From a virus (taxonomy: Duplodnaviria > Heunggongvirae > Uroviricota > Caudoviricetes): a stretch of DNA of 64,000 nucleotides. The notes under the pieces were generated by a model, which worked only from the letters and a program-made list of their open reading frames with translations, searched no databases and was not told where the DNA came from. Location of the stretch: positions 24,398 through 88,397 of the IMG/VR virus record IMGVR_UViG_3300046518_000157. One strand, given 5' to 3'. Positions 1 through 64,000 of the stretch are shown here, in pieces. The position numbers and the translations under genes are program-made. Within the stretch, counting starts at the first letter, position 1, and the number at the start of each line of letters is the position of its first letter.

Positions 1-662
1 AGCTTTGCAGCAGTCTCTGAAAGCCACACGTTATCTTCTACACCATTCCAAGTCTTAATGTAATACTCTCTATTTGAGTAAGCATCTGGACTGTAGATAC
101 CTTTCTTATACCCGTTTTTCCAACGAAGTTGATTCAGACAAACCTTGCCTACGAATAGAGCGTAAAAGTCTGAGATAGTCAACTTCAATGCAGAAACTAC
201 GTCGAAGAAGGAGTATAAAAGTTGACTGAAGAACGTCCCTTTTACAGCATGAACATCATAGTCTTCATCTCCTCGATTAGTATTCTTCTCGTTATCGTAA
301 TCGAGAATATCTGAGATGAGACACTTGATACGACGCTTAAGATACGCTACATCAATTTCACCACTGAAGTTTTTATAATCAGAATGGATCTTGACATGTT
401 TCTCAAAGATATTTTCATAACCTTCCGCCATTACTTCACTAAACAAGAAGTGACCTACATCAACGATTTCAAGCTTGACTTGATCCCAGTCGATCTTACG
501 GTCAATAGCACGCCACCATTCCCAGTTCAAATGGTTATATGCTTCGGTAGCCTCAGTGAACATTGCGTCCGGATAGGGCCAACCCTTTTCTTTCCACTCA
601 AGGCTGAGTTTCTGATTGAGAGTTTCTTGGATGGAGAGAAAGTTTTGAGCGATGCTTGTCAT
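1..662 (-). CDS. Hypothetical protein; start ATG at 660-662 and the 3' end runs off the window. All-alpha, possibly a MazG/dimeric-dUTPase-like NTP pyrophosphatase.
   Basis: Hand translation of the minus strand gives an uninterrupted ORF from 662 to position 1 (MTSIAQNFLSIQETLNQKLSLEWKEKGWPYPDAMFTEATEAYNHLNWEWW...). It is absent from the ORF track only because it has no stop inside the window. The listed plus ORF 384..665 lies entirely inside it on the opposite strand. Confidence 0.4.
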   Translation of the reverse strand, partial: MTSIAQNFLSIQETLNQKLSLEWKEKGWPYPDAMFTEATEAYNHLNWEWWRAIDRKIDWDQVKLEIVDVGHFLFSEVMAEGYENIFEKHVKIHSDYKNFSGEIDVAYLKRRIKCLISDILDYDNEKNTNRGDEDYDVHAVKGTFFSQLLYSFFDVVSALKLTISDFYALFVGKVCLNQLRWKNGYKKGIYSPDAYSNREYYIKTWNGVEDNVWLSETAAK

Positions 663-665
663 TGA

Positions 666-1358
666 TTATTTACCGTCTTCTGAATTGCTGAGAAACGTAG
701 TTCTAACGCCAGTGATGTTATCACCGAACGTTGTTGTTTCTTGTGGCATTCCGGGAAAGTCACCGGCACGATAGGGTTGACCAGGCAAGCCAACTGTTGG
801 AGCTGGTTGATATGGAATATAAGGCTGCGTTATAGGAACTACAGGTGCAGGCTGTACAACCGGATTTTTGTTGAGTTCAGCCTGAATTTCGATAAGTTCT
901 CTTTCTATGTTCAGGAAGAGTTGAGTAACGAAATTCTTTACAGTAGCGTCAGTTACGATGCTAAGCAAGTATTTATACTCTGTAATCTTTTTCTTTAGCT
1001 CGATTAGGCGTTGTTGAGCTGATAATGGAGCAACTGTTGGAGCCATGTTAATTGTTAGTTGATCTAGAGGCGATGGAGTCTTTGGACCGATTGTAGGATA
1101 CACCGGTGTTTGGATGATCCCTGTTACGGCTTGGTTAGGGCTGAGCTTATTGAAGTCTTCTACTAACTCTTTCAAAGACTTTGTTTTATTACCATTAGCA
1201 TCAATGCTTATGCGACGCTGTTTTCTTTCTTCTTCTGAGAGTTCTACCATTTGCTTTCTCACTTCCGTCATGTCTACATGGCCAAGAGACCATTCTTCAT
1301 AATTGGAAAGAGGGCTTTCGCCCTCAATCTTATCCGAACTTCTTTTTAAGATCTTCAT
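666..1358 (-). CDS. Hypothetical protein, Pro/Gln-rich middle region
   Basis: 230-aa ORF co-oriented with all neighbouring genes; no recognisable motif. Confidence 0.5.
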   Translation of the reverse strand: MKILKRSSDKIEGESPLSNYEEWSLGHVDMTEVRKQMVELSEEERKQRRISIDANGNKTKSLKELVEDFNKLSPNQAVTGIIQTPVYPTIGPKTPSPLDQLTINMAPTVAPLSAQQRLIELKKKITEYKYLLSIVTDATVKNFVTQLFLNIERELIEIQAELNKNPVVQPAPVVPITQPYIPYQPAPTVGLPGQPYRAGDFPGMPQETTTFGDNITGVRTTFLSNSEDGK

Positions 1359-1623
1359 ACTGCTTACGTTCTATTTCTTCTCGATTCTTAGCATAAAAAG
1401 CTTCTTGTTCAAGCCTACTCTTATACTCGTCATCGGTTTCGTCACGATGTACGTCTACGTAGAAATATACTTCCTCATTGTAGTCAGTGGTCCATTCAAT
1501 AGTAGACTCAGGGCCATACTTCGCTTCTAGACTCTGAAAGAATTTAACTGCTTCACTAGTCTTGCCAATAAAATCGTACTTACTGAAATCTTCTACGTTT
1601 TCAGAAATTTTTCTTTTCGTCAT
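1330..1623 (-). CDS. Hypothetical protein
   Basis: 97-aa ORF, co-oriented and tightly packed with flanking genes. Confidence 0.45.
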   Translation of the reverse strand: MTKRKISENVEDFSKYDFIGKTSEAVKFFQSLEAKYGPESTIEWTTDYNEEVYFYVDVHRDETDDEYKSRLEQEAFYAKNREEIERKQYEDLKKKFG

Positions 1624-1780
1624 TGCTCTGAAGCTTTAAGAACTTCTTTAATCAAATTAAAAACAGCGTCATCATTAACAACAGTCTCAGTCCATGAATC
1701 TTCATACCAAGACCGTTCACGACGCATTGTAAGATTGTTTCTGTGAGTATTTATAAACTCTTTTATGTCTTTGTCGCTAA

Positions 1781-2338
1781 TCATCGATTCTGACTTTCAC
1801 ATTCACCGAGCAGGCCTGCATATGCTGCGAGATCAACATAATCATCACGGTTATACTTACCATTACGACTACGTACAATCTTCAACACAACAAGGAACAT
1901 CCAAGCATCAGCCTCGTTAATGTTGTGACCGGTAATTGCATTAAACACTTCTGCAATCTTGGCCGCTGTGCGTTCCCCACCTTCTGCATCACGCAATGCT
2001 GCACGTTGCTTCATTGTGTTTGAAGCTTCGTCAAGAAAGCTGTGTGCGCTTTGCTTGTCAGGCTGAGGTTCTTTCTTTAGTTCCTTGATAAATGCTTGAG
2101 TTGCTAAATCAGGAACTTCTGTTGCTGGGAAGGATGGAAGTGGAGCAGCCTTGATCTTATTCTCAATAGGATTAGTCTCAACACCAATCTTACTGAGACG
2201 TCTCTCCATTGCTTCCATATCTTTTCGTACTTGTGCTTCTTGTGATTCTGAAAGCTTTACAACGTGCTCTACATCTTCAGGGTTTGAGTATAGAGCACGT
2301 GCCCAATCTACTGCGGTTGTCTTAAGTGGTTCTGTCAT
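1781..2338 (-). CDS. Hypothetical protein
   Basis: 185-aa ORF whose 3' end overlaps the next gene by 4 nt (ATGA-type coupling with 2335..2844). Confidence 0.5.
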   Translation of the reverse strand: MTEPLKTTAVDWARALYSNPEDVEHVVKLSESQEAQVRKDMEAMERRLSKIGVETNPIENKIKAAPLPSFPATEVPDLATQAFIKELKKEPQPDKQSAHSFLDEASNTMKQRAALRDAEGGERTAAKIAEVFNAITGHNINEADAWMFLVVLKIVRSRNGKYNRDDYVDLAAYAGLLGECESQNR

Positions 2339-2844
2339 GCTAGTTGTGGTTCGTTTGGTTCACTCGGAGTTTCCTCCGGTTCGTTAAGTTTTTCAATTTC
2401 AGTATCATACCAAATCGCTGCGATCAGAGGAAGTGCGGAACCGTAATTTTCGTCTTCCATCAAGTCCATAGCGTCTTTGATACAATTCATATCAGCCCAT
2501 TTGAGAATCTCAGGATCTGAATCCATGAGAAGTTTCTCAACTTCACGGCTGAAAGCGTTACCAATGATCTCTTGCTTACGACTACTAGGAATCGTCTTCA
2601 TAAACGAGTTAGTGATCTCGTCTTGAATACTCGTTTCTTCGCTAGCAATTTGATTGCCAATCGTAACATACGCATCCCGGCGATGCACGTAACCCATCAC
2701 CTTGACCTTCTCTTCCATATCTTCGAAATGCTGAGTGTAGAGATCAAATGCGTTTTTACATTGATACTTATCGAGATACGGCTGAATCTGCGTGGTAAGG
2801 AATTTGATGTTACCAGCGATCATTTGTTGAATTTTGCTATACAT
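2335..2844 (-). CDS. Hypothetical protein
   Basis: 169-aa ORF; its start overlaps the stop of the upstream DHH gene. Confidence 0.5.
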   Translation of the reverse strand: MYSKIQQMIAGNIKFLTTQIQPYLDKYQCKNAFDLYTQHFEDMEEKVKVMGYVHRRDAYVTIGNQIASEETSIQDEITNSFMKTIPSSRKQEIIGNAFSREVEKLLMDSDPEILKWADMNCIKDAMDLMEDENYGSALPLIAAIWYDTEIEKLNEPEETPSEPNEPQLA

Positions 2845-3701
2845 TATTCACTCCACCATTCGTCGTTAAGGATATGTTCAAGAATCTTGAAACCAACTCT
2901 ACAACCAGCAGCGTTGGGATGCCCGCCACCGCCTAGTGCTTTACATAGATCAGCTACGTTAACGCCACTATCTTTATGTGAGCGCATTGACAACACTACA
3001 TCATTGTCTTTGGTAATGAACCACATAATCGCAAGATCAACGTTAAGCGTTTTGTCTTCACAGATTGCTGCACCCTTCTCAGAGATGAACTCACCTGTGT
3101 TTAGAATCCCTGCTTGATACTTATCAAAGTTCACTACCCTGACTGTCTTTGGCACTGCTGCTTCAACGATTTGTTTCTGTTGTTGGAGCAAAGTGTTACC
3201 GATGTCGATAAGCTTTGGCAGTTCTTCTTCCTGCTCAGCATAGTTGTTCCATGCATCCATACGGCCTTTGAGAAGCCCAAGCCCTGAATGCACTGCTGCA
3301 CTTAGAGGAAACTTGAACTTCCACAAGTCACGGTCCTGAACGTACTGAAGCAACATCGGAACAGGGTCGTCGGGATGGAAATATTCCCAGGCTAGCACTG
3401 CCCCAGACTTGGTCATATCGAAGACCACGTCAGAAAGGCCTAGGAGGGCCTCCTGAGCAGTGGCGTGATGGTCGATGACTACTACCCTCTTGCAGCGGCT
3501 CCTGAGTGCCTCTAAAGCCGTCCTGGGCATACTGAAGTCTAACATGAATACCTCAGTGTAACTCGTCTGAGGAAAATCGGGTAGATTTTGACCATACTGA
3601 CAAGCATGGTATTCAGCATTGTCACCAAACTTCTTCCAAGCTGCGTAACGTGCACCCGTGCCATCCATGCATGAAGCATGGTAAAGAATTACTGTATTCA
3701 T
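2844..3701 (-). CDS. DHH-family phosphoesterase (NrnA/RecJ-like; candidate nanoRNase or pAp phosphatase)
   Basis: DHH motif VVIDHHATAQ and DHHA1-type GGGGHPNAAG motif near the C-terminus. Confidence 0.7.
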   Translation of the reverse strand: MNTVILYHASCMDGTGARYAAWKKFGDNAEYHACQYGQNLPDFPQTSYTEVFMLDFSMPRTALEALRSRCKRVVVIDHHATAQEALLGLSDVVFDMTKSGAVLAWEYFHPDDPVPMLLQYVQDRDLWKFKFPLSAAVHSGLGLLKGRMDAWNNYAEQEEELPKLIDIGNTLLQQQKQIVEAAVPKTVRVVNFDKYQAGILNTGEFISEKGAAICEDKTLNVDLAIMWFITKDNDVVLSMRSHKDSGVNVADLCKALGGGGHPNAAGCRVGFKILEHILNDEWWSE

Positions 3702-4561
3702 AGCTGAATCATGTCTGAGTCTGAGGTGATCAACTCACCATCAAAATATACCTCTGCTTCTACCGTGATTTCGCCATCTGATTCCTGAACGCTAAGACGC
3801 AGATCAAGACTCTCCTTAATGAGATCTCTGAGCATAGTCTTCAACTGTGATTCAGTAACAGTGAGCGGGGCTTCACTAACCGGTTCTCCAAAGATAGCAT
3901 TAGTGCCATTGGTAGAATTGCCGTTAGTGTAGTAGAAACTTCTATTCGTCGTGGTAGCAGGGGCAGCTGCCCACATACCTCCTCCAGTTGTAGCTGCTGA
4001 TGCAGCTGCTACTGTTGCGTACTCAATAGCTCCATTGGCATCATTCCCAAAAAGTCTACGAGTGGGACCTTCTTGGTTTAACCAGTCCTGTATAGCTATG
4101 CCAGCAGTTGCGCGGGCAGCATCAAAACCAACATGAACTGCAGCTAAAGATGGATGAACTCCATCCATAGTAGGCTCTGTAGTAGGCTGACCACGAGCCT
4201 GACGTCTTTGATTCTCTTGTTGCCTCAGACGTTGATCTGGGCGTTGATTCCACTGTGCCATGTCATCATTTCCTAAGTGTTGATCTACTTCGTATCGTAT
4301 ATCTCTAACAATTAACTCTGCGAAATCGGGCGATTCTCTACGTTGTAGAAAGAGAGGAACATGAGTTTGAACATAAAAGTACTCGATCGTACCTACCAGC
4401 CTAAATTGACATCTAATTGTATTAGAAGGCTCTGCTACATTGCCTGACCCTGCTAAATTAGGCAGTATTTGAATTTGTACAAAATTTACTCCCCTTGGAT
4501 ACCCGCGATAAGCCTCAGCGAGTAGATTTGATAAATCACTAACTACTTCTCGTATGTCCAC
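3698..4561 (-). CDS. Hypothetical protein
   Basis: 287-aa ORF with an Ala/Thr/Gly-rich central segment; no recognised motif. Confidence 0.5.
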   Translation of the reverse strand: MDIREVVSDLSNLLAEAYRGYPRGVNFVQIQILPNLAGSGNVAEPSNTIRCQFRLVGTIEYFYVQTHVPLFLQRRESPDFAELIVRDIRYEVDQHLGNDDMAQWNQRPDQRLRQQENQRRQARGQPTTEPTMDGVHPSLAAVHVGFDAARATAGIAIQDWLNQEGPTRRLFGNDANGAIEYATVAAASAATTGGGMWAAAPATTTNRSFYYTNGNSTNGTNAIFGEPVSEAPLTVTESQLKTMLRDLIKESLDLRLSVQESDGEITVEAEVYFDGELITSDSDMIQL

Positions 4562-4565
4562 ATTT

Positions 4566-4931
4566 CTATACCGTGTATTCTATTGATTCAATTCCTGCCT
4601 GTTTGATAGCCATCATGCATACGGGACAGGGCTTAGCCAGTCTAAGTTCACCAGCGTTACCTACCCTTACGACTACTATCTTGGCAGGGATTCCATTCTT
4701 TACTTTTACTAAAGCAGCTACCTCAGCATGTAGCCAGTGACGATGACTGTTCCCAGTCTTCTTAGCTAACTCAGCCTGTCGAGGATGAGTCTTCACATAT
4801 GAGTTAGTTCCAGTGGCTAAAATTTTGCCCTTGCGATCAAGCACCGCTGCTGCTATTCGATACCTACCTGTTTCTGGTTGAGCTGAGTCAAGAGCCAACC
4901 TTTTAAGTTTTTCTATAAGTCTACTACTCAT
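4566..4931 (-). CDS. CMP/dCMP-type zinc deaminase (dCMP deaminase or TadA-like)
   Basis: HAEVAAL (H-A-E zinc ligand) and PCPVCMMAI (P-C-x-x-C) motifs. Ends with a TAG stop codon. Confidence 0.65.
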   Translation of the reverse strand: MSSRLIEKLKRLALDSAQPETGRYRIAAAVLDRKGKILATGTNSYVKTHPRQAELAKKTGNSHRHWLHAEVAALVKVKNGIPAKIVVVRVGNAGELRLAKPCPVCMMAIKQAGIESIEYTV

Positions 4932-4978
4932 GGTTTACCCTACTGTGCGTCTCCCTTATACCAAGGATTCGCAAGAAA

Positions 4979-4994
4979 CTGGACACATGTCCAG
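4979..4994. promoter_or_regulatory. Perfect 16-bp palindrome ctggacacatgtccag (operator-like)
   Basis: Read directly from the sequence; a second near-identical palindrome lies at 5512-5527. Confidence 0.5.
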
Positions 4995-5511
4995 AAATGT
5001 CCGTTTTCATTGAAACGAGAAAACGTATATAGAACAATGAGTTATAGCACTGCTGTCCAATTTGTCCAGAAACTTTTTAGAAAACTGGACAGGCTCTAAG
5101 CCTTTGTATATAAGGCTCACAGCGATTTTGTCCAGTTTTTTTCACTTTTTTCTAAAAACCATACCTCACTTTCTATTAGAAATAAAAAACTAGCAAAAAG
5201 GTTACCTCACCCTCTTATATATAAATATATTTTTTAAAAGTTCAAATATAAATATATATATAGTACCCCCATATTCCTGGACTGTTAGGGTGAACCCTAT
5301 GTTGTTACTTTTTTGTTTTTTTATTTATCAAATAGAAAGTGAGGTATGGTTTTTGGAAAAAAGGCCAAAAAACTGGACAATCGGGCTCTCAGCCTTATGC
5401 AGCAAGGGTTTCAGCTGTCCAGTTTTTTTTAGAGAAATTGGACAAACTGGACACGCTCCCCGCAAACCCTTTGTTTATAAGGCTCTAAGGTTTTTGGACA
5501 AAATGAGATTT

Positions 5512-5527
5512 CTGGACATGTGTCCAG
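5512..5527. promoter_or_regulatory. Second perfect 16-bp palindrome ctggacatgtgtccag
   Basis: Read directly from the sequence. Confidence 0.5.
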
Positions 5528-5543
5528 TTTTTTCTCAGAAGGC

Positions 5544-5570
5544 TAAAAAAAGCCGAGTCGAAACCCGGCT
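5544..5570 (-). terminator. Rho-independent terminator downstream of rsr
   Basis: Hairpin agccgag-tcgaaac-ccggct followed, on the minus strand, by a T7 run. Confidence 0.6.
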
Positions 5571-5593
5571 TTTACTTACTACAACCTTTCAAC

Positions 5594-7252
5594 TTACAGG
5601 TTGCCAGCAATGAATTCCGAAATGAACCTCGGAGTTGCAGTATCGAAACCAACCACGTCAAGCATATTGCGGTCAGTCGGATCAGCAATGCTGAAGTTGT
5701 TCACAGCCATACCAACCGTGATCAGCTTAGCTTCAGGCTTGTTCATACCCTGACGATACTTGCGTACCGCTTGGAACACGTGTTGGCCGCCAGACCACGT
5801 TTCGTTATCCGTGTAAACACAGACAGCGTCAACGTCCCACTTATGTTGAAGCGCATACTCGAACGGCAATGCACAATTCGTACCACCGAAGTTGTGCGCA
5901 CGAACCTTACCACACGCCGTAGCCAAAGTATCTTTGGATGTGATCCCGAGATCCTTAAAGCCATTAGCGCCGCTCGTGAAACCACGGATCTCAGTCCACG
6001 GCTCTGTGCGAGCGGTGACCATAGCCATGATTGCCGTACCTTCAGCACAGCTCAACAGAGGCGTATTGCTGATCGGAGCACTCATTGAACCCGATACATC
6101 CAGGCCCAACAGAATGTTCTTACCGGACGGCTCTATCGCTTCAAACGAAACATAGAACGCATCTTCCAGATCAGCCACAATGGTACGGGCCGGAGTCCAT
6201 ACGAGTGAACCCTTATCGCCACGGCCTTGCGCGTAGATCTTCTGCGCAACTACGATTGACATCGGATGCAGACGTTCCTTGCGGATGGCTTCAACATCGT
6301 GGAGCTTGGCAGATACAATCTTGCTCGTTTCCGAGAAAGGCTTGATCAAACCAACTGCCGTGAGCTTGTTCAGGTTACGAACCAGCGCACCCAGACCCAT
6401 GTGAGGCACAAGAGCTTCCCAAACCTTCGGGTCATTCTTCTGCTCATTCGGAATCATTTCGTGCGTGAGCTTGAAATCCTGGATCAGCTTAATCAATGTC
6501 TTCGTATCTGCAGTCTTGGCTTGCTCTGCAGCAATCAGAAGTTGAGGCACGAGATCGCCTTGCGACAGCGACTCTGCACCCTTGTTGATAAACTTGTACA
6601 GGTTCTGACGAACCGGATCGGTGCCAGGCTTGACGTGAGCCAGACGCATGATGTCCTTGTGGGACCAGCCGTCACGTTGCTTGTACTTTACGATCTGGAA
6701 CGCAAGCTTATCGGTATCCTTTGAGGAATACCAGTTCTGAACTACATTCTTGAGCGAACGGCCCCAACCACGCATACCGTTTGCGAATGCAACGAAGTGC
6801 ATGAAGTGCGTGCCAGTACGAGCCACGAGATTCAGCTTATCCTTCGCATACAGCTTGGTTGCCACGTCGCCGTGGGTGAAGACCAGAGCCATGACCAGAA
6901 GCGCATAGTCATTGTTCTTTGCACGGCCAGCTTGGCTGATCTCTACCACACGATCAACCACAACCTTGCCATTTGCCTTGATGAGCTTCACGATCTCATC
7001 AGTGTTCTGCTTCGTGATATCCTTTTCGCTAGCGTAGAACGTACCGCCGCTCGTGCCGATGATAAGGAATCGATCCAGCTTTTGAAGGCCAGAGATCTCA
7101 AATACAAAGCCGCCAGCGTTGTTCTTGACCTGAGCTACCGGAGCGTTGCCAGCCGGGCGATTCTGCGGCGTGGTACGTGCAACAGTACGGGTATTGGTAT
7201 TCTTTGCGAGGGTATTGAATGACATTTGAGGCTCCTTAAGTTTAGGGAACAA
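5594..7252 (-). CDS. rsr: Ro60/Rsr ortholog (TROVE domain plus C-terminal vWA domain)
   Basis: RFLIIGTSGGTFYASEKD...ISQAGRAKNNDYALLVMALV matches the Ro60 TROVE signature (human Ro60 FLCFGSEGGTYY...[20 protein letters not shown]). A vWA MIDAS motif (LLGLDVSGSM) is present. RBS GGAG sits upstream of the ATG. Confidence 0.8.
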   Translation of the reverse strand: MFPKLKEPQMSFNTLAKNTNTRTVARTTPQNRPAGNAPVAQVKNNAGGFVFEISGLQKLDRFLIIGTSGGTFYASEKDITKQNTDEIVKLIKANGKVVVDRVVEISQAGRAKNNDYALLVMALVFTHGDVATKLYAKDKLNLVARTGTHFMHFVAFANGMRGWGRSLKNVVQNWYSSKDTDKLAFQIVKYKQRDGWSHKDIMRLAHVKPGTDPVRQNLYKFINKGAESLSQGDLVPQLLIAAEQAKTADTKTLIKLIQDFKLTHEMIPNEQKNDPKVWEALVPHMGLGALVRNLNKLTAVGLIKPFSETSKIVSAKLHDVEAIRKERLHPMSIVVAQKIYAQGRGDKGSLVWTPARTIVADLEDAFYVSFEAIEPSGKNILLGLDVSGSMSAPISNTPLLSCAEGTAIMAMVTARTEPWTEIRGFTSGANGFKDLGITSKDTLATACGKVRAHNFGGTNCALPFEYALQHKWDVDAVCVYTDNETWSGGQHVFQAVRKYRQGMNKPEAKLITVGMAVNNFSIADPTDRNMLDVVGFDTATPRFISEFIAGNL

Positions 7253-7265
7253 AGTTTAAATCGAC

Positions 7266-7305
7266 TAAAAAAAGAAGGTCTGAATCCAAGATGGAAACAG
7301 ACCTT
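7266..7305 (-). terminator. Rho-independent terminator at the 3' end of the tRNA-like ncRNA block
   Basis: 9-bp stem gaaggtctg/cagaccttc followed, on the minus strand, by a T7 run. Confidence 0.55.
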
Positions 7306-7689
7306 CGGGTACTTCTAACTTACCACATGTGGTGCTGAACTGGGGACATCTAGGGATCCTGGTTACCAGGGCCCTGGAGATGCTCCTCGTGCTCATCATC
7401 TCCGCTCCAGTAGAGGCGTAGCCGACACTGGGCGGAAAGCTATAACTTAGAGTTACTCTAAGCCAGCAATCTAACAACTGCTTGAGATACGTAAGTCTAG
7501 TGGTACTGCGGTCATGACCTGACCTCATGCTGGGCTGTAAAGCGACCCAGCGGATCTCCGGCTGTAGTGGAGTAGCGCAAGACGTAGCGCAGCGGAGTCT
7601 TGTGGTACGCAACGGAAGCGGGAAGTTGATACCTACAGAGTTACTCTATAGTCACTTTCCAAACTGCAAAGTTAAATACGAAAGGTCAT

Positions 7690-7835
7690 GATGGGGATAC
7701 GGGCAAAAGGCGTGCTAGAAGATTTTACGTGCTCTATCCGCTAAGCTATACAACCCTCAAGGCTGCAGTTGGATTCGAACCAACGCCACGACTTCCGAAT
7801 AGTGATAATCTAACACTAACGGCCCGTAAAGAGGA
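7690..7835 (-). ncRNA. Y-RNA-like tRNA mimic, unit 1 (permuted tRNA-like domain)
   Basis: Minus strand carries a T-arm (GTTGG-TTCGAAT-CCAAC, plus 7772-7790), then a closed 7-bp acceptor-like stem-loop (TGCAGCC-ttgag-GGTTGTA), then TA, then a D-arm (GCTT-AGCGGATA-GAGC, plus about 7735-7755). It is preceded by a GGGCCGTT...GATTATC element. Confidence 0.5.
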
Positions 7836-7899
7836 AGTGAGCAAATGAAAGTGATCTGGAGGAAATCTTAAAAGGATAATCCAAATCGAAACGGCTCAC

Positions 7900-8045
7900 A
7901 AAATTGAAGCTGAACAAAAGGCGTACTGGAATTTTTAGCGCTCTACCAACTGAGCTATGCGGCAACCCGTAAGGCAACCACAGAAGGACTCGAACCTTCG
8001 ACCTCTCTATTAACAGTAGATAAACCAATACAAGCGGTTCAGCGA
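7900..8045 (-). ncRNA. Y-RNA-like tRNA mimic, unit 2
   Basis: Minus strand carries a T-arm (GAAGG-TTCGAGT-CCTTC, plus 7988-8005), then an acceptor-like stem closed by an 11-nt loop (TGTGGTT...TGCCGCA), then TA, then a D-arm (GCTC-AGTTGGTAG-AGC, plus 7933-7960). There is no anticodon arm. Confidence 0.5.
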
Positions 8046-8289
8046 AACTGAGAAAACGAACAAATGTTTGCCAAGGGAGATACTGGATTCACCAGCTTAG
8101 CTTTAGCTCAAGCAGAGTACAACAATGTTAACCCTCTTGAAGTATCTCTCGTTTCCGAGTACTGCTGATACGACTGTCGTTTAACTTTCCGATAGTAGAT
8201 AACCCTTAATGCGTTCGGTTCGTTTGAAAATTGATACGGGCAAAGAAATGAAACTAGGGGAATCAGTAAGAGGGATAACCTAGCATCGA

Positions 8290-8445
8290 ACGGCCCGTGA
8301 AATGGGAATGGACAAGTAATCGAATGGATCTGGAATCGCTGTGTTTACCAATTTCACCAACCCCGCAACTGCAGCGGAGTACAGGACTCGAACCTGTAAT
8401 TTGCGATTTGGGTTTAGATAAACCATTCTATCGGTCCATGAACTT
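8290..8445 (-). ncRNA. Y-RNA-like tRNA mimic, unit 3
   Basis: Minus strand carries a GGACCGA...GGTTTATC 5' element, a T-arm (ACAGG-TTCGAGT-CCTGT, plus 8381-8400), a 7-bp closed acceptor-like hairpin (ACTCCGC-tgcagtt-GCGGGGT), then TG and a D-arm-like GTG-AAATTGGTAAA-CAC. The 3' tail can pair with the 5' element with an internal loop. Confidence 0.5.
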
Positions 8446-8566
8446 TAATTCAGGCACTGACTCTTTAGAATCAATGCGAGGATTAAAGCGAGGGTGAGCA
8501 AAAAGAATAATGCTGGGGAGTAATCACCAATTGATAACCCAACATAAGAACGGCTCACTAAGGTTA

Positions 8567-8575
8567 TTATACCAT
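8567..8575 (-). promoter_or_regulatory. Variant of the recurring promoter-like motif (minus aTGGTATAAt) inside the ncRNA block
   Basis: Resembles the TTGGTATAAG motif found upstream of most genes; oriented to drive minus-strand transcription through the tRNA-like modules. Confidence 0.35.
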
Positions 8576-8699
8576 TACTTCTTAAATTATTGAAAGCGAA
8601 TTTTGAACTGGAAGATTTTTTGGCAGATAATCCAATTCGACGGCTCTCGAAACTTTTACAACTATAAGCTTGAACACATTCTGTGCAGAACCTACGACG

Positions 8700-9200
8700 G
8701 TCTCTTCCAACCAGGGGTGCCTGGCCAAGAGGACGACGTCGTACCACAGCTCCAGAATTAGCTTTACCTAGCTACAAGCTAGGTAGAGTCTTTGCTTTGC
8801 CTTTCGGAAAAGCAACGTAGAGCACTGTTGCAGATACTCTCTGGCTTCCAACTTAACCCTTTCCCTAAAGAACGGATATCGCTATTGAACCAGTTTGATA
8901 CTTCAAACTCTGTGCGACCCGAAGGTCGTTGTTCATGATGAACTCATGCGGTGCTTGATGTCCATCACCTGCAGCTCATAACTTATAGTTAACTATATTA
9001 GATGAGCTGTTCTCGAACCCAGAGCATCTCGGTCCCTGGGTTTCGCTGCAGGCGAAGACAACTTTCGAAGAATGTTACATACTTCTAGTAACGTTGTCGT
9101 TACTTCTATACTTCATCATGCCCCCAAAAGGGGTTCAAAAAGCAATTCTGTAGGATAACCCCAGGTTGCTCAATCAAGGGAAGGAGAAAATGTCCTACTC
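8700..9200. ncRNA. Highly structured non-coding region (nested stems with UUCG/GNRA-type tetraloops); strand and boundaries uncertain
   Basis: Nested inverted repeats include cctgcag.../...ctgcagg, cagctcat/atgagctg, cgaacccag/ctgggtttcg, cgacc-cgaa-ggtcg and ccagg-ggtg-cctgg. No ORF with any coding signature. Confidence 0.35.
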
Positions 9201-9214
9201 ACCATGCACAGCTA

Positions 9215-9385
9215 TTACGTCAACATCGAGAGTCTATCACGAGTATTGTCAGTAAGCCAACAACGTGGAAACTCTAGTGATGTGATTTCGGGATTGTCCT
9301 TAGTCGCCAGGTATTTACCCTGAGTATCTTCGATCAGAGCAAAGCCTTCTTCGTACTCTACAACGCTAATGATTTCATTAAACAT
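9215..9385 (-). CDS. Possible 57-aa small ORF (MFNEIISVVEYEEGFALIEDTQGKYLATKDNPEITSLEFPRCWLTDNTRDRLSMLT)
   Basis: Hand-translated; below the ORF-track length cutoff. Confidence 0.2.
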   Translation of the reverse strand: MFNEIISVVEYEEGFALIEDTQGKYLATKDNPEITSLEFPRCWLTDNTRDRLSMLT

Positions 9386-9411
9386 TTTGAATCGCCCTCT
9401 GTTGTTCCCGA

Positions 9412-9450
9412 GATAAAAAACAGAAAGGAGCGTAGCTATATATACGCTCC
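9412..9450 (-). terminator. Rho-independent terminator downstream of the HTH gene
   Basis: Hairpin ggagcgtagc-tatata-tacgctcc followed, on the minus strand, by CTTTCTGTTTTTTAT. Confidence 0.5.
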
Positions 9451-9484
9451 GTCGAATACTACTATAAGCGATTTATTCTTTTTC

Positions 9485-9772
9485 TTACACTACGGTAAGT
9501 TCTTGCGTAATGAAGTCTTGCGGCGTAACATCTGCTGCGTTAGCCAGCTTGACCAGCGTCGAGAGTTGCGGACGATAGTTACCAGCCAGAGCACCAAGGC
9601 GGCTGAACTTTTCAATGCGACGGATAGTGCTTTCTGAGAGCTTGGTTGCAGCTGCCATATCACTGATCGTCACTTCGCTTTCAAGACGGAGATTGACAGT
9701 GTTGCGAACTACGTTACGTGCTGCTGTTTGAATATTGAGTGCTGACATCTTGAACCTAAAACAAAGCCACAT
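9485..9772 (-). CDS. Helix-turn-helix (XRE-like) transcriptional regulator
   Basis: TISDMAAATKLSESTIRRIEKF is a typical HTH segment. The true start is probably an internal Met (MSALNIQ...). Confidence 0.5.
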   Translation of the reverse strand: MWLCFRFKMSALNIQTAARNVVRNTVNLRLESEVTISDMAAATKLSESTIRRIEKFSRLGALAGNYRPQLSTLVKLANAADVTPQDFITQELTVV

Positions 9773-9814
9773 AAAAAGGAAATGAAGAACACTCGATGTG
9801 GCTATGAATGTCCT

Positions 9815-9824
9815 TCACAATATG
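9815..9824 (-). promoter_or_regulatory. Recurring promoter-like motif (minus TTGGTATAAG), upstream of gene 9485..9772
   Basis: Plus-strand cttataccaa. One of 14 copies, all in the same orientation and all 30-130 nt upstream of a minus-strand gene, tRNA or ncRNA. Confidence 0.45.
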
Positions 9825-9853
9825 CTTATACCAACAAGTACTAAATTATTGAA

Positions 9854-10066
9854 TTAAGAGAAGGGTAAACCTCTGTTCTCTCGCCTCTCATAATACTCTT
9901 TCAATCGCTGCTGTTCCTGTCTATTATACTCAGCGATTTCACTAGTGACTTGAGAACGTCCTTCCTTAATTCCTCGTAAGTACTCTGACCTTCCGTACTC
10001 AGCGATTTCTTCTTCACTCATACTTCTCTTTTTCAGTCCAGAGAATACGTCCTTGATATTCCTCAC
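9854..10066 (-). CDS. Hypothetical small protein
   Basis: 70-aa ORF; the real start may be the internal Met (MSEEEIAEY...). Confidence 0.35.
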   Translation of the reverse strand: MRNIKDVFSGLKKRSMSEEEIAEYGRSEYLRGIKEGRSQVTSEIAEYNRQEQQRLKEYYERRENRGLPFS

Positions 10067-10742
10067 CGTGAATCAAATGATTCAATTCAAAGTCTTTGCC
10101 AGTGAGTGCTGCCCCGCAGAGCAGAGTGTCATCAAGACTCAAGCCTTCACGCCCATCAGTCAATACAACGTCTTTCATTTGCTGTGGGAGAAAGTCATTG
10201 ATGTCATCTAGAATTACGTATGACTCGACTGTAACAGGTACTTTAGATAGACTCTGAATAAGTCTTCCATTCTGTACGAAAAAGTCTGGACCTGTGTAGT
10301 AACGTTTTTCTTTAATGCCTTGAAGGAAATCAAATATCTGTTCTCCACGATTCCCACGAAACTCAGGGGTCTTGCCTATAACACGAGTAGGATCAATACC
10401 CATAGCGCCAAGCACCAACCTAAGACTGTAGATGTCAACGCCTTCTCTCCACGTAGATGAGACAACGATATGAGCATTGGTAGCAACGAGGAGCTTGTTA
10501 AGCAGTCCAACTGCGTACTTATCAATGCCTTCCGGATACTTCACATACGGAGCTTTAACAACTTTAGCCCTTGGACCTCCGAAGTAGCCCATATCAGCTT
10601 CATGGTCCACCTCAAGGTTAGGCCATGCCCCTGCAAGAATGAAAGTCTTGTCAGAGTTCAAAACTCCGTCGATATCCAAAAACACAAGACGTGTTTTGGA
10701 TGTGTCAAGCGTAGGTGCTTCGTCTTTAAGGGCAACGTCCAT
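10014..10742 (-). CDS. HAD-superfamily phosphatase (polynucleotide 3'-phosphatase/nucleotidase-like)
   Basis: HAD motif I LVFLDIDGVLNSD (DxDGV) near the N-terminus. Confidence 0.55.
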   Translation of the reverse strand: MDVALKDEAPTLDTSKTRLVFLDIDGVLNSDKTFILAGAWPNLEVDHEADMGYFGGPRAKVVKAPYVKYPEGIDKYAVGLLNKLLVATNAHIVVSSTWREGVDIYSLRLVLGAMGIDPTRVIGKTPEFRGNRGEQIFDFLQGIKEKRYYTGPDFFVQNGRLIQSLSKVPVTVESYVILDDINDFLPQQMKDVVLTDGREGLSLDDTLLCGAALTGKDFELNHLIHGEEYQGRILWTEKEKYE

Positions 10743-10743
10743 T

Positions 10744-11112
10744 TTATATCCTCAGAAGTTTAACAAAGATATCAACCTTATTAGACAACGCCATTTCAAA
10801 AGCCATAACGTCTTCTTCATAAGAGCTATCTGGATCGTAATAATCAAGTCTAGATCCTAACTCGTAGCACAAGTCAAATACCTTACGTGAAATGCTAGGA
10901 CTAAAGATTAAGCCGTAAGCTTCTTCCCAAAGATTCTCATTTCGAGCATTGCACGTTATTTTGGTTACCGTTTCGTACATGCTCGCAAGTTCGTTAAGCT
11001 TTTGAGCTAAGGAACTCTCCAGCGAGTTTTGAGACGAGCTTTCCATCGTATTTCCCCGCGTAGTTGTTTTTGAAGATAGCCATGATTTTGCCGATGTTAT
11101 CCAGTGCAGCAT
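10744..11112 (-). CDS. Hypothetical protein (start likely internal, about 11046)
   Basis: ORF overlaps the upstream ORF by 118 nt in another frame, so the true start is probably the internal Met (MESSSQNS...). Confidence 0.4.
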   Translation of the reverse strand: MLHWITSAKSWLSSKTTTRGNTMESSSQNSLESSLAQKLNELASMYETVTKITCNARNENLWEEAYGLIFSPSISRKVFDLCYELGSRLDYYDPDSSYEEDVMAFEMALSNKVDIFVKLLRI

Positions 11113-11419
11113 TCTCGATGATTACCTTGATTTCAGTTTCTGACAACTGAGTCGGCATGAAGCCTTGAAGAAGCTGGCGTTCAGCAATGAGAGCGCCTCG
11201 CTTAAGGTCATCCTTCTCATGTGCAAGCATTTCCGCAATGCCTTCAAGACCTTTCTTGACGATGCTAACTACTTCTTCATCAGTAGGGTCACGATTCTCT
11301 TTCTTCGTAGCTACTTGCTTGGCTTCACCAAGGACAGTACCAAGCTTAGTAAACGAAAAAGAATCACCGAGTTTCAGGGCTTCAACCCGCAGTTGTTGAA
11401 GGTGTGCGTAAAGAGTCAT
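10994..11419 (-). CDS. Hypothetical protein
   Basis: 141-aa ORF in the co-oriented gene string. Confidence 0.45.
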   Translation of the reverse strand: MTLYAHLQQLRVEALKLGDSFSFTKLGTVLGEAKQVATKKENRDPTDEEVVSIVKKGLEGIAEMLAHEKDDLKRGALIAERQLLQGFMPTQLSETEIKVIIENAALDNIGKIMAIFKNNYAGKYDGKLVSKLAGEFLSSKA

Positions 11420-11727
11420 ACCGAGTACCCCTTGAATTCACCTTCCATACGATAGAACTCAACGAAGATACCAAGGTCGTCAGAGCTTACGGTACCAAGC
11501 TGCCACCAAGCGCCATTGATGTGATAGAAATCGGTTCCTTCAAACGTACTCTTGCGATAAGGTACCTTCACAGGAAGCGGATGTACGCCCATCGAAGCTT
11601 TTGATACATCGTTAACCAGGCGATAGATAAAACTCTTATATCGAGTAGGAGGAGGGATAACGCTATCGATAAGCCTTGCTACTTCAATAGCGTCTTGCTC
11701 AGTTTTGTCTAAATCTTGTGTGCTCAT
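11416..11727 (-). CDS. Hypothetical protein
   Basis: 103-aa ORF with a 4-nt start/stop overlap with the downstream gene. Confidence 0.45.
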   Translation of the reverse strand: MSTQDLDKTEQDAIEVARLIDSVIPPPTRYKSFIYRLVNDVSKASMGVHPLPVKVPYRKSTFEGTDFYHINGAWWQLGTVSSDDLGIFVEFYRMEGEFKGYSV

Positions 11728-11878
11728 TTTTTACTCTTGTTAAATTGATTGTTTTGAAAGGCTTTAATTCTATCTTTATGCATCTGCTTTTTCAAGCGCT
11801 TTGGCATACGACCAAGATCGCTGATTACCTGTGCGCCAAGCTGTCTGAATGCATCGCCTAGGAGTTGTTTCTCTGTCT

Positions 11879-12235
11879 TCATTTCTTCTTACGTATTTCA
11901 CGCATCTTACGCTTCAAATACAAACCAAACCACAAAGGCCACTGTACAAGCCATCCCATGCAAAAATACAAGCAAAGATATGGAACAGTAATTGGCCATG
12001 TAATACCTAGCATAACCCCAATTGCCTGCTCTCCGTTATAACGGATTAAGTACATGTTATCACCACGATATCCAATTACGATCAGGCTAATTGCGATAGC
12101 AAAGGGAATCGAGATTAGATATGCCAAAACGAAATGTACCGTAGTCATTCCGTCATCCTCCGTATACACTTCCCAATCCAAATTGGAAAATACCCTATGA
12201 AGAAAAGTGACAAGGCCACTGCGACAACAGGCCAA
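11879..12235 (-). CDS. Small integral membrane protein
   Basis: Several hydrophobic helices (FVLAYLISIPFAIAISLIVIGY..., ITWPITVPYLCLYFCMGWLV...). Confidence 0.45.
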   Translation of the reverse strand: MACCRSGLVTFLHRVFSNLDWEVYTEDDGMTTVHFVLAYLISIPFAIAISLIVIGYRGDNMYLIRYNGEQAIGVMLGITWPITVPYLCLYFCMGWLVQWPLWFGLYLKRKMREIRKKK

Positions 12236-12378
12236 AACACTGAGTAGATCAATGCCATAACACCACCGATGATCTTATCAAGCTCTTCTCCTCTTTGAAA
12301 GCCTACAAGTACCATTCCTAAAAATAGAGATACAGCAAGACCAATCAAATAAATATGAAAGATAAGCATTTCCACCAC
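12145..12378 (-). CDS. Small integral membrane protein
   Basis: Hydrophobic 77-aa ORF (LIGLAVSLFLGMVLVGF..., VFWPVVAVALSLFFIGYF...). Confidence 0.4.
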   Translation of the reverse strand: MVEMLIFHIYLIGLAVSLFLGMVLVGFQRGEELDKIIGGVMALIYSVFWPVVAVALSLFFIGYFPIWIGKCIRRMTE

Positions 12379-12413
12379 CTAAAGAAAAAGGGCCTGTGGA
12401 AGCGCCCTTTATA

Positions 12414-12719
12414 TCATTGATTCGAAACTCTCACACACTGAGTCCTCTTATCGTACGTATAAGGCACAGTCCATCTGCGCCCTTTGTAACCAGCACCGCT
12501 GTACAGAAACTCATCATCCTGGCAGTGTTGCATAGTGTCATACGTTCCGATTACCTCGTACTTAGGCTGAGGAATAACAGGATTGAGATATGGTGTCGTT
12601 GCAACGGTAACTACGATGAGTGCCCACATAGTTTCCCCTAAGGGGCTTGTGTGAACACCCCTGCAGTTAACGAAGATTATCCGTAGGCTTACGCCTCGGA
12701 AACAAGTCCATGAAGACAC
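12414..12719 (-). CDS. Secreted or periplasmic small protein
   Basis: Signal-peptide-like MWALIVVTVATTPYLNPVIP segment; multiple Cys. Confidence 0.4.
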   Translation of the reverse strand: MSSWTCFRGVSLRIIFVNCRGVHTSPLGETMWALIVVTVATTPYLNPVIPQPKYEVIGTYDTMQHCQDDEFLYSGAGYKGRRWTVPYTYDKRTQCVRVSNQ

Positions 12720-12849
12720 AGATCGGCCAAAGAATGGAACCGATAATATCTTCCAGTACTTCGCTTATACCATCCTGTTCGTAAAAGATTGACAACATCA
12801 GGAAGTAAGCCACTGCAAGACAGAGGTAGATGTGGACAAACGTATCCAT
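12667..12849 (-). CDS. Small membrane protein
   Basis: 60-aa hydrophobic ORF. Confidence 0.3.
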   Translation of the reverse strand: MDTFVHIYLCLAVAYFLMLSIFYEQDGISEVLEDIIGSILWPICVFMDLFPRRKPTDNLR

Positions 12850-13772
12850 TACTTCAGATCATTCCACGTCCACTTGCCTTGATCCGATTTGACAACGTTC
12901 TGCCATGCCGGACTCGTACCCGTCGTCTCCTGGAGATCATCCAGGTTGTTGTAGAAGCACTCACGATAGTTCTTGAGCGCATTCACGAACTTTGCCGACT
13001 TGTATTCACGCGTAACCAGAAGCGAAGTGATCGATACCGTCTGAACGCCAGCCGCACCCAGGTTACGGTAACTCACACGAGCCGGTTGATACACCGCCTT
13101 GAGCTTGTCTTGAACCGGAGCCGGAATAGCCAGGATCTTGAAGATCGACGGCAGAGCTTCGATTTCTTTCATGGGCTGACCACCTACTATAACCACAGCA
13201 TCGACTTGTTTGTTCGTCAGTGCGGACAGGGCATCAGCGTTAGTGTTGAATTCCTGAACGTTGTACGTAAGCCCGCCTTGGAATTTGATCACTTTCGCAG
13301 TCAATACCGAACCGCCAGCAGCGCCGATGGTACGACCATTCAGGTCCGAGACGTTGTTGAACTTGATCTCTTTCCCACCGATACCCATGAAGCCACCTTC
13401 CTTCACGCCATCGCCACGAGCCAGGAAGTGAACTTGCTCCGGGTGGAGCGAGAACAGCGTCTTGATCTTCGAGAGATCTTCGGTCTTCGCACGAAGCACG
13501 AGAACGTCGGTCTGCACGATTGCGCCGTTGACTTGGTTGGCAACCAGCTTGTCGATGTTGTCGTTCGAGCCTAGGCTGTTGATTTCCTTCACCTCGCCAA
13601 GACCACAGCGCTGATTCAATTCCTTGAACATTGCCGAGTACGTACCCTTCGGCCCGCCAGTTGCCACGGTGAGTGACTGAGCGTGTGCATTGTGCATGAC
13701 CATCCACGTGATCAGAGCGCCTACGATCATGCCGTAGATCCAACGACGGTTGTTGTACTTGTTGTTGAACAT
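12849..13772 (-). CDS. Periplasmic substrate-binding protein (type 2 PBP fold; TAXI/PhnD-like)
   Basis: Signal peptide (GMIVGALITWMVMHNAHAQS) followed by LTVATGGPKGTYSAMF, which resembles the TAXI/phosphonate-binding-protein N-terminal motif. The opposite-strand ORF 12789..13574 is rejected. Confidence 0.5.
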   Translation of the reverse strand: MFNNKYNNRRWIYGMIVGALITWMVMHNAHAQSLTVATGGPKGTYSAMFKELNQRCGLGEVKEINSLGSNDNIDKLVANQVNGAIVQTDVLVLRAKTEDLSKIKTLFSLHPEQVHFLARGDGVKEGGFMGIGGKEIKFNNVSDLNGRTIGAAGGSVLTAKVIKFQGGLTYNVQEFNTNADALSALTNKQVDAVVIVGGQPMKEIEALPSIFKILAIPAPVQDKLKAVYQPARVSYRNLGAAGVQTVSITSLLVTREYKSAKFVNALKNYRECFYNNLDDLQETTGTSPAWQNVVKSDQGKWTWNDLK

Positions 13773-13940
13773 GTCAATTCACCTTGAGGTCTTTGAAATT
13801 GTTATCGTCCGAAGACGTTGAGGCAGCCGGAGCCGCCGTTTGGGTTTGCACTGCGTCAGAAGCCTGCTGAGCGGATCCAGAGTCATGGTTGAAGGCGAAG
13901 TAGCCACCAACACAAACCAGGACCACCAAGAGGCTGCAAA

Positions 13941-14306
13941 TCAGTCGGTACACTTTTGTGACTCCTGCATCAGGGTGATCATCTTCACGTTGAATGCGGA
14001 CAGGCGATCCCGTGCATCTGTGGAATACTCATCCGACAACTTTTGACGATGAATAGGTGTATCAAAAGCCCCTGCGAAGGCCAGATACGCATCTTTCCAT
14101 TCGGCATACAGCTCTGCCGAAATGGTTACTTCTTTCTCAGGTCCGGGTTGGTGAAGCTGAGACCCGCCTTGGGGATCTACCCAGCAATACTGCGATAGCG
14201 GTGTCTGGTCTTCATAACGCTTCTTTCCTCGCCACATGTTTCCCGAAAGCCTCGTAGGAGCTAATACAATCGGGACCTTGCAGTGCTTACAAATGCCTTC
14301 GAACAT
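13941..14306 (-). CDS. Hypothetical Cys-containing protein; start revised to MFEGICKHCK...
   Basis: The ATG at 14304-14306 sits 2 nt after the TAA of the upstream microprotein (TAAacATG). The track's upstream extension to 14384 would read through that junction. Confidence 0.4.
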   Translation of the reverse strand: MFEGICKHCKVPIVLAPTRLSGNMWRGKKRYEDQTPLSQYCWVDPQGGSQLHQPGPEKEVTISAELYAEWKDAYLAFAGAFDTPIHRQKLSDEYSTDARDRLSAFNVKMITLMQESQKCTD

Positions 14307-14340
14307 GTTTAACCCCGGTTGAGATGGGAAAGGAGAACGT
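14303..14340. repeat. ~38-bp direct repeat, copy 1 (gaacatgtttaaccccggttgagatgggaaaggagaacgt)
   Basis: Second copy at 14433-14470, about 90% identical. The repeat is explained by paralogous gene junctions (conserved ...LLSHLNRG stop then start), not by a CRISPR array. Confidence 0.7.
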
Positions 14341-14436
14341 TGGCCTGAATCGTGGAGGTCACGAACACAATCGAGTCTCCACACGGATCATAAATATGCC
14401 AGCCGTCTGCTTCTTCATCGTACTCTTTTGTGTACA
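14309..14436 (-). CDS. 42-aa microprotein B (MYTKEYDEEADGWHIYDPCGDSIVFVTSTIQANVLLSHLNRG)
   Basis: Hand-translated; paralogous to microprotein A with an identical C-terminus LLSHLNRG. Coordinates are good to about 2 nt. Confidence 0.4.
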
Positions 14437-14470
14437 TGTTTAACCCCGGTTGAGATGGGAGAGAAGAGCG
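14433..14470. repeat. ~38-bp direct repeat, copy 2
   Basis: gtacatgtttaaccccggttgagatgggagagaagagcgt. Confidence 0.7.
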
Positions 14471-14568
14471 TCAGCTTGAGATCTCGAACTGACTTCTGCA
14501 ATTACATTTTCCTGCGGATCGAGAATATTCCAAGCACATTCAAGCCAGTTCCAGTCTTTCTTGTACAC
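14440..14568 (-). CDS. 42-aa microprotein A (VYKKDWNWLECAWNILDPQENVIAEVSSRSQADALLSHLNRG), GTG start
   Basis: The GTG start overlaps the TGA of the upstream zinc-ribbon ORF (TGAcGTG), and a GAGGAG RBS lies upstream. Confidence 0.35.
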   Translation of the reverse strand: MYKKDWNWLECAWNILDPQENVIAEVSSRSQADALLSHLNRG

Positions 14569-14569
14569 G

Positions 14570-14782
14570 TCAAAAGCTCCTCGTGGTTATTTCTTTGCGA
14601 CACTGGCCACAGTTAAAGCCATCACGGCCTTCGCTACCACCACCAATATCCCTTCCCCGATACAACTCTCGCACATCTACGGGGAGATACTCGTTGATAG
14701 CACCGCAGTTCTTGCACGTAATGCGCTTTGATACGGCGCTATCCTGGCCGACTACCTTAACCATGTCACACCTTTTGAGCAA
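14570..14782 (-). CDS. Small zinc-ribbon protein
   Basis: CKNCGAINEY...CGQCRKEI (two CxxC pairs). Confidence 0.45.
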   Translation of the reverse strand: MLKRCDMVKVVGQDSAVSKRITCKNCGAINEYLPVDVRELYRGRDIGGGSEGRDGFNCGQCRKEITTRSF

Positions 14783-15521
14783 CCTTCACAGTGGAGAAAT
14801 CCACCACTTGTGCAGGATCGTTGGTAAGAAGCGAAGCCGACTGCGGGGTTACAACCTGTCCCGGAACTTCAGTCAGCAGCGACGTTTCGAGCTGAGACAT
14901 AGCACGGTTCATGTTCTCGCTCACTTGATCGATGGCAGTCTTCGACTTCAGCTCTTCCAGCAACTTGTCCGAATCCATCTGGGCCATACTGTTGAGCTTC
15001 TGCATCTCCAGCGCCATCTCGTTGACAGCCTTGCATTTCTCGATTTCAGCAAAGTACGTATCGAGCGCAGCGTCAGCCAGACGATAATTGTCCTGCCACT
15101 TCTTCAGAACCAGCTTCATGTTCGCATGATTCGTTTCGAACACTTCCGCTTGATCAGGAAACTTCTGCTTGAATCCAGCCAGCTTGTCACCGAAGTTTTT
15201 GATCTGTGTGCTCAGATTAGCAATTGCAGTCTGAGCTTCCTTCAGCTTGTCCTGCCGAGCATGAGCAACGTTGATCATTGTTTCAATCGGATTGCTCTTG
15301 GCTTCAGCTACGATGGCCTTGATCTTCCAGTTGGCGAACTTCATCGAGATCACCGGCGCGAAGTTGACAATAGCCAACGCCACAATACCAGCGATACCGA
15401 TACCAACCAAGCCCTTTACTAGCAGCATGATTGCAGGAGCCAGGATAGCAATCGCTATAGCGCCGATTGCGATTTTGACGATCCCCGCAACCTTTTTACG
15501 TTTCAAATCGATGTCGTTCAC
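14766..15521 (-). CDS. Membrane-anchored coiled-coil protein
   Basis: N-terminal transmembrane segment (IAIGAIAIAILAPAIMLLVKGLVGIGIAGIVALAIV) followed by a long helical region. The opposite-strand ORF 14583..15422 is rejected. Confidence 0.5.
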   Translation of the reverse strand: MNDIDLKRKKVAGIVKIAIGAIAIAILAPAIMLLVKGLVGIGIAGIVALAIVNFAPVISMKFANWKIKAIVAEAKSNPIETMINVAHARQDKLKEAQTAIANLSTQIKNFGDKLAGFKQKFPDQAEVFETNHANMKLVLKKWQDNYRLADAALDTYFAEIEKCKAVNEMALEMQKLNSMAQMDSDKLLEELKSKTAIDQVSENMNRAMSQLETSLLTEVPGQVVTPQSASLLTNDPAQVVDFSTVKVAQKV

Positions 15522-15727
15522 TTTGATTCTCCCTTTCCGGATTGGTAACCTTTGTTCCAGGACGCATGAAGCGGACTGAAAACACTGTAATTATTTTGAA
15601 TCTTGCCGTCGCCAGTGATTGCTGCAGTACGGCCTTCTTCAAAAGCTTCTTTATGCCACTCACTATCAATCTGACGCCAGCCCATGATTTTCCTTAGTAA
15701 ACTTCGGTTCGTGTGCCTTCGTAGCAC
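15518..15727 (-). CDS. Hypothetical small protein
   Basis: 69-aa ORF with a 4-nt overlap coupling to the upstream gene. Confidence 0.3.
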   Translation of the reverse strand: MLRRHTNRSLLRKIMGWRQIDSEWHKEAFEEGRTAAITGDGKIQNNYSVFSPLHASWNKGYQSGKGESK

Positions 15728-15984
15728 TCGTAGACGTAAACATGTTCAGGCTTAGTACAACCTTTGCCGCAGAAAACCCTACGTCCAGTAGGAGCTTCAA
15801 TGACAAGATTACATCCGTGTATACGAAGATCTTCGCTGTGCTGATATCGTGCGTAAAGACTCGCTGCAACGAAGACCAGCACAATTAGGATTAATCCCCA
15901 TACCAGATTTTCCTGCGATAGAAAATCGTACTCTTGCCTTCTGTGCAGACTCATTTGTTGTACCACGATACATGAGTTGCCCAT
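15694..15984 (-). CDS. Small membrane protein with a Cys-rich C-terminal tail
   Basis: Transmembrane segment LVWGLILIVLVFVAASLYA; C-terminal region has 5 Cys. Confidence 0.4.
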   Translation of the reverse strand: MGNSCIVVQQMSLHRRQEYDFLSQENLVWGLILIVLVFVAASLYARYQHSEDLRIHGCNLVIEAPTGRRVFCGKGCTKPEHVYVYECYEGTRTEVY

Positions 15985-16154
15985 TCCGGCTTTGCAGCGA
16001 AACTGTCAACCACCGACTCTTGCTTCTCGCCTTTACACCAGAAACCAGTTCCATCAGAAGGAATGAAAGCACCACATTCGACACTTTCAGCCCAATCCTT
16101 CGCCGTCATAACGTCTGCGTATCCCGGCACTTCGGTGAACTCATACTCAGTCAT
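15951..16154 (-). CDS. Hypothetical small protein
   Basis: 67-aa ORF whose ATG overlaps the upstream stop (TGACATGA). Confidence 0.35.
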   Translation of the reverse strand: MTEYEFTEVPGYADVMTAKDWAESVECGAFIPSDGTGFWCKGEKQESVVDSFAAKPEWATHVSWYNK

Positions 16155-16155
16155 G

Positions 16156-16290
16156 TCACCACCACCACTTGGAAAGAAAATGGAATCCTACGAAAGCAAC
16201 CGTTCCGAGGACTCCGATACAGATGAGTGCCACCAACACGAACCACAGTTCGATAATGGTGAATCCTTTTTGTTTGTGTTTCGAGAGCAT
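16156..16290 (-). CDS. 44-aa prepilin-like peptide (MLSKHKQKGFTIIELWFVLVALICIGVLGTVAFVGFHFLSKWWW)
   Basis: Matches the type IV pilin/pseudopilin class III signal (K/Q-G, then F-T-[LI]-I-E-L, then a hydrophobic helix). Hand-translated; below the ORF-track cutoff. Confidence 0.35.
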   Translation of the reverse strand: MLSKHKQKGFTIIELWFVLVALICIGVLGTVAFVGFHFLSKWWW

Positions 16291-16305
16291 GGCACTCCTT
16301 GTTAG

Positions 16306-17886
16306 TTAATTGCCAGGTCCATAGAGATTTATAGTAAAACTTACAGCATCCGTCAACGCATCTGAGAGCGTAATCGTAACTACATTACCACTTACAGTCA
16401 TTTCTGCATTAGCCCCGCCTAGATCATTATCTGTACGGAACTGTGGGAACCAGTTTGAACGACTGCATGTTTCAAAGTCCAAAGCAGTGTAAGTCGCACT
16501 TAGCGAACCGGCAGGGATATTAATCACTGGCAGGTTATATGTTTGCGGAATAATACGTGCACGTGTTGTACCTGACAGGAATGTCTTTCCTGCAGCAGGA
16601 AGGTTGTGTAGTCTCGTAGCTGAAATGCCACGTGAGCTACTATTATTAACCTTGATGACACCAGAAGTAAATGCCGATAGTGTTCCAGCACCACCAGACT
16701 CTAGAGTATCATTAAGATCAAGACCTTCAATGTATCCAGCCTTGATTGCGAAGTCTTGAGCTTCACTAGGAATCACTGCTGCACCACTTACGAACGAATC
16801 CCAACCACTATCTTCAAGCTTTAGCTGATAGAAGTTTGAATCAGTAGGCAACAGGTTAATAAATGCGTTACCGAGTCGCTCACAGCCAATACGCCTCCAT
16901 CTACTAGAGACCGTCATACCGGCTGTTACTGTAGATGCTAGACGGGGATCAAGAACATTGTCCTGATAGACGAAGTAAGGCGCATAGCCATTAAAGTAAT
17001 CGTCCATGTCTGCATGTACGCCGAAGCTACCATTTCTCGGCAGATAAAATGCTGCACGTTGTTCTGCGTTACTGGAACATTCTTTCCATGTCCAGTCGCC
17101 ACCAGTGCTTAGGATATTCCACGTTGCGAAATTACCTGTTGCACCGACGTTATCAAGTGAGCTGTGACCGTCATTAGTCCAAGCTGTATATGCGAAACGC
17201 ACGCCTGTTACGAAGAGATCTTTAGCATCGAACTTGTGATTACCACCATTACCGAAAATAATGCCATCCATCAAACAACCGGTCGTTCCAATTACTGCAC
17301 CCTTCTGACCAGGACCCATAATCTTGAAGCCACGATACTTAGCTGTGTCAAGCTTCCTTGGACCGTTGTACATCTGTAGACATGCAGTGCCAGCACCCAT
17401 GTCTTGTGACCAACGAAGAATTACACCGTCGTTCTGCCCACCCATTCTGTAAGATGAGCAAATGATGTGTTTATCAACTGATTTGAGTTGTACGCCAGAG
17501 CATAGGTACATGCCCCGAACCAGTTTAACGTTTGCGGTTAGAGGCGAATCAAGAGCCGCTTGGACTTTTGTACCTGTTTGGCTTAGGCCAGTGAAGTCAG
17601 CGCCATACCATACTGCTGAGTGATAATCATTGTAGATAGCGCCAGCGATAGTGCCACCCTTAGACAGATCAAAGATCGTCTGATAATCGCTTGCGTCGAT
17701 AAACGCATTTAGAAAGGTTACTACTACACCTGCTGCTGGTTGAAGGACCCCACCTTCATCGAAGATACAACGTCCGCTAAACGTTGTGTTAGCTACTACT
17801 GGGGTTAGACCTGATATACGAGTTACGTTCATGTTTGTACACTTTAAGTTAGGGTGATGCTTATATGCAGAGAGCATGTAAGACAC
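16306..17886 (-). CDS. Large hypothetical protein, Gly/Thr/Ser/Asn-rich (possibly beta-helical)
   Basis: 526-aa ORF with no recognised catalytic motif. Confidence 0.5.
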   Translation of the reverse strand: MSYMLSAYKHHPNLKCTNMNVTRISGLTPVVANTTFSGRCIFDEGGVLQPAAGVVVTFLNAFIDASDYQTIFDLSKGGTIAGAIYNDYHSAVWYGADFTGLSQTGTKVQAALDSPLTANVKLVRGMYLCSGVQLKSVDKHIICSSYRMGGQNDGVILRWSQDMGAGTACLQMYNGPRKLDTAKYRGFKIMGPGQKGAVIGTTGCLMDGIIFGNGGNHKFDAKDLFVTGVRFAYTAWTNDGHSSLDNVGATGNFATWNILSTGGDWTWKECSSNAEQRAAFYLPRNGSFGVHADMDDYFNGYAPYFVYQDNVLDPRLASTVTAGMTVSSRWRRIGCERLGNAFINLLPTDSNFYQLKLEDSGWDSFVSGAAVIPSEAQDFAIKAGYIEGLDLNDTLESGGAGTLSAFTSGVIKVNNSSSRGISATRLHNLPAAGKTFLSGTTRARIIPQTYNLPVINIPAGSLSATYTALDFETCSRSNWFPQFRTDNDLGGANAEMTVSGNVVTITLSDALTDAVSFTINLYGPGN

Positions 17887-17928
17887 CTACCCTAAACATA
17901 AAAGTAAGTACTATTCCTACAACTCTCT

Positions 17929-17938
17929 TATACCAAAA
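17929..17938 (-). promoter_or_regulatory. Promoter-like motif TTGGTATAAG (minus), upstream of gene 16306..17886
   Basis: Plus-strand cttataccaa. Confidence 0.45.
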
Positions 17939-17951
17939 TTAGGCTTTGTAA

Positions 17952-18593
17952 TTAAAGTCCGGACCGGTAATATCTGGATTCTTTTAGATACTTTTTAGAT
18001 TCCTTTAGAAGATGTTTCTTCAAGATATCCCATTGGCTCCATTCAAAAGTACACTGAGCCGTGCTCGGGGTATAAGGTTGTTTCAGATGAATATGTTTCC
18101 ACTGAGGATCCACGGCACCAGTAATCACAGGTTTATCATCAATGAGATAATCCCCGCGAACTACAGTTTTATCCTTTGTAAGGATCATTCGTTTAAGCCA
18201 GAAATCTCCGAGGATTTTCTTAACCCACTGAGCCTTCTCAGAATGACAGAGCAGGTCTTCAAAGTCAAGTTCAGGGGCGCTACAGATGTAAGGTTCGATA
18301 AAGTCCTTACAATTCTCTTCAATGTCCTTCATCGCCTCAATTGAACCAGGAATGGTTTCAAGTGAAGCATAGAAACCTTTCGTACGGGGAATCTTGAGAA
18401 GATCTTCCCGGTGTTCTTCCGGAAACAACCCTTCAATGAAAAACTCTGTTACATCTTCTTGCTTGGGAACGAACCGGTCAGGGTACTTTTCTGCATACGT
18501 GCTCAGTACACGCTTGGTCCAATCGGCTTGAACGCCGTCCATGTCAATCAACAGAATTACTTTATTAGTCATCAATTTCCCCGAAGAATACAA
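17952..18593 (-). CDS. 5'(3')-deoxyribonucleotidase (HAD family)
   Basis: N-terminal ILLIDMDGVQADW (DxDGV) motif, length and overall pattern typical of phage/bacterial dNMP nucleotidases. Confidence 0.55.
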   Translation of the reverse strand: MYSSGKLMTNKVILLIDMDGVQADWTKRVLSTYAEKYPDRFVPKQEDVTEFFIEGLFPEEHREDLLKIPRTKGFYASLETIPGSIEAMKDIEENCKDFIEPYICSAPELDFEDLLCHSEKAQWVKKILGDFWLKRMILTKDKTVVRGDYLIDDKPVITGAVDPQWKHIHLKQPYTPSTAQCTFEWSQWDILKKHLLKESKKYLKESRYYRSGL

Positions 18594-18719
18594 AAAGAAT
18601 ACAACAGATTACTACTACGATTTCAATCGCTGCTGTTACGTAGTTACCCCAACCAATTGCTAGACCAGCAATAAAAGCATTTAGTAAAGCAATGCTTAGT
18701 AAAGTCTTATGTGGCATGT

Positions 18720-18938
18720 TCACCTCGTTATTACCTCAGCTTCAGTTTCCAGCCACACTCGTGCTCCACATGATAGAGGTTTGTCAGGCGAGTATACCAG
18801 TTTGGAGGGGCCGTTGATTTCTACTTCACGACATTTCGTGTTTGACTTATAAGTCTTTACGCTAATAACAGGCAAGTCAGTACCGTTCTTACGGTTTGCT
18901 CTGATAGCGTGTTGGTCAATATGAATTCTGCTTTTCAT
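18720..18938 (-). CDS. Hypothetical small protein
   Basis: 72-aa ORF. Confidence 0.35.
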   Translation of the reverse strand: MKSRIHIDQHAIRANRKNGTDLPVISVKTYKSNTKCREVEINGPSKLVYSPDKPLSCGARVWLETEAEVITR

Positions 18939-18940
18939 TG

Positions 18941-18974
18941 TTAAACAAAAAAGAAAGCCCGAGAATACCCGGGC
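18941..18974 (-). terminator. Rho-independent terminator
   Basis: Hairpin agcccg-agaatac-cgggct followed, on the minus strand, by a T-rich run. Confidence 0.55.
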
Positions 18975-18984
18975 TTGAAATTTA

Positions 18985-19263
18985 TTAACTACCCTTCTGT
19001 CCAGCCCTTGCTTCTGTCGAATTCACCAACTCTTCGAGCGTAGACTTCAATCCTGAAATCGACTCGGACAGTGCCTTGCTGGCTTCCCGTTGTTCGTCTT
19101 GACGACGAACGTAGCCTGCGACGAACATGTTCAGCAGTTCAGCACGAACAAGCATTGTTTGACCAGGAGTCAATTGGATTTCTCCAAGCTCAATGGTCTC
19201 CATTGCCGAGTCGATCATGCCGTTCATGTGTTCAACCGTTTTCGAAGCGTTTACCGTCATCAT
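18985..19263 (-). CDS. Hypothetical protein
   Basis: 92-aa ORF. Confidence 0.4.
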   Translation of the reverse strand: MMTVNASKTVEHMNGMIDSAMETIELGEIQLTPGQTMLVRAELLNMFVAGYVRRQDEQREASKALSESISGLKSTLEELVNSTEARAGQKGS

Positions 19264-19283
19264 TTTCAGTTCCTGTTATTAAA

Positions 19284-19640
19284 TTAAACTTCGATGTTGA
19301 TGCGGCCATAGTTCTGACGCGAGAACATATGGTACGGAAAGCCGAGTTCCGGCGAGTAGTGCGTGCGGTTCAAGAACTCTTGCACACCTTCGTCCCAGAA
19401 GATTTGGTGCGCTGCGATATCCGGATGCGGCTGATCCGCAAACACAGTATGGAAGGTGGGGAAATGCAAGTCGGTGAGCTGAACTGCAATTCGCTCTTGC
19501 AAGTGGAACGAGCTTTGCAGTTTGTACGCAACCCTGTCTTTCCAGGCTTCGGTATTCATTTTGCACTGCGTATAAGCAACGCAGATAATCGCCAGCGTGA
19601 AGATTGCGAAAATCACAAGAATCAGTTGAACGATAAACAT
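19284..19640 (-). CDS. Small membrane protein
   Basis: N-terminal transmembrane segment MFIVQLILVIFAIFTLAIICVAY. Confidence 0.4.
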   Translation of the reverse strand: MFIVQLILVIFAIFTLAIICVAYTQCKMNTEAWKDRVAYKLQSSFHLQERIAVQLTDLHFPTFHTVFADQPHPDIAAHQIFWDEGVQEFLNRTHYSPELGFPYHMFSRQNYGRINIEV

Positions 19641-19695
19641 TTTTGGTTAGGTCCTTAGGTCGATGAAAAATAATATAATTTTCTACTACAAGATT

Positions 19696-19705
19696 CTTAT
19701 ACCAA
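19696..19705 (-). promoter_or_regulatory. Promoter-like motif TTGGTATAAG (minus)
   Basis: Plus-strand cttataccaa, 55 nt upstream of the start at 19640. Confidence 0.45.
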
Positions 19706-19721
19706 GTTTGTATCGAAAAAC

Positions 19722-19758
19722 TAAAAAAAGAACAAATGAAAACGGAGCCGAAGCTCCG
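19722..19758 (-). terminator. Rho-independent terminator
   Basis: Hairpin cggagc-cgaa-gctccg followed, on the minus strand, by a T-rich run. Confidence 0.55.
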
Positions 19759-19762
19759 TGTG

Positions 19763-19951
19763 TTAGTCGTTTTCTAACATGTCCTTAGCTTTCGCCAAGG
19801 CTTTGCTGATAGAGTAAAACCGATTACCCTGACACCAGTTGCAACTGCCGTGATTACGACATGTACGGTCCACGCTTTTGGCATAGTTATACTTGTAAAC
19901 ACGACGGTTGTCTTTGCGGTTAGGATAGTTCTTATCAGTTTCAAAAGCCAT
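19763..19951 (-). CDS. Small Cys-rich protein
   Basis: CRNHGSCNWCQGNRF. Confidence 0.35.
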   Translation of the reverse strand: MAFETDKNYPNRKDNRRVYKYNYAKSVDRTCRNHGSCNWCQGNRFYSISKALAKAKDMLEND

Positions 19952-19991
19952 GAGTAACTCCGTATAGAATTATTTCATAGCAATTCTCCTT

Positions 19992-21398
19992 TTATATTGC
20001 AGCGTTCCTGCGAACTTCATTGAACGTCAGTTCCTTCACGAGCTTACCACCAGTGTACACGACTTCGAGATGATCGTCACGACCCATTGCATTTTCACGA
20101 CGGATCGTAGTCAGTTCACCGCTTTCGTCACTGACAAGTGCCAGACGCCCCTTCTTGCTAGTCTTGCCACCAGCAACAGGATCCTTGTACACGTCATTCC
20201 ACTTGCCATCGATTTGAATTGCCGAAGCCTTCATTGCAAAGCCAAACGTATCACGGTCAAGCTTCTGGTGAAGAGCACCACCCATACCGAATGCAACGTT
20301 CTCAGCACTGAAACCATCCATCTTCAGAGCTGTGAGAATAGCTGCGATTGAGATCGGGTTTACACCGTCGCCTTGGATGACACGAACCTTGTTCAGGACT
20401 TTGAACCCTTTACCGTTCGTCGCGTATCCGAACTTGTCTGCGAGAATCCCAACAACCGTCCTAACAACCGACACCGGATCTCCGGAATCAGGTCTAACAA
20501 CGAGAGTACCAGGCAAAGCAAGGACAAAATCACGAAGGGTATCGCCCCAGACGTTTTTGACAGCATTAAAGATGTCGTAACTATCAGAGACAACTGCGAA
20601 AAGGCCACTGCCGAACTTCTCAGCCATATTACGATATGCGTCCGCTTCTCCTGAACGCCCCCAACTAGTAATAGTACTATGCTCAGCAGCAGGGATGCTA
20701 AACCCAAGAGAATCACGTTCTGCTCCGTAGAATTGATGAGCGTACTCCATGCCGAGCATGGTGTCCGTACCCATGAAGTTCACCAAGTGTGCGGCACCAG
20801 CAATAGCAGAAGTTTCTGCAGAACTAGCACCACGAGCACCGAAGTCATGAAGCTTAAAAGGAAGCTCGTCAAGCGGCTTATCGCACGTATCGACCAGTCC
20901 TTTGAAGATGATTTCTTTACAGTGACGGCTGATCGTCGCAACTGTGGTACCAAACCAGGCCGCACGAAGGATTTGCGTTTCATAGAATGAACCCATCCAA
21001 AGCATTTCGGGATCGTGACATTCGACGTCAATGATAGCATTGCCGATAGGCACTTGCGTACCTTCAGCTACAGCACGGATCGTGATAGGCGCACGACCTC
21101 CGTACACTTCCACCACTTTACGGAATGCGCCTTCTGCAAACGGCTCTCCGTGAAGCTTACAGATACGTCCTGCTTCAATCACGTCGTCAAGCGCAATCGG
21201 AGTCAGAAGGTGATCCTTGATGTAGCCTTGAAGGCCAAACGGAGTTACGTGTGTGATACCGAAACCGCTATTGTCCTTACGGGGTTCTACGTAAGAAGAC
21301 AGAGCAGTTGCACCAGCCGGGTATTGCAGGAAATGGCTGTGCTTGTATGAATCGGTATTGAGAAGCGGATTGATTTTGAATTGTGACATTATTAACAC
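19992..21398 (-). CDS. nadV: Nicotinamide phosphoribosyltransferase (NAMPT/NadV)
   Basis: LLNTDSYKHSHFLQYP, KLHDFGARGASS, SIPAAEHSTITSWG, VVSDSYDIFNA, RPDSGDP, VIQGDGV and KKGRLAL all match NAMPT conserved blocks. Confidence 0.85.
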   Translation of the reverse strand: MLIMSQFKINPLLNTDSYKHSHFLQYPAGATALSSYVEPRKDNSGFGITHVTPFGLQGYIKDHLLTPIALDDVIEAGRICKLHGEPFAEGAFRKVVEVYGGRAPITIRAVAEGTQVPIGNAIIDVECHDPEMLWMGSFYETQILRAAWFGTTVATISRHCKEIIFKGLVDTCDKPLDELPFKLHDFGARGASSAETSAIAGAAHLVNFMGTDTMLGMEYAHQFYGAERDSLGFSIPAAEHSTITSWGRSGEADAYRNMAEKFGSGLFAVVSDSYDIFNAVKNVWGDTLRDFVLALPGTLVVRPDSGDPVSVVRTVVGILADKFGYATNGKGFKVLNKVRVIQGDGVNPISIAAILTALKMDGFSAENVAFGMGGALHQKLDRDTFGFAMKASAIQIDGKWNDVYKDPVAGGKTSKKGRLALVSDESGELTTIRRENAMGRDDHLEVVYTGGKLVKELTFNEVRRNAAI

Positions 21399-21442
21399 CT
21401 CGTTAATTAGAATGCCCAGAATCTATTTCTGGGACTTTTGTT

Positions 21443-22600
21443 TTAGATACCAAGCATCTTGCGAATGATCGATGAGTGATCTTCGAAGATCAGTTCAGCG
21501 TGACTTAGTACATAGTCGATCTCGTACCAGTCTGTAGCCTTTTGCAAAGCGGTGCTTGCGACTGCATCGTCGCCACCCTTTACCTTAGGAAGCCCCGGCT
21601 TTTTGTCCGACTTATCCAGGTCAAAAAGAAAAGCGTGCGAAATAGTGCGCCCACGCAAACTACGGCCAGGATGATCAAAAACAACACCGGCAGACATACT
21701 ACCGCTAAGAAGACCTCTTGGAAGGTCAATCGAAGTTTCCTCTTGTAATTCACGGATCGCCGCATCTTCAAGCCTTTCATTTTGTTCCAGGAATCCTCCG
21801 GGTAATGCAAGGAGTCCTTCCCCCGGTGCAGCTTTACGCTTCACCATCAAAATATGACCAGCCTTCTTGACAATCGCATCGACAGTCACAAAGGTAGGTG
21901 CATACGGTGCTGCTTTCCAGGAGTCTTTGTACTTCTGCACCATCTTGTATTCACGTCCAAGACGCAGATACTCCGGAGTTTTGATGAACTCCTTGATGAA
22001 GCTAAAAGTGTACTCCGGAACCAAACTTTTGAGAAGCTCAATGAAACCAGGCTTCTCAAAGATTACTTCACGGATAGCTGTAGCATCAAAGCCAAGCTTG
22101 ACTTCGTCTACTGCAACGTAATCGTACTGCGGAAAGAGATCAAGGTAGTACGAGCTTTCGTCTTTCTTGTTACCGACGATTGCAACCTTGCTTTTTACAT
22201 CTTTGTCTGTCCAACCCTTTCCTGCCAAGAGAACAGTTGCTACTTCGTTTTGCACGGAAGTAACCCACTCATCATCTGAGTAGAGGTTATCCACAAGCGG
22301 AGCCGTGAAAATGTTCGAAGTACCAGCCGCTTGAATAACCATTTGCGAACGTTCATCGTACGTAAATGGATTCTTGATAGTGCGTGGTGCGTGCGAAGAA
22401 CCGATAAGAACCAATACCTTGTCAGCCACCATGAACGCCTTATTCAAAAGGATCTGGTGACCTACATGCAAGGGTTCGAAACGACCAATGACTACAGCCA
22501 GGTCGTATTGATTTTCTTCTGTGGATACTGCAAGTTGTTTACTGCCAAAAGTAGCTGCGTACATTTCAGCCACTTCATGATAAAGTTTACTATGTGACAT
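21443..22600 (-). CDS. nadM: Bifunctional NMN adenylyltransferase/ADP-ribose pyrophosphatase (NadM-Nudix)
   Basis: N-terminal nucleotidyltransferase motif VIGRFEPLHVGHQ (HxGH) and C-terminal Nudix box LPGGFLEQNERLEDAAIRELQEETSI. Confidence 0.8.
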   Translation of the reverse strand: MSHSKLYHEVAEMYAATFGSKQLAVSTEENQYDLAVVIGRFEPLHVGHQILLNKAFMVADKVLVLIGSSHAPRTIKNPFTYDERSQMVIQAAGTSNIFTAPLVDNLYSDDEWVTSVQNEVATVLLAGKGWTDKDVKSKVAIVGNKKDESSYYLDLFPQYDYVAVDEVKLGFDATAIREVIFEKPGFIELLKSLVPEYTFSFIKEFIKTPEYLRLGREYKMVQKYKDSWKAAPYAPTFVTVDAIVKKAGHILMVKRKAAPGEGLLALPGGFLEQNERLEDAAIRELQEETSIDLPRGLLSGSMSAGVVFDHPGRSLRGRTISHAFLFDLDKSDKKPGLPKVKGGDDAVASTALQKATDWYEIDYVLSHAELIFEDHSSIIRKMLGI

Positions 22601-22659
22601 TCGAGCCTCTCGAAAGTTAAAAGAAGCGGTAACTCTCTGCTACCGCTGATAAATCAATT

Positions 22660-23127
22660 TTACTCGGATTTGCCGAGATTATCAAGCATGCTTTTCACAG
22701 ACTCCATGCTGATACCCTTAAGCGGAGATTCTTCACCACCTTCAACCGACTTGATGACCAGGTTGTGTTCAAGCATAAGGTCCGTCAGTTCGAAAAGCGC
22801 CTTCTCGAAGTTTGATGCAAAGCGCTCGCAGTCAGCCTTCATTTCGTCAAGCTTGAAGTTCTCCCACAGCCCTTCGGTAACTTTGAGTTCCGCTTCCGAC
22901 ATGAATTCCTTCGTCGCTTGGAAACGCCTCCAGCTACGCTCGGTCTGCTCCACCAACTTACGTTCTTGCATTGCAAGGCCGTGAACGGTCTTACGCATGT
23001 CGTTGAAAATGTCGTCAATGCTCTTGCCAGGAGCTTCGCCTACGAGTTCCAACTTGTCTTCCTTTTCTTCGATGACGAAGCAAGAAACGCCAATCGGGAT
23101 GATGATGTAGTTACCGGACTTGATCAT
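22660..23127 (-). CDS. Hypothetical protein
   Basis: 155-aa ORF. Confidence 0.45.
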   Translation of the reverse strand: MIKSGNYIIIPIGVSCFVIEEKEDKLELVGEAPGKSIDDIFNDMRKTVHGLAMQERKLVEQTERSWRRFQATKEFMSEAELKVTEGLWENFKLDEMKADCERFASNFEKALFELTDLMLEHNLVIKSVEGGEESPLKGISMESVKSMLDNLGKSE

Positions 23128-23187
23128 TTTGAGTCTCCTTAACGCTAAAGAAAAAGTGCCGAAAACGTTATTGTTCCCGACACTGTG

Positions 23188-23197
23188 CTTATACCAA
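23188..23197 (-). promoter_or_regulatory. Promoter-like motif TTGGTATAAG (minus)
   Basis: Plus-strand cttataccaa, 60 nt upstream of the start at 23127. Confidence 0.45.
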
Positions 23198-23204
23198 TAT
23201 TTAG

Positions 23205-24608
23205 TTACTTCTTGACAATGTCTTGCTCACCACGGCGAACAGTCCAGTCATCAACGTCCTTATCATAGAAAACTGGGACACCATAGTCTTCCAGATACTT
23301 ACCAAGTGCCTGAGCAAATGGACGGACAGTAGCGTGAACAGTTTTACCAGAACGAAGTTCAGCTACGTACATAGCTTGTTGAACGGTGTACTTGAAAGCC
23401 ACCTGAACAACATTACCCATCGGGAGAATGTATTGACCGAAAGCTAAGAAAGCTTCGTCGCTTTCACGAACATCCAACCTGTCATACGTATCCTCAATTT
23501 TTTCAAGCAACTCATCAGCCTTCTTCTGAAGTTCAGGCGTAAGATTGTCGTAGTACCAAGGATGAATACCATACTCTCCTGTTACAACTGGCATTGTGCA
23601 GTAGCCATTACGATGACGTTGGATATCCCGGAATGAACCGAAGTCCATTCTAGACTCGGTCCAAATAGTGGTTTGAGAAACAAGGGAATGTTTATGGAGT
23701 TTGGTACGCTTGGGGCGATTTTTAAACCCAGGACACAGAGCCCTGGAATCTTCGTCTTCAATAGCGACAGTAAATGTTCCCAATTCAATAGGGTCTGTTA
23801 TCCTTTCGTAGCCCGTCACCTCTTGATACATAGCGTAGAAGTTCTGGAAGTCAGAGTTAAACTCATACACGTTATTGCCTTCGATGTTCCTAAGCTCACG
23901 CTCAAACTCTTCTTGTGTTGAGCAATTAGCTACGATTGCGTAATCCAGACGGAACGAATTAGGATACTTCATCTGCATCTGTTGATACGCCTTAGCTCCA
24001 AGAACTCGAACTTCCTCAAGCGGATGGTGCATCATCCAAATGAGATGCTCACCAGCGTTGCTAAGTCGTCCAGTCCAAGCCACATTGGTAGTAGCACCGA
24101 CAGGGAGAAAACCACGAAGAATATCAAAAGCACGTGCAGCAATAGCCTTGTCATAGGTAACTAGCTTGTCGCCTTCCTTGATTGGGTACACTGTCTTGAG
24201 ATGAGCCTTCAGAGGCTCAAGACTCTCGACATAGAACTTACGATACTCAGCGTAAAGATTTGCAATCCGACCGCTCATTTCTGAGTTCTTCGGAGCAGGA
24301 TCATAGAAGGGTTGATAGCTGAAATCGATGTAACGTGAGCTACACTCCTGTCCTACGAAAAGAGGGTTATCTTCAATAGCCTTTGCAGCTAGCATTGAGA
24401 TACCCTCGAAATACATTGTTTCAGAACCGCAGTCACCAATAGACGCATGTCCGTATCCCAGGTAGTATCGGGACATGAAATTACTTGAACCGACCTCATC
24501 AATCTTCTTGATGTGATCGGCTACGCTATCGATACTACGTGAGTACAACGCTTGAAGCATTGCGTTGTCTTCTGCATTCATGCAGGTATGAAGGATGATT
24601 CTGGACAT
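23205..24608 (-). CDS. ThyX-like flavin-dependent thymidylate synthase, long form
   Basis: N-terminal half has GHASIGDCGSETMYFEGIS...SSRY, which matches the ThyX block GHASVFEHASATFLVEGIS...SQRY. An RHR motif occurs only in the C-terminal half (DIQRHRNGY), consistent with a duplicated, fused ThyX. Confidence 0.45.
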   Translation of the reverse strand: MSRIILHTCMNAEDNAMLQALYSRSIDSVADHIKKIDEVGSSNFMSRYYLGYGHASIGDCGSETMYFEGISMLAAKAIEDNPLFVGQECSSRYIDFSYQPFYDPAPKNSEMSGRIANLYAEYRKFYVESLEPLKAHLKTVYPIKEGDKLVTYDKAIAARAFDILRGFLPVGATTNVAWTGRLSNAGEHLIWMMHHPLEEVRVLGAKAYQQMQMKYPNSFRLDYAIVANCSTQEEFERELRNIEGNNVYEFNSDFQNFYAMYQEVTGYERITDPIELGTFTVAIEDEDSRALCPGFKNRPKRTKLHKHSLVSQTTIWTESRMDFGSFRDIQRHRNGYCTMPVVTGEYGIHPWYYDNLTPELQKKADELLEKIEDTYDRLDVRESDEAFLAFGQYILPMGNVVQVAFKYTVQQAMYVAELRSGKTVHATVRPFAQALGKYLEDYGVPVFYDKDVDDWTVRRGEQDIVKK

Positions 24609-24820
24609 AATATGTTTTCTTGTTTACTACTTTGTTGTTTTGGGCCTTCTTTCCGAATGTGCCATGCGTCACACTCTTTACAGAAGTAAGCTTTGTACTG
24701 ACCTAACGCACTACCAGTCTTCGGCTTCTGAAACCTATCCTTGCGGGTAAGTCTCACAGCTTCATTCTTTGCAGTAAGTTGATCGTACTTCTTTTCGTGA
24801 CACTTCTTTTCAGTTGACAT
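24578..24820 (-). CDS. Small basic protein
   Basis: 80-aa ORF. Confidence 0.35.
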   Translation of the reverse strand: MSTEKKCHEKKYDQLTAKNEAVRLTRKDRFQKPKTGSALGQYKAYFCKECDAWHIRKEGPKQQSSKQENILCPESSFIPA

Positions 24821-24876
24821 GGTGTGAGCCCCCTTTGAGCGCAGTGGTTTCTGGAATTAGAATTTTTACCATTATC

Positions 24877-24886
24877 CTTATACCAA
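24877..24886 (-). promoter_or_regulatory. Promoter-like motif TTGGTATAAG (minus)
   Basis: Plus-strand cttataccaa. Confidence 0.45.
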
Positions 24887-24903
24887 ATACGCTCTTGGCT
24901 AAT

Positions 24904-24932
24904 CAAAAAAAAAGGCGCTTAGAAACAAGCGC
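24904..24932 (-). terminator. Rho-independent terminator
   Basis: Hairpin ggcgctt-agaaac-aagcgcc followed, on the minus strand, by a T9 run. Confidence 0.6.
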
Positions 24933-24962
24933 CAGAAAGGAGGACCACGATCAAATCTTTGA

Positions 24963-25211
24963 TTAGTTCAGTGTCACACGACTTCCCGTAGGACAATCTT
25001 GAAGAGGACAGGAGCGGTATTCTACCCCGCCACGAAACTCGTGTCCACACTCACCGCATACAGCGATGACGGGATTGTGCAGCGGCGGGTTGATAGGCTT
25101 TTTCGGAATCAGAGGGACTCCGAGACGAGAAGCTTTCTGCTTAGGAGTTTCTTTCTCGAATTCTAAATCAGCAGCTACGAAAGGCTTTTTACCAGGAGGA
25201 TCGATATACAT
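24963..25211 (-). CDS. Small zinc-finger protein
   Basis: CGECGHEF...CPLQDCP. Confidence 0.4.
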   Translation of the reverse strand: MYIDPPGKKPFVAADLEFEKETPKQKASRLGVPLIPKKPINPPLHNPVIAVCGECGHEFRGGVEYRSCPLQDCPTGSRVTLN

Positions 25212-25388
25212 TTAAACTTAGTCCTGCTTGTAGATGATACGAACTTCCCAACCCGGACTGCGCTGAAGAACTTCGTAGTTGGTGATGAGAATTACTTCCC
25301 ACGGATTTCCCATGAACCGACCTTCGTAGCGAAGGACTTCTTGCCCAACTGCGAGGTCAACAGCATCACGAGCAGACATGTTCTACTC

Positions 25389-25661
25389 CTATTTGACTAC
25401 CGGTTCGAGAAGACGAATGAGAGTTGCACGATCACCAGCATTTACTTCTTGCGTAGCATCATTCAACCGGAACAGAAGTCTTTTGAAGGCTTCCTTGTTT
25501 TCCTCGATTTCATAGAGCATCTTTGACTCAGCGTGTTCGAGGCCACAATCCATGCAGAATATTTCACTTAGAGTCATGTTATTCTCCAGCCAGTTCGGAG
25601 GTAAGTTCCTTCTCAAACTGTTTCTTGGTAGTGCGTTTATCTTTGCGGTTTTTATGCTCAC
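25389..25661 (-). CDS. Hypothetical small protein
   Basis: 90-aa ORF. Confidence 0.35.
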   Translation of the reverse strand: MSIKTAKINALPRNSLRRNLPPNWLENNMTLSEIFCMDCGLEHAESKMLYEIEENKEAFKRLLFRLNDATQEVNAGDRATLIRLLEPVVK

Positions 25662-25898
25662 CGCCTGTTTTAGCCTTTACTACCAGGCCTTCGTTTAACT
25701 GCTCGTGCCTCGGAGGTCTTGGTTTAGAGGCTCGTCGTTGAGAGGCCATAAGAAGCGGTATCCTTCACGAAGAATGCGGGTGCGGGCTGCGTAGCGCAAC
25801 TCGCCATTGTCATCAGCATGACCATCAGTACAAATCTGTTCTTGAGTTTCATGATTGGTTTCCATTTTGAATACTGCTCCGATTGGAAAAGCCTTAGG

Positions 25899-25972
25899 CA
25901 TCACTGATTGGACTCGAACCAATTACCCCAAGCTTAGAAGGCTTGTGCTCTATCCGGATGAGCTACAGTGAT
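25899..25972 (-). tRNA. tRNA-Arg (anticodon TCT)
   Basis: Hand-folded cloverleaf: acceptor ATCACTG/CAGTGAT, D-arm GCTC...GAGC, anticodon arm CAAGC-CTTCTAA-GCTTG, T-arm ATTGG-TTCGAGT-CCAAT. Confidence 0.65.
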
Positions 25973-26085
25973 CCTAAGACCTTTCGATTGGTGGACGTGA
26001 CGAGACTCTCACTCGCAAGGGGGACTCAATTCAGCCCCTACCGTATTACGCAGGTTCGGCCTGCTACGATTCGCACGCCCATAGA

Positions 26086-26484
26086 TTACTTAGAGATTTG
26101 ATCGAGTGCAAACGTCTTGTACATCGAGCTTGCTATTTCGAAGTTATGGCTCCAGCCCCACTCGTTCTGAACGTACTGTTTGAACAGTGTCTGATCCAGT
26201 TCGATGGTGTCGCTGACCGACCATTCGAGCATTTTGATTGCATCGACGTACTCCTTCTCATAGCTCTGAGGTGGAGCGAACTGGACTGCACGGACTTTGA
26301 GAGCGTCTGTTGCTGAGCTGGCCCCTACTTCATACAGCTTTACCTCCAGATCGTCCATCAGTTTCAAACGATAGCCGACTACCGCTTCAGCGTAGTCAAT
26401 CTTGTGCTGAGCCAGGTTTACTTTCAGTTGTTCGATAAGCTTGAGACGATCAACCGTAACAGAGCGTTGGTGTGAATTCATCAT
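26086..26484 (-). CDS. Hypothetical protein
   Basis: 132-aa ORF. Confidence 0.45.
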   Translation of the reverse strand: MMNSHQRSVTVDRLKLIEQLKVNLAQHKIDYAEAVVGYRLKLMDDLEVKLYEVGASSATDALKVRAVQFAPPQSYEKEYVDAIKMLEWSVSDTIELDQTLFKQYVQNEWGWSHNFEIASSMYKTFALDQISK

Positions 26485-26948
26485 GGTCTATTCCATGTTA
26501 GTTAAATGGTCGGCGCATCCGGGTACGATCCGGAAAAGGAAGATTAAAAGTCTTCTATGATACCAGTTTCATCATACGCCGCTTACCAGAAGAACGTGTA
26601 ATTATACACGGACTAAAGAATTTTTCAAGAGAAATAAGAACTGGGCCACCGGTTAGGTTTGCCCAGTCCTCAGATACAACGCTTCTGCCATGCTATCGAG
26701 TAGTCTTAACAGAAGTTTCACATTTTGGAGCAAGTCCCGGCAGTAGATGCCGCAATATCCAAAGTATAAATCTCTACAAATATAGTAGTAGAGATGGGTG
26801 CAACCTAGTAAATATGACAGCTAACGTACTCCCAGTCCCCCAGGAGATACAGCCTTTTCAACGGGAGGCCACCCACGAGTCATTGAGCGTAGCGAGGGAA
26901 CCGAAATTCCCCCGACCCTGAGTTTCACAGGGTACTACCTAGCTGACC

Positions 26949-27923
26949 TTACTCCGATTTCGGAGCAGCCTTCGGCGTCCAGTCGGTCGGAACCTTCAGC
27001 AGTTCCTTGTTTTCGACACGGTGCGACCCAACGTGGCCGACCAGAATGCCCAGCGGAACGAAGTTGTTCGTTTCCAGGCCATACGCCTTCGCACGGTTGA
27101 TGTCGGCAATACGAGTCTTTGCAGCTTCGACGGTGTTGCGAGCCGAACGGATTTCTGATACGTTTTCTTCGATTACGATTTCAGCAGCGTTCAGAACGCC
27201 CATCACTTCCTTAGCCGCCGCGATGGCCGCTTCCTTCTTCTGCGCTGCTTGCATGTCTTGCAGTGCTTCACGCAGATCCACGTTCAGACCGCCGAAGTCA
27301 GCGACTTCCTTGGTGAATTGCGAATCTGCCAGACGGATTATTGCGTTGCTCATGGTCGTTTCTTCCTTTTTGGTTGTAGGTACTTCGAGTTTATTGCAGA
27401 TGGTCTTGCCAGGGCGGAAATGCCGTTTCTTAAGATACTCCACCTTGACCTGATCGGTGATAGGGGTGCCGTCAGTATACTCAAACTGCACACCTTCCCT
27501 TGACACAATTACCGTGTAATCGTTGCATGGAATCAGATCTTCTACTGGCAAAAGGTGAAGGTGAAGCTGATACGGACGGGACTTGGAGTCTGTTGACTCT
27601 ATCTTCTTGGCGAGGTATAACTTACAAGAGCCGCCCATTACTTCAGGCTGTTTGATTTCAAGGAGAAAAGATCCGCTCGCACTAGGACAGTGCCCGCCAA
27701 CGAGCCTGTCGCATTTGGAGCAGCTCTGTTTCTTGGCGTCGAGTTTTTCCTTAAGCAACTGGCCGAGATTGGGCACTGCAGTTACTGGCTCATTCTCCTT
27801 CTGCTCAAAGTCGTTCATGCAAGGTCCGACCTTTGCGCTGACCGGTGTGAACCGATGGTCGAGATACTTTCCACCGCACGCAACACCAGGCCCTTTGAAT
27901 TTTTTGCAATCACCGCACGGCAT
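26949..27923 (-). CDS. Hypothetical protein with an N-terminal Cys cluster
   Basis: 324-aa ORF; CGDCKKFKGPGVACGG and further Cys residues. Confidence 0.5.
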   Translation of the reverse strand: MPCGDCKKFKGPGVACGGKYLDHRFTPVSAKVGPCMNDFEQKENEPVTAVPNLGQLLKEKLDAKKQSCSKCDRLVGGHCPSASGSFLLEIKQPEVMGGSCKLYLAKKIESTDSKSRPYQLHLHLLPVEDLIPCNDYTVIVSREGVQFEYTDGTPITDQVKVEYLKKRHFRPGKTICNKLEVPTTKKEETTMSNAIIRLADSQFTKEVADFGGLNVDLREALQDMQAAQKKEAAIAAAKEVMGVLNAAEIVIEENVSEIRSARNTVEAAKTRIADINRAKAYGLETNNFVPLGILVGHVGSHRVENKELLKVPTDWTPKAAPKSE

Positions 27924-28019
27924 TATTTCTCCTTATCTACAACGATTAAGTTCTGCAGCCTAAGACAAAGCTTAAGCGTTGAAGGGAACCCCGTACTGGA
28001 CTACGGGGGTACTGCGGTT

Positions 28020-28330
28020 TAGTTTCGGTGGTCCAAACACCTAGTTGGTTTCGCTGCCTTACCAACAGAAGTTCCAACAGAAAGAGTGCAACTACATCTC
28101 TCTCTTCAGCTTTCCAACAGCGCTCCGTCCTTTATAGAGCTTCGCCTCATCAGCGCCAGAATCGAACCGGCCCCTCTGTTGGAAGTTTCCCCTTAACTGA
28201 TTCGTTTAACTCTCAGCTAATCCGGTAGCGACTCCACTCTACCTCTCGACAGTTAGTTAATCCTCGTCAGGACTTTGGTGATTCGAACACCATCGCTTGG
28301 TTCAGGGGAAAAGAAAGGCATCGAATAAAT
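28020..28330 (-). ncRNA. Structured non-coding region with two tRNA T-arm-like hairpins (not complete tRNAs)
   Basis: Minus strand has GGTG-TTCGAAT-CACC (plus 28277-28291) and GCCGG-TTCGATT-CTGGC (plus 28155-28173), plus a long-range stem CTTCCAACAG/CTGTTGGAAG. No matching acceptor strands. A promoter-like motif lies upstream at 28349-28358. Confidence 0.3.
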
Positions 28331-28348
28331 ACAATGCTTCCTAATAAA

Positions 28349-28358
28349 CTTATACCAA
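28349..28358 (-). promoter_or_regulatory. Promoter-like motif TTGGTATAAG (minus), upstream of the T-arm-containing non-coding region
   Basis: Plus-strand cttataccaa; the next protein-coding start lies about 430 nt downstream (27923). Confidence 0.4.
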
Positions 28359-28384
28359 TTCGAAATGTCGAAATTGAATAAAAC

Positions 28385-28756
28385 TTACAGACAACGCTCA
28401 ATCACGTTTGCGATTTGCTTGAAGCTCAGCCTATCCGTATCATTCAGGTTTACCAGGGTAGTTGCCTGACCACGATACGTAACATTGATATCAGTAGGCT
28501 CTGCTGCATCTTTCTCGCTTGCAACCTCCATCAAACCTGCCCACTCTACAACTGCAGGAGGAAGATGCCCGAATGCGTCCATATAGCTAAATTTGCTAGT
28601 CTCTTTTGCAGCAAGTTCCGGATGCTCTTGAGCATGAATGTTGCATAGAACGCCGAGGCAACAGAATCCAATATCGTCACGGAGTTGGCCAGTAGTACGG
28701 GGGTAGTCACCGCTGCGAAGAGCTTTGAGCCACTTAGTTTTTACACGCTTTTTCAT
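28385..28756 (-). CDS. Member 8 of the tandem CCLGVL paralog family
   Basis: MKKRVKTKWLKALRSGDYPRTTGQ...GFCCLGVLCNIHAQEHPE...FKQIANVIERCL shares the N-terminal K-W-x-x-AL-x-SG-[ED]-Y, CCLGVL core and C-terminal I-A-x-[LV]-I-E pattern with its 7 neighbours. Confidence 0.6.
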   Translation of the reverse strand: MKKRVKTKWLKALRSGDYPRTTGQLRDDIGFCCLGVLCNIHAQEHPELAAKETSKFSYMDAFGHLPPAVVEWAGLMEVASEKDAAEPTDINVTYRGQATTLVNLNDTDRLSFKQIANVIERCL

Positions 28757-28785
28757 TTCAATTCTCGTTTAAAGTTGTTTACGAC

Positions 28786-29145
28786 TTACAGTTGTGCTTC
28801 AATAAGATCAGCGATTCCGGAAAATCCGGGATTCAAGCTAGGGCTATCGTTGAGAGTCCAAAGATCTTTCTTTGAGCCTTCGAACATTACCTTGCCATCA
28901 TCATCAAGGCCGGCCCACCTACGGACTTCATCTGCAAGCATTCCCGGCGAATTTCCGTAAACAACCACTCCCTCAAGACCGTCGGGGTAGTGAAATCCCT
29001 TGCTCTCAGGATGCTCTTTGAGATGAAGTTCACAAAGAACGCCGAGGCAACAGTGACCTTCAGTCTTTTTAAGCTGACCTGTAGTCTGCTTGTACTCACC
29101 GCTACGAAGAGCGGCTACCCATTTTGCTTTTACCACTTGGTTCAT
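28786..29145 (-). CDS. Member 7 of the tandem CCLGVL paralog family
   Basis: MNQVVKAKWVAALRSGEYKQTTGQ...GHCCLGVLCELHLKEHPE...FSGIADLIEAQL. Confidence 0.6.
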   Translation of the reverse strand: MNQVVKAKWVAALRSGEYKQTTGQLKKTEGHCCLGVLCELHLKEHPESKGFHYPDGLEGVVVYGNSPGMLADEVRRWAGLDDDGKVMFEGSKKDLWTLNDSPSLNPGFSGIADLIEAQL

Positions 29146-29147
29146 AT

Positions 29148-29504
29148 TTAAAGATCGTACTTAATAAGATCAACGATTTGTGAAAACGGCATATCGTGGT
29201 CGTTAAGGTTTGAAAGCCAAACTTCTCCGCCTTGCCTATTCGTGATCGACAATCCCCCGTCGAAAGACGCAAGACCAGACCACTTTTTAACTTGTACAGG
29301 CAAGTTACCTTCCGCTTTAAGAATGAGCTTCTTACCATAATCGAAATTGGAATTAACCCACGGCTCGCCCGTTTCCTTGGAATAGATATCGCAAAGAACC
29401 CCAAGGCAGCAGAACTGTTCATCTTTGTTGAGATTGAACTTTCCCTGCTTATACTCTCCGCTCTCAAGAGCAGCAATCCATTTCTGTTTGACTTCTTCGT
29501 TCAC
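29148..29504 (-). CDS. Member 6 of the tandem CCLGVL paralog family
   Basis: MNEEVKQKWIAALESGEYKQ...QFCCLGVLCDIYSKETGE...FSQIVDLIKYDL. Confidence 0.6.
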   Translation of the reverse strand: MNEEVKQKWIAALESGEYKQGKFNLNKDEQFCCLGVLCDIYSKETGEPWVNSNFDYGKKLILKAEGNLPVQVKKWSGLASFDGGLSITNRQGGEVWLSNLNDHDMPFSQIVDLIKYDL

Positions 29505-29845
29505 AGTTGAGCCTCGATAAGGTCTGCGATTTGGTGAAAGTTGTATCCACGGCCATCATTAAGAAAAGGGATAGACGAATGCATCGAATATCCTTCAACC
29601 TTAAATCTTATAGCCTGAAAGTTAACATCAGCCCATTCAGAGATATGGGAAGGAGGAAATCCTTCCATCGAATCAAACGATTGCTTCTTAGCACCAGTCT
29701 CTTTATCATGAACCTCGCACAAGACACCAAGGCAGCAGTGAGATGTACTACCATCTACCTCGTTTTGCTTAAGCCTATACCGGGTCTGTTTGTACTCCCC
29801 GCTGCGCAAGGCTTCAACCCACAGTTTCTTTACACGTTCGTTCAT
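29501..29845 (-). CDS. Member 5 of the tandem CCLGVL paralog family
   Basis: MNERVKKLWVEALRSGEYKQ...SHCCLGVLCEVHDKETGA...FHQIADLIEAQL; 4-nt overlap with both flanking paralogs. Confidence 0.6.
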   Translation of the reverse strand: MNERVKKLWVEALRSGEYKQTRYRLKQNEVDGSTSHCCLGVLCEVHDKETGAKKQSFDSMEGFPPSHISEWADVNFQAIRFKVEGYSMHSSIPFLNDGRGYNFHQIADLIEAQL

Positions 29846-30282
29846 AGCGCGTATTTGATAACGTCAGCGATTTGAGAGAAGGTGAGACCGGAGTCGTTCA
29901 GAGTTGCCAGAGTGAAGTAGTCGTATTGATTTATAGGATCATCTCCTTCTACCCAGCTCTTAGCCGGAACCACTGCTGGGTTCTCACCTTCGATGCCTGC
30001 CCAATCTTGGACTTTCTTATCAAGAGTCTTACCATTACCCTCGAAACGGAAAAGCGGTTTGTTGAGCAATTCCGTTGGGTAATAGTCTTCGTCATCGACA
30101 ATTTCATCAAGTGGCTTAACAGTGTGCGGTTCCCACTTGGCACCTTGATTCTCCTGGATATACAGATCCGTGAGAACTCCAAGGCAGCACATGCCTTCAC
30201 CGGTATTAAGACACTTCGTGGCTTGTTTATACTTACCACTTTCCAGTGCCCACACCCACTTTTCTTTGACTTGTTCGTTCAC
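29842..30282 (-). CDS. Member 4 of the tandem CCLGVL paralog family
   Basis: MNEQVKEKWVWALESGKYKQ...GMCCLGVLTDLYIQENQG...FSQIADVIKYAL. Confidence 0.6.
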   Translation of the reverse strand: MNEQVKEKWVWALESGKYKQATKCLNTGEGMCCLGVLTDLYIQENQGAKWEPHTVKPLDEIVDDEDYYPTELLNKPLFRFEGNGKTLDKKVQDWAGIEGENPAVVPAKSWVEGDDPINQYDYFTLATLNDSGLTFSQIADVIKYAL

Positions 30283-30662
30283 AGTTGAGCCTCGATGATG
30301 TCAGCGATTTGGTTGAAGTCGAACGACAAATCATCGTTCAAGTCCATCAAGTTGGAATTACGAGACCTAATATCGGCCTCTTCGTCGGAAAGAATAACCG
30401 GAGCATCCCCATGATTCGCAAGAATACCGGCCCATGCTCCAACTTCGCTAGGAAGAGACGTGTATTCTCTGTCAAACCTGTACCGTCCCAACTTAGCATC
30501 GAACTCCCATTTGAACTCTGGAAACTCTTTGGAGTAAACATCACACAGAACACCGAGGCAGCAGAAGCCTTGATTATCCTTGAGTGAGTATTGGGTCTGC
30601 TTATACTCCCCGCTTCGAAGCGCAGTAAGCCACTTGGCTTTAACTTCTTGATTCATCTTCAT
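30279..30662 (-). CDS. Member 3 of the tandem CCLGVL paralog family
   Basis: MNQEVKAKWLTALRSGEYKQ...GFCCLGVLCDVYSKEFPE...FNQIADIIEAQL. Confidence 0.6.
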   Translation of the reverse strand: MKMNQEVKAKWLTALRSGEYKQTQYSLKDNQGFCCLGVLCDVYSKEFPEFKWEFDAKLGRYRFDREYTSLPSEVGAWAGILANHGDAPVILSDEEADIRSRNSNLMDLNDDLSFDFNQIADIIEAQL

Positions 30663-31057
30663 TACAGAAACGCCTTGATAAGATCTGCGATTTCAGGAAA
30701 GGTAATGCCTTCGTCGTTCAGAGCTGCAATACTTGTGCTGATGTCGGCTTCCGGAATAGGTTCAGGATCTTTCCCTATAAAATTTGCACGTTCAGCGAAC
30801 GGAAGATACGGAACATTTGTGTCAATACCGGACCATGCCTGAACATCTAGAGGGGTTAGGTAAACCTCTCCATCGAAACCAGGCTTGCCTTCATCTTCAA
30901 TGAATTCCCACTCCAGGCCATGTTCTTTTGCGTAAATATCTGTCAGAACTCCTAGGCAACAAAAGCCGCCCTGGCCATTGTTCAAACAGCTCTTACCTTG
31001 GCTATATTCGCCGCTAGTAAGAGCTTCAACCCATTTCTGTTTGATTAGTTCATTCAT
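30662..31057 (-). CDS. Member 2 of the tandem CCLGVL paralog family
   Basis: MNELIKQKWVEALTSGEYSQ...GGFCCLGVLTDIYAKEHGL...FPEIADLIKAFL. Confidence 0.6.
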   Translation of the reverse strand: MNELIKQKWVEALTSGEYSQGKSCLNNGQGGFCCLGVLTDIYAKEHGLEWEFIEDEGKPGFDGEVYLTPLDVQAWSGIDTNVPYLPFAERANFIGKDPEPIPEADISTSIAALNDEGITFPEIADLIKAFL

Positions 31058-31605
31058 TACAGAAACGCCTTGATAAGATCTGCGATTTGAGGAAAAGAAA
31101 TACCAGCGTCATTTGCGCCAGCTACGCTTTCGTGGTATTCGGACATTTTGTCTTCATCAATCTCAATGTCTTCGCTATTGTGATCTTCGTCACGAGGAAT
31201 AAAAGGAAGAAGAGGAATCGGTTCTTTCAAACCAGCCCAGTCTCTTACTATGGAGGTAAGTACTCCAGCTTCATCCCATTCATTAGGATTCCCACCAGGA
31301 GCATCCAGTGCATACCGCGTAACACCTGCCTTAACTCCGTAATCGCTCAGTTTCCACTTGCCACCATTTTCCTTGATGTACAGATCCGTGAGAACACCGA
31401 GACAGCACATTCCTTGGCCATCGTTAAGACAACCTTTAGTCTGTAAATATTCCCCGCTGTTCAAAGCTTCAATCCATTCCTGCTTAATTTGTTCGTTCAT
31501 GGTCTTGATCCGGTATAGGTTATTATTACAATACAGGCTAACGCAATTGCGACGCCCAGTGTCCAAACTGATGCCTTTAGAGCGGCCTTCATTTTGAGAA
31601 GCCAA
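31057..31605 (-). CDS. Member 1 of the tandem CCLGVL paralog family (true start probably the internal MNEQIKQEW, near 31500)
   Basis: ...MNEQIKQEWIEALNSGEYLQ...GMCCLGVLTDLYIKENGG...FPQIADLIKAFL. The extra N-terminal 35 aa in the track ORF have no counterpart in the other paralogs. Confidence 0.55.
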   Translation of the reverse strand: MASQNEGRSKGISLDTGRRNCVSLYCNNNLYRIKTMNEQIKQEWIEALNSGEYLQTKGCLNDGQGMCCLGVLTDLYIKENGGKWKLSDYGVKAGVTRYALDAPGGNPNEWDEAGVLTSIVRDWAGLKEPIPLLPFIPRDEDHNSEDIEIDEDKMSEYHESVAGANDAGISFPQIADLIKAFL

Positions 31606-31648
31606 AAAAGAGAGTGTAGAATTAAAGAGCTACTTCTTATACAACTCT

Positions 31649-31658
31649 CTTATACCAA
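31649..31658 (-). promoter_or_regulatory. Promoter-like motif TTGGTATAAG (minus), upstream of the paralog array
   Basis: Plus-strand cttataccaa at 31649-31658; a partial copy (cttatacaac) sits at 31636-31645. Confidence 0.45.
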
Positions 31659-31673
31659 AATTGAGGACTATAA

Positions 31674-32291
31674 TTAGTCGTCGTGCTTGCCGTCGTAATG
31701 ACCTTTCCAGTACCCTTTATTCAATTCTCCGTTTATTGCCTTAACAAGAGTTTGAGCGGGAGCTTCTCTCAGAGCAAGCATCATTGCGAAGTTAGCAATA
31801 TCGGTAGGGTCACCCTTGTACAAGTGTTCAACCAACATATCTGCAAGTTTATCAACACTGCACCTTTCAGGATTGTCCCAACCGCCACGACCTTTCTCCC
31901 GAGCTTTAGCGAGCTTCGCTTTCATCATTGCTGCAAACTTATCCACAGCAACGTCGTCGGGATGAGGTTCTTCAACGGGTTGTTTGAAGCCCTGAAACAT
32001 CTTCCTCAACTCTTCCATTCCCGCTTCAACTTGTCGAGCAGCTTCTGCAAAGGCCTCATACTGAGCAAATTGAACCGGAGACTTTTCATGTCCCAGAGCT
32101 TCAAGCATCATCTTCAGATCTTGCAAAGCAATTTCTCTATTCTTGTGCTGAGACCTGTGCGTATCACATGTAGCAGAAGCTCCTGTCGGGATATGAGTTG
32201 CACGAACCCCTACCCCCATAGAGGAGCCTACCCACGTTCTAGGCTCCGTATAAAACACATCTAACTTAATGTCTTTTGGATCAAGTTCCAT
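31674..32291 (-). CDS. Release-factor-like protein (class I RF / ArfB GGQ-domain homolog) lacking the GGQ motif, plus a C-terminal helical domain
   Basis: VRATHIPTGASATCDTHRSQHKNREIALQDL aligns with the RF1/RF2 segment RITH[LI]PTGIVVxCQxERSQHKNKxxALxxL. The preceding GGQ loop is replaced by the shorter GSSMGVGV. Confidence 0.55.
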   Translation of the reverse strand: MELDPKDIKLDVFYTEPRTWVGSSMGVGVRATHIPTGASATCDTHRSQHKNREIALQDLKMMLEALGHEKSPVQFAQYEAFAEAARQVEAGMEELRKMFQGFKQPVEEPHPDDVAVDKFAAMMKAKLAKAREKGRGGWDNPERCSVDKLADMLVEHLYKGDPTDIANFAMMLALREAPAQTLVKAINGELNKGYWKGHYDGKHDD

Positions 32292-32544
32292 TTTTAGTAT
32301 CTCTCATTGCATAGGCGAAGTCACCAAGGCTTGAGGCTTCTTCTGCCATTTGTTTAAGTTCTTTGATTCTTTCGGCCAGCGTAATCACTGCCTGAGCCGA
32401 TGTGCTGATTACACCTTCAGCTTTGTACTTCTCCGCCAGCGCCAGAGCTTCGTTGATTGTCATTGTTGACATTCTCCGTTTCGTCTTTGTAAAGATGAGC
32501 CTCACAGAACATGAAAGCTCGTCCCAGTTTGTCCACATGCACAA
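32281..32544 (-). CDS. Hypothetical small protein
   Basis: 87-aa ORF. Confidence 0.35.
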   Translation of the reverse strand: MCMWTNWDELSCSVRLIFTKTKRRMSTMTINEALALAEKYKAEGVISTSAQAVITLAERIKELKQMAEEASSLGDFAYAMRDTKNGT

Positions 32545-32857
32545 GCGAGCCGCTAAATTGACTCAGCTTAGTCGGTGACTTGGACCTACACCCGTCGCAT
32601 TGATTGATCATTTTAGGTAAAGCACGATAGAGACGAAAGAAAATACAAAGAATCCTCCTGCAAAGAAAAGTTCGAATACAGTTGAGACTTTTCTTCCAGT
32701 AGGAAGATTTGTTTCTCGAATAGTAAGCACACCGAGAAGTAAACTGAGAATACAAAGAGTAATGTCGAGAATAATATGAAACATAGATATACAAAAAGAA
32801 AAGTTAGGGGATACAGCACCAGGACCAGCCTAAGCCAGTCCCGGTGCGGTTCAGTTG

Positions 32858-33070
32858 TTACGCCGAACGTCGCGGATGATCCGGACCAGGCTTGATTTTG
32901 AACGGCATCAGAGCCGTTGCTTTACCGATGTTGTTGCCATTTTCAGCGAGTGCTTTCTGAAGATCGAAACCAGCGTCTTTGTTAAGCTGGTCACGGACCT
33001 TCTTCAGTTCTTGCTTGTTGTCGTGCGAGTGCTCGCCGTTCGTGCCACGGATGATCCAAACTTTCTTCAT
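32858..33070 (-). CDS. Hypothetical small protein
   Basis: 70-aa ORF (MKKVWIIRGTNGEHSHDNKQELKK...). Confidence 0.35.
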   Translation of the reverse strand: MKKVWIIRGTNGEHSHDNKQELKKVRDQLNKDAGFDLQKALAENGNNIGKATALMPFKIKPGPDHPRRSA

Positions 33071-33130
33071 TTACAACTCCAGTATGGTTATTTTGTGAGA
33101 AGCCTAGAACTAGTCTAGGCACATGAATAC

Positions 33131-33523
33131 TTACTTGTTCATCTTGTAAGCGATGACAACCCGCTCGTTGCCCTTGCCCGTCACAACCGTGCGATTCTTC
33201 TTGCCGTTGCACGAGTTGAACGGGAAGTTGCCCGTCGAAGCCTTGTTGTCATGCTGCCAGCTGACACGGCTGGACTTGTTTTCCAGGTTACGACGCATCG
33301 CACCGTTCGCACGGTCCTTGGCAGTCTTGCCGACACGGGCACGCGGGTGATTCTCCGGGCCGATTTCCATGCCCTTCCAGAGAATCGTGACCTTCTCGCC
33401 ACGGGTGATGGTGGTCTTGTGACCGTCCTTCACGACGATTTCCTTCGGACCTGCGTTCTTGAACTCCGGCTTCTTGCCGTTGAACTTTTGTTGGCGATTG
33501 TCAGCCATTTTATTACTCTCCAT
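33131..33523 (-). CDS. Hypothetical basic protein
   Basis: 130-aa Lys/Arg/Gly-rich ORF. The opposite-strand ORFs in this span are rejected. Confidence 0.4.
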   Translation of the reverse strand: MESNKMADNRQQKFNGKKPEFKNAGPKEIVVKDGHKTTITRGEKVTILWKGMEIGPENHPRARVGKTAKDRANGAMRRNLENKSSRVSWQHDNKASTGNFPFNSCNGKKNRTVVTGKGNERVVIAYKMNK

Positions 33524-33648
33524 TTCTTGGTTTAAAACTTCATCGAGTTTTGATAAGGAAAAAACAAACTACTACTACAGTTGACCCACTACTTGTGTGT
33601 ACTCCGAGTAGTGAGCCGTAAAGAAATGATTATGTGTTCCGTAATATA

Positions 33649-33658
33649 CTTATACCAA
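33649..33658 (-). promoter_or_regulatory. Promoter-like motif TTGGTATAAG (minus)
   Basis: Plus-strand cttataccaa, about 130 nt upstream of the start at 33523. Confidence 0.4.
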
Positions 33659-33679
33659 GCCATATCACGAAACTTGAAA

Positions 33680-34585
33680 TCAGTTTGCTTTGAACTGAAA
33701 CTGGGTGCTTGCACCGGAACCGAGTTGATAGACCGGAAGTTTACCGTCCCATTTCTCGATCCACATCTGTTGCAGGATTTCCGGATTCTTGGCTAGTGCT
33801 TGACCACGAATAACCGTAGCCTGAGCATCGTTTGCTGCGATCTTCAGATCAGCATCCGAGTTTGCAATACGCTTTGCAGCTTCAGCCTGCGTCTTCTGCA
33901 GTTGGTTTTGCGAAGTGATTGCATCCATCTTTGCTTGTTGCTGTGCATTGATAGAAGCCTGGATTGCTTCCGGCCAATGGAAGGCACCGACGTTCGAAAG
34001 AAGCTCTACCGTCAGGCCATTAGGTGCTGCACGCTTGATAAGTTCAGCGTTGACCTTCGACATGAACGCGGGAATGTCATTGCTGATTTCATCGAACGTC
34101 AGATTGCCAGCAACTTCATTCAGGCTGTCACGAATCAGGTTACGAAGCGGACCCATCGTAATGCCATCAAGGTCTTTGTGATACTTCTGGAAGACGAGCG
34201 GAGCATTGTCTGCCGATATGTGGTACGAAATGCCGAAGTCAGCGTTGATGGCTACGCCGCCCTTTGCTTGAAACGTTACCGATTCATCGCTCGGATGACC
34301 TTCTTCCGGAGCCTTGCTGTACACGTAGTTTTCCGTGAACGTCGGATACTCGTACACAGTCGTGTTCCAGCCAGTAAAGTAACGGCCAGGGCCAAGAACC
34401 TTGGTTTGTACGCCACGGTCGCTGCCGTACATGTCTACCTGAACACCTACGAAGCCCGTTTCGACTTTGCTACAAGCAGCGAGAAGCAGGGCTGCGATGA
34501 TGAGGAAAATACGCTTCATTTCTTGGTTTTGCCTTTGAGAAAAAAGTGCCACACACAGAATGCTGTGAGTGGAATTGTGAGCCAC
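33680..34585 (-). CDS. SPFH/band-7 (prohibitin/HflK-C-like) lipoprotein
   Basis: Lipoprotein signal MKRIFLIIAALLLAAC, an SPFH-like core (VGVQVDMYGSDRGVQTKVLGPGRYFTGWNTTVYEYPTF) and a C-terminal Ala/Gln-rich coiled coil. Confidence 0.6.
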   Translation of the reverse strand: MAHNSTHSILCVALFSQRQNQEMKRIFLIIAALLLAACSKVETGFVGVQVDMYGSDRGVQTKVLGPGRYFTGWNTTVYEYPTFTENYVYSKAPEEGHPSDESVTFQAKGGVAINADFGISYHISADNAPLVFQKYHKDLDGITMGPLRNLIRDSLNEVAGNLTFDEISNDIPAFMSKVNAELIKRAAPNGLTVELLSNVGAFHWPEAIQASINAQQQAKMDAITSQNQLQKTQAEAAKRIANSDADLKIAANDAQATVIRGQALAKNPEILQQMWIEKWDGKLPVYQLGSGASTQFQFKAN

Positions 34586-42858: not shown

Positions 42859-43272
42859 TTACAACAACGGTAATCCGCCAGTGATGCTATCGATCTTATC
42901 TTCGAAGTCCGGACCTACTGCAATGCAGGTATTCGTTGGGACTCCGTTGAACTCAGTTAATCCTGCATCGGTGATCAAAGAAGTAATTATGCCAGCTTCC
43001 ATCGCTTTTGCATAGAGTGCCAGTAGCTCTTCTTCAGAATTTACATACACACATACTTTTTTGAAATTTCCTAAGAGCCAGTCTTTCATCCGCGTGTCTA
43101 CATGCAGATGAAAATATGTAAGCTCCTGCTCATTAACTCTTACCTCAGTGAGGTTTTCGTAATGGCCTTGATCTAGAATCGCCTTCATACTCGCATGAGC
43201 ACCTTGAGCGATCATCTTGCCTTTGCGCATATTCAAATCTTTGCGCATCACAATTACTTGCTTATGACTCAT
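42859..43272 (-). CDS. pth2: Pth2-family peptidyl-tRNA hydrolase
   Basis: QVIVMRKDLNMRKGKMIAQGAHAS and C-terminal LITDAGLTEFNGVPTNTCIAVGP match the archaeal/eukaryotic PTH2 conserved blocks. Confidence 0.7.
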   Translation of the reverse strand: MSHKQVIVMRKDLNMRKGKMIAQGAHASMKAILDQGHYENLTEVRVNEQELTYFHLHVDTRMKDWLLGNFKKVCVYVNSEEELLALYAKAMEAGIITSLITDAGLTEFNGVPTNTCIAVGPDFEDKIDSITGGLPLL

Positions 43273-43437
43273 AGTTCTCCTCTATCTTTCATTTCCTGCA
43301 TTACTCGAAGGACCCTTGCTCGCAGAGCAGCTTGGAACTCCTGCTCTCTAAGCAAGGCACGTTCAAACGGTGCCATCTGTCTACGTCTGTTCCATTCGAT
43401 GAACCAAGCCTTAAGCTTTTTCATACGAACCTTTGTT

Positions 43438-43521
43438 GGTGAGTCAGGAAGGATTTGAACCTACGTACCCGGAGGGATCGCTTTTACAGAGCGACGTCTT
43501 TAACCACTCGACCACTGACCC
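43438..43521 (-). tRNA. tRNA-Tyr (anticodon GTA), type II with a long variable arm
   Basis: Acceptor GGGTCAG/CTGACTC-A-CCA, anticodon arm TCGCT-CTGTAAA-AGCGA, variable CCC-tcc-GGG, T-loop TTCAAAT. Confidence 0.55.
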
Positions 43522-43767
43522 TTTGTTAATCTTTAGAAGGATACGGTTTCCAGCCTGGATTGGCCTTATGAAACGCATCATTCAATTCTTTATACATCTT
43601 TGTAGCTTTGTCTGGCTCATTCGCCAGAAGTGCCTTGAACAGGTCGCTGTTCGTTGACAGGAGCATGTCCTTGTACTGCATCGTCTTCGCTGACATCTGG
43701 ACCTCTCTCATCCATAAGTCTCAATTTTTCAAACAACTCTTTACGTTCTTCGTAGAGTTGCTGGAGC

Positions 43768-44097
43768 TTAGCCTTGGTTGTTTCCGATAACATCTGCCAC
43801 CTTCCTGTATTTCTTTACAACGACTTCATACTCTTCCATTTCTGGGCATTCGATTTCTGGACCCTCGTATTCGAAAGGCATTTCATCCTGATTCTCAGTA
43901 GCACCTCTACTATAACTAGTAAAGTAAACTTTGTCACCATGCTTGAATAGTAGATTATGGATAACTGACCACCGACTATTATCGACTACCTTATCGGAGA
44001 CAATGTCAATCGGTTGTTCTTCAAATTCGTAAATGTCTTCGCGAAGAAGATCTTGAAGGACACGCTTAGGAAACTTCTTTACTGGCATTTGAAACAA
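43768..44097 (-). CDS. Hypothetical protein
   Basis: 109-aa ORF. Confidence 0.4.
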   Translation of the reverse strand: MFQMPVKKFPKRVLQDLLREDIYEFEEQPIDIVSDKVVDNSRWSVIHNLLFKHGDKVYFTSYSRGATENQDEMPFEYEGPEIECPEMEEYEVVVKKYRKVADVIGNNQG

Positions 44098-44461
44098 GCC
44101 CTAATTCACGTTGGAGTTTAGCAAGTTGTTCGAGTTTCTTTTCCCGAGCAGCAGCTTCGTTTTTAACGCGGTTGGCTTCTATTGCAGCTTTACGCTGAGC
44201 CTTTTTACGTTCCGCTTCTTCTTGTTTCTTTTTAACTTCGTCCAAGAGCGATGCTACAGTCTCTCGTACGAAGACTTCGTGATTCATAGGGAATTCAATA
44301 AGCTTGTATCCCTTTTGCCATTGGTAATCGTGAAGGAGTTGAAATTCCTCCTGAGTCACAATGGTCCACTCAGTGATATGTTCGATTATCTTTCGATAAC
44401 TTTCTTCTCTGTCATCCCATTGTTCGTCTGAGAAGATAATGGCGATTTTACGGTCAGCCAT
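44066..44461 (-). CDS. Hypothetical protein with a charged coiled-coil C-terminus
   Basis: 131-aa ORF. Confidence 0.4.
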   Translation of the reverse strand: MADRKIAIIFSDEQWDDREESYRKIIEHITEWTIVTQEEFQLLHDYQWQKGYKLIEFPMNHEVFVRETVASLLDEVKKKQEEAERKKAQRKAAIEANRVKNEAAAREKKLEQLAKLQRELGLVSNASKEVS

Positions 44462-44473
44462 GAGAACCTCTTT

Positions 44474-44562
44474 GTGGCGGTAGCTATCCGAGTCGAACGG
44501 ATGGACCTGTTACAGTCGGCAGTTTAGCAAACTGCTGGGTTAGGCCTCTCCCCCAAACTACC
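44474..44562 (-). tRNA. tRNA-Ser (anticodon GCT), type II
   Basis: Acceptor GGTAGTT/AGCTACC-G-CCA, anticodon arm GCAGT-TTGCTAA-ACTGC, long variable arm, T-arm ATCCG-TTCGACT-CGGAT. Confidence 0.6.
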
Positions 44563-44570
44563 TATGTTAA

Positions 44571-44645
44571 TGGAGTCGCATATGGGAATCAAACCCATCT
44601 CTACACCGTGAAAGGGTGTTGACCTAATCGATAGTCGAATGCGAC
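44571..44645 (-). tRNA. tRNA-Glu (anticodon TTC)
   Basis: Acceptor GTCGCAT/ATGCGAC-T-CCA, anticodon arm ACACC-CTTTCAC-GGTGT, T-arm ATGGG-TTTGATT-CCCAT. Confidence 0.6.
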
Positions 44646-44654
44646 GTTGTTACT

Positions 44655-44745
44655 GGAGGAAGATGCGTGGATTTGAACCCGCGAGTCCTTTCGGACTGTC
44701 ACTTTTCAAGAGTGGTGCAATAAGCCAGACTCTGCCAATCTTCCA
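44655..44745 (-). tRNA. tRNA-Ser (anticodon TGA), type II
   Basis: Acceptor GGAAGAT/ATCTTCC-T-CCA, anticodon loop CTTGAAA, variable hairpin GTCC-GAAA-GGAC. Confidence 0.55.
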
Positions 44746-44754
44746 TATTTGTTA

Positions 44755-44831
44755 CTGGCAACGGCGACAGGACTCGAACCTGTGACACACGGAATCAAAA
44801 TCCGTTGTTCTACCAACTGAACTACGCCGCA
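44755..44831 (-). tRNA. tRNA-Gln (anticodon TTG)
   Basis: D-arm GTTC AGTTGGTAG AAC, anticodon arm ACGGA-TTTTGAT-TCCGT, T-arm ACAGG-TTCGAGT-CCTGT, 3' CGCCGTT-G-CCA (position 1-72 mismatch). Confidence 0.55.
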
Positions 44832-44832
44832 A

Positions 44833-45039
44833 CTAAACCTTTACAGGTTCTTTTAGTTCTACGCCGTTAAGATGGGTTGCTACTGCTTCGCCCGTCTCTT
44901 CGTCAAACTTGATTCTGATGCCTACTTCGTAGCAGACATACGCAAATTTGTAAGCGTCTTCTTTCGACAGCATTAACTCTTTTGCTTGATGATAGTTACT
45001 CTCTTTACTGCTATGCAAATAAATAGTTGTTTCTACCAT
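44833..45039 (-). CDS. Hypothetical small protein
   Basis: 68-aa ORF between tRNA genes. Confidence 0.35.
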   Translation of the reverse strand: MVETTIYLHSSKESNYHQAKELMLSKEDAYKFAYVCYEVGIRIKFDEETGEAVATHLNGVELKEPVKV

Positions 45040-45048
45040 AATTATCCT

Positions 45049-45127
45049 TTGGTACGACTGGTCAGACTCGAACTGACAGGCTACTCGTTCTAAGCGAGCA
45101 AGGTATACCGGATTCCCTTCACAGTCG
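45049..45127 (-). tRNA. Type-I tRNA with anticodon UAG (reads CUA); identity ambiguous because it lacks the long variable arm of bacterial tRNA-Leu
   Basis: Acceptor GCGACTG/CAGTCGT-A-CCA, D-arm AAGG...CCTT, anticodon arm GCTCG-CTTAGAA-CGAGT, 5-nt variable loop, T-arm GTCAG-TTCGAGT-CTGAC. Confidence 0.5.
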
Positions 45128-45133
45128 CATTAT

Positions 45134-45209
45134 TTGGTGGAGAATACCGGGATCAAACCGGTCACCTCCGAGGTGCAAGCTCGGCGCTCTCTCAAATGAG
45201 CTAATTCCC
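45134..45209 (-). tRNA. tRNA-Ala (anticodon TGC)
   Basis: GGGGAAT/ATTCTCC with the G3-U70 Ala identity pair, anticodon loop CTTGCAC, CCA encoded. Confidence 0.65.
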
Positions 45210-45234
45210 CATAAACTTTACTTATCGATGCTGT

Positions 45235-45309
45235 GCTCCGGCCCCGGGAATCGAACCCAGCTTTATATTGATTAACAGTCAATCGCCTACACCTTGCTTG
45301 CTCGACCGG
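45235..45309 (-). tRNA. tRNA-Asn (anticodon GTT)
   Basis: Acceptor TCCGGTC/GGCCGGA-G, anticodon arm ATTGA-CTGTTAA-TCAAT, T-arm CTGGG-TTCGATT-CCCGG. Confidence 0.5.
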
Positions 45310-45371
45310 AACAAAGCACCGATAAGTAAAAATGATTTTAATACGGAAAACTGAATTGTGTCAACACTTTT

Positions 45372-45632
45372 CTATCGACAAAAGTCAGGACGATGTAAAG
45401 CCTGCATAATAAGCTCCATATCTTCTGGTTTAGAATCGATGTTGAAACCCTCGCTTCTGCCGTATGTATATAGCTTTCCGTCGTTATCAGCACCGATATA
45501 ACCGGCGCCAGTAACCTTGCCACCAGATGTTCCACTTCTGAAAAATAGAAACGCATCCTTGTGATACAACGCGTCCGGAAAAATAAGCGCATGCTTATCA
45601 TTCACAATAATATACTTCATCCCCGTATCCAT
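45372..45632 (-). CDS. Hypothetical small protein
   Basis: 86-aa ORF. Confidence 0.35.
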   Translation of the reverse strand: MDTGMKYIIVNDKHALIFPDALYHKDAFLFFRSGTSGGKVTGAGYIGADNDGKLYTYGRSEGFNIDSKPEDMELIMQALHRPDFCR

Positions 45633-45653
45633 GTCTAACCCCGTAGTATTATG

Positions 45654-46025
45654 TTATTTGAAAGTGACGTATGGTGGTTTAGTATATTGATACTTCATTC
45701 CATACTGCGTTATTTTGTGGCTGAAGTTATCCTTGCGTTCATCAGCAAGTTGAGCTTTCTGCTCTCTTAAAGTTTTCTGCTTAGGCCCGTGTCCAAGCCA
45801 GTTACCATTCCTAGTGCGCAAAACCTTAGTGTCGATCCACCATACTTTCATGATGGCCCACTCTCTGATATCCCGCTTAGGTGGTGCTTTGAACTTAGGA
45901 CCTACATTATGCATAGGCTGTTTACAGGATGGGCAGATACTTGTTTCTTTGAATACATGTCTACAGTCGAAACAAGCGTGCTTACCCTTTCCTCCGCCTC
46001 TTTTCTTAGACGGTTCTCTGAACAT
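45654..46025 (-). CDS. Zinc-ribbon-containing basic protein
   Basis: CFDCRHVF...CPSCKQPMH. Confidence 0.4.
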   Translation of the reverse strand: MFREPSKKRGGGKGKHACFDCRHVFKETSICPSCKQPMHNVGPKFKAPPKRDIREWAIMKVWWIDTKVLRTRNGNWLGHGPKQKTLREQKAQLADERKDNFSHKITQYGMKYQYTKPPYVTFK

Positions 46026-46270
46026 CAGTGATACGTTGGCTTCAAAGCCATACGTTCCTCTACCGGCATCGCTTCGATTTGTTTGCAGATTTCTTCGTAA
46101 GCTTCCGGGTCTTCTTGCTCAAGCTCTTCAAGATTAAGAGGCTCAGAGTCGGCAAAGAAAGAACCGTCTGCGACTGACTCTTCGATTTCTTTGATAATCC
46201 TTTGTGCTTCTTCTTCACCGACTTCCTCTACGAGGTTAGCTAGAGCTTGGGGAGCGAACACTACTTTCAT
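46025..46270 (-). CDS. Small acidic protein
   Basis: 81-aa Glu-rich ORF. Confidence 0.35.
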   Translation of the reverse strand: MKVVFAPQALANLVEEVGEEEAQRIIKEIEESVADGSFFADSEPLNLEELEQEDPEAYEEICKQIEAMPVEERMALKPTYH

Positions 46271-46402
46271 TTTTAGTCCCGTCCAAAAAAATTGGGATCA
46301 CCATCGTCTTTAATGGAATCCTCGGGTACATCATCGGCCTTAAATAGCTGGAGATCACCGTCGTCTTTTAGCGACTTCCAACCCTCGTTTTCAAATACGT
46401 CT

Positions 46403-46798
46403 TTAAACAGATTCATACTTATTCAATACTTCTTTACTGAGATTGTATCTAGTAGCAATAATATACAATCCATCGAGCCACATATCAGGAGTATCCTCAT
46501 CGTGAAGTGACTGAAGACCAGATAGCACGATGCCTACTTCGTCTACGTTTTCAAACAATCCTTGAAGCTTAGGATAGGCTGAAAGAACGTGGCTTGAAGT
46601 ATGATTCTCCATTCGTGGATCATAGAGGTCGTCAGGGATCAAACATCCTACCGCACACATCTTTCCGTTTTCTCCACGATATGCGCAGTCTGTAGTAAAA
46701 AAGCCAGAGTCTACAGTAACGGTGCTGGTACTCTGCTCCATCTGCGCCATAAGATGATCTGCAACTTTGTCAAACGTTTGTTGAACCGTCAAAGCCAT
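46403..46798 (-). CDS. Hypothetical protein
   Basis: 131-aa ORF. Confidence 0.4.
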   Translation of the reverse strand: MALTVQQTFDKVADHLMAQMEQSTSTVTVDSGFFTTDCAYRGENGKMCAVGCLIPDDLYDPRMENHTSSHVLSAYPKLQGLFENVDEVGIVLSGLQSLHDEDTPDMWLDGLYIIATRYNLSKEVLNKYESV

Positions 46799-46814
46799 GA
46801 TGACTCCAAATTGT

Positions 46815-46901
46815 TGGTCCGACTGACCAGATTTGAACTGGTACGCCCATTCGGGCCCGAGGGTTTAAGTCTCGTGCGGCTACCAATTACGCCACAGTCG
46901 G
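46815..46901 (-). tRNA. tRNA-Leu (anticodon TAA), type II
   Basis: Acceptor CCGACTG/CAGTCGG-A-CCA, anticodon loop CTTAAAC, variable hairpin GCCC-GAAT-GGGC, T-arm ACCAG-TTCAAAT-CTGGT. Confidence 0.55.
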
Positions 46902-46959
46902 AAAGCTAAAAGTTATAAGAGCAAAAAGAGCAAGGAGAAAACTTTTTCTCCGTAATACT

Positions 46960-46969
46960 CTTATACCAA
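46960..46969 (-). promoter_or_regulatory. Promoter-like motif TTGGTATAAG (minus), upstream of the tRNA cluster
   Basis: Plus-strand cttataccaa, 60 nt upstream of the 5' end of tRNA-Leu. Confidence 0.45.
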
Positions 46970-46981
46970 ATAACGTCCGTT

Positions 46982-47386
46982 TTAGGAACGGACAAATCCT
47001 ATTCCATGACATGCATCTACGAAAATGAACGGTTGTTTAATTCTCGTATATAGCTGGTCAAGCCAAGCGTCAACTTCTTCGTTCTCGAATGACAATCTCA
47101 GCAATGCGTCGTACCGATCCCGGCTAATTGCTGCAACATCACTCGATGCTGTAAATCTAGCCTTCAGATAATCGTAGTCAAGTTCAGCAAGAGTTTTTGG
47201 TTTCTCAGGTTTAGCAGGCGCTGGATTGGCTTCAGTATTCCAACTATCGAAAACTACCTTACCATCTTTGTCAGTGATAATAACCTGACCTGGTCTTCCA
47301 TCTTCCCCTAGAAAAACCTCTGTAGATCGCTTCTTAAAAATTGAGGATAAACGGGAGCCCAGCCAAGCAAATAGCGTCAGCTTCAT
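46982..47386 (-). CDS. Hypothetical protein
   Basis: 134-aa ORF. Confidence 0.4.
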   Translation of the reverse strand: MKLTLFAWLGSRLSSIFKKRSTEVFLGEDGRPGQVIITDKDGKVVFDSWNTEANPAPAKPEKPKTLAELDYDYLKARFTASSDVAAISRDRYDALLRLSFENEEVDAWLDQLYTRIKQPFIFVDACHGIGFVRS

Positions 47387-47888
47387 GATCTGTCTTAATT
47401 TCCTTTACGTTGGCAACGGCTTTCGCTGCTGCGATGCTAAATTTCTTATCCAGCTTATCGCTGGGGTTTTGAAAGCCTTGTTGCTTGAACAAAGCCTTGA
47501 CGATATTCATCTTCCAATCAATAGCCCTGAATAAACGTACTTCATGGCTAGTGTAATAATCGGTGCCTACCATCAAAGCACCGACCATCATTGTAATCGT
47601 TTCACTTTCCGTAGTCACAACATTGTTGTACGGAACGTATCTCTCGATACAGACTTTGACATTGTCTCTCGGCCCTGTCAGAGCCATAGGAACGTTTTCG
47701 TCAATGATCTTAGAGATGTGATTGACTGTTCCAACAATACCCATTGTGGACGGGTTAATAGCAGAAGAGTATACAAGCTCAATAGGCTCGCCTTCAGATA
47801 CTTTCTTGACGATGGCAAAGCCCAGATTCTTCCAACCTGGATCAATGCCAATCCCAAACTTATGACTGGCAACGACTTCGCTAATCAT
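47334..47888 (-). CDS. RuvC-like Holliday junction resolvase
   Basis: FGIGIDPGWKNLGFAIV matches the RuvC G[IL]DPG motif. Confidence 0.55.
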   Translation of the reverse strand: MISEVVASHKFGIGIDPGWKNLGFAIVKKVSEGEPIELVYSSAINPSTMGIVGTVNHISKIIDENVPMALTGPRDNVKVCIERYVPYNNVVTTESETITMMVGALMVGTDYYTSHEVRLFRAIDWKMNIVKALFKQQGFQNPSDKLDKKFSIAAAKAVANVKEIKTDHEADAICLAGLPFILNF

Positions 47889-48139
47889 GCAAGTACGATC
47901 CGCTTTTCTTCATTCGGTGGTTCCTTCTTCATTGCATATTCCAGGAAATTAGCAACTGCGTTAGGACCGTAGAGTGTGCTCATCACTTCGATTGCCATAT
48001 ACTGATACTCGTCATTGGCAGTCTTAAGATCTCCGCTCATCGTAGCTGCGGCTGCTCTAATGGCGTATCTTTTTACTTCGTCCCAGTCAGGATCTGAAAT
48101 CTGATCGGGAACAACGTAGGGTTCTCTATTAATGTTCAT
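47885..48139 (-). CDS. Hypothetical small protein
   Basis: 84-aa ORF coupled by 4-nt overlaps on both sides. Confidence 0.4.
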   Translation of the reverse strand: MNINREPYVVPDQISDPDWDEVKRYAIRAAAATMSGDLKTANDEYQYMAIEVMSTLYGPNAVANFLEYAMKKEPPNEEKRIVLA

Positions 48140-49245
48140 AGTTCAATATCATCAAATGTTGATTCATCAAGTGTATTAACGATACCCTTAACGTAGGAAG
48201 TCTTTTCAGTCTCTTGTGGAGCAGGCTGCATATCACCTTCATTCAGCCACTTACCCATCCAAGGAAGCGGACGAGTCTTAGGTGAAGCATCAGGATATTC
48301 CATATGAATAGCCCGCATACGTTTTGCAGCTGTAAAGTCAAGTTCTGAATTAAGCATCGATTCATTAAGACCGATCAACGAACCTTCTTTGAAAAGAAAC
48401 TTGTTAAAGGTCTTTTCTTCACTCACGACTTCCATGAAAATATGCATGGATTCTTCAAGACAATCTTGTCTGATAACAAAGAATTCTTCATCGTCATCAG
48501 GTAGTGTACGAAGCAGCGCAGTCGTGAAGGCAACGTGCATCAATTCATCATTTGCAATCAACTTAATCAGACTCGAATTACCGATCATACGGCCAGTCTG
48601 ACCAAACGAAAAACTACAAGCGAAGGAAACAAAGAATCGAATACCTTCAAGAGCATTGATCGACTGCAGAGCCAGCCAAAGCTTCTTTTTCAGCTGATGC
48701 AAAGTAGTCATGTTAAGACGATACTTCGCAGTTTCCATCAACAGTTCATCGTAATAGCGGCTAATACTTTCACCGGCCCTGACGATAATGTCAATGTCCT
48801 TAATGCTTTCCGTTACTTCTGTCGGATTATTATATACGTTTTTCAGAATGTGTTCATAAGTCATGTTATGAACTTCTTCGAAATACGTGATGATATTGAT
48901 ACAACGTTTAATCATCGGATCCGAAGCCAGAGGTAGCAAAGCTTCTGCCAAGCCTAGACTCTGAATCGTATCCAGCATCATTTGACGCTTAAGATTCGAC
49001 GTAAAGATAAACTGTTCGTTAGTAGTTAGTACGTCATAGAAATCAATCTTGTCTTTCGTCAAGTTGATCTCAGTACGTTCCCACTTTGCTTCATCCATCG
49101 CCTGCGCTTGCTTCTCGAAGATCTTGTACTTGACAATATCCGAACGAGAAATATCAACAGTACCGGACTCGTCTAGAAACAACTTGATATCAAGCGGAGA
49201 CTTGTCGCGGATTTTAAATACGTGTAGGGGTGATTCTTGTGTCAT
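48136..49245 (-). CDS. nrdB: Ribonucleotide reductase class Ia small subunit (NrdB-like)
   Basis: Di-iron ligand pattern (EEVHNMTYEH, FFVSFACSF, ...ELMH...) and an acidic C-terminal tail. Confidence 0.65.
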   Translation of the reverse strand: MTQESPLHVFKIRDKSPLDIKLFLDESGTVDISRSDIVKYKIFEKQAQAMDEAKWERTEINLTKDKIDFYDVLTTNEQFIFTSNLKRQMMLDTIQSLGLAEALLPLASDPMIKRCINIITYFEEVHNMTYEHILKNVYNNPTEVTESIKDIDIIVRAGESISRYYDELLMETAKYRLNMTTLHQLKKKLWLALQSINALEGIRFFVSFACSFSFGQTGRMIGNSSLIKLIANDELMHVAFTTALLRTLPDDDEEFFVIRQDCLEESMHIFMEVVSEEKTFNKFLFKEGSLIGLNESMLNSELDFTAAKRMRAIHMEYPDASPKTRPLPWMGKWLNEGDMQPAPQETEKTSYVKGIVNTLDESTFDDIEL

Positions 49246-49508
49246 TCGCCAATCTTATACTCGTTAATAAGTCTAAGCATAAATTCGTTCTCTGCTTCCA
49301 GTCGTGCGCTCTGTGTAAGCATAGTTATAAATTCATGAGATAGACTGTCGTGCTTATCGCAAATCTTTAGGTACTCTCGCGCCAACTCTTGAGCGTCTAC
49401 CGCAGTGTAGTTTTGACTAGGATAAATAAACTTATTAGCCAACGCATAATTTCGTCTACTTCTAGTGTATTCTAAAGCCCTATTTGCTATTGCCCAAATT
49501 ATACCCAT
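49242..49508 (-). CDS. Hypothetical small protein
   Basis: 88-aa ORF between nrdA and nrdB. Confidence 0.4.
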   Translation of the reverse strand: MGIIWAIANRALEYTRSRRNYALANKFIYPSQNYTAVDAQELAREYLKICDKHDSLSHEFITMLTQSARLEAENEFMLRLINEYKIGE

Positions 49509-49511
49509 GAT

Positions 49512-49533
49512 GAAAAAGCCGGGTTTCCCCGGC
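49512..49533 (-). terminator. Rho-independent terminator
   Basis: Hairpin gccggg-tttcc-ccggc followed, on the minus strand, by a T5 run. Confidence 0.5.
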
Positions 49534-49538
49534 TCCTC

Positions 49539-49757
49539 TTATTCCCCTTCTATTCTATCCGCATCACTGACTCTTACTTCATCAGTGCCGAACAGATCGA
49601 AGAACGCTAGTGTGTATGCAGATGCTTTCTCATACCCTTTGTCATGGTAGTAGTCTCCGAACTCCTGGAGAATCTCACCGTCCATTTCGACAGTCACTTT
49701 CGTGTACATGTCGCTTTCTTCATTATCGAAATGTCTAACAATAACTAGATTGTACAT
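49539..49757 (-). CDS. Hypothetical small protein
   Basis: 72-aa ORF. Confidence 0.35.
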   Translation of the reverse strand: MYNLVIVRHFDNEESDMYTKVTVEMDGEILQEFGDYYHDKGYEKASAYTLAFFDLFGTDEVRVSDADRIEGE

Positions 49758-49765
49758 CTTCTACC

Positions 49766-52063
49766 TCAAATATGGCAAGCGCCACCTTCACAACCTGCAT
49801 CTGAATTATCCTCTACGAAACCGAGAATTTCTGCTTCGCCCGGCTTCTTTGTATTTTGGTAATAATGGTTTTTATTACCCAAGGAATAACTGTACATAAT
49901 GTCCTGACCAAGAGTTGCTGAATCAAGCTTTTCATCTTTAAAGAACTTCGGGTTATACGACATGTTTACAGAAATAGCTTGGTCTACATACTTCTGTAGA
50001 ACAGCGATTACTTCCAAATACCCACGTGGACTTCTTTGATCCCACAGCCAATCATAACTGTGTCTAAGTTCATCGATCTCCGGAACTGCAATCGGAGGTG
50101 CTGCGTCTTTAGATGACTTAACAATGATCGGACCCATTGCTGGCTCAACGCCATTGGTTTCGTTTGACAGCTGGCTTGAAGTCTCTGAGGGCATCAGAGC
50201 CATTACCGTGCTGTTACGAATACCATGCTTCTGGATCATTGCACGGAGCCAAGCCCAATCCATGCGTTCGACGTGCGGCAGGATCTTATCCAGCGCAGCA
50301 GTACGAGTCATGTTCGGAGTCCAGCCATCTGCATACTTTGTCTCTTTCCAAAGCGGGCAAGGGCCTTTCTCGATAGCCAGTTCCATCGACGCCTTAAGCA
50401 GATAGAACGACCAGGCTTCAGCAAACTCGTCAACCAGTTGCAGTGACATGCGGCTGTACGGCATACCCTTCTTTGCCAAGAAGTGAGCGAAGCCGATGAT
50501 ACCGATGCCAATAGGTCTACGAGCCATTGTAGACTGTCTTGCTGCCTCTACTGGGTAGTCTTGGTAGTCCAGTACTGAATCAGCCAGACGAACCGCTATA
50601 CGGCACGGAACTTCAAAGTCTGATGGCTTGTTAATCTTGCCCCAGTTCACAGCACCGAGTGTACAGATGCTAATCTCTGAAGGAAAGCCAGCTTTGATAT
50701 CGTCAAACGGAGTCGTCGGAAGAGTAATTTCAACGCACAGGTTCGTCATGTAAATGGGAACCTTGAACGAAGACTTATCATTGACGTGGTCAACGTTACT
50801 GATATAGATCCGGCCAGTGTTACTACGTTGTGTAATCAGATCATTAAAAAGCTTTTGTGCTGATACAGTACGACGACGAATGCTTTTATCTGCTTCATAC
50901 TTTTCATACAGATATTCAAAGGCAACTTGGTCTGCAAAGAATGCATCATACAGCCCTGGTACTTCATGTGGGCTGAACAGAGCCAGCTCTTTGTTCTCTT
51001 TAATACGCTTGTAAATGAACCTATTGAACTGAACACAGTAATCTGCTTGACGATTAGTCTGTTCTGCAGGAAGCGTTGAATCTTTAAGCAGAATTAGTTC
51101 TGGAGATTCGTAATGCCAAATCGGGAAGTTAAATGTTACCGCACCATCTCGCATACCACCTTGTGAACAACTTTTGGTTGTTGCCGTCGCTTGCTTAATA
51201 AACGGAATCAAACCAGTATGTACTGCTTCACCACCTTTAATAGGACAACCGAGGCCACGATTACGACCTACGTTTACACCTAGTCCAGCTTTGTTTGATA
51301 CGTATCGTTGAATCGCATGGTTAGATGCGCTGATACTATCAATGGTATCCCCCATGTCTACTAGAACACAGGATGAGAATTGTTTTAGAATTGTACGAAC
51401 ACCAGACATAATCGGGCTGGGTTCACTGATGTCAAATAGACTCAATGCGTCATACGCTTCTTTGATAAGTTCCATGCGGTTAGTTTCGTTGCGCAGTAAT
51501 ACTGCAGGAACGAGAATAAACGGAATCTGGAAACTTTCGTAAATCTGTTTTGTTACTCGATTCTTACTAAGGTACTTGACACGCATTTGTTCTGCGCCAG
51601 CTAGACGAAACAGTTCATCACGATCATGATCAACCATTTTATTAAGCTGTTTCCATTCTTCCTCGTTATACATACCGAGAATATCTGGATCATACCGGCC
51701 AATCTCTATATTTCGTTTTACAGTGTCATACAGAGCTGGAACTTTATATGAACCATATGCATCCTTACGTACGATAAAGGAGATGATCTTACCACCGACT
51801 TTATCATAATGTGACTTACCTTCGATCATCAGGCTTTTACAAGCTGAGACAATGAACTCGTTAATCTCACGAGTAGTCATATCATCATGAAAGTTCTTAG
51901 CGATTTCCATTTCCAATTCTGATGGAGAAACGCCTTCAATACCTTCACAACCATAAGCACATACTTTGTGAATCTTATTACGTTCTAGTTGAACCTTTTT
52001 ACCACTCTTCTTTGTTACATACTTCATTTGCGTTACTTCACTGTCTTGGTTTTCGATAATCAT
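49766..52063 (-). CDS. nrdA: Ribonucleotide reductase large (alpha) subunit (NrdA-like) with an N-terminal ATP-cone
   Basis: ATP-cone (VTKKSGKKVQLERNKIHKV), active-site NxCxE (MTNLCVEITLP) and a C-terminal Cys pair (CEGGACHI). Confidence 0.8.
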   Translation of the reverse strand: MIIENQDSEVTQMKYVTKKSGKKVQLERNKIHKVCAYGCEGIEGVSPSELEMEIAKNFHDDMTTREINEFIVSACKSLMIEGKSHYDKVGGKIISFIVRKDAYGSYKVPALYDTVKRNIEIGRYDPDILGMYNEEEWKQLNKMVDHDRDELFRLAGAEQMRVKYLSKNRVTKQIYESFQIPFILVPAVLLRNETNRMELIKEAYDALSLFDISEPSPIMSGVRTILKQFSSCVLVDMGDTIDSISASNHAIQRYVSNKAGLGVNVGRNRGLGCPIKGGEAVHTGLIPFIKQATATTKSCSQGGMRDGAVTFNFPIWHYESPELILLKDSTLPAEQTNRQADYCVQFNRFIYKRIKENKELALFSPHEVPGLYDAFFADQVAFEYLYEKYEADKSIRRRTVSAQKLFNDLITQRSNTGRIYISNVDHVNDKSSFKVPIYMTNLCVEITLPTTPFDDIKAGFPSEISICTLGAVNWGKINKPSDFEVPCRIAVRLADSVLDYQDYPVEAARQSTMARRPIGIGIIGFAHFLAKKGMPYSRMSLQLVDEFAEAWSFYLLKASMELAIEKGPCPLWKETKYADGWTPNMTRTAALDKILPHVERMDWAWLRAMIQKHGIRNSTVMALMPSETSSQLSNETNGVEPAMGPIIVKSSKDAAPPIAVPEIDELRHSYDWLWDQRSPRGYLEVIAVLQKYVDQAISVNMSYNPKFFKDEKLDSATLGQDIMYSYSLGNKNHYYQNTKKPGEAEILGFVEDNSDAGCEGGACHI

Positions 52064-52228
52064 TATTTGCCATTACTGTCTGAGTAGGGTCATGGACTTA
52101 TTCCATGACACGAATTCTTGGAGGGAATTCTTAGTATAACCGTTTCTCAGAATACTGCAGCAATGGCTTCGTCAGTATTTTTAGCACCGACATAATACCC
52201 ATACTACGTAATACTTTTCTTTTTCCGA

Positions 52229-52260
52229 CTAAAAAAAGAAGGTGCGAAATACCGCTACGC
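52229..52260 (-). terminator. Rho-independent terminator (shares the leader cgactaaaaaaagaagg with the terminator at 7266)
   Basis: Hairpin ggtgcg-aaataccgcta-cgcacc followed, on the minus strand, by a T7 run. Confidence 0.55.
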
Positions 52261-52279
52261 ACCCCCTCTCTTCCGTACT

Positions 52280-52633
52280 TTACTGAACTGCCTTAATGAG
52301 TTCATTCGACAGACGTTCTGCCAAAGCATTGTCTTGCGCTTCGGTAGGGTCGTCTTGATTCACAGGCTCACCAGTCGTAATGTAAAGCCAACGACCTTTC
52401 TTCAGAGCACCGATTTGGTTGGAGTCCGTAATTTCAGGACAGATTTCCCAACCAGGTTCGGTGCGAGGATGAAAACGACAATCCGTGGGAGCATTGTCAG
52501 GGCATGCGCAATAACGTGTCCGGATAGCTGTTGGATAAACAATAGCTGGACCTTCCGCGTTTGCGGCATTGAGACGGTCACGAAGACTGAACTCGAATGC
52601 CTGAATTTCTTCTACGTTTCTTTCAGACGACAC
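52280..52633 (-). CDS. Hypothetical Cys-containing protein
   Basis: 117-aa ORF; YCACPDNAPTDCRFHP...CPEI. Confidence 0.4.
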   Translation of the reverse strand: MSSERNVEEIQAFEFSLRDRLNAANAEGPAIVYPTAIRTRYCACPDNAPTDCRFHPRTEPGWEICPEITDSNQIGALKKGRWLYITTGEPVNQDDPTEAQDNALAERLSNELIKAVQ

Positions 52634-52956
52634 TTATTTCTCCTTATTGCACAAGTGTACTTGCAACTCGTTCCCGTTAGGGAGGCTCGGGTCGAGGACG
52701 GCGTAGCCGTTCTAAGTAGGGACCCGAAGTTTATTACCAGAAAGTTACTCGCTGGCCTTCGTTTTAAAACACTAAAACAAACACATACTTGCAAGCTACC
52801 GTAAAACATCTACGGTATTAAAGGTACTACTGGGGTAAACTCGTGGTTGTGTACCTGGTCTGGGTAAAGACATCCTTCGATGTCTTCCCAGAGAGTAAAA
52901 GAGGAAGTAGCTTCCTCTACCATCTGCTATTACGATGACTATACTTTACCCAGATA
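52634..52956 (-). ncRNA. Structured ~320-nt leader or ncRNA between a promoter-like motif and gene 52280..52633
   Basis: Multiple strong hairpins, including gcaagt-gt-acttgc, acggc-gta-gccgt nested inside cgggtc/gacccg, gaagacatc-cttc-gatgtcttc and gaggaag-ta-gcttcctc. No ORF. Confidence 0.35.
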
Positions 52957-52966
52957 CTTATACCAC
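52957..52966 (-). promoter_or_regulatory. Promoter-like motif (minus GTGGTATAAG)
   Basis: Plus-strand cttataccac. Confidence 0.4.
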
Positions 52967-52981
52967 GATTACGTCATTTAT

Positions 52982-55402
52982 TTAAAGACGCGGATCCATT
53001 TCTTTCTCTTGGTTGAGTTGCGAGATCATCTTCACAATCAACTCAGTCATTGCAGGACCGTTGTCAGCCGAAAGCATCTTCGTTGCCAGTTCGAACTCCT
53101 TGATAGAGACCTTCAGTTTACCACCAACTCGCTTCTGCTTGCACAGTGCTTCGTAGCGACGTTTGTAGTCGAAGCCATAGACGAGAGTCAGGTAATTTTC
53201 ATTCCGGACTTTCATATACGGTGCTACGTCTTCAGGTCCGGCGAGAGGTTTAATGACAACACCCTCCATGCCGTGTTCGATAGTCAGTTCCTTGAAGAAG
53301 TTTTCAGCCATTTGCAGCTGGCTCTCATCATCGAGATCGATGACCAGCCAGTCATCCCCATTCACTTCATCGAATGAGTCAGCTTGTTCAACGCGAGTAA
53401 ATACATTGCCATCGATTTTCAGAATTGCAAACGGCTTGTAATATGGCTCGCCAGTTGCGGAGTACAGATTCAGCGTATCCGAAAACGTCTTCAGATCGTT
53501 CTCAAGCAAATCCTGAGCATCGATCTTCTGCTTAAAGTCAAGCTTAGCAAATTCTTCGTCCTGAGCAAGTGTCGAAAGCTCATAGTGTACAAGACCTTCA
53601 TACGCTTTGAACTGCTCTTCAACAAGACCAGTACCAAGAGTCGTCCACGGCAGAAGCTCACCGTCCAGAATAAGTTCATCGAACGAATTCGGAAGGAACT
53701 TTTCTTCATACTCAGCAAGAAGCTTCTGAAGCATAACAGTAAGCTCTTCTGTCATGCGAATCTTGAATCCATTTCTGGAAACAAGGAAACACTTCTCCGG
53801 TTGACCGTGATACAGATACGCCTGACAACGTGAGCCCATGTACTTCGGTTGAATAGCAACCTGATCTACACCCTTGTCTTTGAAGTACTTAAGACCAGCT
53901 TCAAGGCTTTCGATCTTACCTTCGGTTGACGGAGCCGGAGCCATCGTACCAGAAATGTACTTAATGCCGTTCTTCAGCGTACGATTCAAAAACTTCATGT
54001 CGTCTGGAGACAACTTATAATCATAAATGCTGAAGGGACGCTCCTTCAAACCGATAGGTACGGTCAAGTCAGACTTCAACTCTTTTTGATGCTCGACCAG
54101 CGACTCGGTCTTGACATCGACGTAAACATATCGATTGTTTTTGTACGAAAACGCAGTAAGCTTGTTACCGTACACTGCTCCGGTATCCAGGAAGATCTTG
54201 TTACGGAACTCAATCTTACCGGCATTGTGAGCAACGTGACCGAATACATGAATAGGATGGTTACGAACAGCCTGATCGAAGATGAACTTGTACGCTTCAC
54301 GATAGTCTTTATCACGACGACCGAAAAGATTACGCTGCGCCTTAAGTGCATCATTGCTCAGCTTACCCAGATACTTGTTTTCACAAGGAGCATGGGTTAC
54401 ATACACGGTTCGTATATCCCGTCCAAATACTTTCAGGAACGGAGTAGAGTGATTGTCAAACAAGTCAACAAGCACGGCGGCAAGGTCAGGACGTTCCAGG
54501 AGAACCTTAAGTGAAGACATATACTTAGCCTCCAGTTCAAGATCAGGATTTTTGATTTCGCCCTTGATACGCTTCACAGCGTAGCTCTCATGGTTTCCGT
54601 GAATGATACGGCCACCTTCGTCAACAAACTTTGAAACCAGCCGAAGCATGTTCTCCGTGTCATTGCCTTTGTCTAGATAATCACCTACAAGAACGTTGAT
54701 ACTGTCCTTAGGCAACTTCTCCAGCATTTCAGTAAGACCCTTAACGTGCTCATGGGTATCACCGATGATGTTCAGCTCTTTGTTCGAAGTCAAGTACAAG
54801 CTGCTCTTGGCATAAACATCGAGGTCTTTGATTTCAACTTCGATATCAGCCCAGTACTTCGGATCACGTTCACGGATACGGATGTTTCCGTCGTGTTCTT
54901 TTCGGCCAAGGTTAGGAAGAACGTGCTGCTTAAAACGAGCTGCACTGCTGTCTACTACTAGCTTTTCTTCCGGCGTAGATTCAGACGAATATGACTTATT
55001 GGTGTACTCGAAAGTAACCAGTTCAGTACGATACTCGTTGGTTTCCGCAAGAGTCCTGACTTTCTTTCGGAACTCGTCGTTCATGCCAGTCGTATCAACG
55101 ATCACGAACTCGCTGTTGACAGGGAACATGATCGCAGCTTCAAGTTTCGCCATCAAGACCTTAAACGCGGCCTCTGAAGCCTCCGCCATGAGCGGGGAAT
55201 ACCGATGGAGGTTCTTATGGCCGTAAAGGCTCTCACGCTCGGAATCGGAGCTGATAATAGGAATTGCACAGCTCGCTCCAAGCCCTGCTTTGGCCATTTC
55301 TTCGCCAAGCGCAAGTTGAAGTTGGTGTGAGAACGTGCTCTTACCGCACATCGAAGGTCCGACGAGAATAAAAACGGTATGGAGCTTAGTTTCGATTTTC
55401 AT
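52982..55402 (-). CDS. pnkp: Polynucleotide kinase-phosphatase with a C-terminal ligase-like domain (bacterial Pnkp-type RNA repair enzyme)
   Basis: N-terminal P-loop (LVGPSMCGKST), a central calcineurin-like phosphoesterase (IIGDTHEH, GDYLDKGND, HGNHE), and a ~350-aa C-terminal domain with a candidate nucleotidyltransferase lysine (QPKYMGSR). Confidence 0.7.
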   Translation of the reverse strand: MKIETKLHTVFILVGPSMCGKSTFSHQLQLALGEEMAKAGLGASCAIPIISSDSERESLYGHKNLHRYSPLMAEASEAAFKVLMAKLEAAIMFPVNSEFVIVDTTGMNDEFRKKVRTLAETNEYRTELVTFEYTNKSYSSESTPEEKLVVDSSAARFKQHVLPNLGRKEHDGNIRIRERDPKYWADIEVEIKDLDVYAKSSLYLTSNKELNIIGDTHEHVKGLTEMLEKLPKDSINVLVGDYLDKGNDTENMLRLVSKFVDEGGRIIHGNHESYAVKRIKGEIKNPDLELEAKYMSSLKVLLERPDLAAVLVDLFDNHSTPFLKVFGRDIRTVYVTHAPCENKYLGKLSNDALKAQRNLFGRRDKDYREAYKFIFDQAVRNHPIHVFGHVAHNAGKIEFRNKIFLDTGAVYGNKLTAFSYKNNRYVYVDVKTESLVEHQKELKSDLTVPIGLKERPFSIYDYKLSPDDMKFLNRTLKNGIKYISGTMAPAPSTEGKIESLEAGLKYFKDKGVDQVAIQPKYMGSRCQAYLYHGQPEKCFLVSRNGFKIRMTEELTVMLQKLLAEYEEKFLPNSFDELILDGELLPWTTLGTGLVEEQFKAYEGLVHYELSTLAQDEEFAKLDFKQKIDAQDLLENDLKTFSDTLNLYSATGEPYYKPFAILKIDGNVFTRVEQADSFDEVNGDDWLVIDLDDESQLQMAENFFKELTIEHGMEGVVIKPLAGPEDVAPYMKVRNENYLTLVYGFDYKRRYEALCKQKRVGGKLKVSIKEFELATKMLSADNGPAMTELIVKMISQLNQEKEMDPRL

Positions 55403-56709
55403 GCTTGATCCTTGTTCTTAGTTACTACCACCATCGTCGAAGTAGCAATGTTATTTACACTATCACCGATTCCTTGAACAGAAATAGAGATTGCATGACC
55501 TTCCGAAACATTCCAGAACCAGTCACCGAATTCTTTAAGGCCCGGCTCCCACTTGTGATCATCATGACGGAACTGTGTTTCGTCCATCAGATAGTTCACA
55601 TTGAATTCCTTGTTAGGAACCGTGAGAATCAGCTTGTTGAAGTTAGTCTTCAGCACGGCTTGAATCAGCTCTGCTGCGACATCCTTTTCCATGTGTTCAA
55701 GCACTTCAGTGATGAGTACATCAGCTCCATCGAATAGAGCGCTGCAATCGTCAATTGATTCAGGAGTTGCTGCTTCTTTGAAGGTGATATTCTCAACTCC
55801 TCGACCACTGGCTTTCCCCACGGCGTTCTCACGTACTTCGTCATCCGCTTCATACGCAAGGATTTGTTCATACTTTGCACTGAGCGGGATCGAATAATTG
55901 AGTTCGCCGCACCCAATGTCAATGAGGACCGACCCTCCTCCCAAATGCGGGAAGATAGCCTCTTTACGTTGACTGAGAGTGTCCCCGTGCCAGAGGTTAA
56001 TACTGGGCGTATCGAGCAACGGCTTGTTTTTAGCAAAGGTTTCACGATTCGTAAACACATTCCGTTTAAAGAGGTATCGGATGAAGTAAGGTGCATCGAT
56101 GCGATTAATTGCATTGATGTACTTTTCAATGATATCTCCCTTAAGGTTGACGTAAATGCTCTTTGTCGTAACGCAGAACATCAAGAAAATAACCATTGCT
56201 GCATTCAGAAGATGATGAACACTAGGTCCGACAATGCGAACTTTGTATGCATGACCAGAAATCAGTTCTGCATGAAAGCTGTAGCCTTGATCGAAACCAA
56301 ACGGCCCATTGAAATGTTGCTCCATGTGCCTAAGCGTGCTTGCACTGCGAATCTCAACCGTAGTTTCGAGCCATGCGCTAAAAGGAACACTAGCATCTTC
56401 TTCCTGATGTTCTTTGAACGCAGTTGCCAGGCAGTTCGTCATCAGGCTAATCGGAAGGTACGGCGAAGCATAGCGAGTACGATCAAGATACTCAAACTCC
56501 TGGTCCCGCCCTTCGGCAAATGAGCAGTGCAGAGCATGATCCTTGAACCACAACCTAAAAGCTTGGTCTCCTTCTAGAAACCATCCGTACACTGAACCTT
56601 GTCGGATGGACTTCTTAAACGGATCTTTCGATTCACGAATCGTTGCGGGGTTTTTCTGAATGACCCAAGAAAACTTCGGGTTACTAGACCCAAGAGTAAG
56701 CACTGACAT
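55399..56709 (-). CDS. hen1: Hen1-like RNA 3'-terminal 2'-O-methyltransferase
   Basis: C-terminal Rossmann MTase motif I (VLIDIGCGE) with Hen1-type metal ligands (EVLEH ... RHDDH). A 4-nt overlap couples it to pnkp. Confidence 0.6.
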   Translation of the reverse strand: MSVLTLGSSNPKFSWVIQKNPATIRESKDPFKKSIRQGSVYGWFLEGDQAFRLWFKDHALHCSFAEGRDQEFEYLDRTRYASPYLPISLMTNCLATAFKEHQEEDASVPFSAWLETTVEIRSASTLRHMEQHFNGPFGFDQGYSFHAELISGHAYKVRIVGPSVHHLLNAAMVIFLMFCVTTKSIYVNLKGDIIEKYINAINRIDAPYFIRYLFKRNVFTNRETFAKNKPLLDTPSINLWHGDTLSQRKEAIFPHLGGGSVLIDIGCGELNYSIPLSAKYEQILAYEADDEVRENAVGKASGRGVENITFKEAATPESIDDCSALFDGADVLITEVLEHMEKDVAAELIQAVLKTNFNKLILTVPNKEFNVNYLMDETQFRHDDHKWEPGLKEFGDWFWNVSEGHAISISVQGIGDSVNNIATSTMVVVTKNKDQA

Positions 56710-56780
56710 TATTTAACCTTTTTGGAAGAGAGGTTTATGGACGACATAAATGATAGGACGAATCCTATCGTAATACTTCA

Positions 56781-56790
56781 CTTATACCAA
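56781..56790 (-). promoter_or_regulatory. Promoter-like motif TTGGTATAAG (minus), upstream of hen1-pnkp
   Basis: Plus-strand cttataccaa, 72 nt upstream of the start at 56709. Confidence 0.45.
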
Positions 56791-56792
56791 AA

Positions 56793-56981
56793 TCATAGGT
56801 ATTGTGTGAAAGGTCCAGTTGGATCTGGTTGGCGAGTGAAGGTTGCTGGGCCTTTAAAGGCGTCTTCATAATAACCGCAAGACTTACATTCTACCCAAAG
56901 AGGTGCATTGACTAGACGGTGTTTATTCAATTCGCCGCATTCAGGGCATTCTTCTAGGATATTGGTCATTGCAGTTTCCAC
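56793..56981 (-). CDS. Small zinc-ribbon protein
   Basis: CPECGEL...CKSCGYY. Confidence 0.4.
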   Translation of the reverse strand: METAMTNILEECPECGELNKHRLVNAPLWVECKSCGYYEDAFKGPATFTRQPDPTGPFTQYL

Positions 56982-57970
56982 ATTTCGTAAGACCGTTTTA
57001 CATCTTCGGTCAGTTGTTCCAATTTCAGACTATCTACCATTCTCTGAAAGGCTTCTCTGTCTTCACCTCTGTAATCAGACATGAAGTTTCCAAGCTCTTT
57101 ACCGGTAAGGCCAGTCCACTCAGATACGTTATTACCGTTGAACTTATCCTTAACACGCTCTGCTCGGAAATAGTCAAGCGTGGCCTTGATAAAGTTCAGA
57201 CCTATCTCTTGTGGCTCAGCTTCAGAAGCCAGCAGGATGCCGAGATCTTTTGAACCTCGCTTATCATTAAGATGTTTATTATCCATCCACTCCAAGAAAA
57301 GCATATACGTATTGCGTTTCTTATCACGGACTCGGCCTACAGCATTACGATTTTCCAACAGGTAATTCCACTTAGTGAAGTACTTGCTTGAGATTACGTA
57401 TTCAAAGATAGCTTCCAGGTTATCAAATCCCAATGCATACCTGGAAGGGTCGTATCCGAGAAGATCGAGGGCCTTTTCAAAGTTCTGAGTGATACAGATT
57501 TCTTTGACAAGAGTGGTTCCGACGATGTACTTATACCAGAGACCGTCGTGGCCAAACTTGAGACCGAGCCCATGAGCAGTCTGACCGATAAGATTACCAA
57601 GATCATTGAAAGCAAAATACTTAAAGGCAAAGTCATGGATTTCTCTAGGGACGGTAATGAAATCAATTTGAAAAATGGTTCGCTTAAACATCAAACCAGA
57701 AATGTCTAAAGCGAAAGAGATAACGTTTCCGTTAGTGTGAACCTCAGGAGAGTTAAGAGCTTTTTCGCAAAACTCTCTAAGAGTCTTTATCTCAATACCT
57801 GAAATCAGAATGTCAAGATCACCAAAACTCTCTTTCTCTCTATATGCCGGAATAACTGAAATGATTGCGTCTGGAAAAGCTTCTTTAAGAACAGTACTCG
57901 TACCTTCTGCTACATAGTCGTAGTACTGTTTCTCCAGACGGACTGCATTGCTGATTGCATTACCGCCCAT
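56966..57970 (-). CDS. Putative pol-beta-superfamily nucleotidyltransferase
   Basis: KESFGDLDILIS resembles the minimal nucleotidyltransferase hG[GS]...D[IL]D[IL] motif. The rest is unassigned. Confidence 0.35.
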   Translation of the reverse strand: MGGNAISNAVRLEKQYYDYVAEGTSTVLKEAFPDAIISVIPAYREKESFGDLDILISGIEIKTLREFCEKALNSPEVHTNGNVISFALDISGLMFKRTIFQIDFITVPREIHDFAFKYFAFNDLGNLIGQTAHGLGLKFGHDGLWYKYIVGTTLVKEICITQNFEKALDLLGYDPSRYALGFDNLEAIFEYVISSKYFTKWNYLLENRNAVGRVRDKKRNTYMLFLEWMDNKHLNDKRGSKDLGILLASEAEPQEIGLNFIKATLDYFRAERVKDKFNGNNVSEWTGLTGKELGNFMSDYRGEDREAFQRMVDSLKLEQLTEDVKRSYEMWKLQ

Positions 57971-57977
57971 GACTTCC

Positions 57978-58196
57978 TCACTTTTTTGCAGCTACAAGAT
58001 CTGAACCAAACTTTACAACGATAATTACGAGTGCAACCGGAAGGGTGATCGGCCAGAACAGACAAGCAAAGCCAAGCAGAAGTCCATACACAAACATATG
58101 AATCGTGTGGTAAGGCAACTGACGTTTCTTGTTAAGACCAAGAGCTACCGTAAAGGCAGCTACCCACAACAGAATTGCGAATAACAGATAGTCCAC
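57978..58196 (-). CDS. Small two-helix membrane protein
   Basis: 72-aa hydrophobic ORF. Confidence 0.35.
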   Translation of the reverse strand: MDYLLFAILLWVAAFTVALGLNKKRQLPYHTIHMFVYGLLLGFACLFWPITLPVALVIIVVKFGSDLVAAKK

Positions 58197-58922
58197 TTAA
58201 TTCTCCTTGACGGCCTTATCGACCTTATCCAAAATAGTAAGCACCTTGTCAATATCAAACTTGTCTTCAGTGCGAGCACCGGATTCAAGATCGATCCAAA
58301 CGAAGCCTTCTTCCACATCTTTGTGTTGCTGTAGCAATTCGAACACTGTTTGTTCTACGTTGTCTACGTTGATTCCACCTGCATAACCTACGTCATACCG
58401 GCTAGCCCAAGGTTCTGGAATATCCGGCCATCCTGCTTCCTGCCAGGAAATACCTCTGCCGCCAGAAGCGTCAAGGAGAATTTTCAGATCAGGAGGTACA
58501 TCTTCATCGAACATTCCATTGAGAAGAATGTCGGTGTTCTGACTATACTGGACGATTACAGTATTCTTCTCAGCCTTTGCGAATTCAAAGATCAAGTCTT
58601 TGTTTTCCGCAGTCAAGAAATTGAACTGAACTGCGTTGTACCCTAGCGTTACTTCGTTTTCGAAATGTTTCCAAGAAGACAGAAACGCCTCTACCGATTT
58701 GCCACAAAGATGCGCAGCAAGAGTGTAGTATTCACCTCTATCGTTCGTTGCCCAGTACAGCTTCTCCCTCCACTGTGCTGTTGGGTAACGAGGTTGGCCC
58801 TCACGGGATTTAGAAAATAGAATGCCCCATTCAACGAATGGATATTCACGACCGATATCATCCAGAATCGACGGATCAACTTCGTCGTCTGCGCCGGTAA
58901 TAGTAACGCCTAGTTCAATCAT
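58197..58922 (-). CDS. Hypothetical protein
   Basis: 241-aa ORF. Confidence 0.45.
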   Translation of the reverse strand: MIELGVTITGADDEVDPSILDDIGREYPFVEWGILFSKSREGQPRYPTAQWREKLYWATNDRGEYYTLAAHLCGKSVEAFLSSWKHFENEVTLGYNAVQFNFLTAENKDLIFEFAKAEKNTVIVQYSQNTDILLNGMFDEDVPPDLKILLDASGGRGISWQEAGWPDIPEPWASRYDVGYAGGINVDNVEQTVFELLQQHKDVEEGFVWIDLESGARTEDKFDIDKVLTILDKVDKAVKEN

Positions 58923-58931
58923 TGTTATTCC

Positions 58932-59426
58932 TTACGCTAGAGCTGCGGCTTCCGTAGCCAATTTATCTGCAAACTCGTTCCACTTATTTCCCGAATGGCC
59001 TTTTACCCATTGCCATTTAAGCGGAGGAGCCTTTTCTACCAAAGAGTCTAGTCGTTTCCAAAGATCCTGGTTCTTTACAGGCTTCTTATTGGAGCCAATC
59101 CAGCCTTTAGCTTTCCAACCCTTAATCCATTCTGTAATACCTTGCATGACGTATTTGGAGTCAGTAATGATAGTAATATCCTTTTCTCCGTCCAGCATCT
59201 CTAATGCAGAAATAACAGCCATTAACTCCATACGATTATTTGTCGTATCTTTTTCCCCACCATTACCACTGTGCAGATACTCCCCATCATTATAGGTGAA
59301 TACATATCCGTGCCCACCCTTACCAGGGTTATTAAGGCATGCACCGTCAGTGTAAATTACTACTTTATCTACTTCCATTATTTCTTTCGCCAAAAGCGTG
59401 TTGATTGAGACGTTTATCTTCTTCAA
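58932..59426 (-). CDS. rnhA: Ribonuclease HI
   Basis: VIYTDGACLNNPGKGGHGYV, NNRMELMAVISALE, ITDSKYV and QWVKGHSGNKWNEFADKLA match the RNase H catalytic motifs. Confidence 0.8.
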   Translation of the reverse strand: MKKINVSINTLLAKEIMEVDKVVIYTDGACLNNPGKGGHGYVFTYNDGEYLHSGNGGEKDTTNNRMELMAVISALEMLDGEKDITIITDSKYVMQGITEWIKGWKAKGWIGSNKKPVKNQDLWKRLDSLVEKAPPLKWQWVKGHSGNKWNEFADKLATEAAALA

Positions 59427-60012
59427 AAGCTCGTTCTACAGACCATCTATTTTCTATTATCCTGCTATACATCAATTTTCTATCCAAGTGTAATCTATTA
59501 CACCAGTTCACTAGCAAATCAGTTTCGCCTTTATATGTCAGCTTCACCGTAACGCCTCTATTAAGCGTCTGTTCTAAAGGAGTAGACCATCTACAATTTT
59601 CAAGGCTGTATTCTTTATCGGAGTCTATCCTATCCAAAGTCATACCCTCCGGACGTTCGCCCATATCTGCTAAGAAACCTTCGAACGATAACCATTTTTC
59701 ACATATAAAGATGCCTCTGCCCCCATACAAATAGTAGTTATCGTCGTTAGGATTTAAACATCTACTTTTCATTTTTGACCAGGAAGTGTAAGTCCTGGAG
59801 GTATGCATCCCATGTTTTAAATTTGACGTTCTACCTACACATCCGCATGATACAGTTGCCCCTGATTTCAAGGCATCTCTACTTATAGATTTATCAATGC
59901 CACATTGACATTTGCAAATCCACATTCTACTGTCTCCGCTTTCGAAGTCCGGTTTAATAACCGTCACCTTCCCAAACACTTGACCGGTTATGTCTTTCCG
60001 GACTTTCCACAT
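59365..60012 (-). CDS. HNH homing-endonuclease-like protein
   Basis: LDRIDSDKEYSLENCRWSTPLEQ is a typical HNH motif; Cys-rich N-terminus. It overlaps the RNase H start by about 60 nt, so the true start may be internal. Confidence 0.55.
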   Translation of the reverse strand: MWKVRKDITGQVFGKVTVIKPDFESGDSRMWICKCQCGIDKSISRDALKSGATVSCGCVGRTSNLKHGMHTSRTYTSWSKMKSRCLNPNDDNYYLYGGRGIFICEKWLSFEGFLADMGERPEGMTLDRIDSDKEYSLENCRWSTPLEQTLNRGVTVKLTYKGETDLLVNWCNRLHLDRKLMYSRIIENRWSVERAFEEDKRLNQHAFGERNNGSR

Positions 60013-60013
60013 A

Positions 60014-61723
60014 TTACGCCTTCTTTTTAAATAACATATCGTTAATTGCTTCTTGAGTTACTCCACGATGGACTTGTTCCACCTGGCCCCAGTTAAAACC
60101 GATTTCACCTTCAACACCAATCGGAAGAGTCAGCCAATCGAAATTCTCTACTGGCCATTCATTCATGTAATAGAATGCCGTCTCGATTACTTCTGCCGCA
60201 CGCTCAATCGGTACTTCGAATTCAACTGAGTCATACACAGTACAGATACTTTTACAACGAGGGTCGATCTTTTGAATTGCTTGGTTAAGATGCGCAAATG
60301 TAACTAGACCAAGAGTCGAAGTTGCACTTTGAATCCGTACATTCTGAGCATTGCGCAGTGATGCGTTATAAGCTGCGGTCTTCTTGAATACTTCCTGTGC
60401 TACATACTCATGTTTGTACTGACCAAATGGTGTCCAGACTTTCTGGTTCCAACGTGCCATATTGTGTGACTCTTCAATATAATCCTTAACTCCAGGGTAT
60501 GCATTGAAGTACATATTAACCAGACGTTCAGCTTCAGACTTGTCCAACTGCAACTGCATTGCAATACCACCTACTGAAGAACCATAAAGTATCGAAAAAG
60601 TTAAAACTTTTGCAACTTGTCGCATGCGTTTGTATTCTTTTTGGAGAGAATTACTCTTATCTTCCAAAATATGAATATATTCTTCGTATGACACGCCCAT
60701 CATCGCACTGGCAGAATACGAGTGAAAGTCCAAGCCCTCGGCAATCGCCTTAAGCATATTCTTGTCACGACAGATTGCGCCTAGAATCTTAACTTCAGCA
60801 GAACTAAAGTCAAAGGCAATAAATACATTGCCGCTATCAACGATGTAGCACTCTCGTACATTGTATCCATGTTTAGGACGTGGAAGCTGCGTAAGATTAG
60901 GACTGTCGCCAGTGATCCGAAAGCTGCTAGTGCCAAACATGTTATAGCTAGGATGAATCCGACCATCACGCTTAACAAAGTCCTCCACATACGTCTTGAT
61001 GAAAGTATTGTGAACACTATTAATATCCTTTCTCTTAGCCATATCTGCAAGGAACTGCAGCTTAGGATCTGGAGCATCATACTGGTTAGCCAGAGGATTT
61101 AACCCTGCCAGTGTGAGCAATGCCGCACCGTCAGTTGCATCATCACCAGACTTTGTCTTAAACGGAGCTACGAATCCAAGTTCTTCATAAAGCAGCTTAC
61201 CAACTTCTGTACCAGAGTCTAGATTGATTCTTTTACCGATTGCAGTAAAGATTTTTTCATCAAACTCTTCAACTTCACGAACCATCTGTTCAGAGATCTT
61301 GCGGTTACGATCAACGTCGTATGCCATGCCATTGATTTCAAGATCGATAATGAACTCGTGACAGAACATTTCTGTGTTGATCACTGATTCGATGATCGCC
61401 GGAGCCTTTGCCTTAATCGGCGCTCCATTGGGACCTACAATCTGCACTTCTTGAGGTTTTACTAAATCAGACCATAGACCTGTCAGGACTTCTGAAGTGA
61501 CAATGTTATCAATACCTGCATAGACGTAAAGATCTTCACTATCATAATCTTCATACGTTCTATAAATCTTCTTCTCAGCTACAGGTTCTTCAACCTTCGG
61601 TTTAGGCTCTGCTTTCTTGCGAGTCTTTTTCCCAACAGGTGTTTCTCGTACTTCAGCAATGACCTTCTCTTCTAGTACTTGCTCAGTCGAGGTCTTTGGC
61701 TTTGGGTCAATACGCTTAATCAC
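60014..61723 (-). CDS. DNA polymerase I (family A), polymerase domain
   Basis: Motif A (DFSSAEVKILG), motif B (RQVAKVLTFSILYG) and motif C region (VHDSVEFE). Confidence 0.8.
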   Translation of the reverse strand: MIKRIDPKPKTSTEQVLEEKVIAEVRETPVGKKTRKKAEPKPKVEEPVAEKKIYRTYEDYDSEDLYVYAGIDNIVTSEVLTGLWSDLVKPQEVQIVGPNGAPIKAKAPAIIESVINTEMFCHEFIIDLEINGMAYDVDRNRKISEQMVREVEEFDEKIFTAIGKRINLDSGTEVGKLLYEELGFVAPFKTKSGDDATDGAALLTLAGLNPLANQYDAPDPKLQFLADMAKRKDINSVHNTFIKTYVEDFVKRDGRIHPSYNMFGTSSFRITGDSPNLTQLPRPKHGYNVRECYIVDSGNVFIAFDFSSAEVKILGAICRDKNMLKAIAEGLDFHSYSASAMMGVSYEEYIHILEDKSNSLQKEYKRMRQVAKVLTFSILYGSSVGGIAMQLQLDKSEAERLVNMYFNAYPGVKDYIEESHNMARWNQKVWTPFGQYKHEYVAQEVFKKTAAYNASLRNAQNVRIQSATSTLGLVTFAHLNQAIQKIDPRCKSICTVYDSVEFEVPIERAAEVIETAFYYMNEWPVENFDWLTLPIGVEGEIGFNWGQVEQVHRGVTQEAINDMLFKKKA

Positions 61724-62969
61724 TTTCTACCTCATCTTCTTCAGTTTCTTCAGTTTCTTCGGCGGCATTCTTAGTTAGTTTAGGTAGGAGGTCTTCATAA
61801 CCACCTAATCCAGTCCAAGGAACAATATCCCAGACTGCAGTTTTCAAACTATAAGTACCCTGCGCACCACTATCAAGACTATGAAGAACAAGCAAAGTAT
61901 CAAAAGCCATATTTTTCACCCGTACTTTGGTAGTGTGCCAAATGTACAAGATATCGAACTTAATGTTGTGCCCTACCTTCGGTCTTGGCCCTTCTAAGAA
62001 AGGAGTAACCAAAGCCCATGCTTCGTCTCCACTATACATCTTGTTCTCACGATGCCACAGTGGAACTACCAATGCTTTAACTTCTTTGTCAATTGGATCT
62101 CGATACCCGAACTGAATACAAAGCAGTTTGGCATTTTCAGCCAGCCCGTCTAAGCTGGTCGTTTCAGTATCTAGACTGATGATTGAGTTTGCTGGCAAAC
62201 CATCAATGATAGCCATGAACTCTTTTACTTCTTCAATGCTTCGTGCAATGCGAATACGGTTCTGTTTATAAAACTCAATCGCTTCAGCTAACGTAGGCGG
62301 TTTAAGATGACCACGAGCCATTGCTGCGGCCTTCTTGAAGTCTCGGAGAATCACACCATACAACTCTTGTCCCCAGAAGGCTCCAGAGGCGTTCTGACGA
62401 ATCATCGTCAATGCTCTTGGATGGATTGTGATAACTACGTTATCAACATACTCACCACGATTACCAGTATTGCTGTGTTTCTTATAACCCAACGCTTTAG
62501 TCACAACTGTTGCCAGACTGATGATGACCTTTGGTTTACAACGATCTATCTCAGCTAAAAGATAAGGTTTACATTTCATTAGCCGTGTTGCAGTTGGTGC
62601 TTTCCCTTTTGGAAAGTCTTCTTCTGTCGGACTACATTTAAGCAAGTTCACCAATCGGTACTTCAACGTTCCAAACCCTGCTTGTTTACAGAGATGGTGA
62701 ATGATATCCTGCTGGATCTTTTCTTGCTGACCCTCTACTCTATCCCACTTCCCAGCGGGTGCCGCGTGATCCTGGATAATCAGAATATCAACTTCGTTTT
62801 GAGCAAGGCGAACAGCATCATACGATTTACATTTGAGCTTACAGACTTTGTCGCAATACGTCTTACTGATCTTGCTAAAGTCTTCCTTGCTATGGATTGC
62901 CACTTCTACAGACGTTGTAATCTTTCTCTCATACAACTCGTTCAGTGGAAGATCTGAGATCTTCGCCAT
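61716..62969 (-). CDS. 3'-5' exonuclease domain protein of the split family-A polymerase (N-terminal extra domain possibly UDG-like)
   Basis: Exo I motif ISLDTETTSLD; ends 8 nt into the polymerase gene start. Confidence 0.6.
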   Translation of the reverse strand: MAKISDLPLNELYERKITTSVEVAIHSKEDFSKISKTYCDKVCKLKCKSYDAVRLAQNEVDILIIQDHAAPAGKWDRVEGQQEKIQQDIIHHLCKQAGFGTLKYRLVNLLKCSPTEEDFPKGKAPTATRLMKCKPYLLAEIDRCKPKVIISLATVVTKALGYKKHSNTGNRGEYVDNVVITIHPRALTMIRQNASGAFWGQELYGVILRDFKKAAAMARGHLKPPTLAEAIEFYKQNRIRIARSIEEVKEFMAIIDGLPANSIISLDTETTSLDGLAENAKLLCIQFGYRDPIDKEVKALVVPLWHRENKMYSGDEAWALVTPFLEGPRPKVGHNIKFDILYIWHTTKVRVKNMAFDTLLVLHSLDSGAQGTYSLKTAVWDIVPWTGLGGYEDLLPKLTKNAAEETEETEEDEVESD

Positions 62970-63034
62970 TTGTTTCTTATTCCTTGTAAAACACTATTAT
63001 CTCATTGAACGAGCGGCTCAACAAGACTTGACTT

Positions 63035-63517
63035 TTAGTGACTATAGTACGCTGAAACCATCATTACTGGTTCCGTGTAGCTTATACCATACTTCTCACA
63101 AAAATTGCGCAGCCTATCGATATCATCTTGTGTTACGCCAAGACATTCTTTATCAAGCTCTGCTGGTTCCCAGATTTCTCCTAGAGATAAATTCTTAGTA
63201 TACAGAATATAACCAGGATAGTCACACGTGCCATACTTGGTAATACCTACTCCATAGTTTTCGAAAGCGTTATTTTTCCGCTTCCAGTACTCGCTGTATT
63301 CCTTGCTATTTTTCTCACAGTACTCTTCTTCAGGGCGCTTAATATTGAGTTCTTTTAAAATCAATTCCTGAATAGCATCTTCGACACCATCTTCAAGCTC
63401 TTCTATACCCAGAGCATTAGCGAGAGCTTTCTCGAATTCTTCGAACTCTTCCCATGCACTATCTGAACTACCTACATTTATCCCGAAGGACAAATTCATA
63501 TGAATATCCAAACCCAT
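63035..63517 (-). CDS. Hypothetical acidic protein
   Basis: 160-aa ORF. Confidence 0.4.
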   Translation of the reverse strand: MGLDIHMNLSFGINVGSSDSAWEEFEEFEKALANALGIEELEDGVEDAIQELILKELNIKRPEEEYCEKNSKEYSEYWKRKNNAFENYGVGITKYGTCDYPGYILYTKNLSLGEIWEPAELDKECLGVTQDDIDRLRNFCEKYGISYTEPVMMVSAYYSH

Positions 63518-64000
63518 TACTTACCTTCATGAAAAATCTTGAATGAACCTTGACTTACCGGCAGGGACGTAAGCTTAGGAACTTCCTTTATAACCTCGAT
63601 TGAACTTCGCATTACTTCTCTTGAAGCTGGTTTGTTAGCATCGGGAATCAACGACCAGGTATGATCATCGATAGCCACCAGCCTCTTTACCTTCCTAGTG
63701 AACGTACCTTGCCTGAAGCATTCAAGGTAGTCGTAGAAGTTAATGCCTACTTCGTGAAGCATTTGAATCTTCTCAGCAGTGTTTTTATGAAGCAACTCTG
63801 AGTTGTTGAAGACCGAGTGCGCAGCCATGCTGACACTGTTCTTACGAGCATCCCACTGACGCCAAACAAAGTAATCATACGCCTGATCCCATTTTGGGAA
63901 TTGAAATACACGAGCGTCGAACACAGGACGTGCTGCGAACTTGTTTGGCAAAAAGCCTTGAAGATAGCTGTTAAAGATCACCGAGCACTTAGCAGCGTAC
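63517..64000 (-). CDS. Possible Thg1-like protein (tRNA 5'-end 3'-5' nucleotidyltransferase), C-terminal part; the 5' end lies beyond the window
   Basis: DARVFQFPKWDQAYDYFVWRQWDARKNSVSMAAHSVF resembles the Thg1/TLP conserved segment (...R.V.YP....V.DYF.WRQ.D..INNLYNT.FW), recalled from memory. The reading frame continues open to the window edge. Confidence 0.35.
   Translation of the reverse strand, partial: YAAKCSVIFNSYLQGFLPNKFAARPVFDARVFQFPKWDQAYDYFVWRQWDARKNSVSMAAHSVFNNSELLHKNTAEKIQMLHEVGINFYDYLECFRQGTFTRKVKRLVAIDDHTWSLIPDANKPASREVMRSSIEVIKEVPKLTSLPVSQGSFKIFHEGK

Follow-up and report, generated by a model that had tools for sequence, protein, structure and literature searches.

Closest Described Systems

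The closest described relatives of the locus reported here are the bacterial Pnkp/Hen1 systems, the mechanism of which has been described (PMC4411300, PMC3675462) and whose sole characterized role is the repair of ribotoxin damage (PMC4411300). In the canonical form, known from Clostridium thermocellum and Anabaena variabilis, the two genes make up an operon: Pnkp is a fused kinase-phosphatase-ligase, and Hen1 joins an N-terminal ligase-activating domain to a C-terminal Mn-dependent 2'-O-methyltransferase. The PNKP-type ligase represents an RNA-sealing family that is activated by Hen1 (PMC4411300). A different arrangement occurs in Capnocytophaga gingivalis, where Rnl and Pnkp1 are made as two polypeptides, hen1 lies apart from their genes, and the three products assemble into a Pnkp1-Rnl-Hen1 heterohexamer (4xrp; PMC4411300). 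The same logic of healing and sealing tRNA cut by a host nuclease is followed by Pnk and Rnl1 of phage T4, which counter PrrC; their phosphatase (HAD) and ligase families are unrelated to those of the Pnkp described below, and because they include no methylation step the repaired tRNA is left open to re-cutting.

A phage-encoded kit of the Hen1-Pnkp kind is not new, having been reported earlier from a few giant phages. Pnkp, Hen1, Thg1 and tRNA arrays were noted in the Xanthomonas jumbo phage XacN1 (2018), which also carries Pth and has 56 tRNAs, and for which its authors proposed tRNA repair (PMC5852040); the RNA-repair repertoires of jumbo phages were reviewed in 2021 (PMC7824862). The first-pass annotation of the present DNA had presented its set of genes as going beyond the T4 Pnk/Rnl paradigm, a claim of novelty that these two reports anticipate. 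Hen1 adjoins a PNKP-type ligase, as it does here, in XacN1 (ORF197-199), Vibrio phage RYC, Stenotrophomonas phages CM1 and RAS14 and Vibrio phage vB_VpaM_sm033, but the proteins are only 28-30% identical to ours. The domains are also distributed differently: XacN1 encodes a small kinase as a protein of its own in addition to Hen1 and a protein with the ligase alone, and in RYC the ligase precedes a fused Hen1-kinase, whereas here Pnkp is fully fused.

Organization of the Locus

The window, that is, the whole stretch of 64,000 nucleotides of Caudoviricetes DNA that was analysed, contains a bicistronic hen1-pnkp unit that probably encodes a full machinery for repairing RNA breaks, of the bacterial Pnkp/Hen1 type but divergent, and likely serves counter-defence. 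The features to which the text refers are the following:

7907-8028, minus strand: YrlA-like RNA (E 2.8e-6, under the Rfam gathering score)
52900-52918, minus strand: terminator-like hairpin, 64 nt past the pnkp stop, with an 8-bp stem and then a T-rich tail (consensus scan, a pattern match only)
52982-55402, minus strand: pnkp, 806 aa, predicted trifunctional 5'-OH kinase, 2',3'-phosphatase and RNA ligase
55399-56709, minus strand: hen1, 436 aa, predicted RNA 3'-terminal ribose 2'-O-methyltransferase with an N-terminal ligase-activating domain
56752-56769, minus strand: hairpin with a 7-bp stem, within the 83-nt spacer upstream of hen1
56793-56981, minus strand: small CxxC...CxxC zinc-ribbon reading frame, which probably starts at the ATG at 56969, overlapping the stop of the nucleotidyltransferase (sequence read)
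56966-57970, minus strand: nucleotidyltransferase of an uncharacterized family, 334 aa, family-X-polymerase-like, with palm and thumb at about residues 1-205 and then a C-terminal helical domain
58197-62969, minus strand: DNA-replication block with a PRAI-like TIM barrel, RNase H, HNH endonuclease, PolA and a UDG-like/3'-5' exonuclease (Pfam and PHROG matches)
63517-64000, minus strand: C-terminal 160 codons of a Thg1-like 3'-5' nucleotidyltransferase gene, truncated by the window end

Both hen1 and pnkp lie on the minus strand exactly where the first-pass annotation had placed them, and the translational coupling that it proposed agrees with the sequence, in which the stop of hen1 and the start of pnkp share 4 nt (ATGA). 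Given the 7-bp hairpin upstream of hen1, a weak indication, the two genes may be a separate bicistronic unit. The zinc-ribbon frame has weak Pfam matches to zinc-ribbon and Lar models and a homologue at the equivalent position in a related phage, L011 (3e-17). The DNA-replication block is not part of the repair pair: L011 preserves its gene order, yet without hen1 and the ligase. At this locus L011 retains only a kinase-dead kinase-phosphatase remnant of the Pnkp type, and the RNA-repair system is therefore dispensable.

Domains and Active Sites of Pnkp and Hen1

All three domains of Pnkp are recognized by Pfam: the kinase by AAA_33 (33.6 bits against a cut-off of 27, residues 10-135), the phosphatase by Metallophos (38.6 bits, residues 212-393) and the ligase by PNKP_ligase (96.7 bits against 28.2, residues 480-777). 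Across 31 homologues with 37-100% identity, the residues of each site are invariant, namely K21 (within GxxxxGK(S/T)), D53 and R56 in the kinase; D215, H217, D241, N270, H271, H337, H385 and H389 in the phosphatase; and K520, E582, E713, K718 and K731 in the ligase. The solved structure that best matches the phosphatase is that of C. thermocellum Pnkp (4j6o, 8e-9), with the motifs GDxH, GDxxDxG, GNH, HA and GH aligned and invariant, as in a binuclear calcineurin-type enzyme. The closest solved structure to the ligase domain is the Capnocytophaga Rnl of the heterohexamer (4xrp_B, 5e-38), to which it scores 134 bits, as against 44 bits for the C. thermocellum Pnkp ligase; QPKYMGSR aligns with the motif I lysine of both enzymes, and EGVVIKP with motif IV. 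From sequence alone, no similarity of the kinase domain to solved kinases was detectable, and Capnocytophaga Pnkp1 was not among the matches found for Pnkp.

The N-terminal domain of Hen1 matches Hen1_N (PF22032) with 168 bits against a cut-off of 27, and the Pfam methyltransferase matches of the C-terminal part are weak, below cut-off by themselves. Nonetheless, the protein aligns over its full length with the Capnocytophaga Hen1 chain (4xrp_C, 2e-29), the top solved match here as for the ligase, and its methyltransferase domain aligns with the C. thermocellum and Anabaena Hen1 structures (3jwi/3jwg), TEVLEH and RHDDHKWE falling on the metal-site motifs (E-x-x-E-H ... H) of solved Hen1. Among 33 homologues (33-100% identity), the SAM-motif residues G266, G268 and E269 (DIGCGE), together with E335, E338, H339, R381, H382, D384 and H385, are invariant. 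In each of the four active sites, three in Pnkp and one in Hen1, the catalytic residues thus stay invariant down to about 35% identity.

The pair therefore carries every catalytic motif of the canonical bacterial system, as well as its Hen1 architecture and two-gene operon, and differs from the Capnocytophaga system in having one fused 806-aa protein and a hen1 gene that overlaps pnkp. It is, however, very divergent. Against the NCBIfam equivalog models, Hen1 scores 63.7 bits with TIGR04074 (cut-off 340), which covers the methyltransferase part alone, and Pnkp 142.8 bits with TIGR04075 (cut-off 750). Because these scores are so far below the cut-offs, activity is extrapolated over a large distance, and by these scores Pnkp is a divergent branch and not the canonical bacterial equivalog.

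The domains that the first-pass annotation had assigned, a kinase P-loop, a calcineurin-type phosphatase and a ligase-like C-terminal domain in Pnkp and a 2'-O-methyltransferase with the E-x-x-E-H / H site in Hen1, are borne out by these matches. As findings that would speak against its reading it had named failed domain searches for the methyltransferase or the ligase, the former of which is instead supported by the alignments with solved Hen1 and the latter by Pfam, and a Thg1-like frame that lacks a catalytic N-terminal domain; none of them was made.

Pairing of hen1 and pnkp across Viruses

A survey of IMG/VR and other contigs gave 37 viral Hen1 loci, grouped into 29 lineages. A PNKP-type ligase lies within 10 kb of hen1 in 28 of the 29, almost always directly downstream and on the same strand, and in 21 lineages it belongs to a fused kinase-phosphatase-ligase. 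Close relatives (65-100% identity) fall into roughly 17-20 clusters, every one of which has both genes. Judged from sequence, with domain content, conservation at the four sites, gene coupling and this recurrence all directly observed, the window pair is a complete, divergent phage version of the bacterial Hen1-Pnkp system.

Proposed Mechanism and Biological Role

From the characterized bacterial systems we infer the substrate of hen1-pnkp, the order of its steps and its biological role. A metal-independent ribonuclease would cut RNA, most plausibly in a tRNA anticodon loop, and leave a 2',3'-cyclic phosphate and a 5'-OH. The Pnkp phosphatase domain would remove the cyclic phosphate, the kinase domain would phosphorylate the 5'-OH, and Hen1 would methylate the 2'-OH of the 3'-terminal nucleoside, after which the ligase domain, activated via the N-terminal domain of Hen1, would seal the break. 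The methylated junction would then resist a second cut at the same site.

The rest of the window is rich in functions related to RNA and translation. The tRNA genes number 22, 21 found by ARAGORN (about 21 had been expected) and one tRNA-Phe by Rfam only, and include an amber suppressor and an odd tRNA with a 2-nt anticodon call. Ro60, predicted by the first-pass annotation, is encoded at 5594-7252; the accompanying Y RNA has a candidate in the YrlA-like RNA. One of two expected Pth2 homologues was found (42859-43272) and the second was not, and the proposed DHH nanoRNase-like protein (2844-3701) is a weak assignment in which DHHA1 passes the Pfam cut-off (29.8 against 25.9 bits) and DHH fails. 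The same phage also encodes an RF-1-domain hydrolase and a SAK-type HAD phosphatase.

Part of this inventory would also suit a role in the metabolism of the phage's own RNA, in which Hen1-Pnkp would process, circularize or 2'-O-methyl-protect the phage tRNAs or Y-like RNA, or mend damage done by a phage host-shut-off nuclease. The 22 tRNAs, with their two unusual members, and Ro60 with the YrlA-like RNA point in that direction; 27 of the 37 viral hen1 loci, however, lack any tRNA gene within 10 kb, neither tRNA introns nor split tRNAs were seen, and ribotoxin damage repair is the one role characterized for the family (PMC4411300). We regard this possibility as distinctly unlikely. The most reasonable reading by analogy is that the pair likely acts in counter-defence against host RNA-cutting nucleases, such as those of tRNA- or rRNA-cleaving abortive infection, since the phage combines its tRNAs, Ro60 and Y-RNA-like gene with Pth2, the hydrolase and the HAD phosphatase; phage precedent and the rationale for counter-defence are available (PMC5852040, PMC7824862). 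To this extent the extensive counter-defence toolkit of the first-pass annotation is reasonable; the role that it gave to the nucleotidyltransferase found no support, nor did a statistical association of Thg1 with hen1.

The Nucleotidyltransferase

The product of 56966-57970 has the Pol-beta fold that had been predicted, with a DxD...D triad in the palm and a YF..D..N pocket in the thumb that retains Pol beta positions Y271/F272/D276/N279. These motifs are shared with family X polymerases (Pol beta, Pol lambda, ASFV PolX), from which the protein differs in starting at the palm, without the N-terminal 8-kDa/fingers domains, in its extra C-terminal helical domain and in giving no Pfam or NCBIfam match at E 0.01 or below, PolX models included. 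Its sequence resembles that of a family X DNA polymerase. Identity as a CCA-adding or tRNA nucleotidyltransferase was rejected, neither a class I/II fold nor a Pfam match being found, and so was identity as RlaP, whose model (PF10127) does not match it and does detect a true RlaP (53 bits) in the 371-kb contig L043.

RlaP, a Pol-beta superfamily enzyme encoded beside RNA repair ligases, demonstrates that restoration of RNA 3' nucleotides exists (PMC12776372), and may be a functional analogue should the nucleotidyltransferase act on RNA. The latter would then cooperate with the zinc ribbon, Hen1, Pnkp and Thg1, restoring 3' nucleotides while Thg1 rebuilt 5' ends before sealing. A homologue with 28% identity in L043, which comes from a distant jumbo phage, shares 26 nt with the start of hen1, in an operon that runs on to an HD protein, pnkp and the RlaP gene, so that a true RlaP coexists with the window-type enzyme; the Pnkp-like kinase-phosphatase of L011 still has the nucleotidyltransferase and zinc ribbon next to it. 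On the other hand, of the 55 viral lineages in the family only two carry Hen1/Pnkp at 10 kb or less, and the neighbours mostly serve DNA and nucleotide metabolism, the usual ones being NAMPT, RNase H, NMNAT-Nudix, DNA ligase, primase-helicase and thymidylate synthase, and the family occurs in conjugative elements too. The nearest structures are DNA gap-filling polymerases, the Tyr-Phe sugar-gate position of Pol beta is kept, and the RlaP and CCA-enzyme matches are lacking. Such cooperation appears rather unlikely, and the repair of tRNA 3' ends assigned to this protein by the first-pass annotation is not upheld; most likely it belongs to the DNA replication/repair block.

It could also be imagined that the PolX-like enzyme and the Pnkp domains together fix DNA nicks and gaps bearing 3'-phosphate and 5'-OH ends, like eukaryotic PNKP-Pol beta-ligase or ASFV PolX-ligase. 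The PolX fold, the position within the DNA replication block and the recurrence of ATP-dependent DNA ligase and RNase H beside the family would fit. But Hen1 requires a ribose 2'-OH, is coupled to pnkp and, in 28 of the 29 viral lineages, is inherited together with it, and the ligase is of the Hen1-activated RNA-sealing family (PMC4411300), which makes a DNA substrate for the pair very improbable.

The Thg1-like Protein

The Thg1-like frame at the window end is real: the fragment matches PHROG 4717 (2e-27), and a sister contig encodes a 301-aa protein (L002:6907-7812) whose residues 142-301 agree with its 160 aa at every position. The full-length protein matches Pfam Thg1 (PF04446) with 94 bits, through a catalytic domain that falls outside the window. 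The gene lies about 7 kb from hen1-pnkp, beyond DNA polymerase genes. In L045 a Thg1 gene sits between hen1 and pnkp, as the cooperation outlined above would have it, but Thg1 is not significantly enriched near viral hen1 (4 of 29 against 4 of 55 lineages, p = 0.44), and its proposed membership of a joint toolkit was not sustained. Most likely the gene encodes a separate, predicted tRNA 5'-end enzyme, only loosely linked to hen1-pnkp in this genome. Neither ARAGORN nor Rfam found a tRNA-His gene, a pointer to a G-1 role, among the window tRNAs. The best match of the full-length protein is the Bacillus thuringiensis Thg1-like protein (4kgk, 1.8e-33), to which its FDG and SDE motifs (catalytic D and DE) align; the phage-encoded protein differs from this bacterial relative in a 40-aa N-terminal extension.

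The Hen1–Pnkp pair

Every gene of the hen1–pnkp region is carried by the minus strand, and the pair itself is arranged as follows:

52982–55402, minus strand: pnkp, 806 aa, with kinase, phosphoesterase and ligase domains (Pfam)
55399–56709, minus strand: hen1, 436 aa; N-terminal Hen1 domain (168 bits), class I methyltransferase at the C-terminus

The stop codon of hen1 and the start codon of pnkp share the tetranucleotide ATGA, with a ribosome-binding site (AAGGA) 8 nt upstream; a terminator-like hairpin lies 3' of pnkp and a weaker one 5' of hen1. Pfam recognizes three domains in Pnkp, namely a kinase of the P-loop type (AAA_33, 33.6 bits), a phosphoesterase of the calcineurin type (Metallophos, 38.6 bits) and an adenylyltransferase/ligase domain, for which the PNKP ligase model scores 96.7 bits (cut-off, 28.2). 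Among solved structures, Hen1 matches 4xrp_C, from the Capnocytophaga Pnkp1–Rnl–Hen1 complex, from end to end (2e-29), and its methyltransferase part matches the catalytic domains of the C. thermocellum and Anabaena Hen1 proteins; structure alignments identify TEVLEH and RHDDHKWE as its metal-binding motifs. The ligase domain of Pnkp is much closer to the Rnl subunit of the Capnocytophaga complex (5e-38) than to its counterpart in C. thermocellum Pnkp (8e-11), and its motif I lysine (QPKYMGSR) and motif IV (EGVVIKP) align with solved ligases, while the nearest solved structure of the phosphatase domain is that of C. thermocellum Pnkp (4j6o).

The active sites are strictly conserved. Across 31 Pnkp homologues (37–100% identity), the invariant residues include K21, D53 and R56 of the kinase, D215, H217, D241, N270, H271, H337, H385 and H389 of the phosphatase, and K520, E582, E713, K718 and K731 of the ligase; across 33 Hen1 homologues (33–100% identity), E335, E338, H339, H382, H385 and the SAM motif do not vary. 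The Hen1–Pnkp pair proposed in the first-pass annotation is thus borne out for every domain of both proteins.

The two proteins score far below the canonical bacterial families, at 142.8 bits against an NCBI equivalog cut-off of 750 for Pnkp and 63.7 against 340 for Hen1, and their similarity to the Capnocytophaga three-protein system is one of sequence that does not extend to architecture. Their sequences place them within the Pnkp/Hen1 RNA repair system as a divergent branch. Since the standard bacterial equivalog models miss this branch, its genes are under-annotated, and databases label them ‘predicted kinase’, ‘methyltransferase’ or ‘hypothetical’.

Distribution among viruses

A megablast search with the 5-kb region found zero matches in 50,697 GenBank phage records, and the cultured relatives with the closest PolA (45–47%) are Salmonella phage Arash and the Vibrio phages D69, D148 and D181. 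A Hen1 homologue occurs in only five of the 50,697 records (XacN1, RYC, CM1, RAS14 and vB_VpaM_sm033); a PNKP-type ligase adjoins it in all five, but in a split or otherwise fused form. The scan of IMG/VR for Hen1 gave 34 loci on contigs of 9–530 kb, which together with three metagenomic contigs make up 29 lineages. By this tally the pair spans at least 29 viral lineages, with a PNKP-type ligase gene within 10 kb of hen1 in 28 of the 29. The fused kinase–phosphatase–ligase is present in 21 of them, nearly always directly 3' of hen1, and the gene order hen1→pnkp is almost universal among the viral lineages with the pair. In metagenomes, full-length fused Pnkp forms more than 120 clusters (36–100% identity), a few of them on megabase contigs, so that the divergent fused form is not exclusive to viruses.

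Other RNA-related genes of the window

The genes concerned, apart from most of the tRNA array, are listed here together with an NAD+ salvage pair:

5594–7252: Ro60
7731–7788, minus strand: second, fainter YrlA match, beside the next
7907–8028, minus strand: YrlA (Y RNA-like), covering the whole model (E 2.8e-6) at 39.8 bits, below the gathering score of 69
10014–10742, minus strand: HAD phosphatase of the ‘Swiss Army Knife RNA repair’ (SAK) family (PF18143, 68 bits)
10994–11419, minus strand: YqeY/GatB-like protein, RNA/tRNA-related
19992–22600, minus strand: NAD+ salvage pair, a NAMPT-type phosphoribosyltransferase followed by an NMN adenylyltransferase–Nudix fusion
31674–32291, minus strand: RF-1-domain (GGQ peptidyl-tRNA hydrolase) protein, 205 aa, with faint similarity to PrfH
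37443–37515, minus strand: tRNA-like gene with a two-base anticodon, ‘ct’ (ARAGORN; Rfam 49.9 bits), right after tRNA-Met
38676–38751, minus strand: amber suppressor tRNA, anticodon CUA (‘Pyl’ in ARAGORN; Rfam 74.8 bits, the best tRNA score in the window)
41553–41625, minus strand: tRNA-Phe (GAA), missed by ARAGORN (Rfam 48.8 bits)

The tRNA array, previously put at about 21 genes, is real and rises to 22 with the tRNA-Phe added by Rfam. The gene at 37443–37515 is possibly a tRNA with an odd anticodon loop. Stop codons in the 58 predicted genes are TAA (39), TGA (16) and TAG (3), and a search for TAG read-through as a sign of recoding by the amber suppressor found no clear gene extensions.

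The YrlA-like match sits approximately 650 nt upstream of the Ro60 gene, and the SAK-type phosphatase and YqeY/GatB-like genes are far from hen1–pnkp. Two Pth2 homologues had been reported, of which one is confirmed; Pfam scans of 40 further ORFs and phmmer with the confirmed protein against all window ORFs did not find the second. The 205-aa RF-1-domain protein may be what was taken for it, and may itself act as a ribosome-rescue factor.

Proposed mechanism and role

Hen1–Pnkp repairs RNA and renders the mended site immune to a second cut. To our knowledge, it has been studied with bacterial proteins in vitro only, and a phage-borne pair offers a direct biological test, in which knock-out phages would meet hosts that defend themselves by cutting tRNA. 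If the pair works as the reconstituted bacterial Pnkp/Hen1 systems do (PMC4411300; PMC3675462), the Pnkp phosphatase would act on the RNA break, followed by the kinase; Hen1 would then carry out 2'-O-methylation, and Hen1-activated sealing would yield a cleavage-resistant junction.

The RNA and translation genes of the window (tRNAs, Ro60 with the YrlA-like RNA, SAK-type HAD phosphatase, YqeY, RF-1 hydrolase and Pth2), together with the NAD salvage pair, match the counter-defence repertoire of jumbo phages (PMC7824862), and by this analogy counter-defence is the best-supported putative role of the pair. That survey, from 2021, lists RNA ligases, kinases, phosphatases, TROVE, RlaP, CCA enzymes, Thg1 and PTH2 as an anti-defence set and never mentions Hen1. 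The first-pass annotation saw in such a toolkit a step beyond the T4 paradigm, a novelty that does not hold, because phage XacN1 had already been described with PNKP, Hen1, Thg1, a CCA enzyme, Pth and 56 tRNAs, and tRNA repair proposed for it (PMC5852040). With these two precedents the phage RNA-repair kit as such is already known; what the present case adds is the fully fused Pnkp in a phage of approximately 182 kb (181,476 and 181,869 bp in two contigs), the breadth of viral Hen1–Pnkp and an unnamed PolX-like family.

The Thg1-like gene

The ORF cut by the window end (63517–64000, minus strand) matches PHROG 4717, tRNA-His guanylyltransferase (2e-27). Looking up the 160-aa protein that neighbours it led to sister contigs, one of which (L002) carries the whole gene. 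There the product has 301 aa, its last 160 residues are 100% matched by the window fragment, and it contains the Pfam Thg1 catalytic domain (94 bits). The doubt as to whether a catalytic domain lay beyond the window is therefore removed, and the gene is confirmed. Of the solved structures, the Bacillus thuringiensis Thg1-like protein comes closest to its product (1.8e-33), with eukaryotic Thg1 well behind. ARAGORN and Rfam found no tRNA-His gene in the window.

Thg1 lies within 10 kb of hen1 in four of the 29 lineages, compared with four of 55 near the nucleotidyltransferase described below, so that its enrichment at viral hen1 is not significant (p = 0.44). In one contig (L045) it sits between hen1 and pnkp; 1.7 kb 3' of that operon is a protein with a PARP catalytic domain and WGR (12864–14114). 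The 160-aa ORF coupled to Thg1 showed conservation only among near-identical contigs. Upstream of the Thg1-like gene, the sister contig encodes a 269-aa reverse transcriptase just past the window end (3769–4578 of L002; RVT_1, 80 bits), together with an ORF resembling ribosomal L12.

The PolX-like nucleotidyltransferase

56966–57970, minus strand: PolX-like nucleotidyltransferase, 334 aa

This protein has zero matches in Pfam and NCBIfam, and its sole named match is a PHROG labelled ‘DNA polymerase’. Its family comprises at least 1147 proteins of phages, plasmids and bacteria, every one unnamed, and emerges as a large PolX-like family of mobile elements. CCA-adding enzymes stand at about 6.3 in the comparison list of the protein. 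Matches in a viral structure library are phage ‘DNA polymerase-like’ proteins and giant-virus PolX. The family profile aligns weakly but coherently with the Pol beta palm, where GDLD corresponds to D190/D192, QxD to D256, and YFxFNDLGN to Y271, F272, D276 and N279, and the residues aligned to these sites are invariant across the family. The retention of Y271/F272, which we take to be the Pol beta sugar gate, argues that the enzyme would use dNTPs. Pfam and structure comparisons rule out RlaP (PF10127), CCA-adding enzyme and NTP_transf_2 identities.

A related phage contig (L011) encodes a nucleotidyltransferase of 47% identity and keeps the gene order UDG/exonuclease, PolA, RNase H, TIM-barrel protein, nucleotidyltransferase, zinc ribbon and ribonucleotide reductase; its locus has neither hen1 nor ligase. 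At the pnkp position (9252–10589) stands a 445-aa kinase–phosphatase-like protein, 35% identical to Pnkp residues 1–450, which has intact phosphatase motifs but other residues in place of the P-loop Lys and the catalytic Asp/Arg; it could be either a remnant or a Pnkp1-like precursor. Further homologues of the nucleotidyltransferase occur in a conjugative element and a Burkholderia island.

The IMG/VR scan with the family alignment gave 149 matches, the best 80 of which represent 55 lineages. Among these, Hen1/Pnkp lies within 10 kb in only two lineages, and the recurrent neighbours are NAMPT and NMNAT–Nudix (the commonest in other viral contigs), RNase H, homing endonucleases, primase-helicase, ATP-dependent DNA ligase, thymidylate synthase and dCMP deaminase; the family therefore mostly adjoins DNA-metabolism genes. 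Its gene is nevertheless directly upstream of hen1–pnkp in two phage lineages with only about 29% identity between their Hen1 proteins. In one of them, a 371-kb contig (L043), the homologue has 28% identity and its gene runs 26 nt into the start of hen1; beyond hen1 come an HD protein, pnkp and a genuine RlaP gene. It is conceivable, albeit improbable, that the family is a second, RlaP-independent RNA-repair polymerase that replaces nucleotides removed by RloC and similar nucleases, ahead of methylation and sealing by Hen1–Pnkp; if so, it and the Thg1-like 3'-5' polymerase would together allow the phage to restore a gapped tRNA break on both of its sides.

Two further features of this neighbourhood were observed:

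58197–58922, minus strand: 241-aa protein weakly similar to phosphoribosylanthranilate isomerase (TrpF-like TIM barrel)
59365–62969, minus strand: DNA polymerase A split into two proteins, one UDG-like with a 3'-5' exonuclease and the other the polymerase proper; an HNH endonuclease gene stands between polymerase and RNase H

In L011, the corresponding position beside the nucleotidyltransferase is taken by a protein with 42% identity to this TIM-barrel protein; another contig (L081) has a homologue at a distance of 8.7 kb. The split polymerase also occurs in several Hen1-bearing contigs (L018, L019 and L035).
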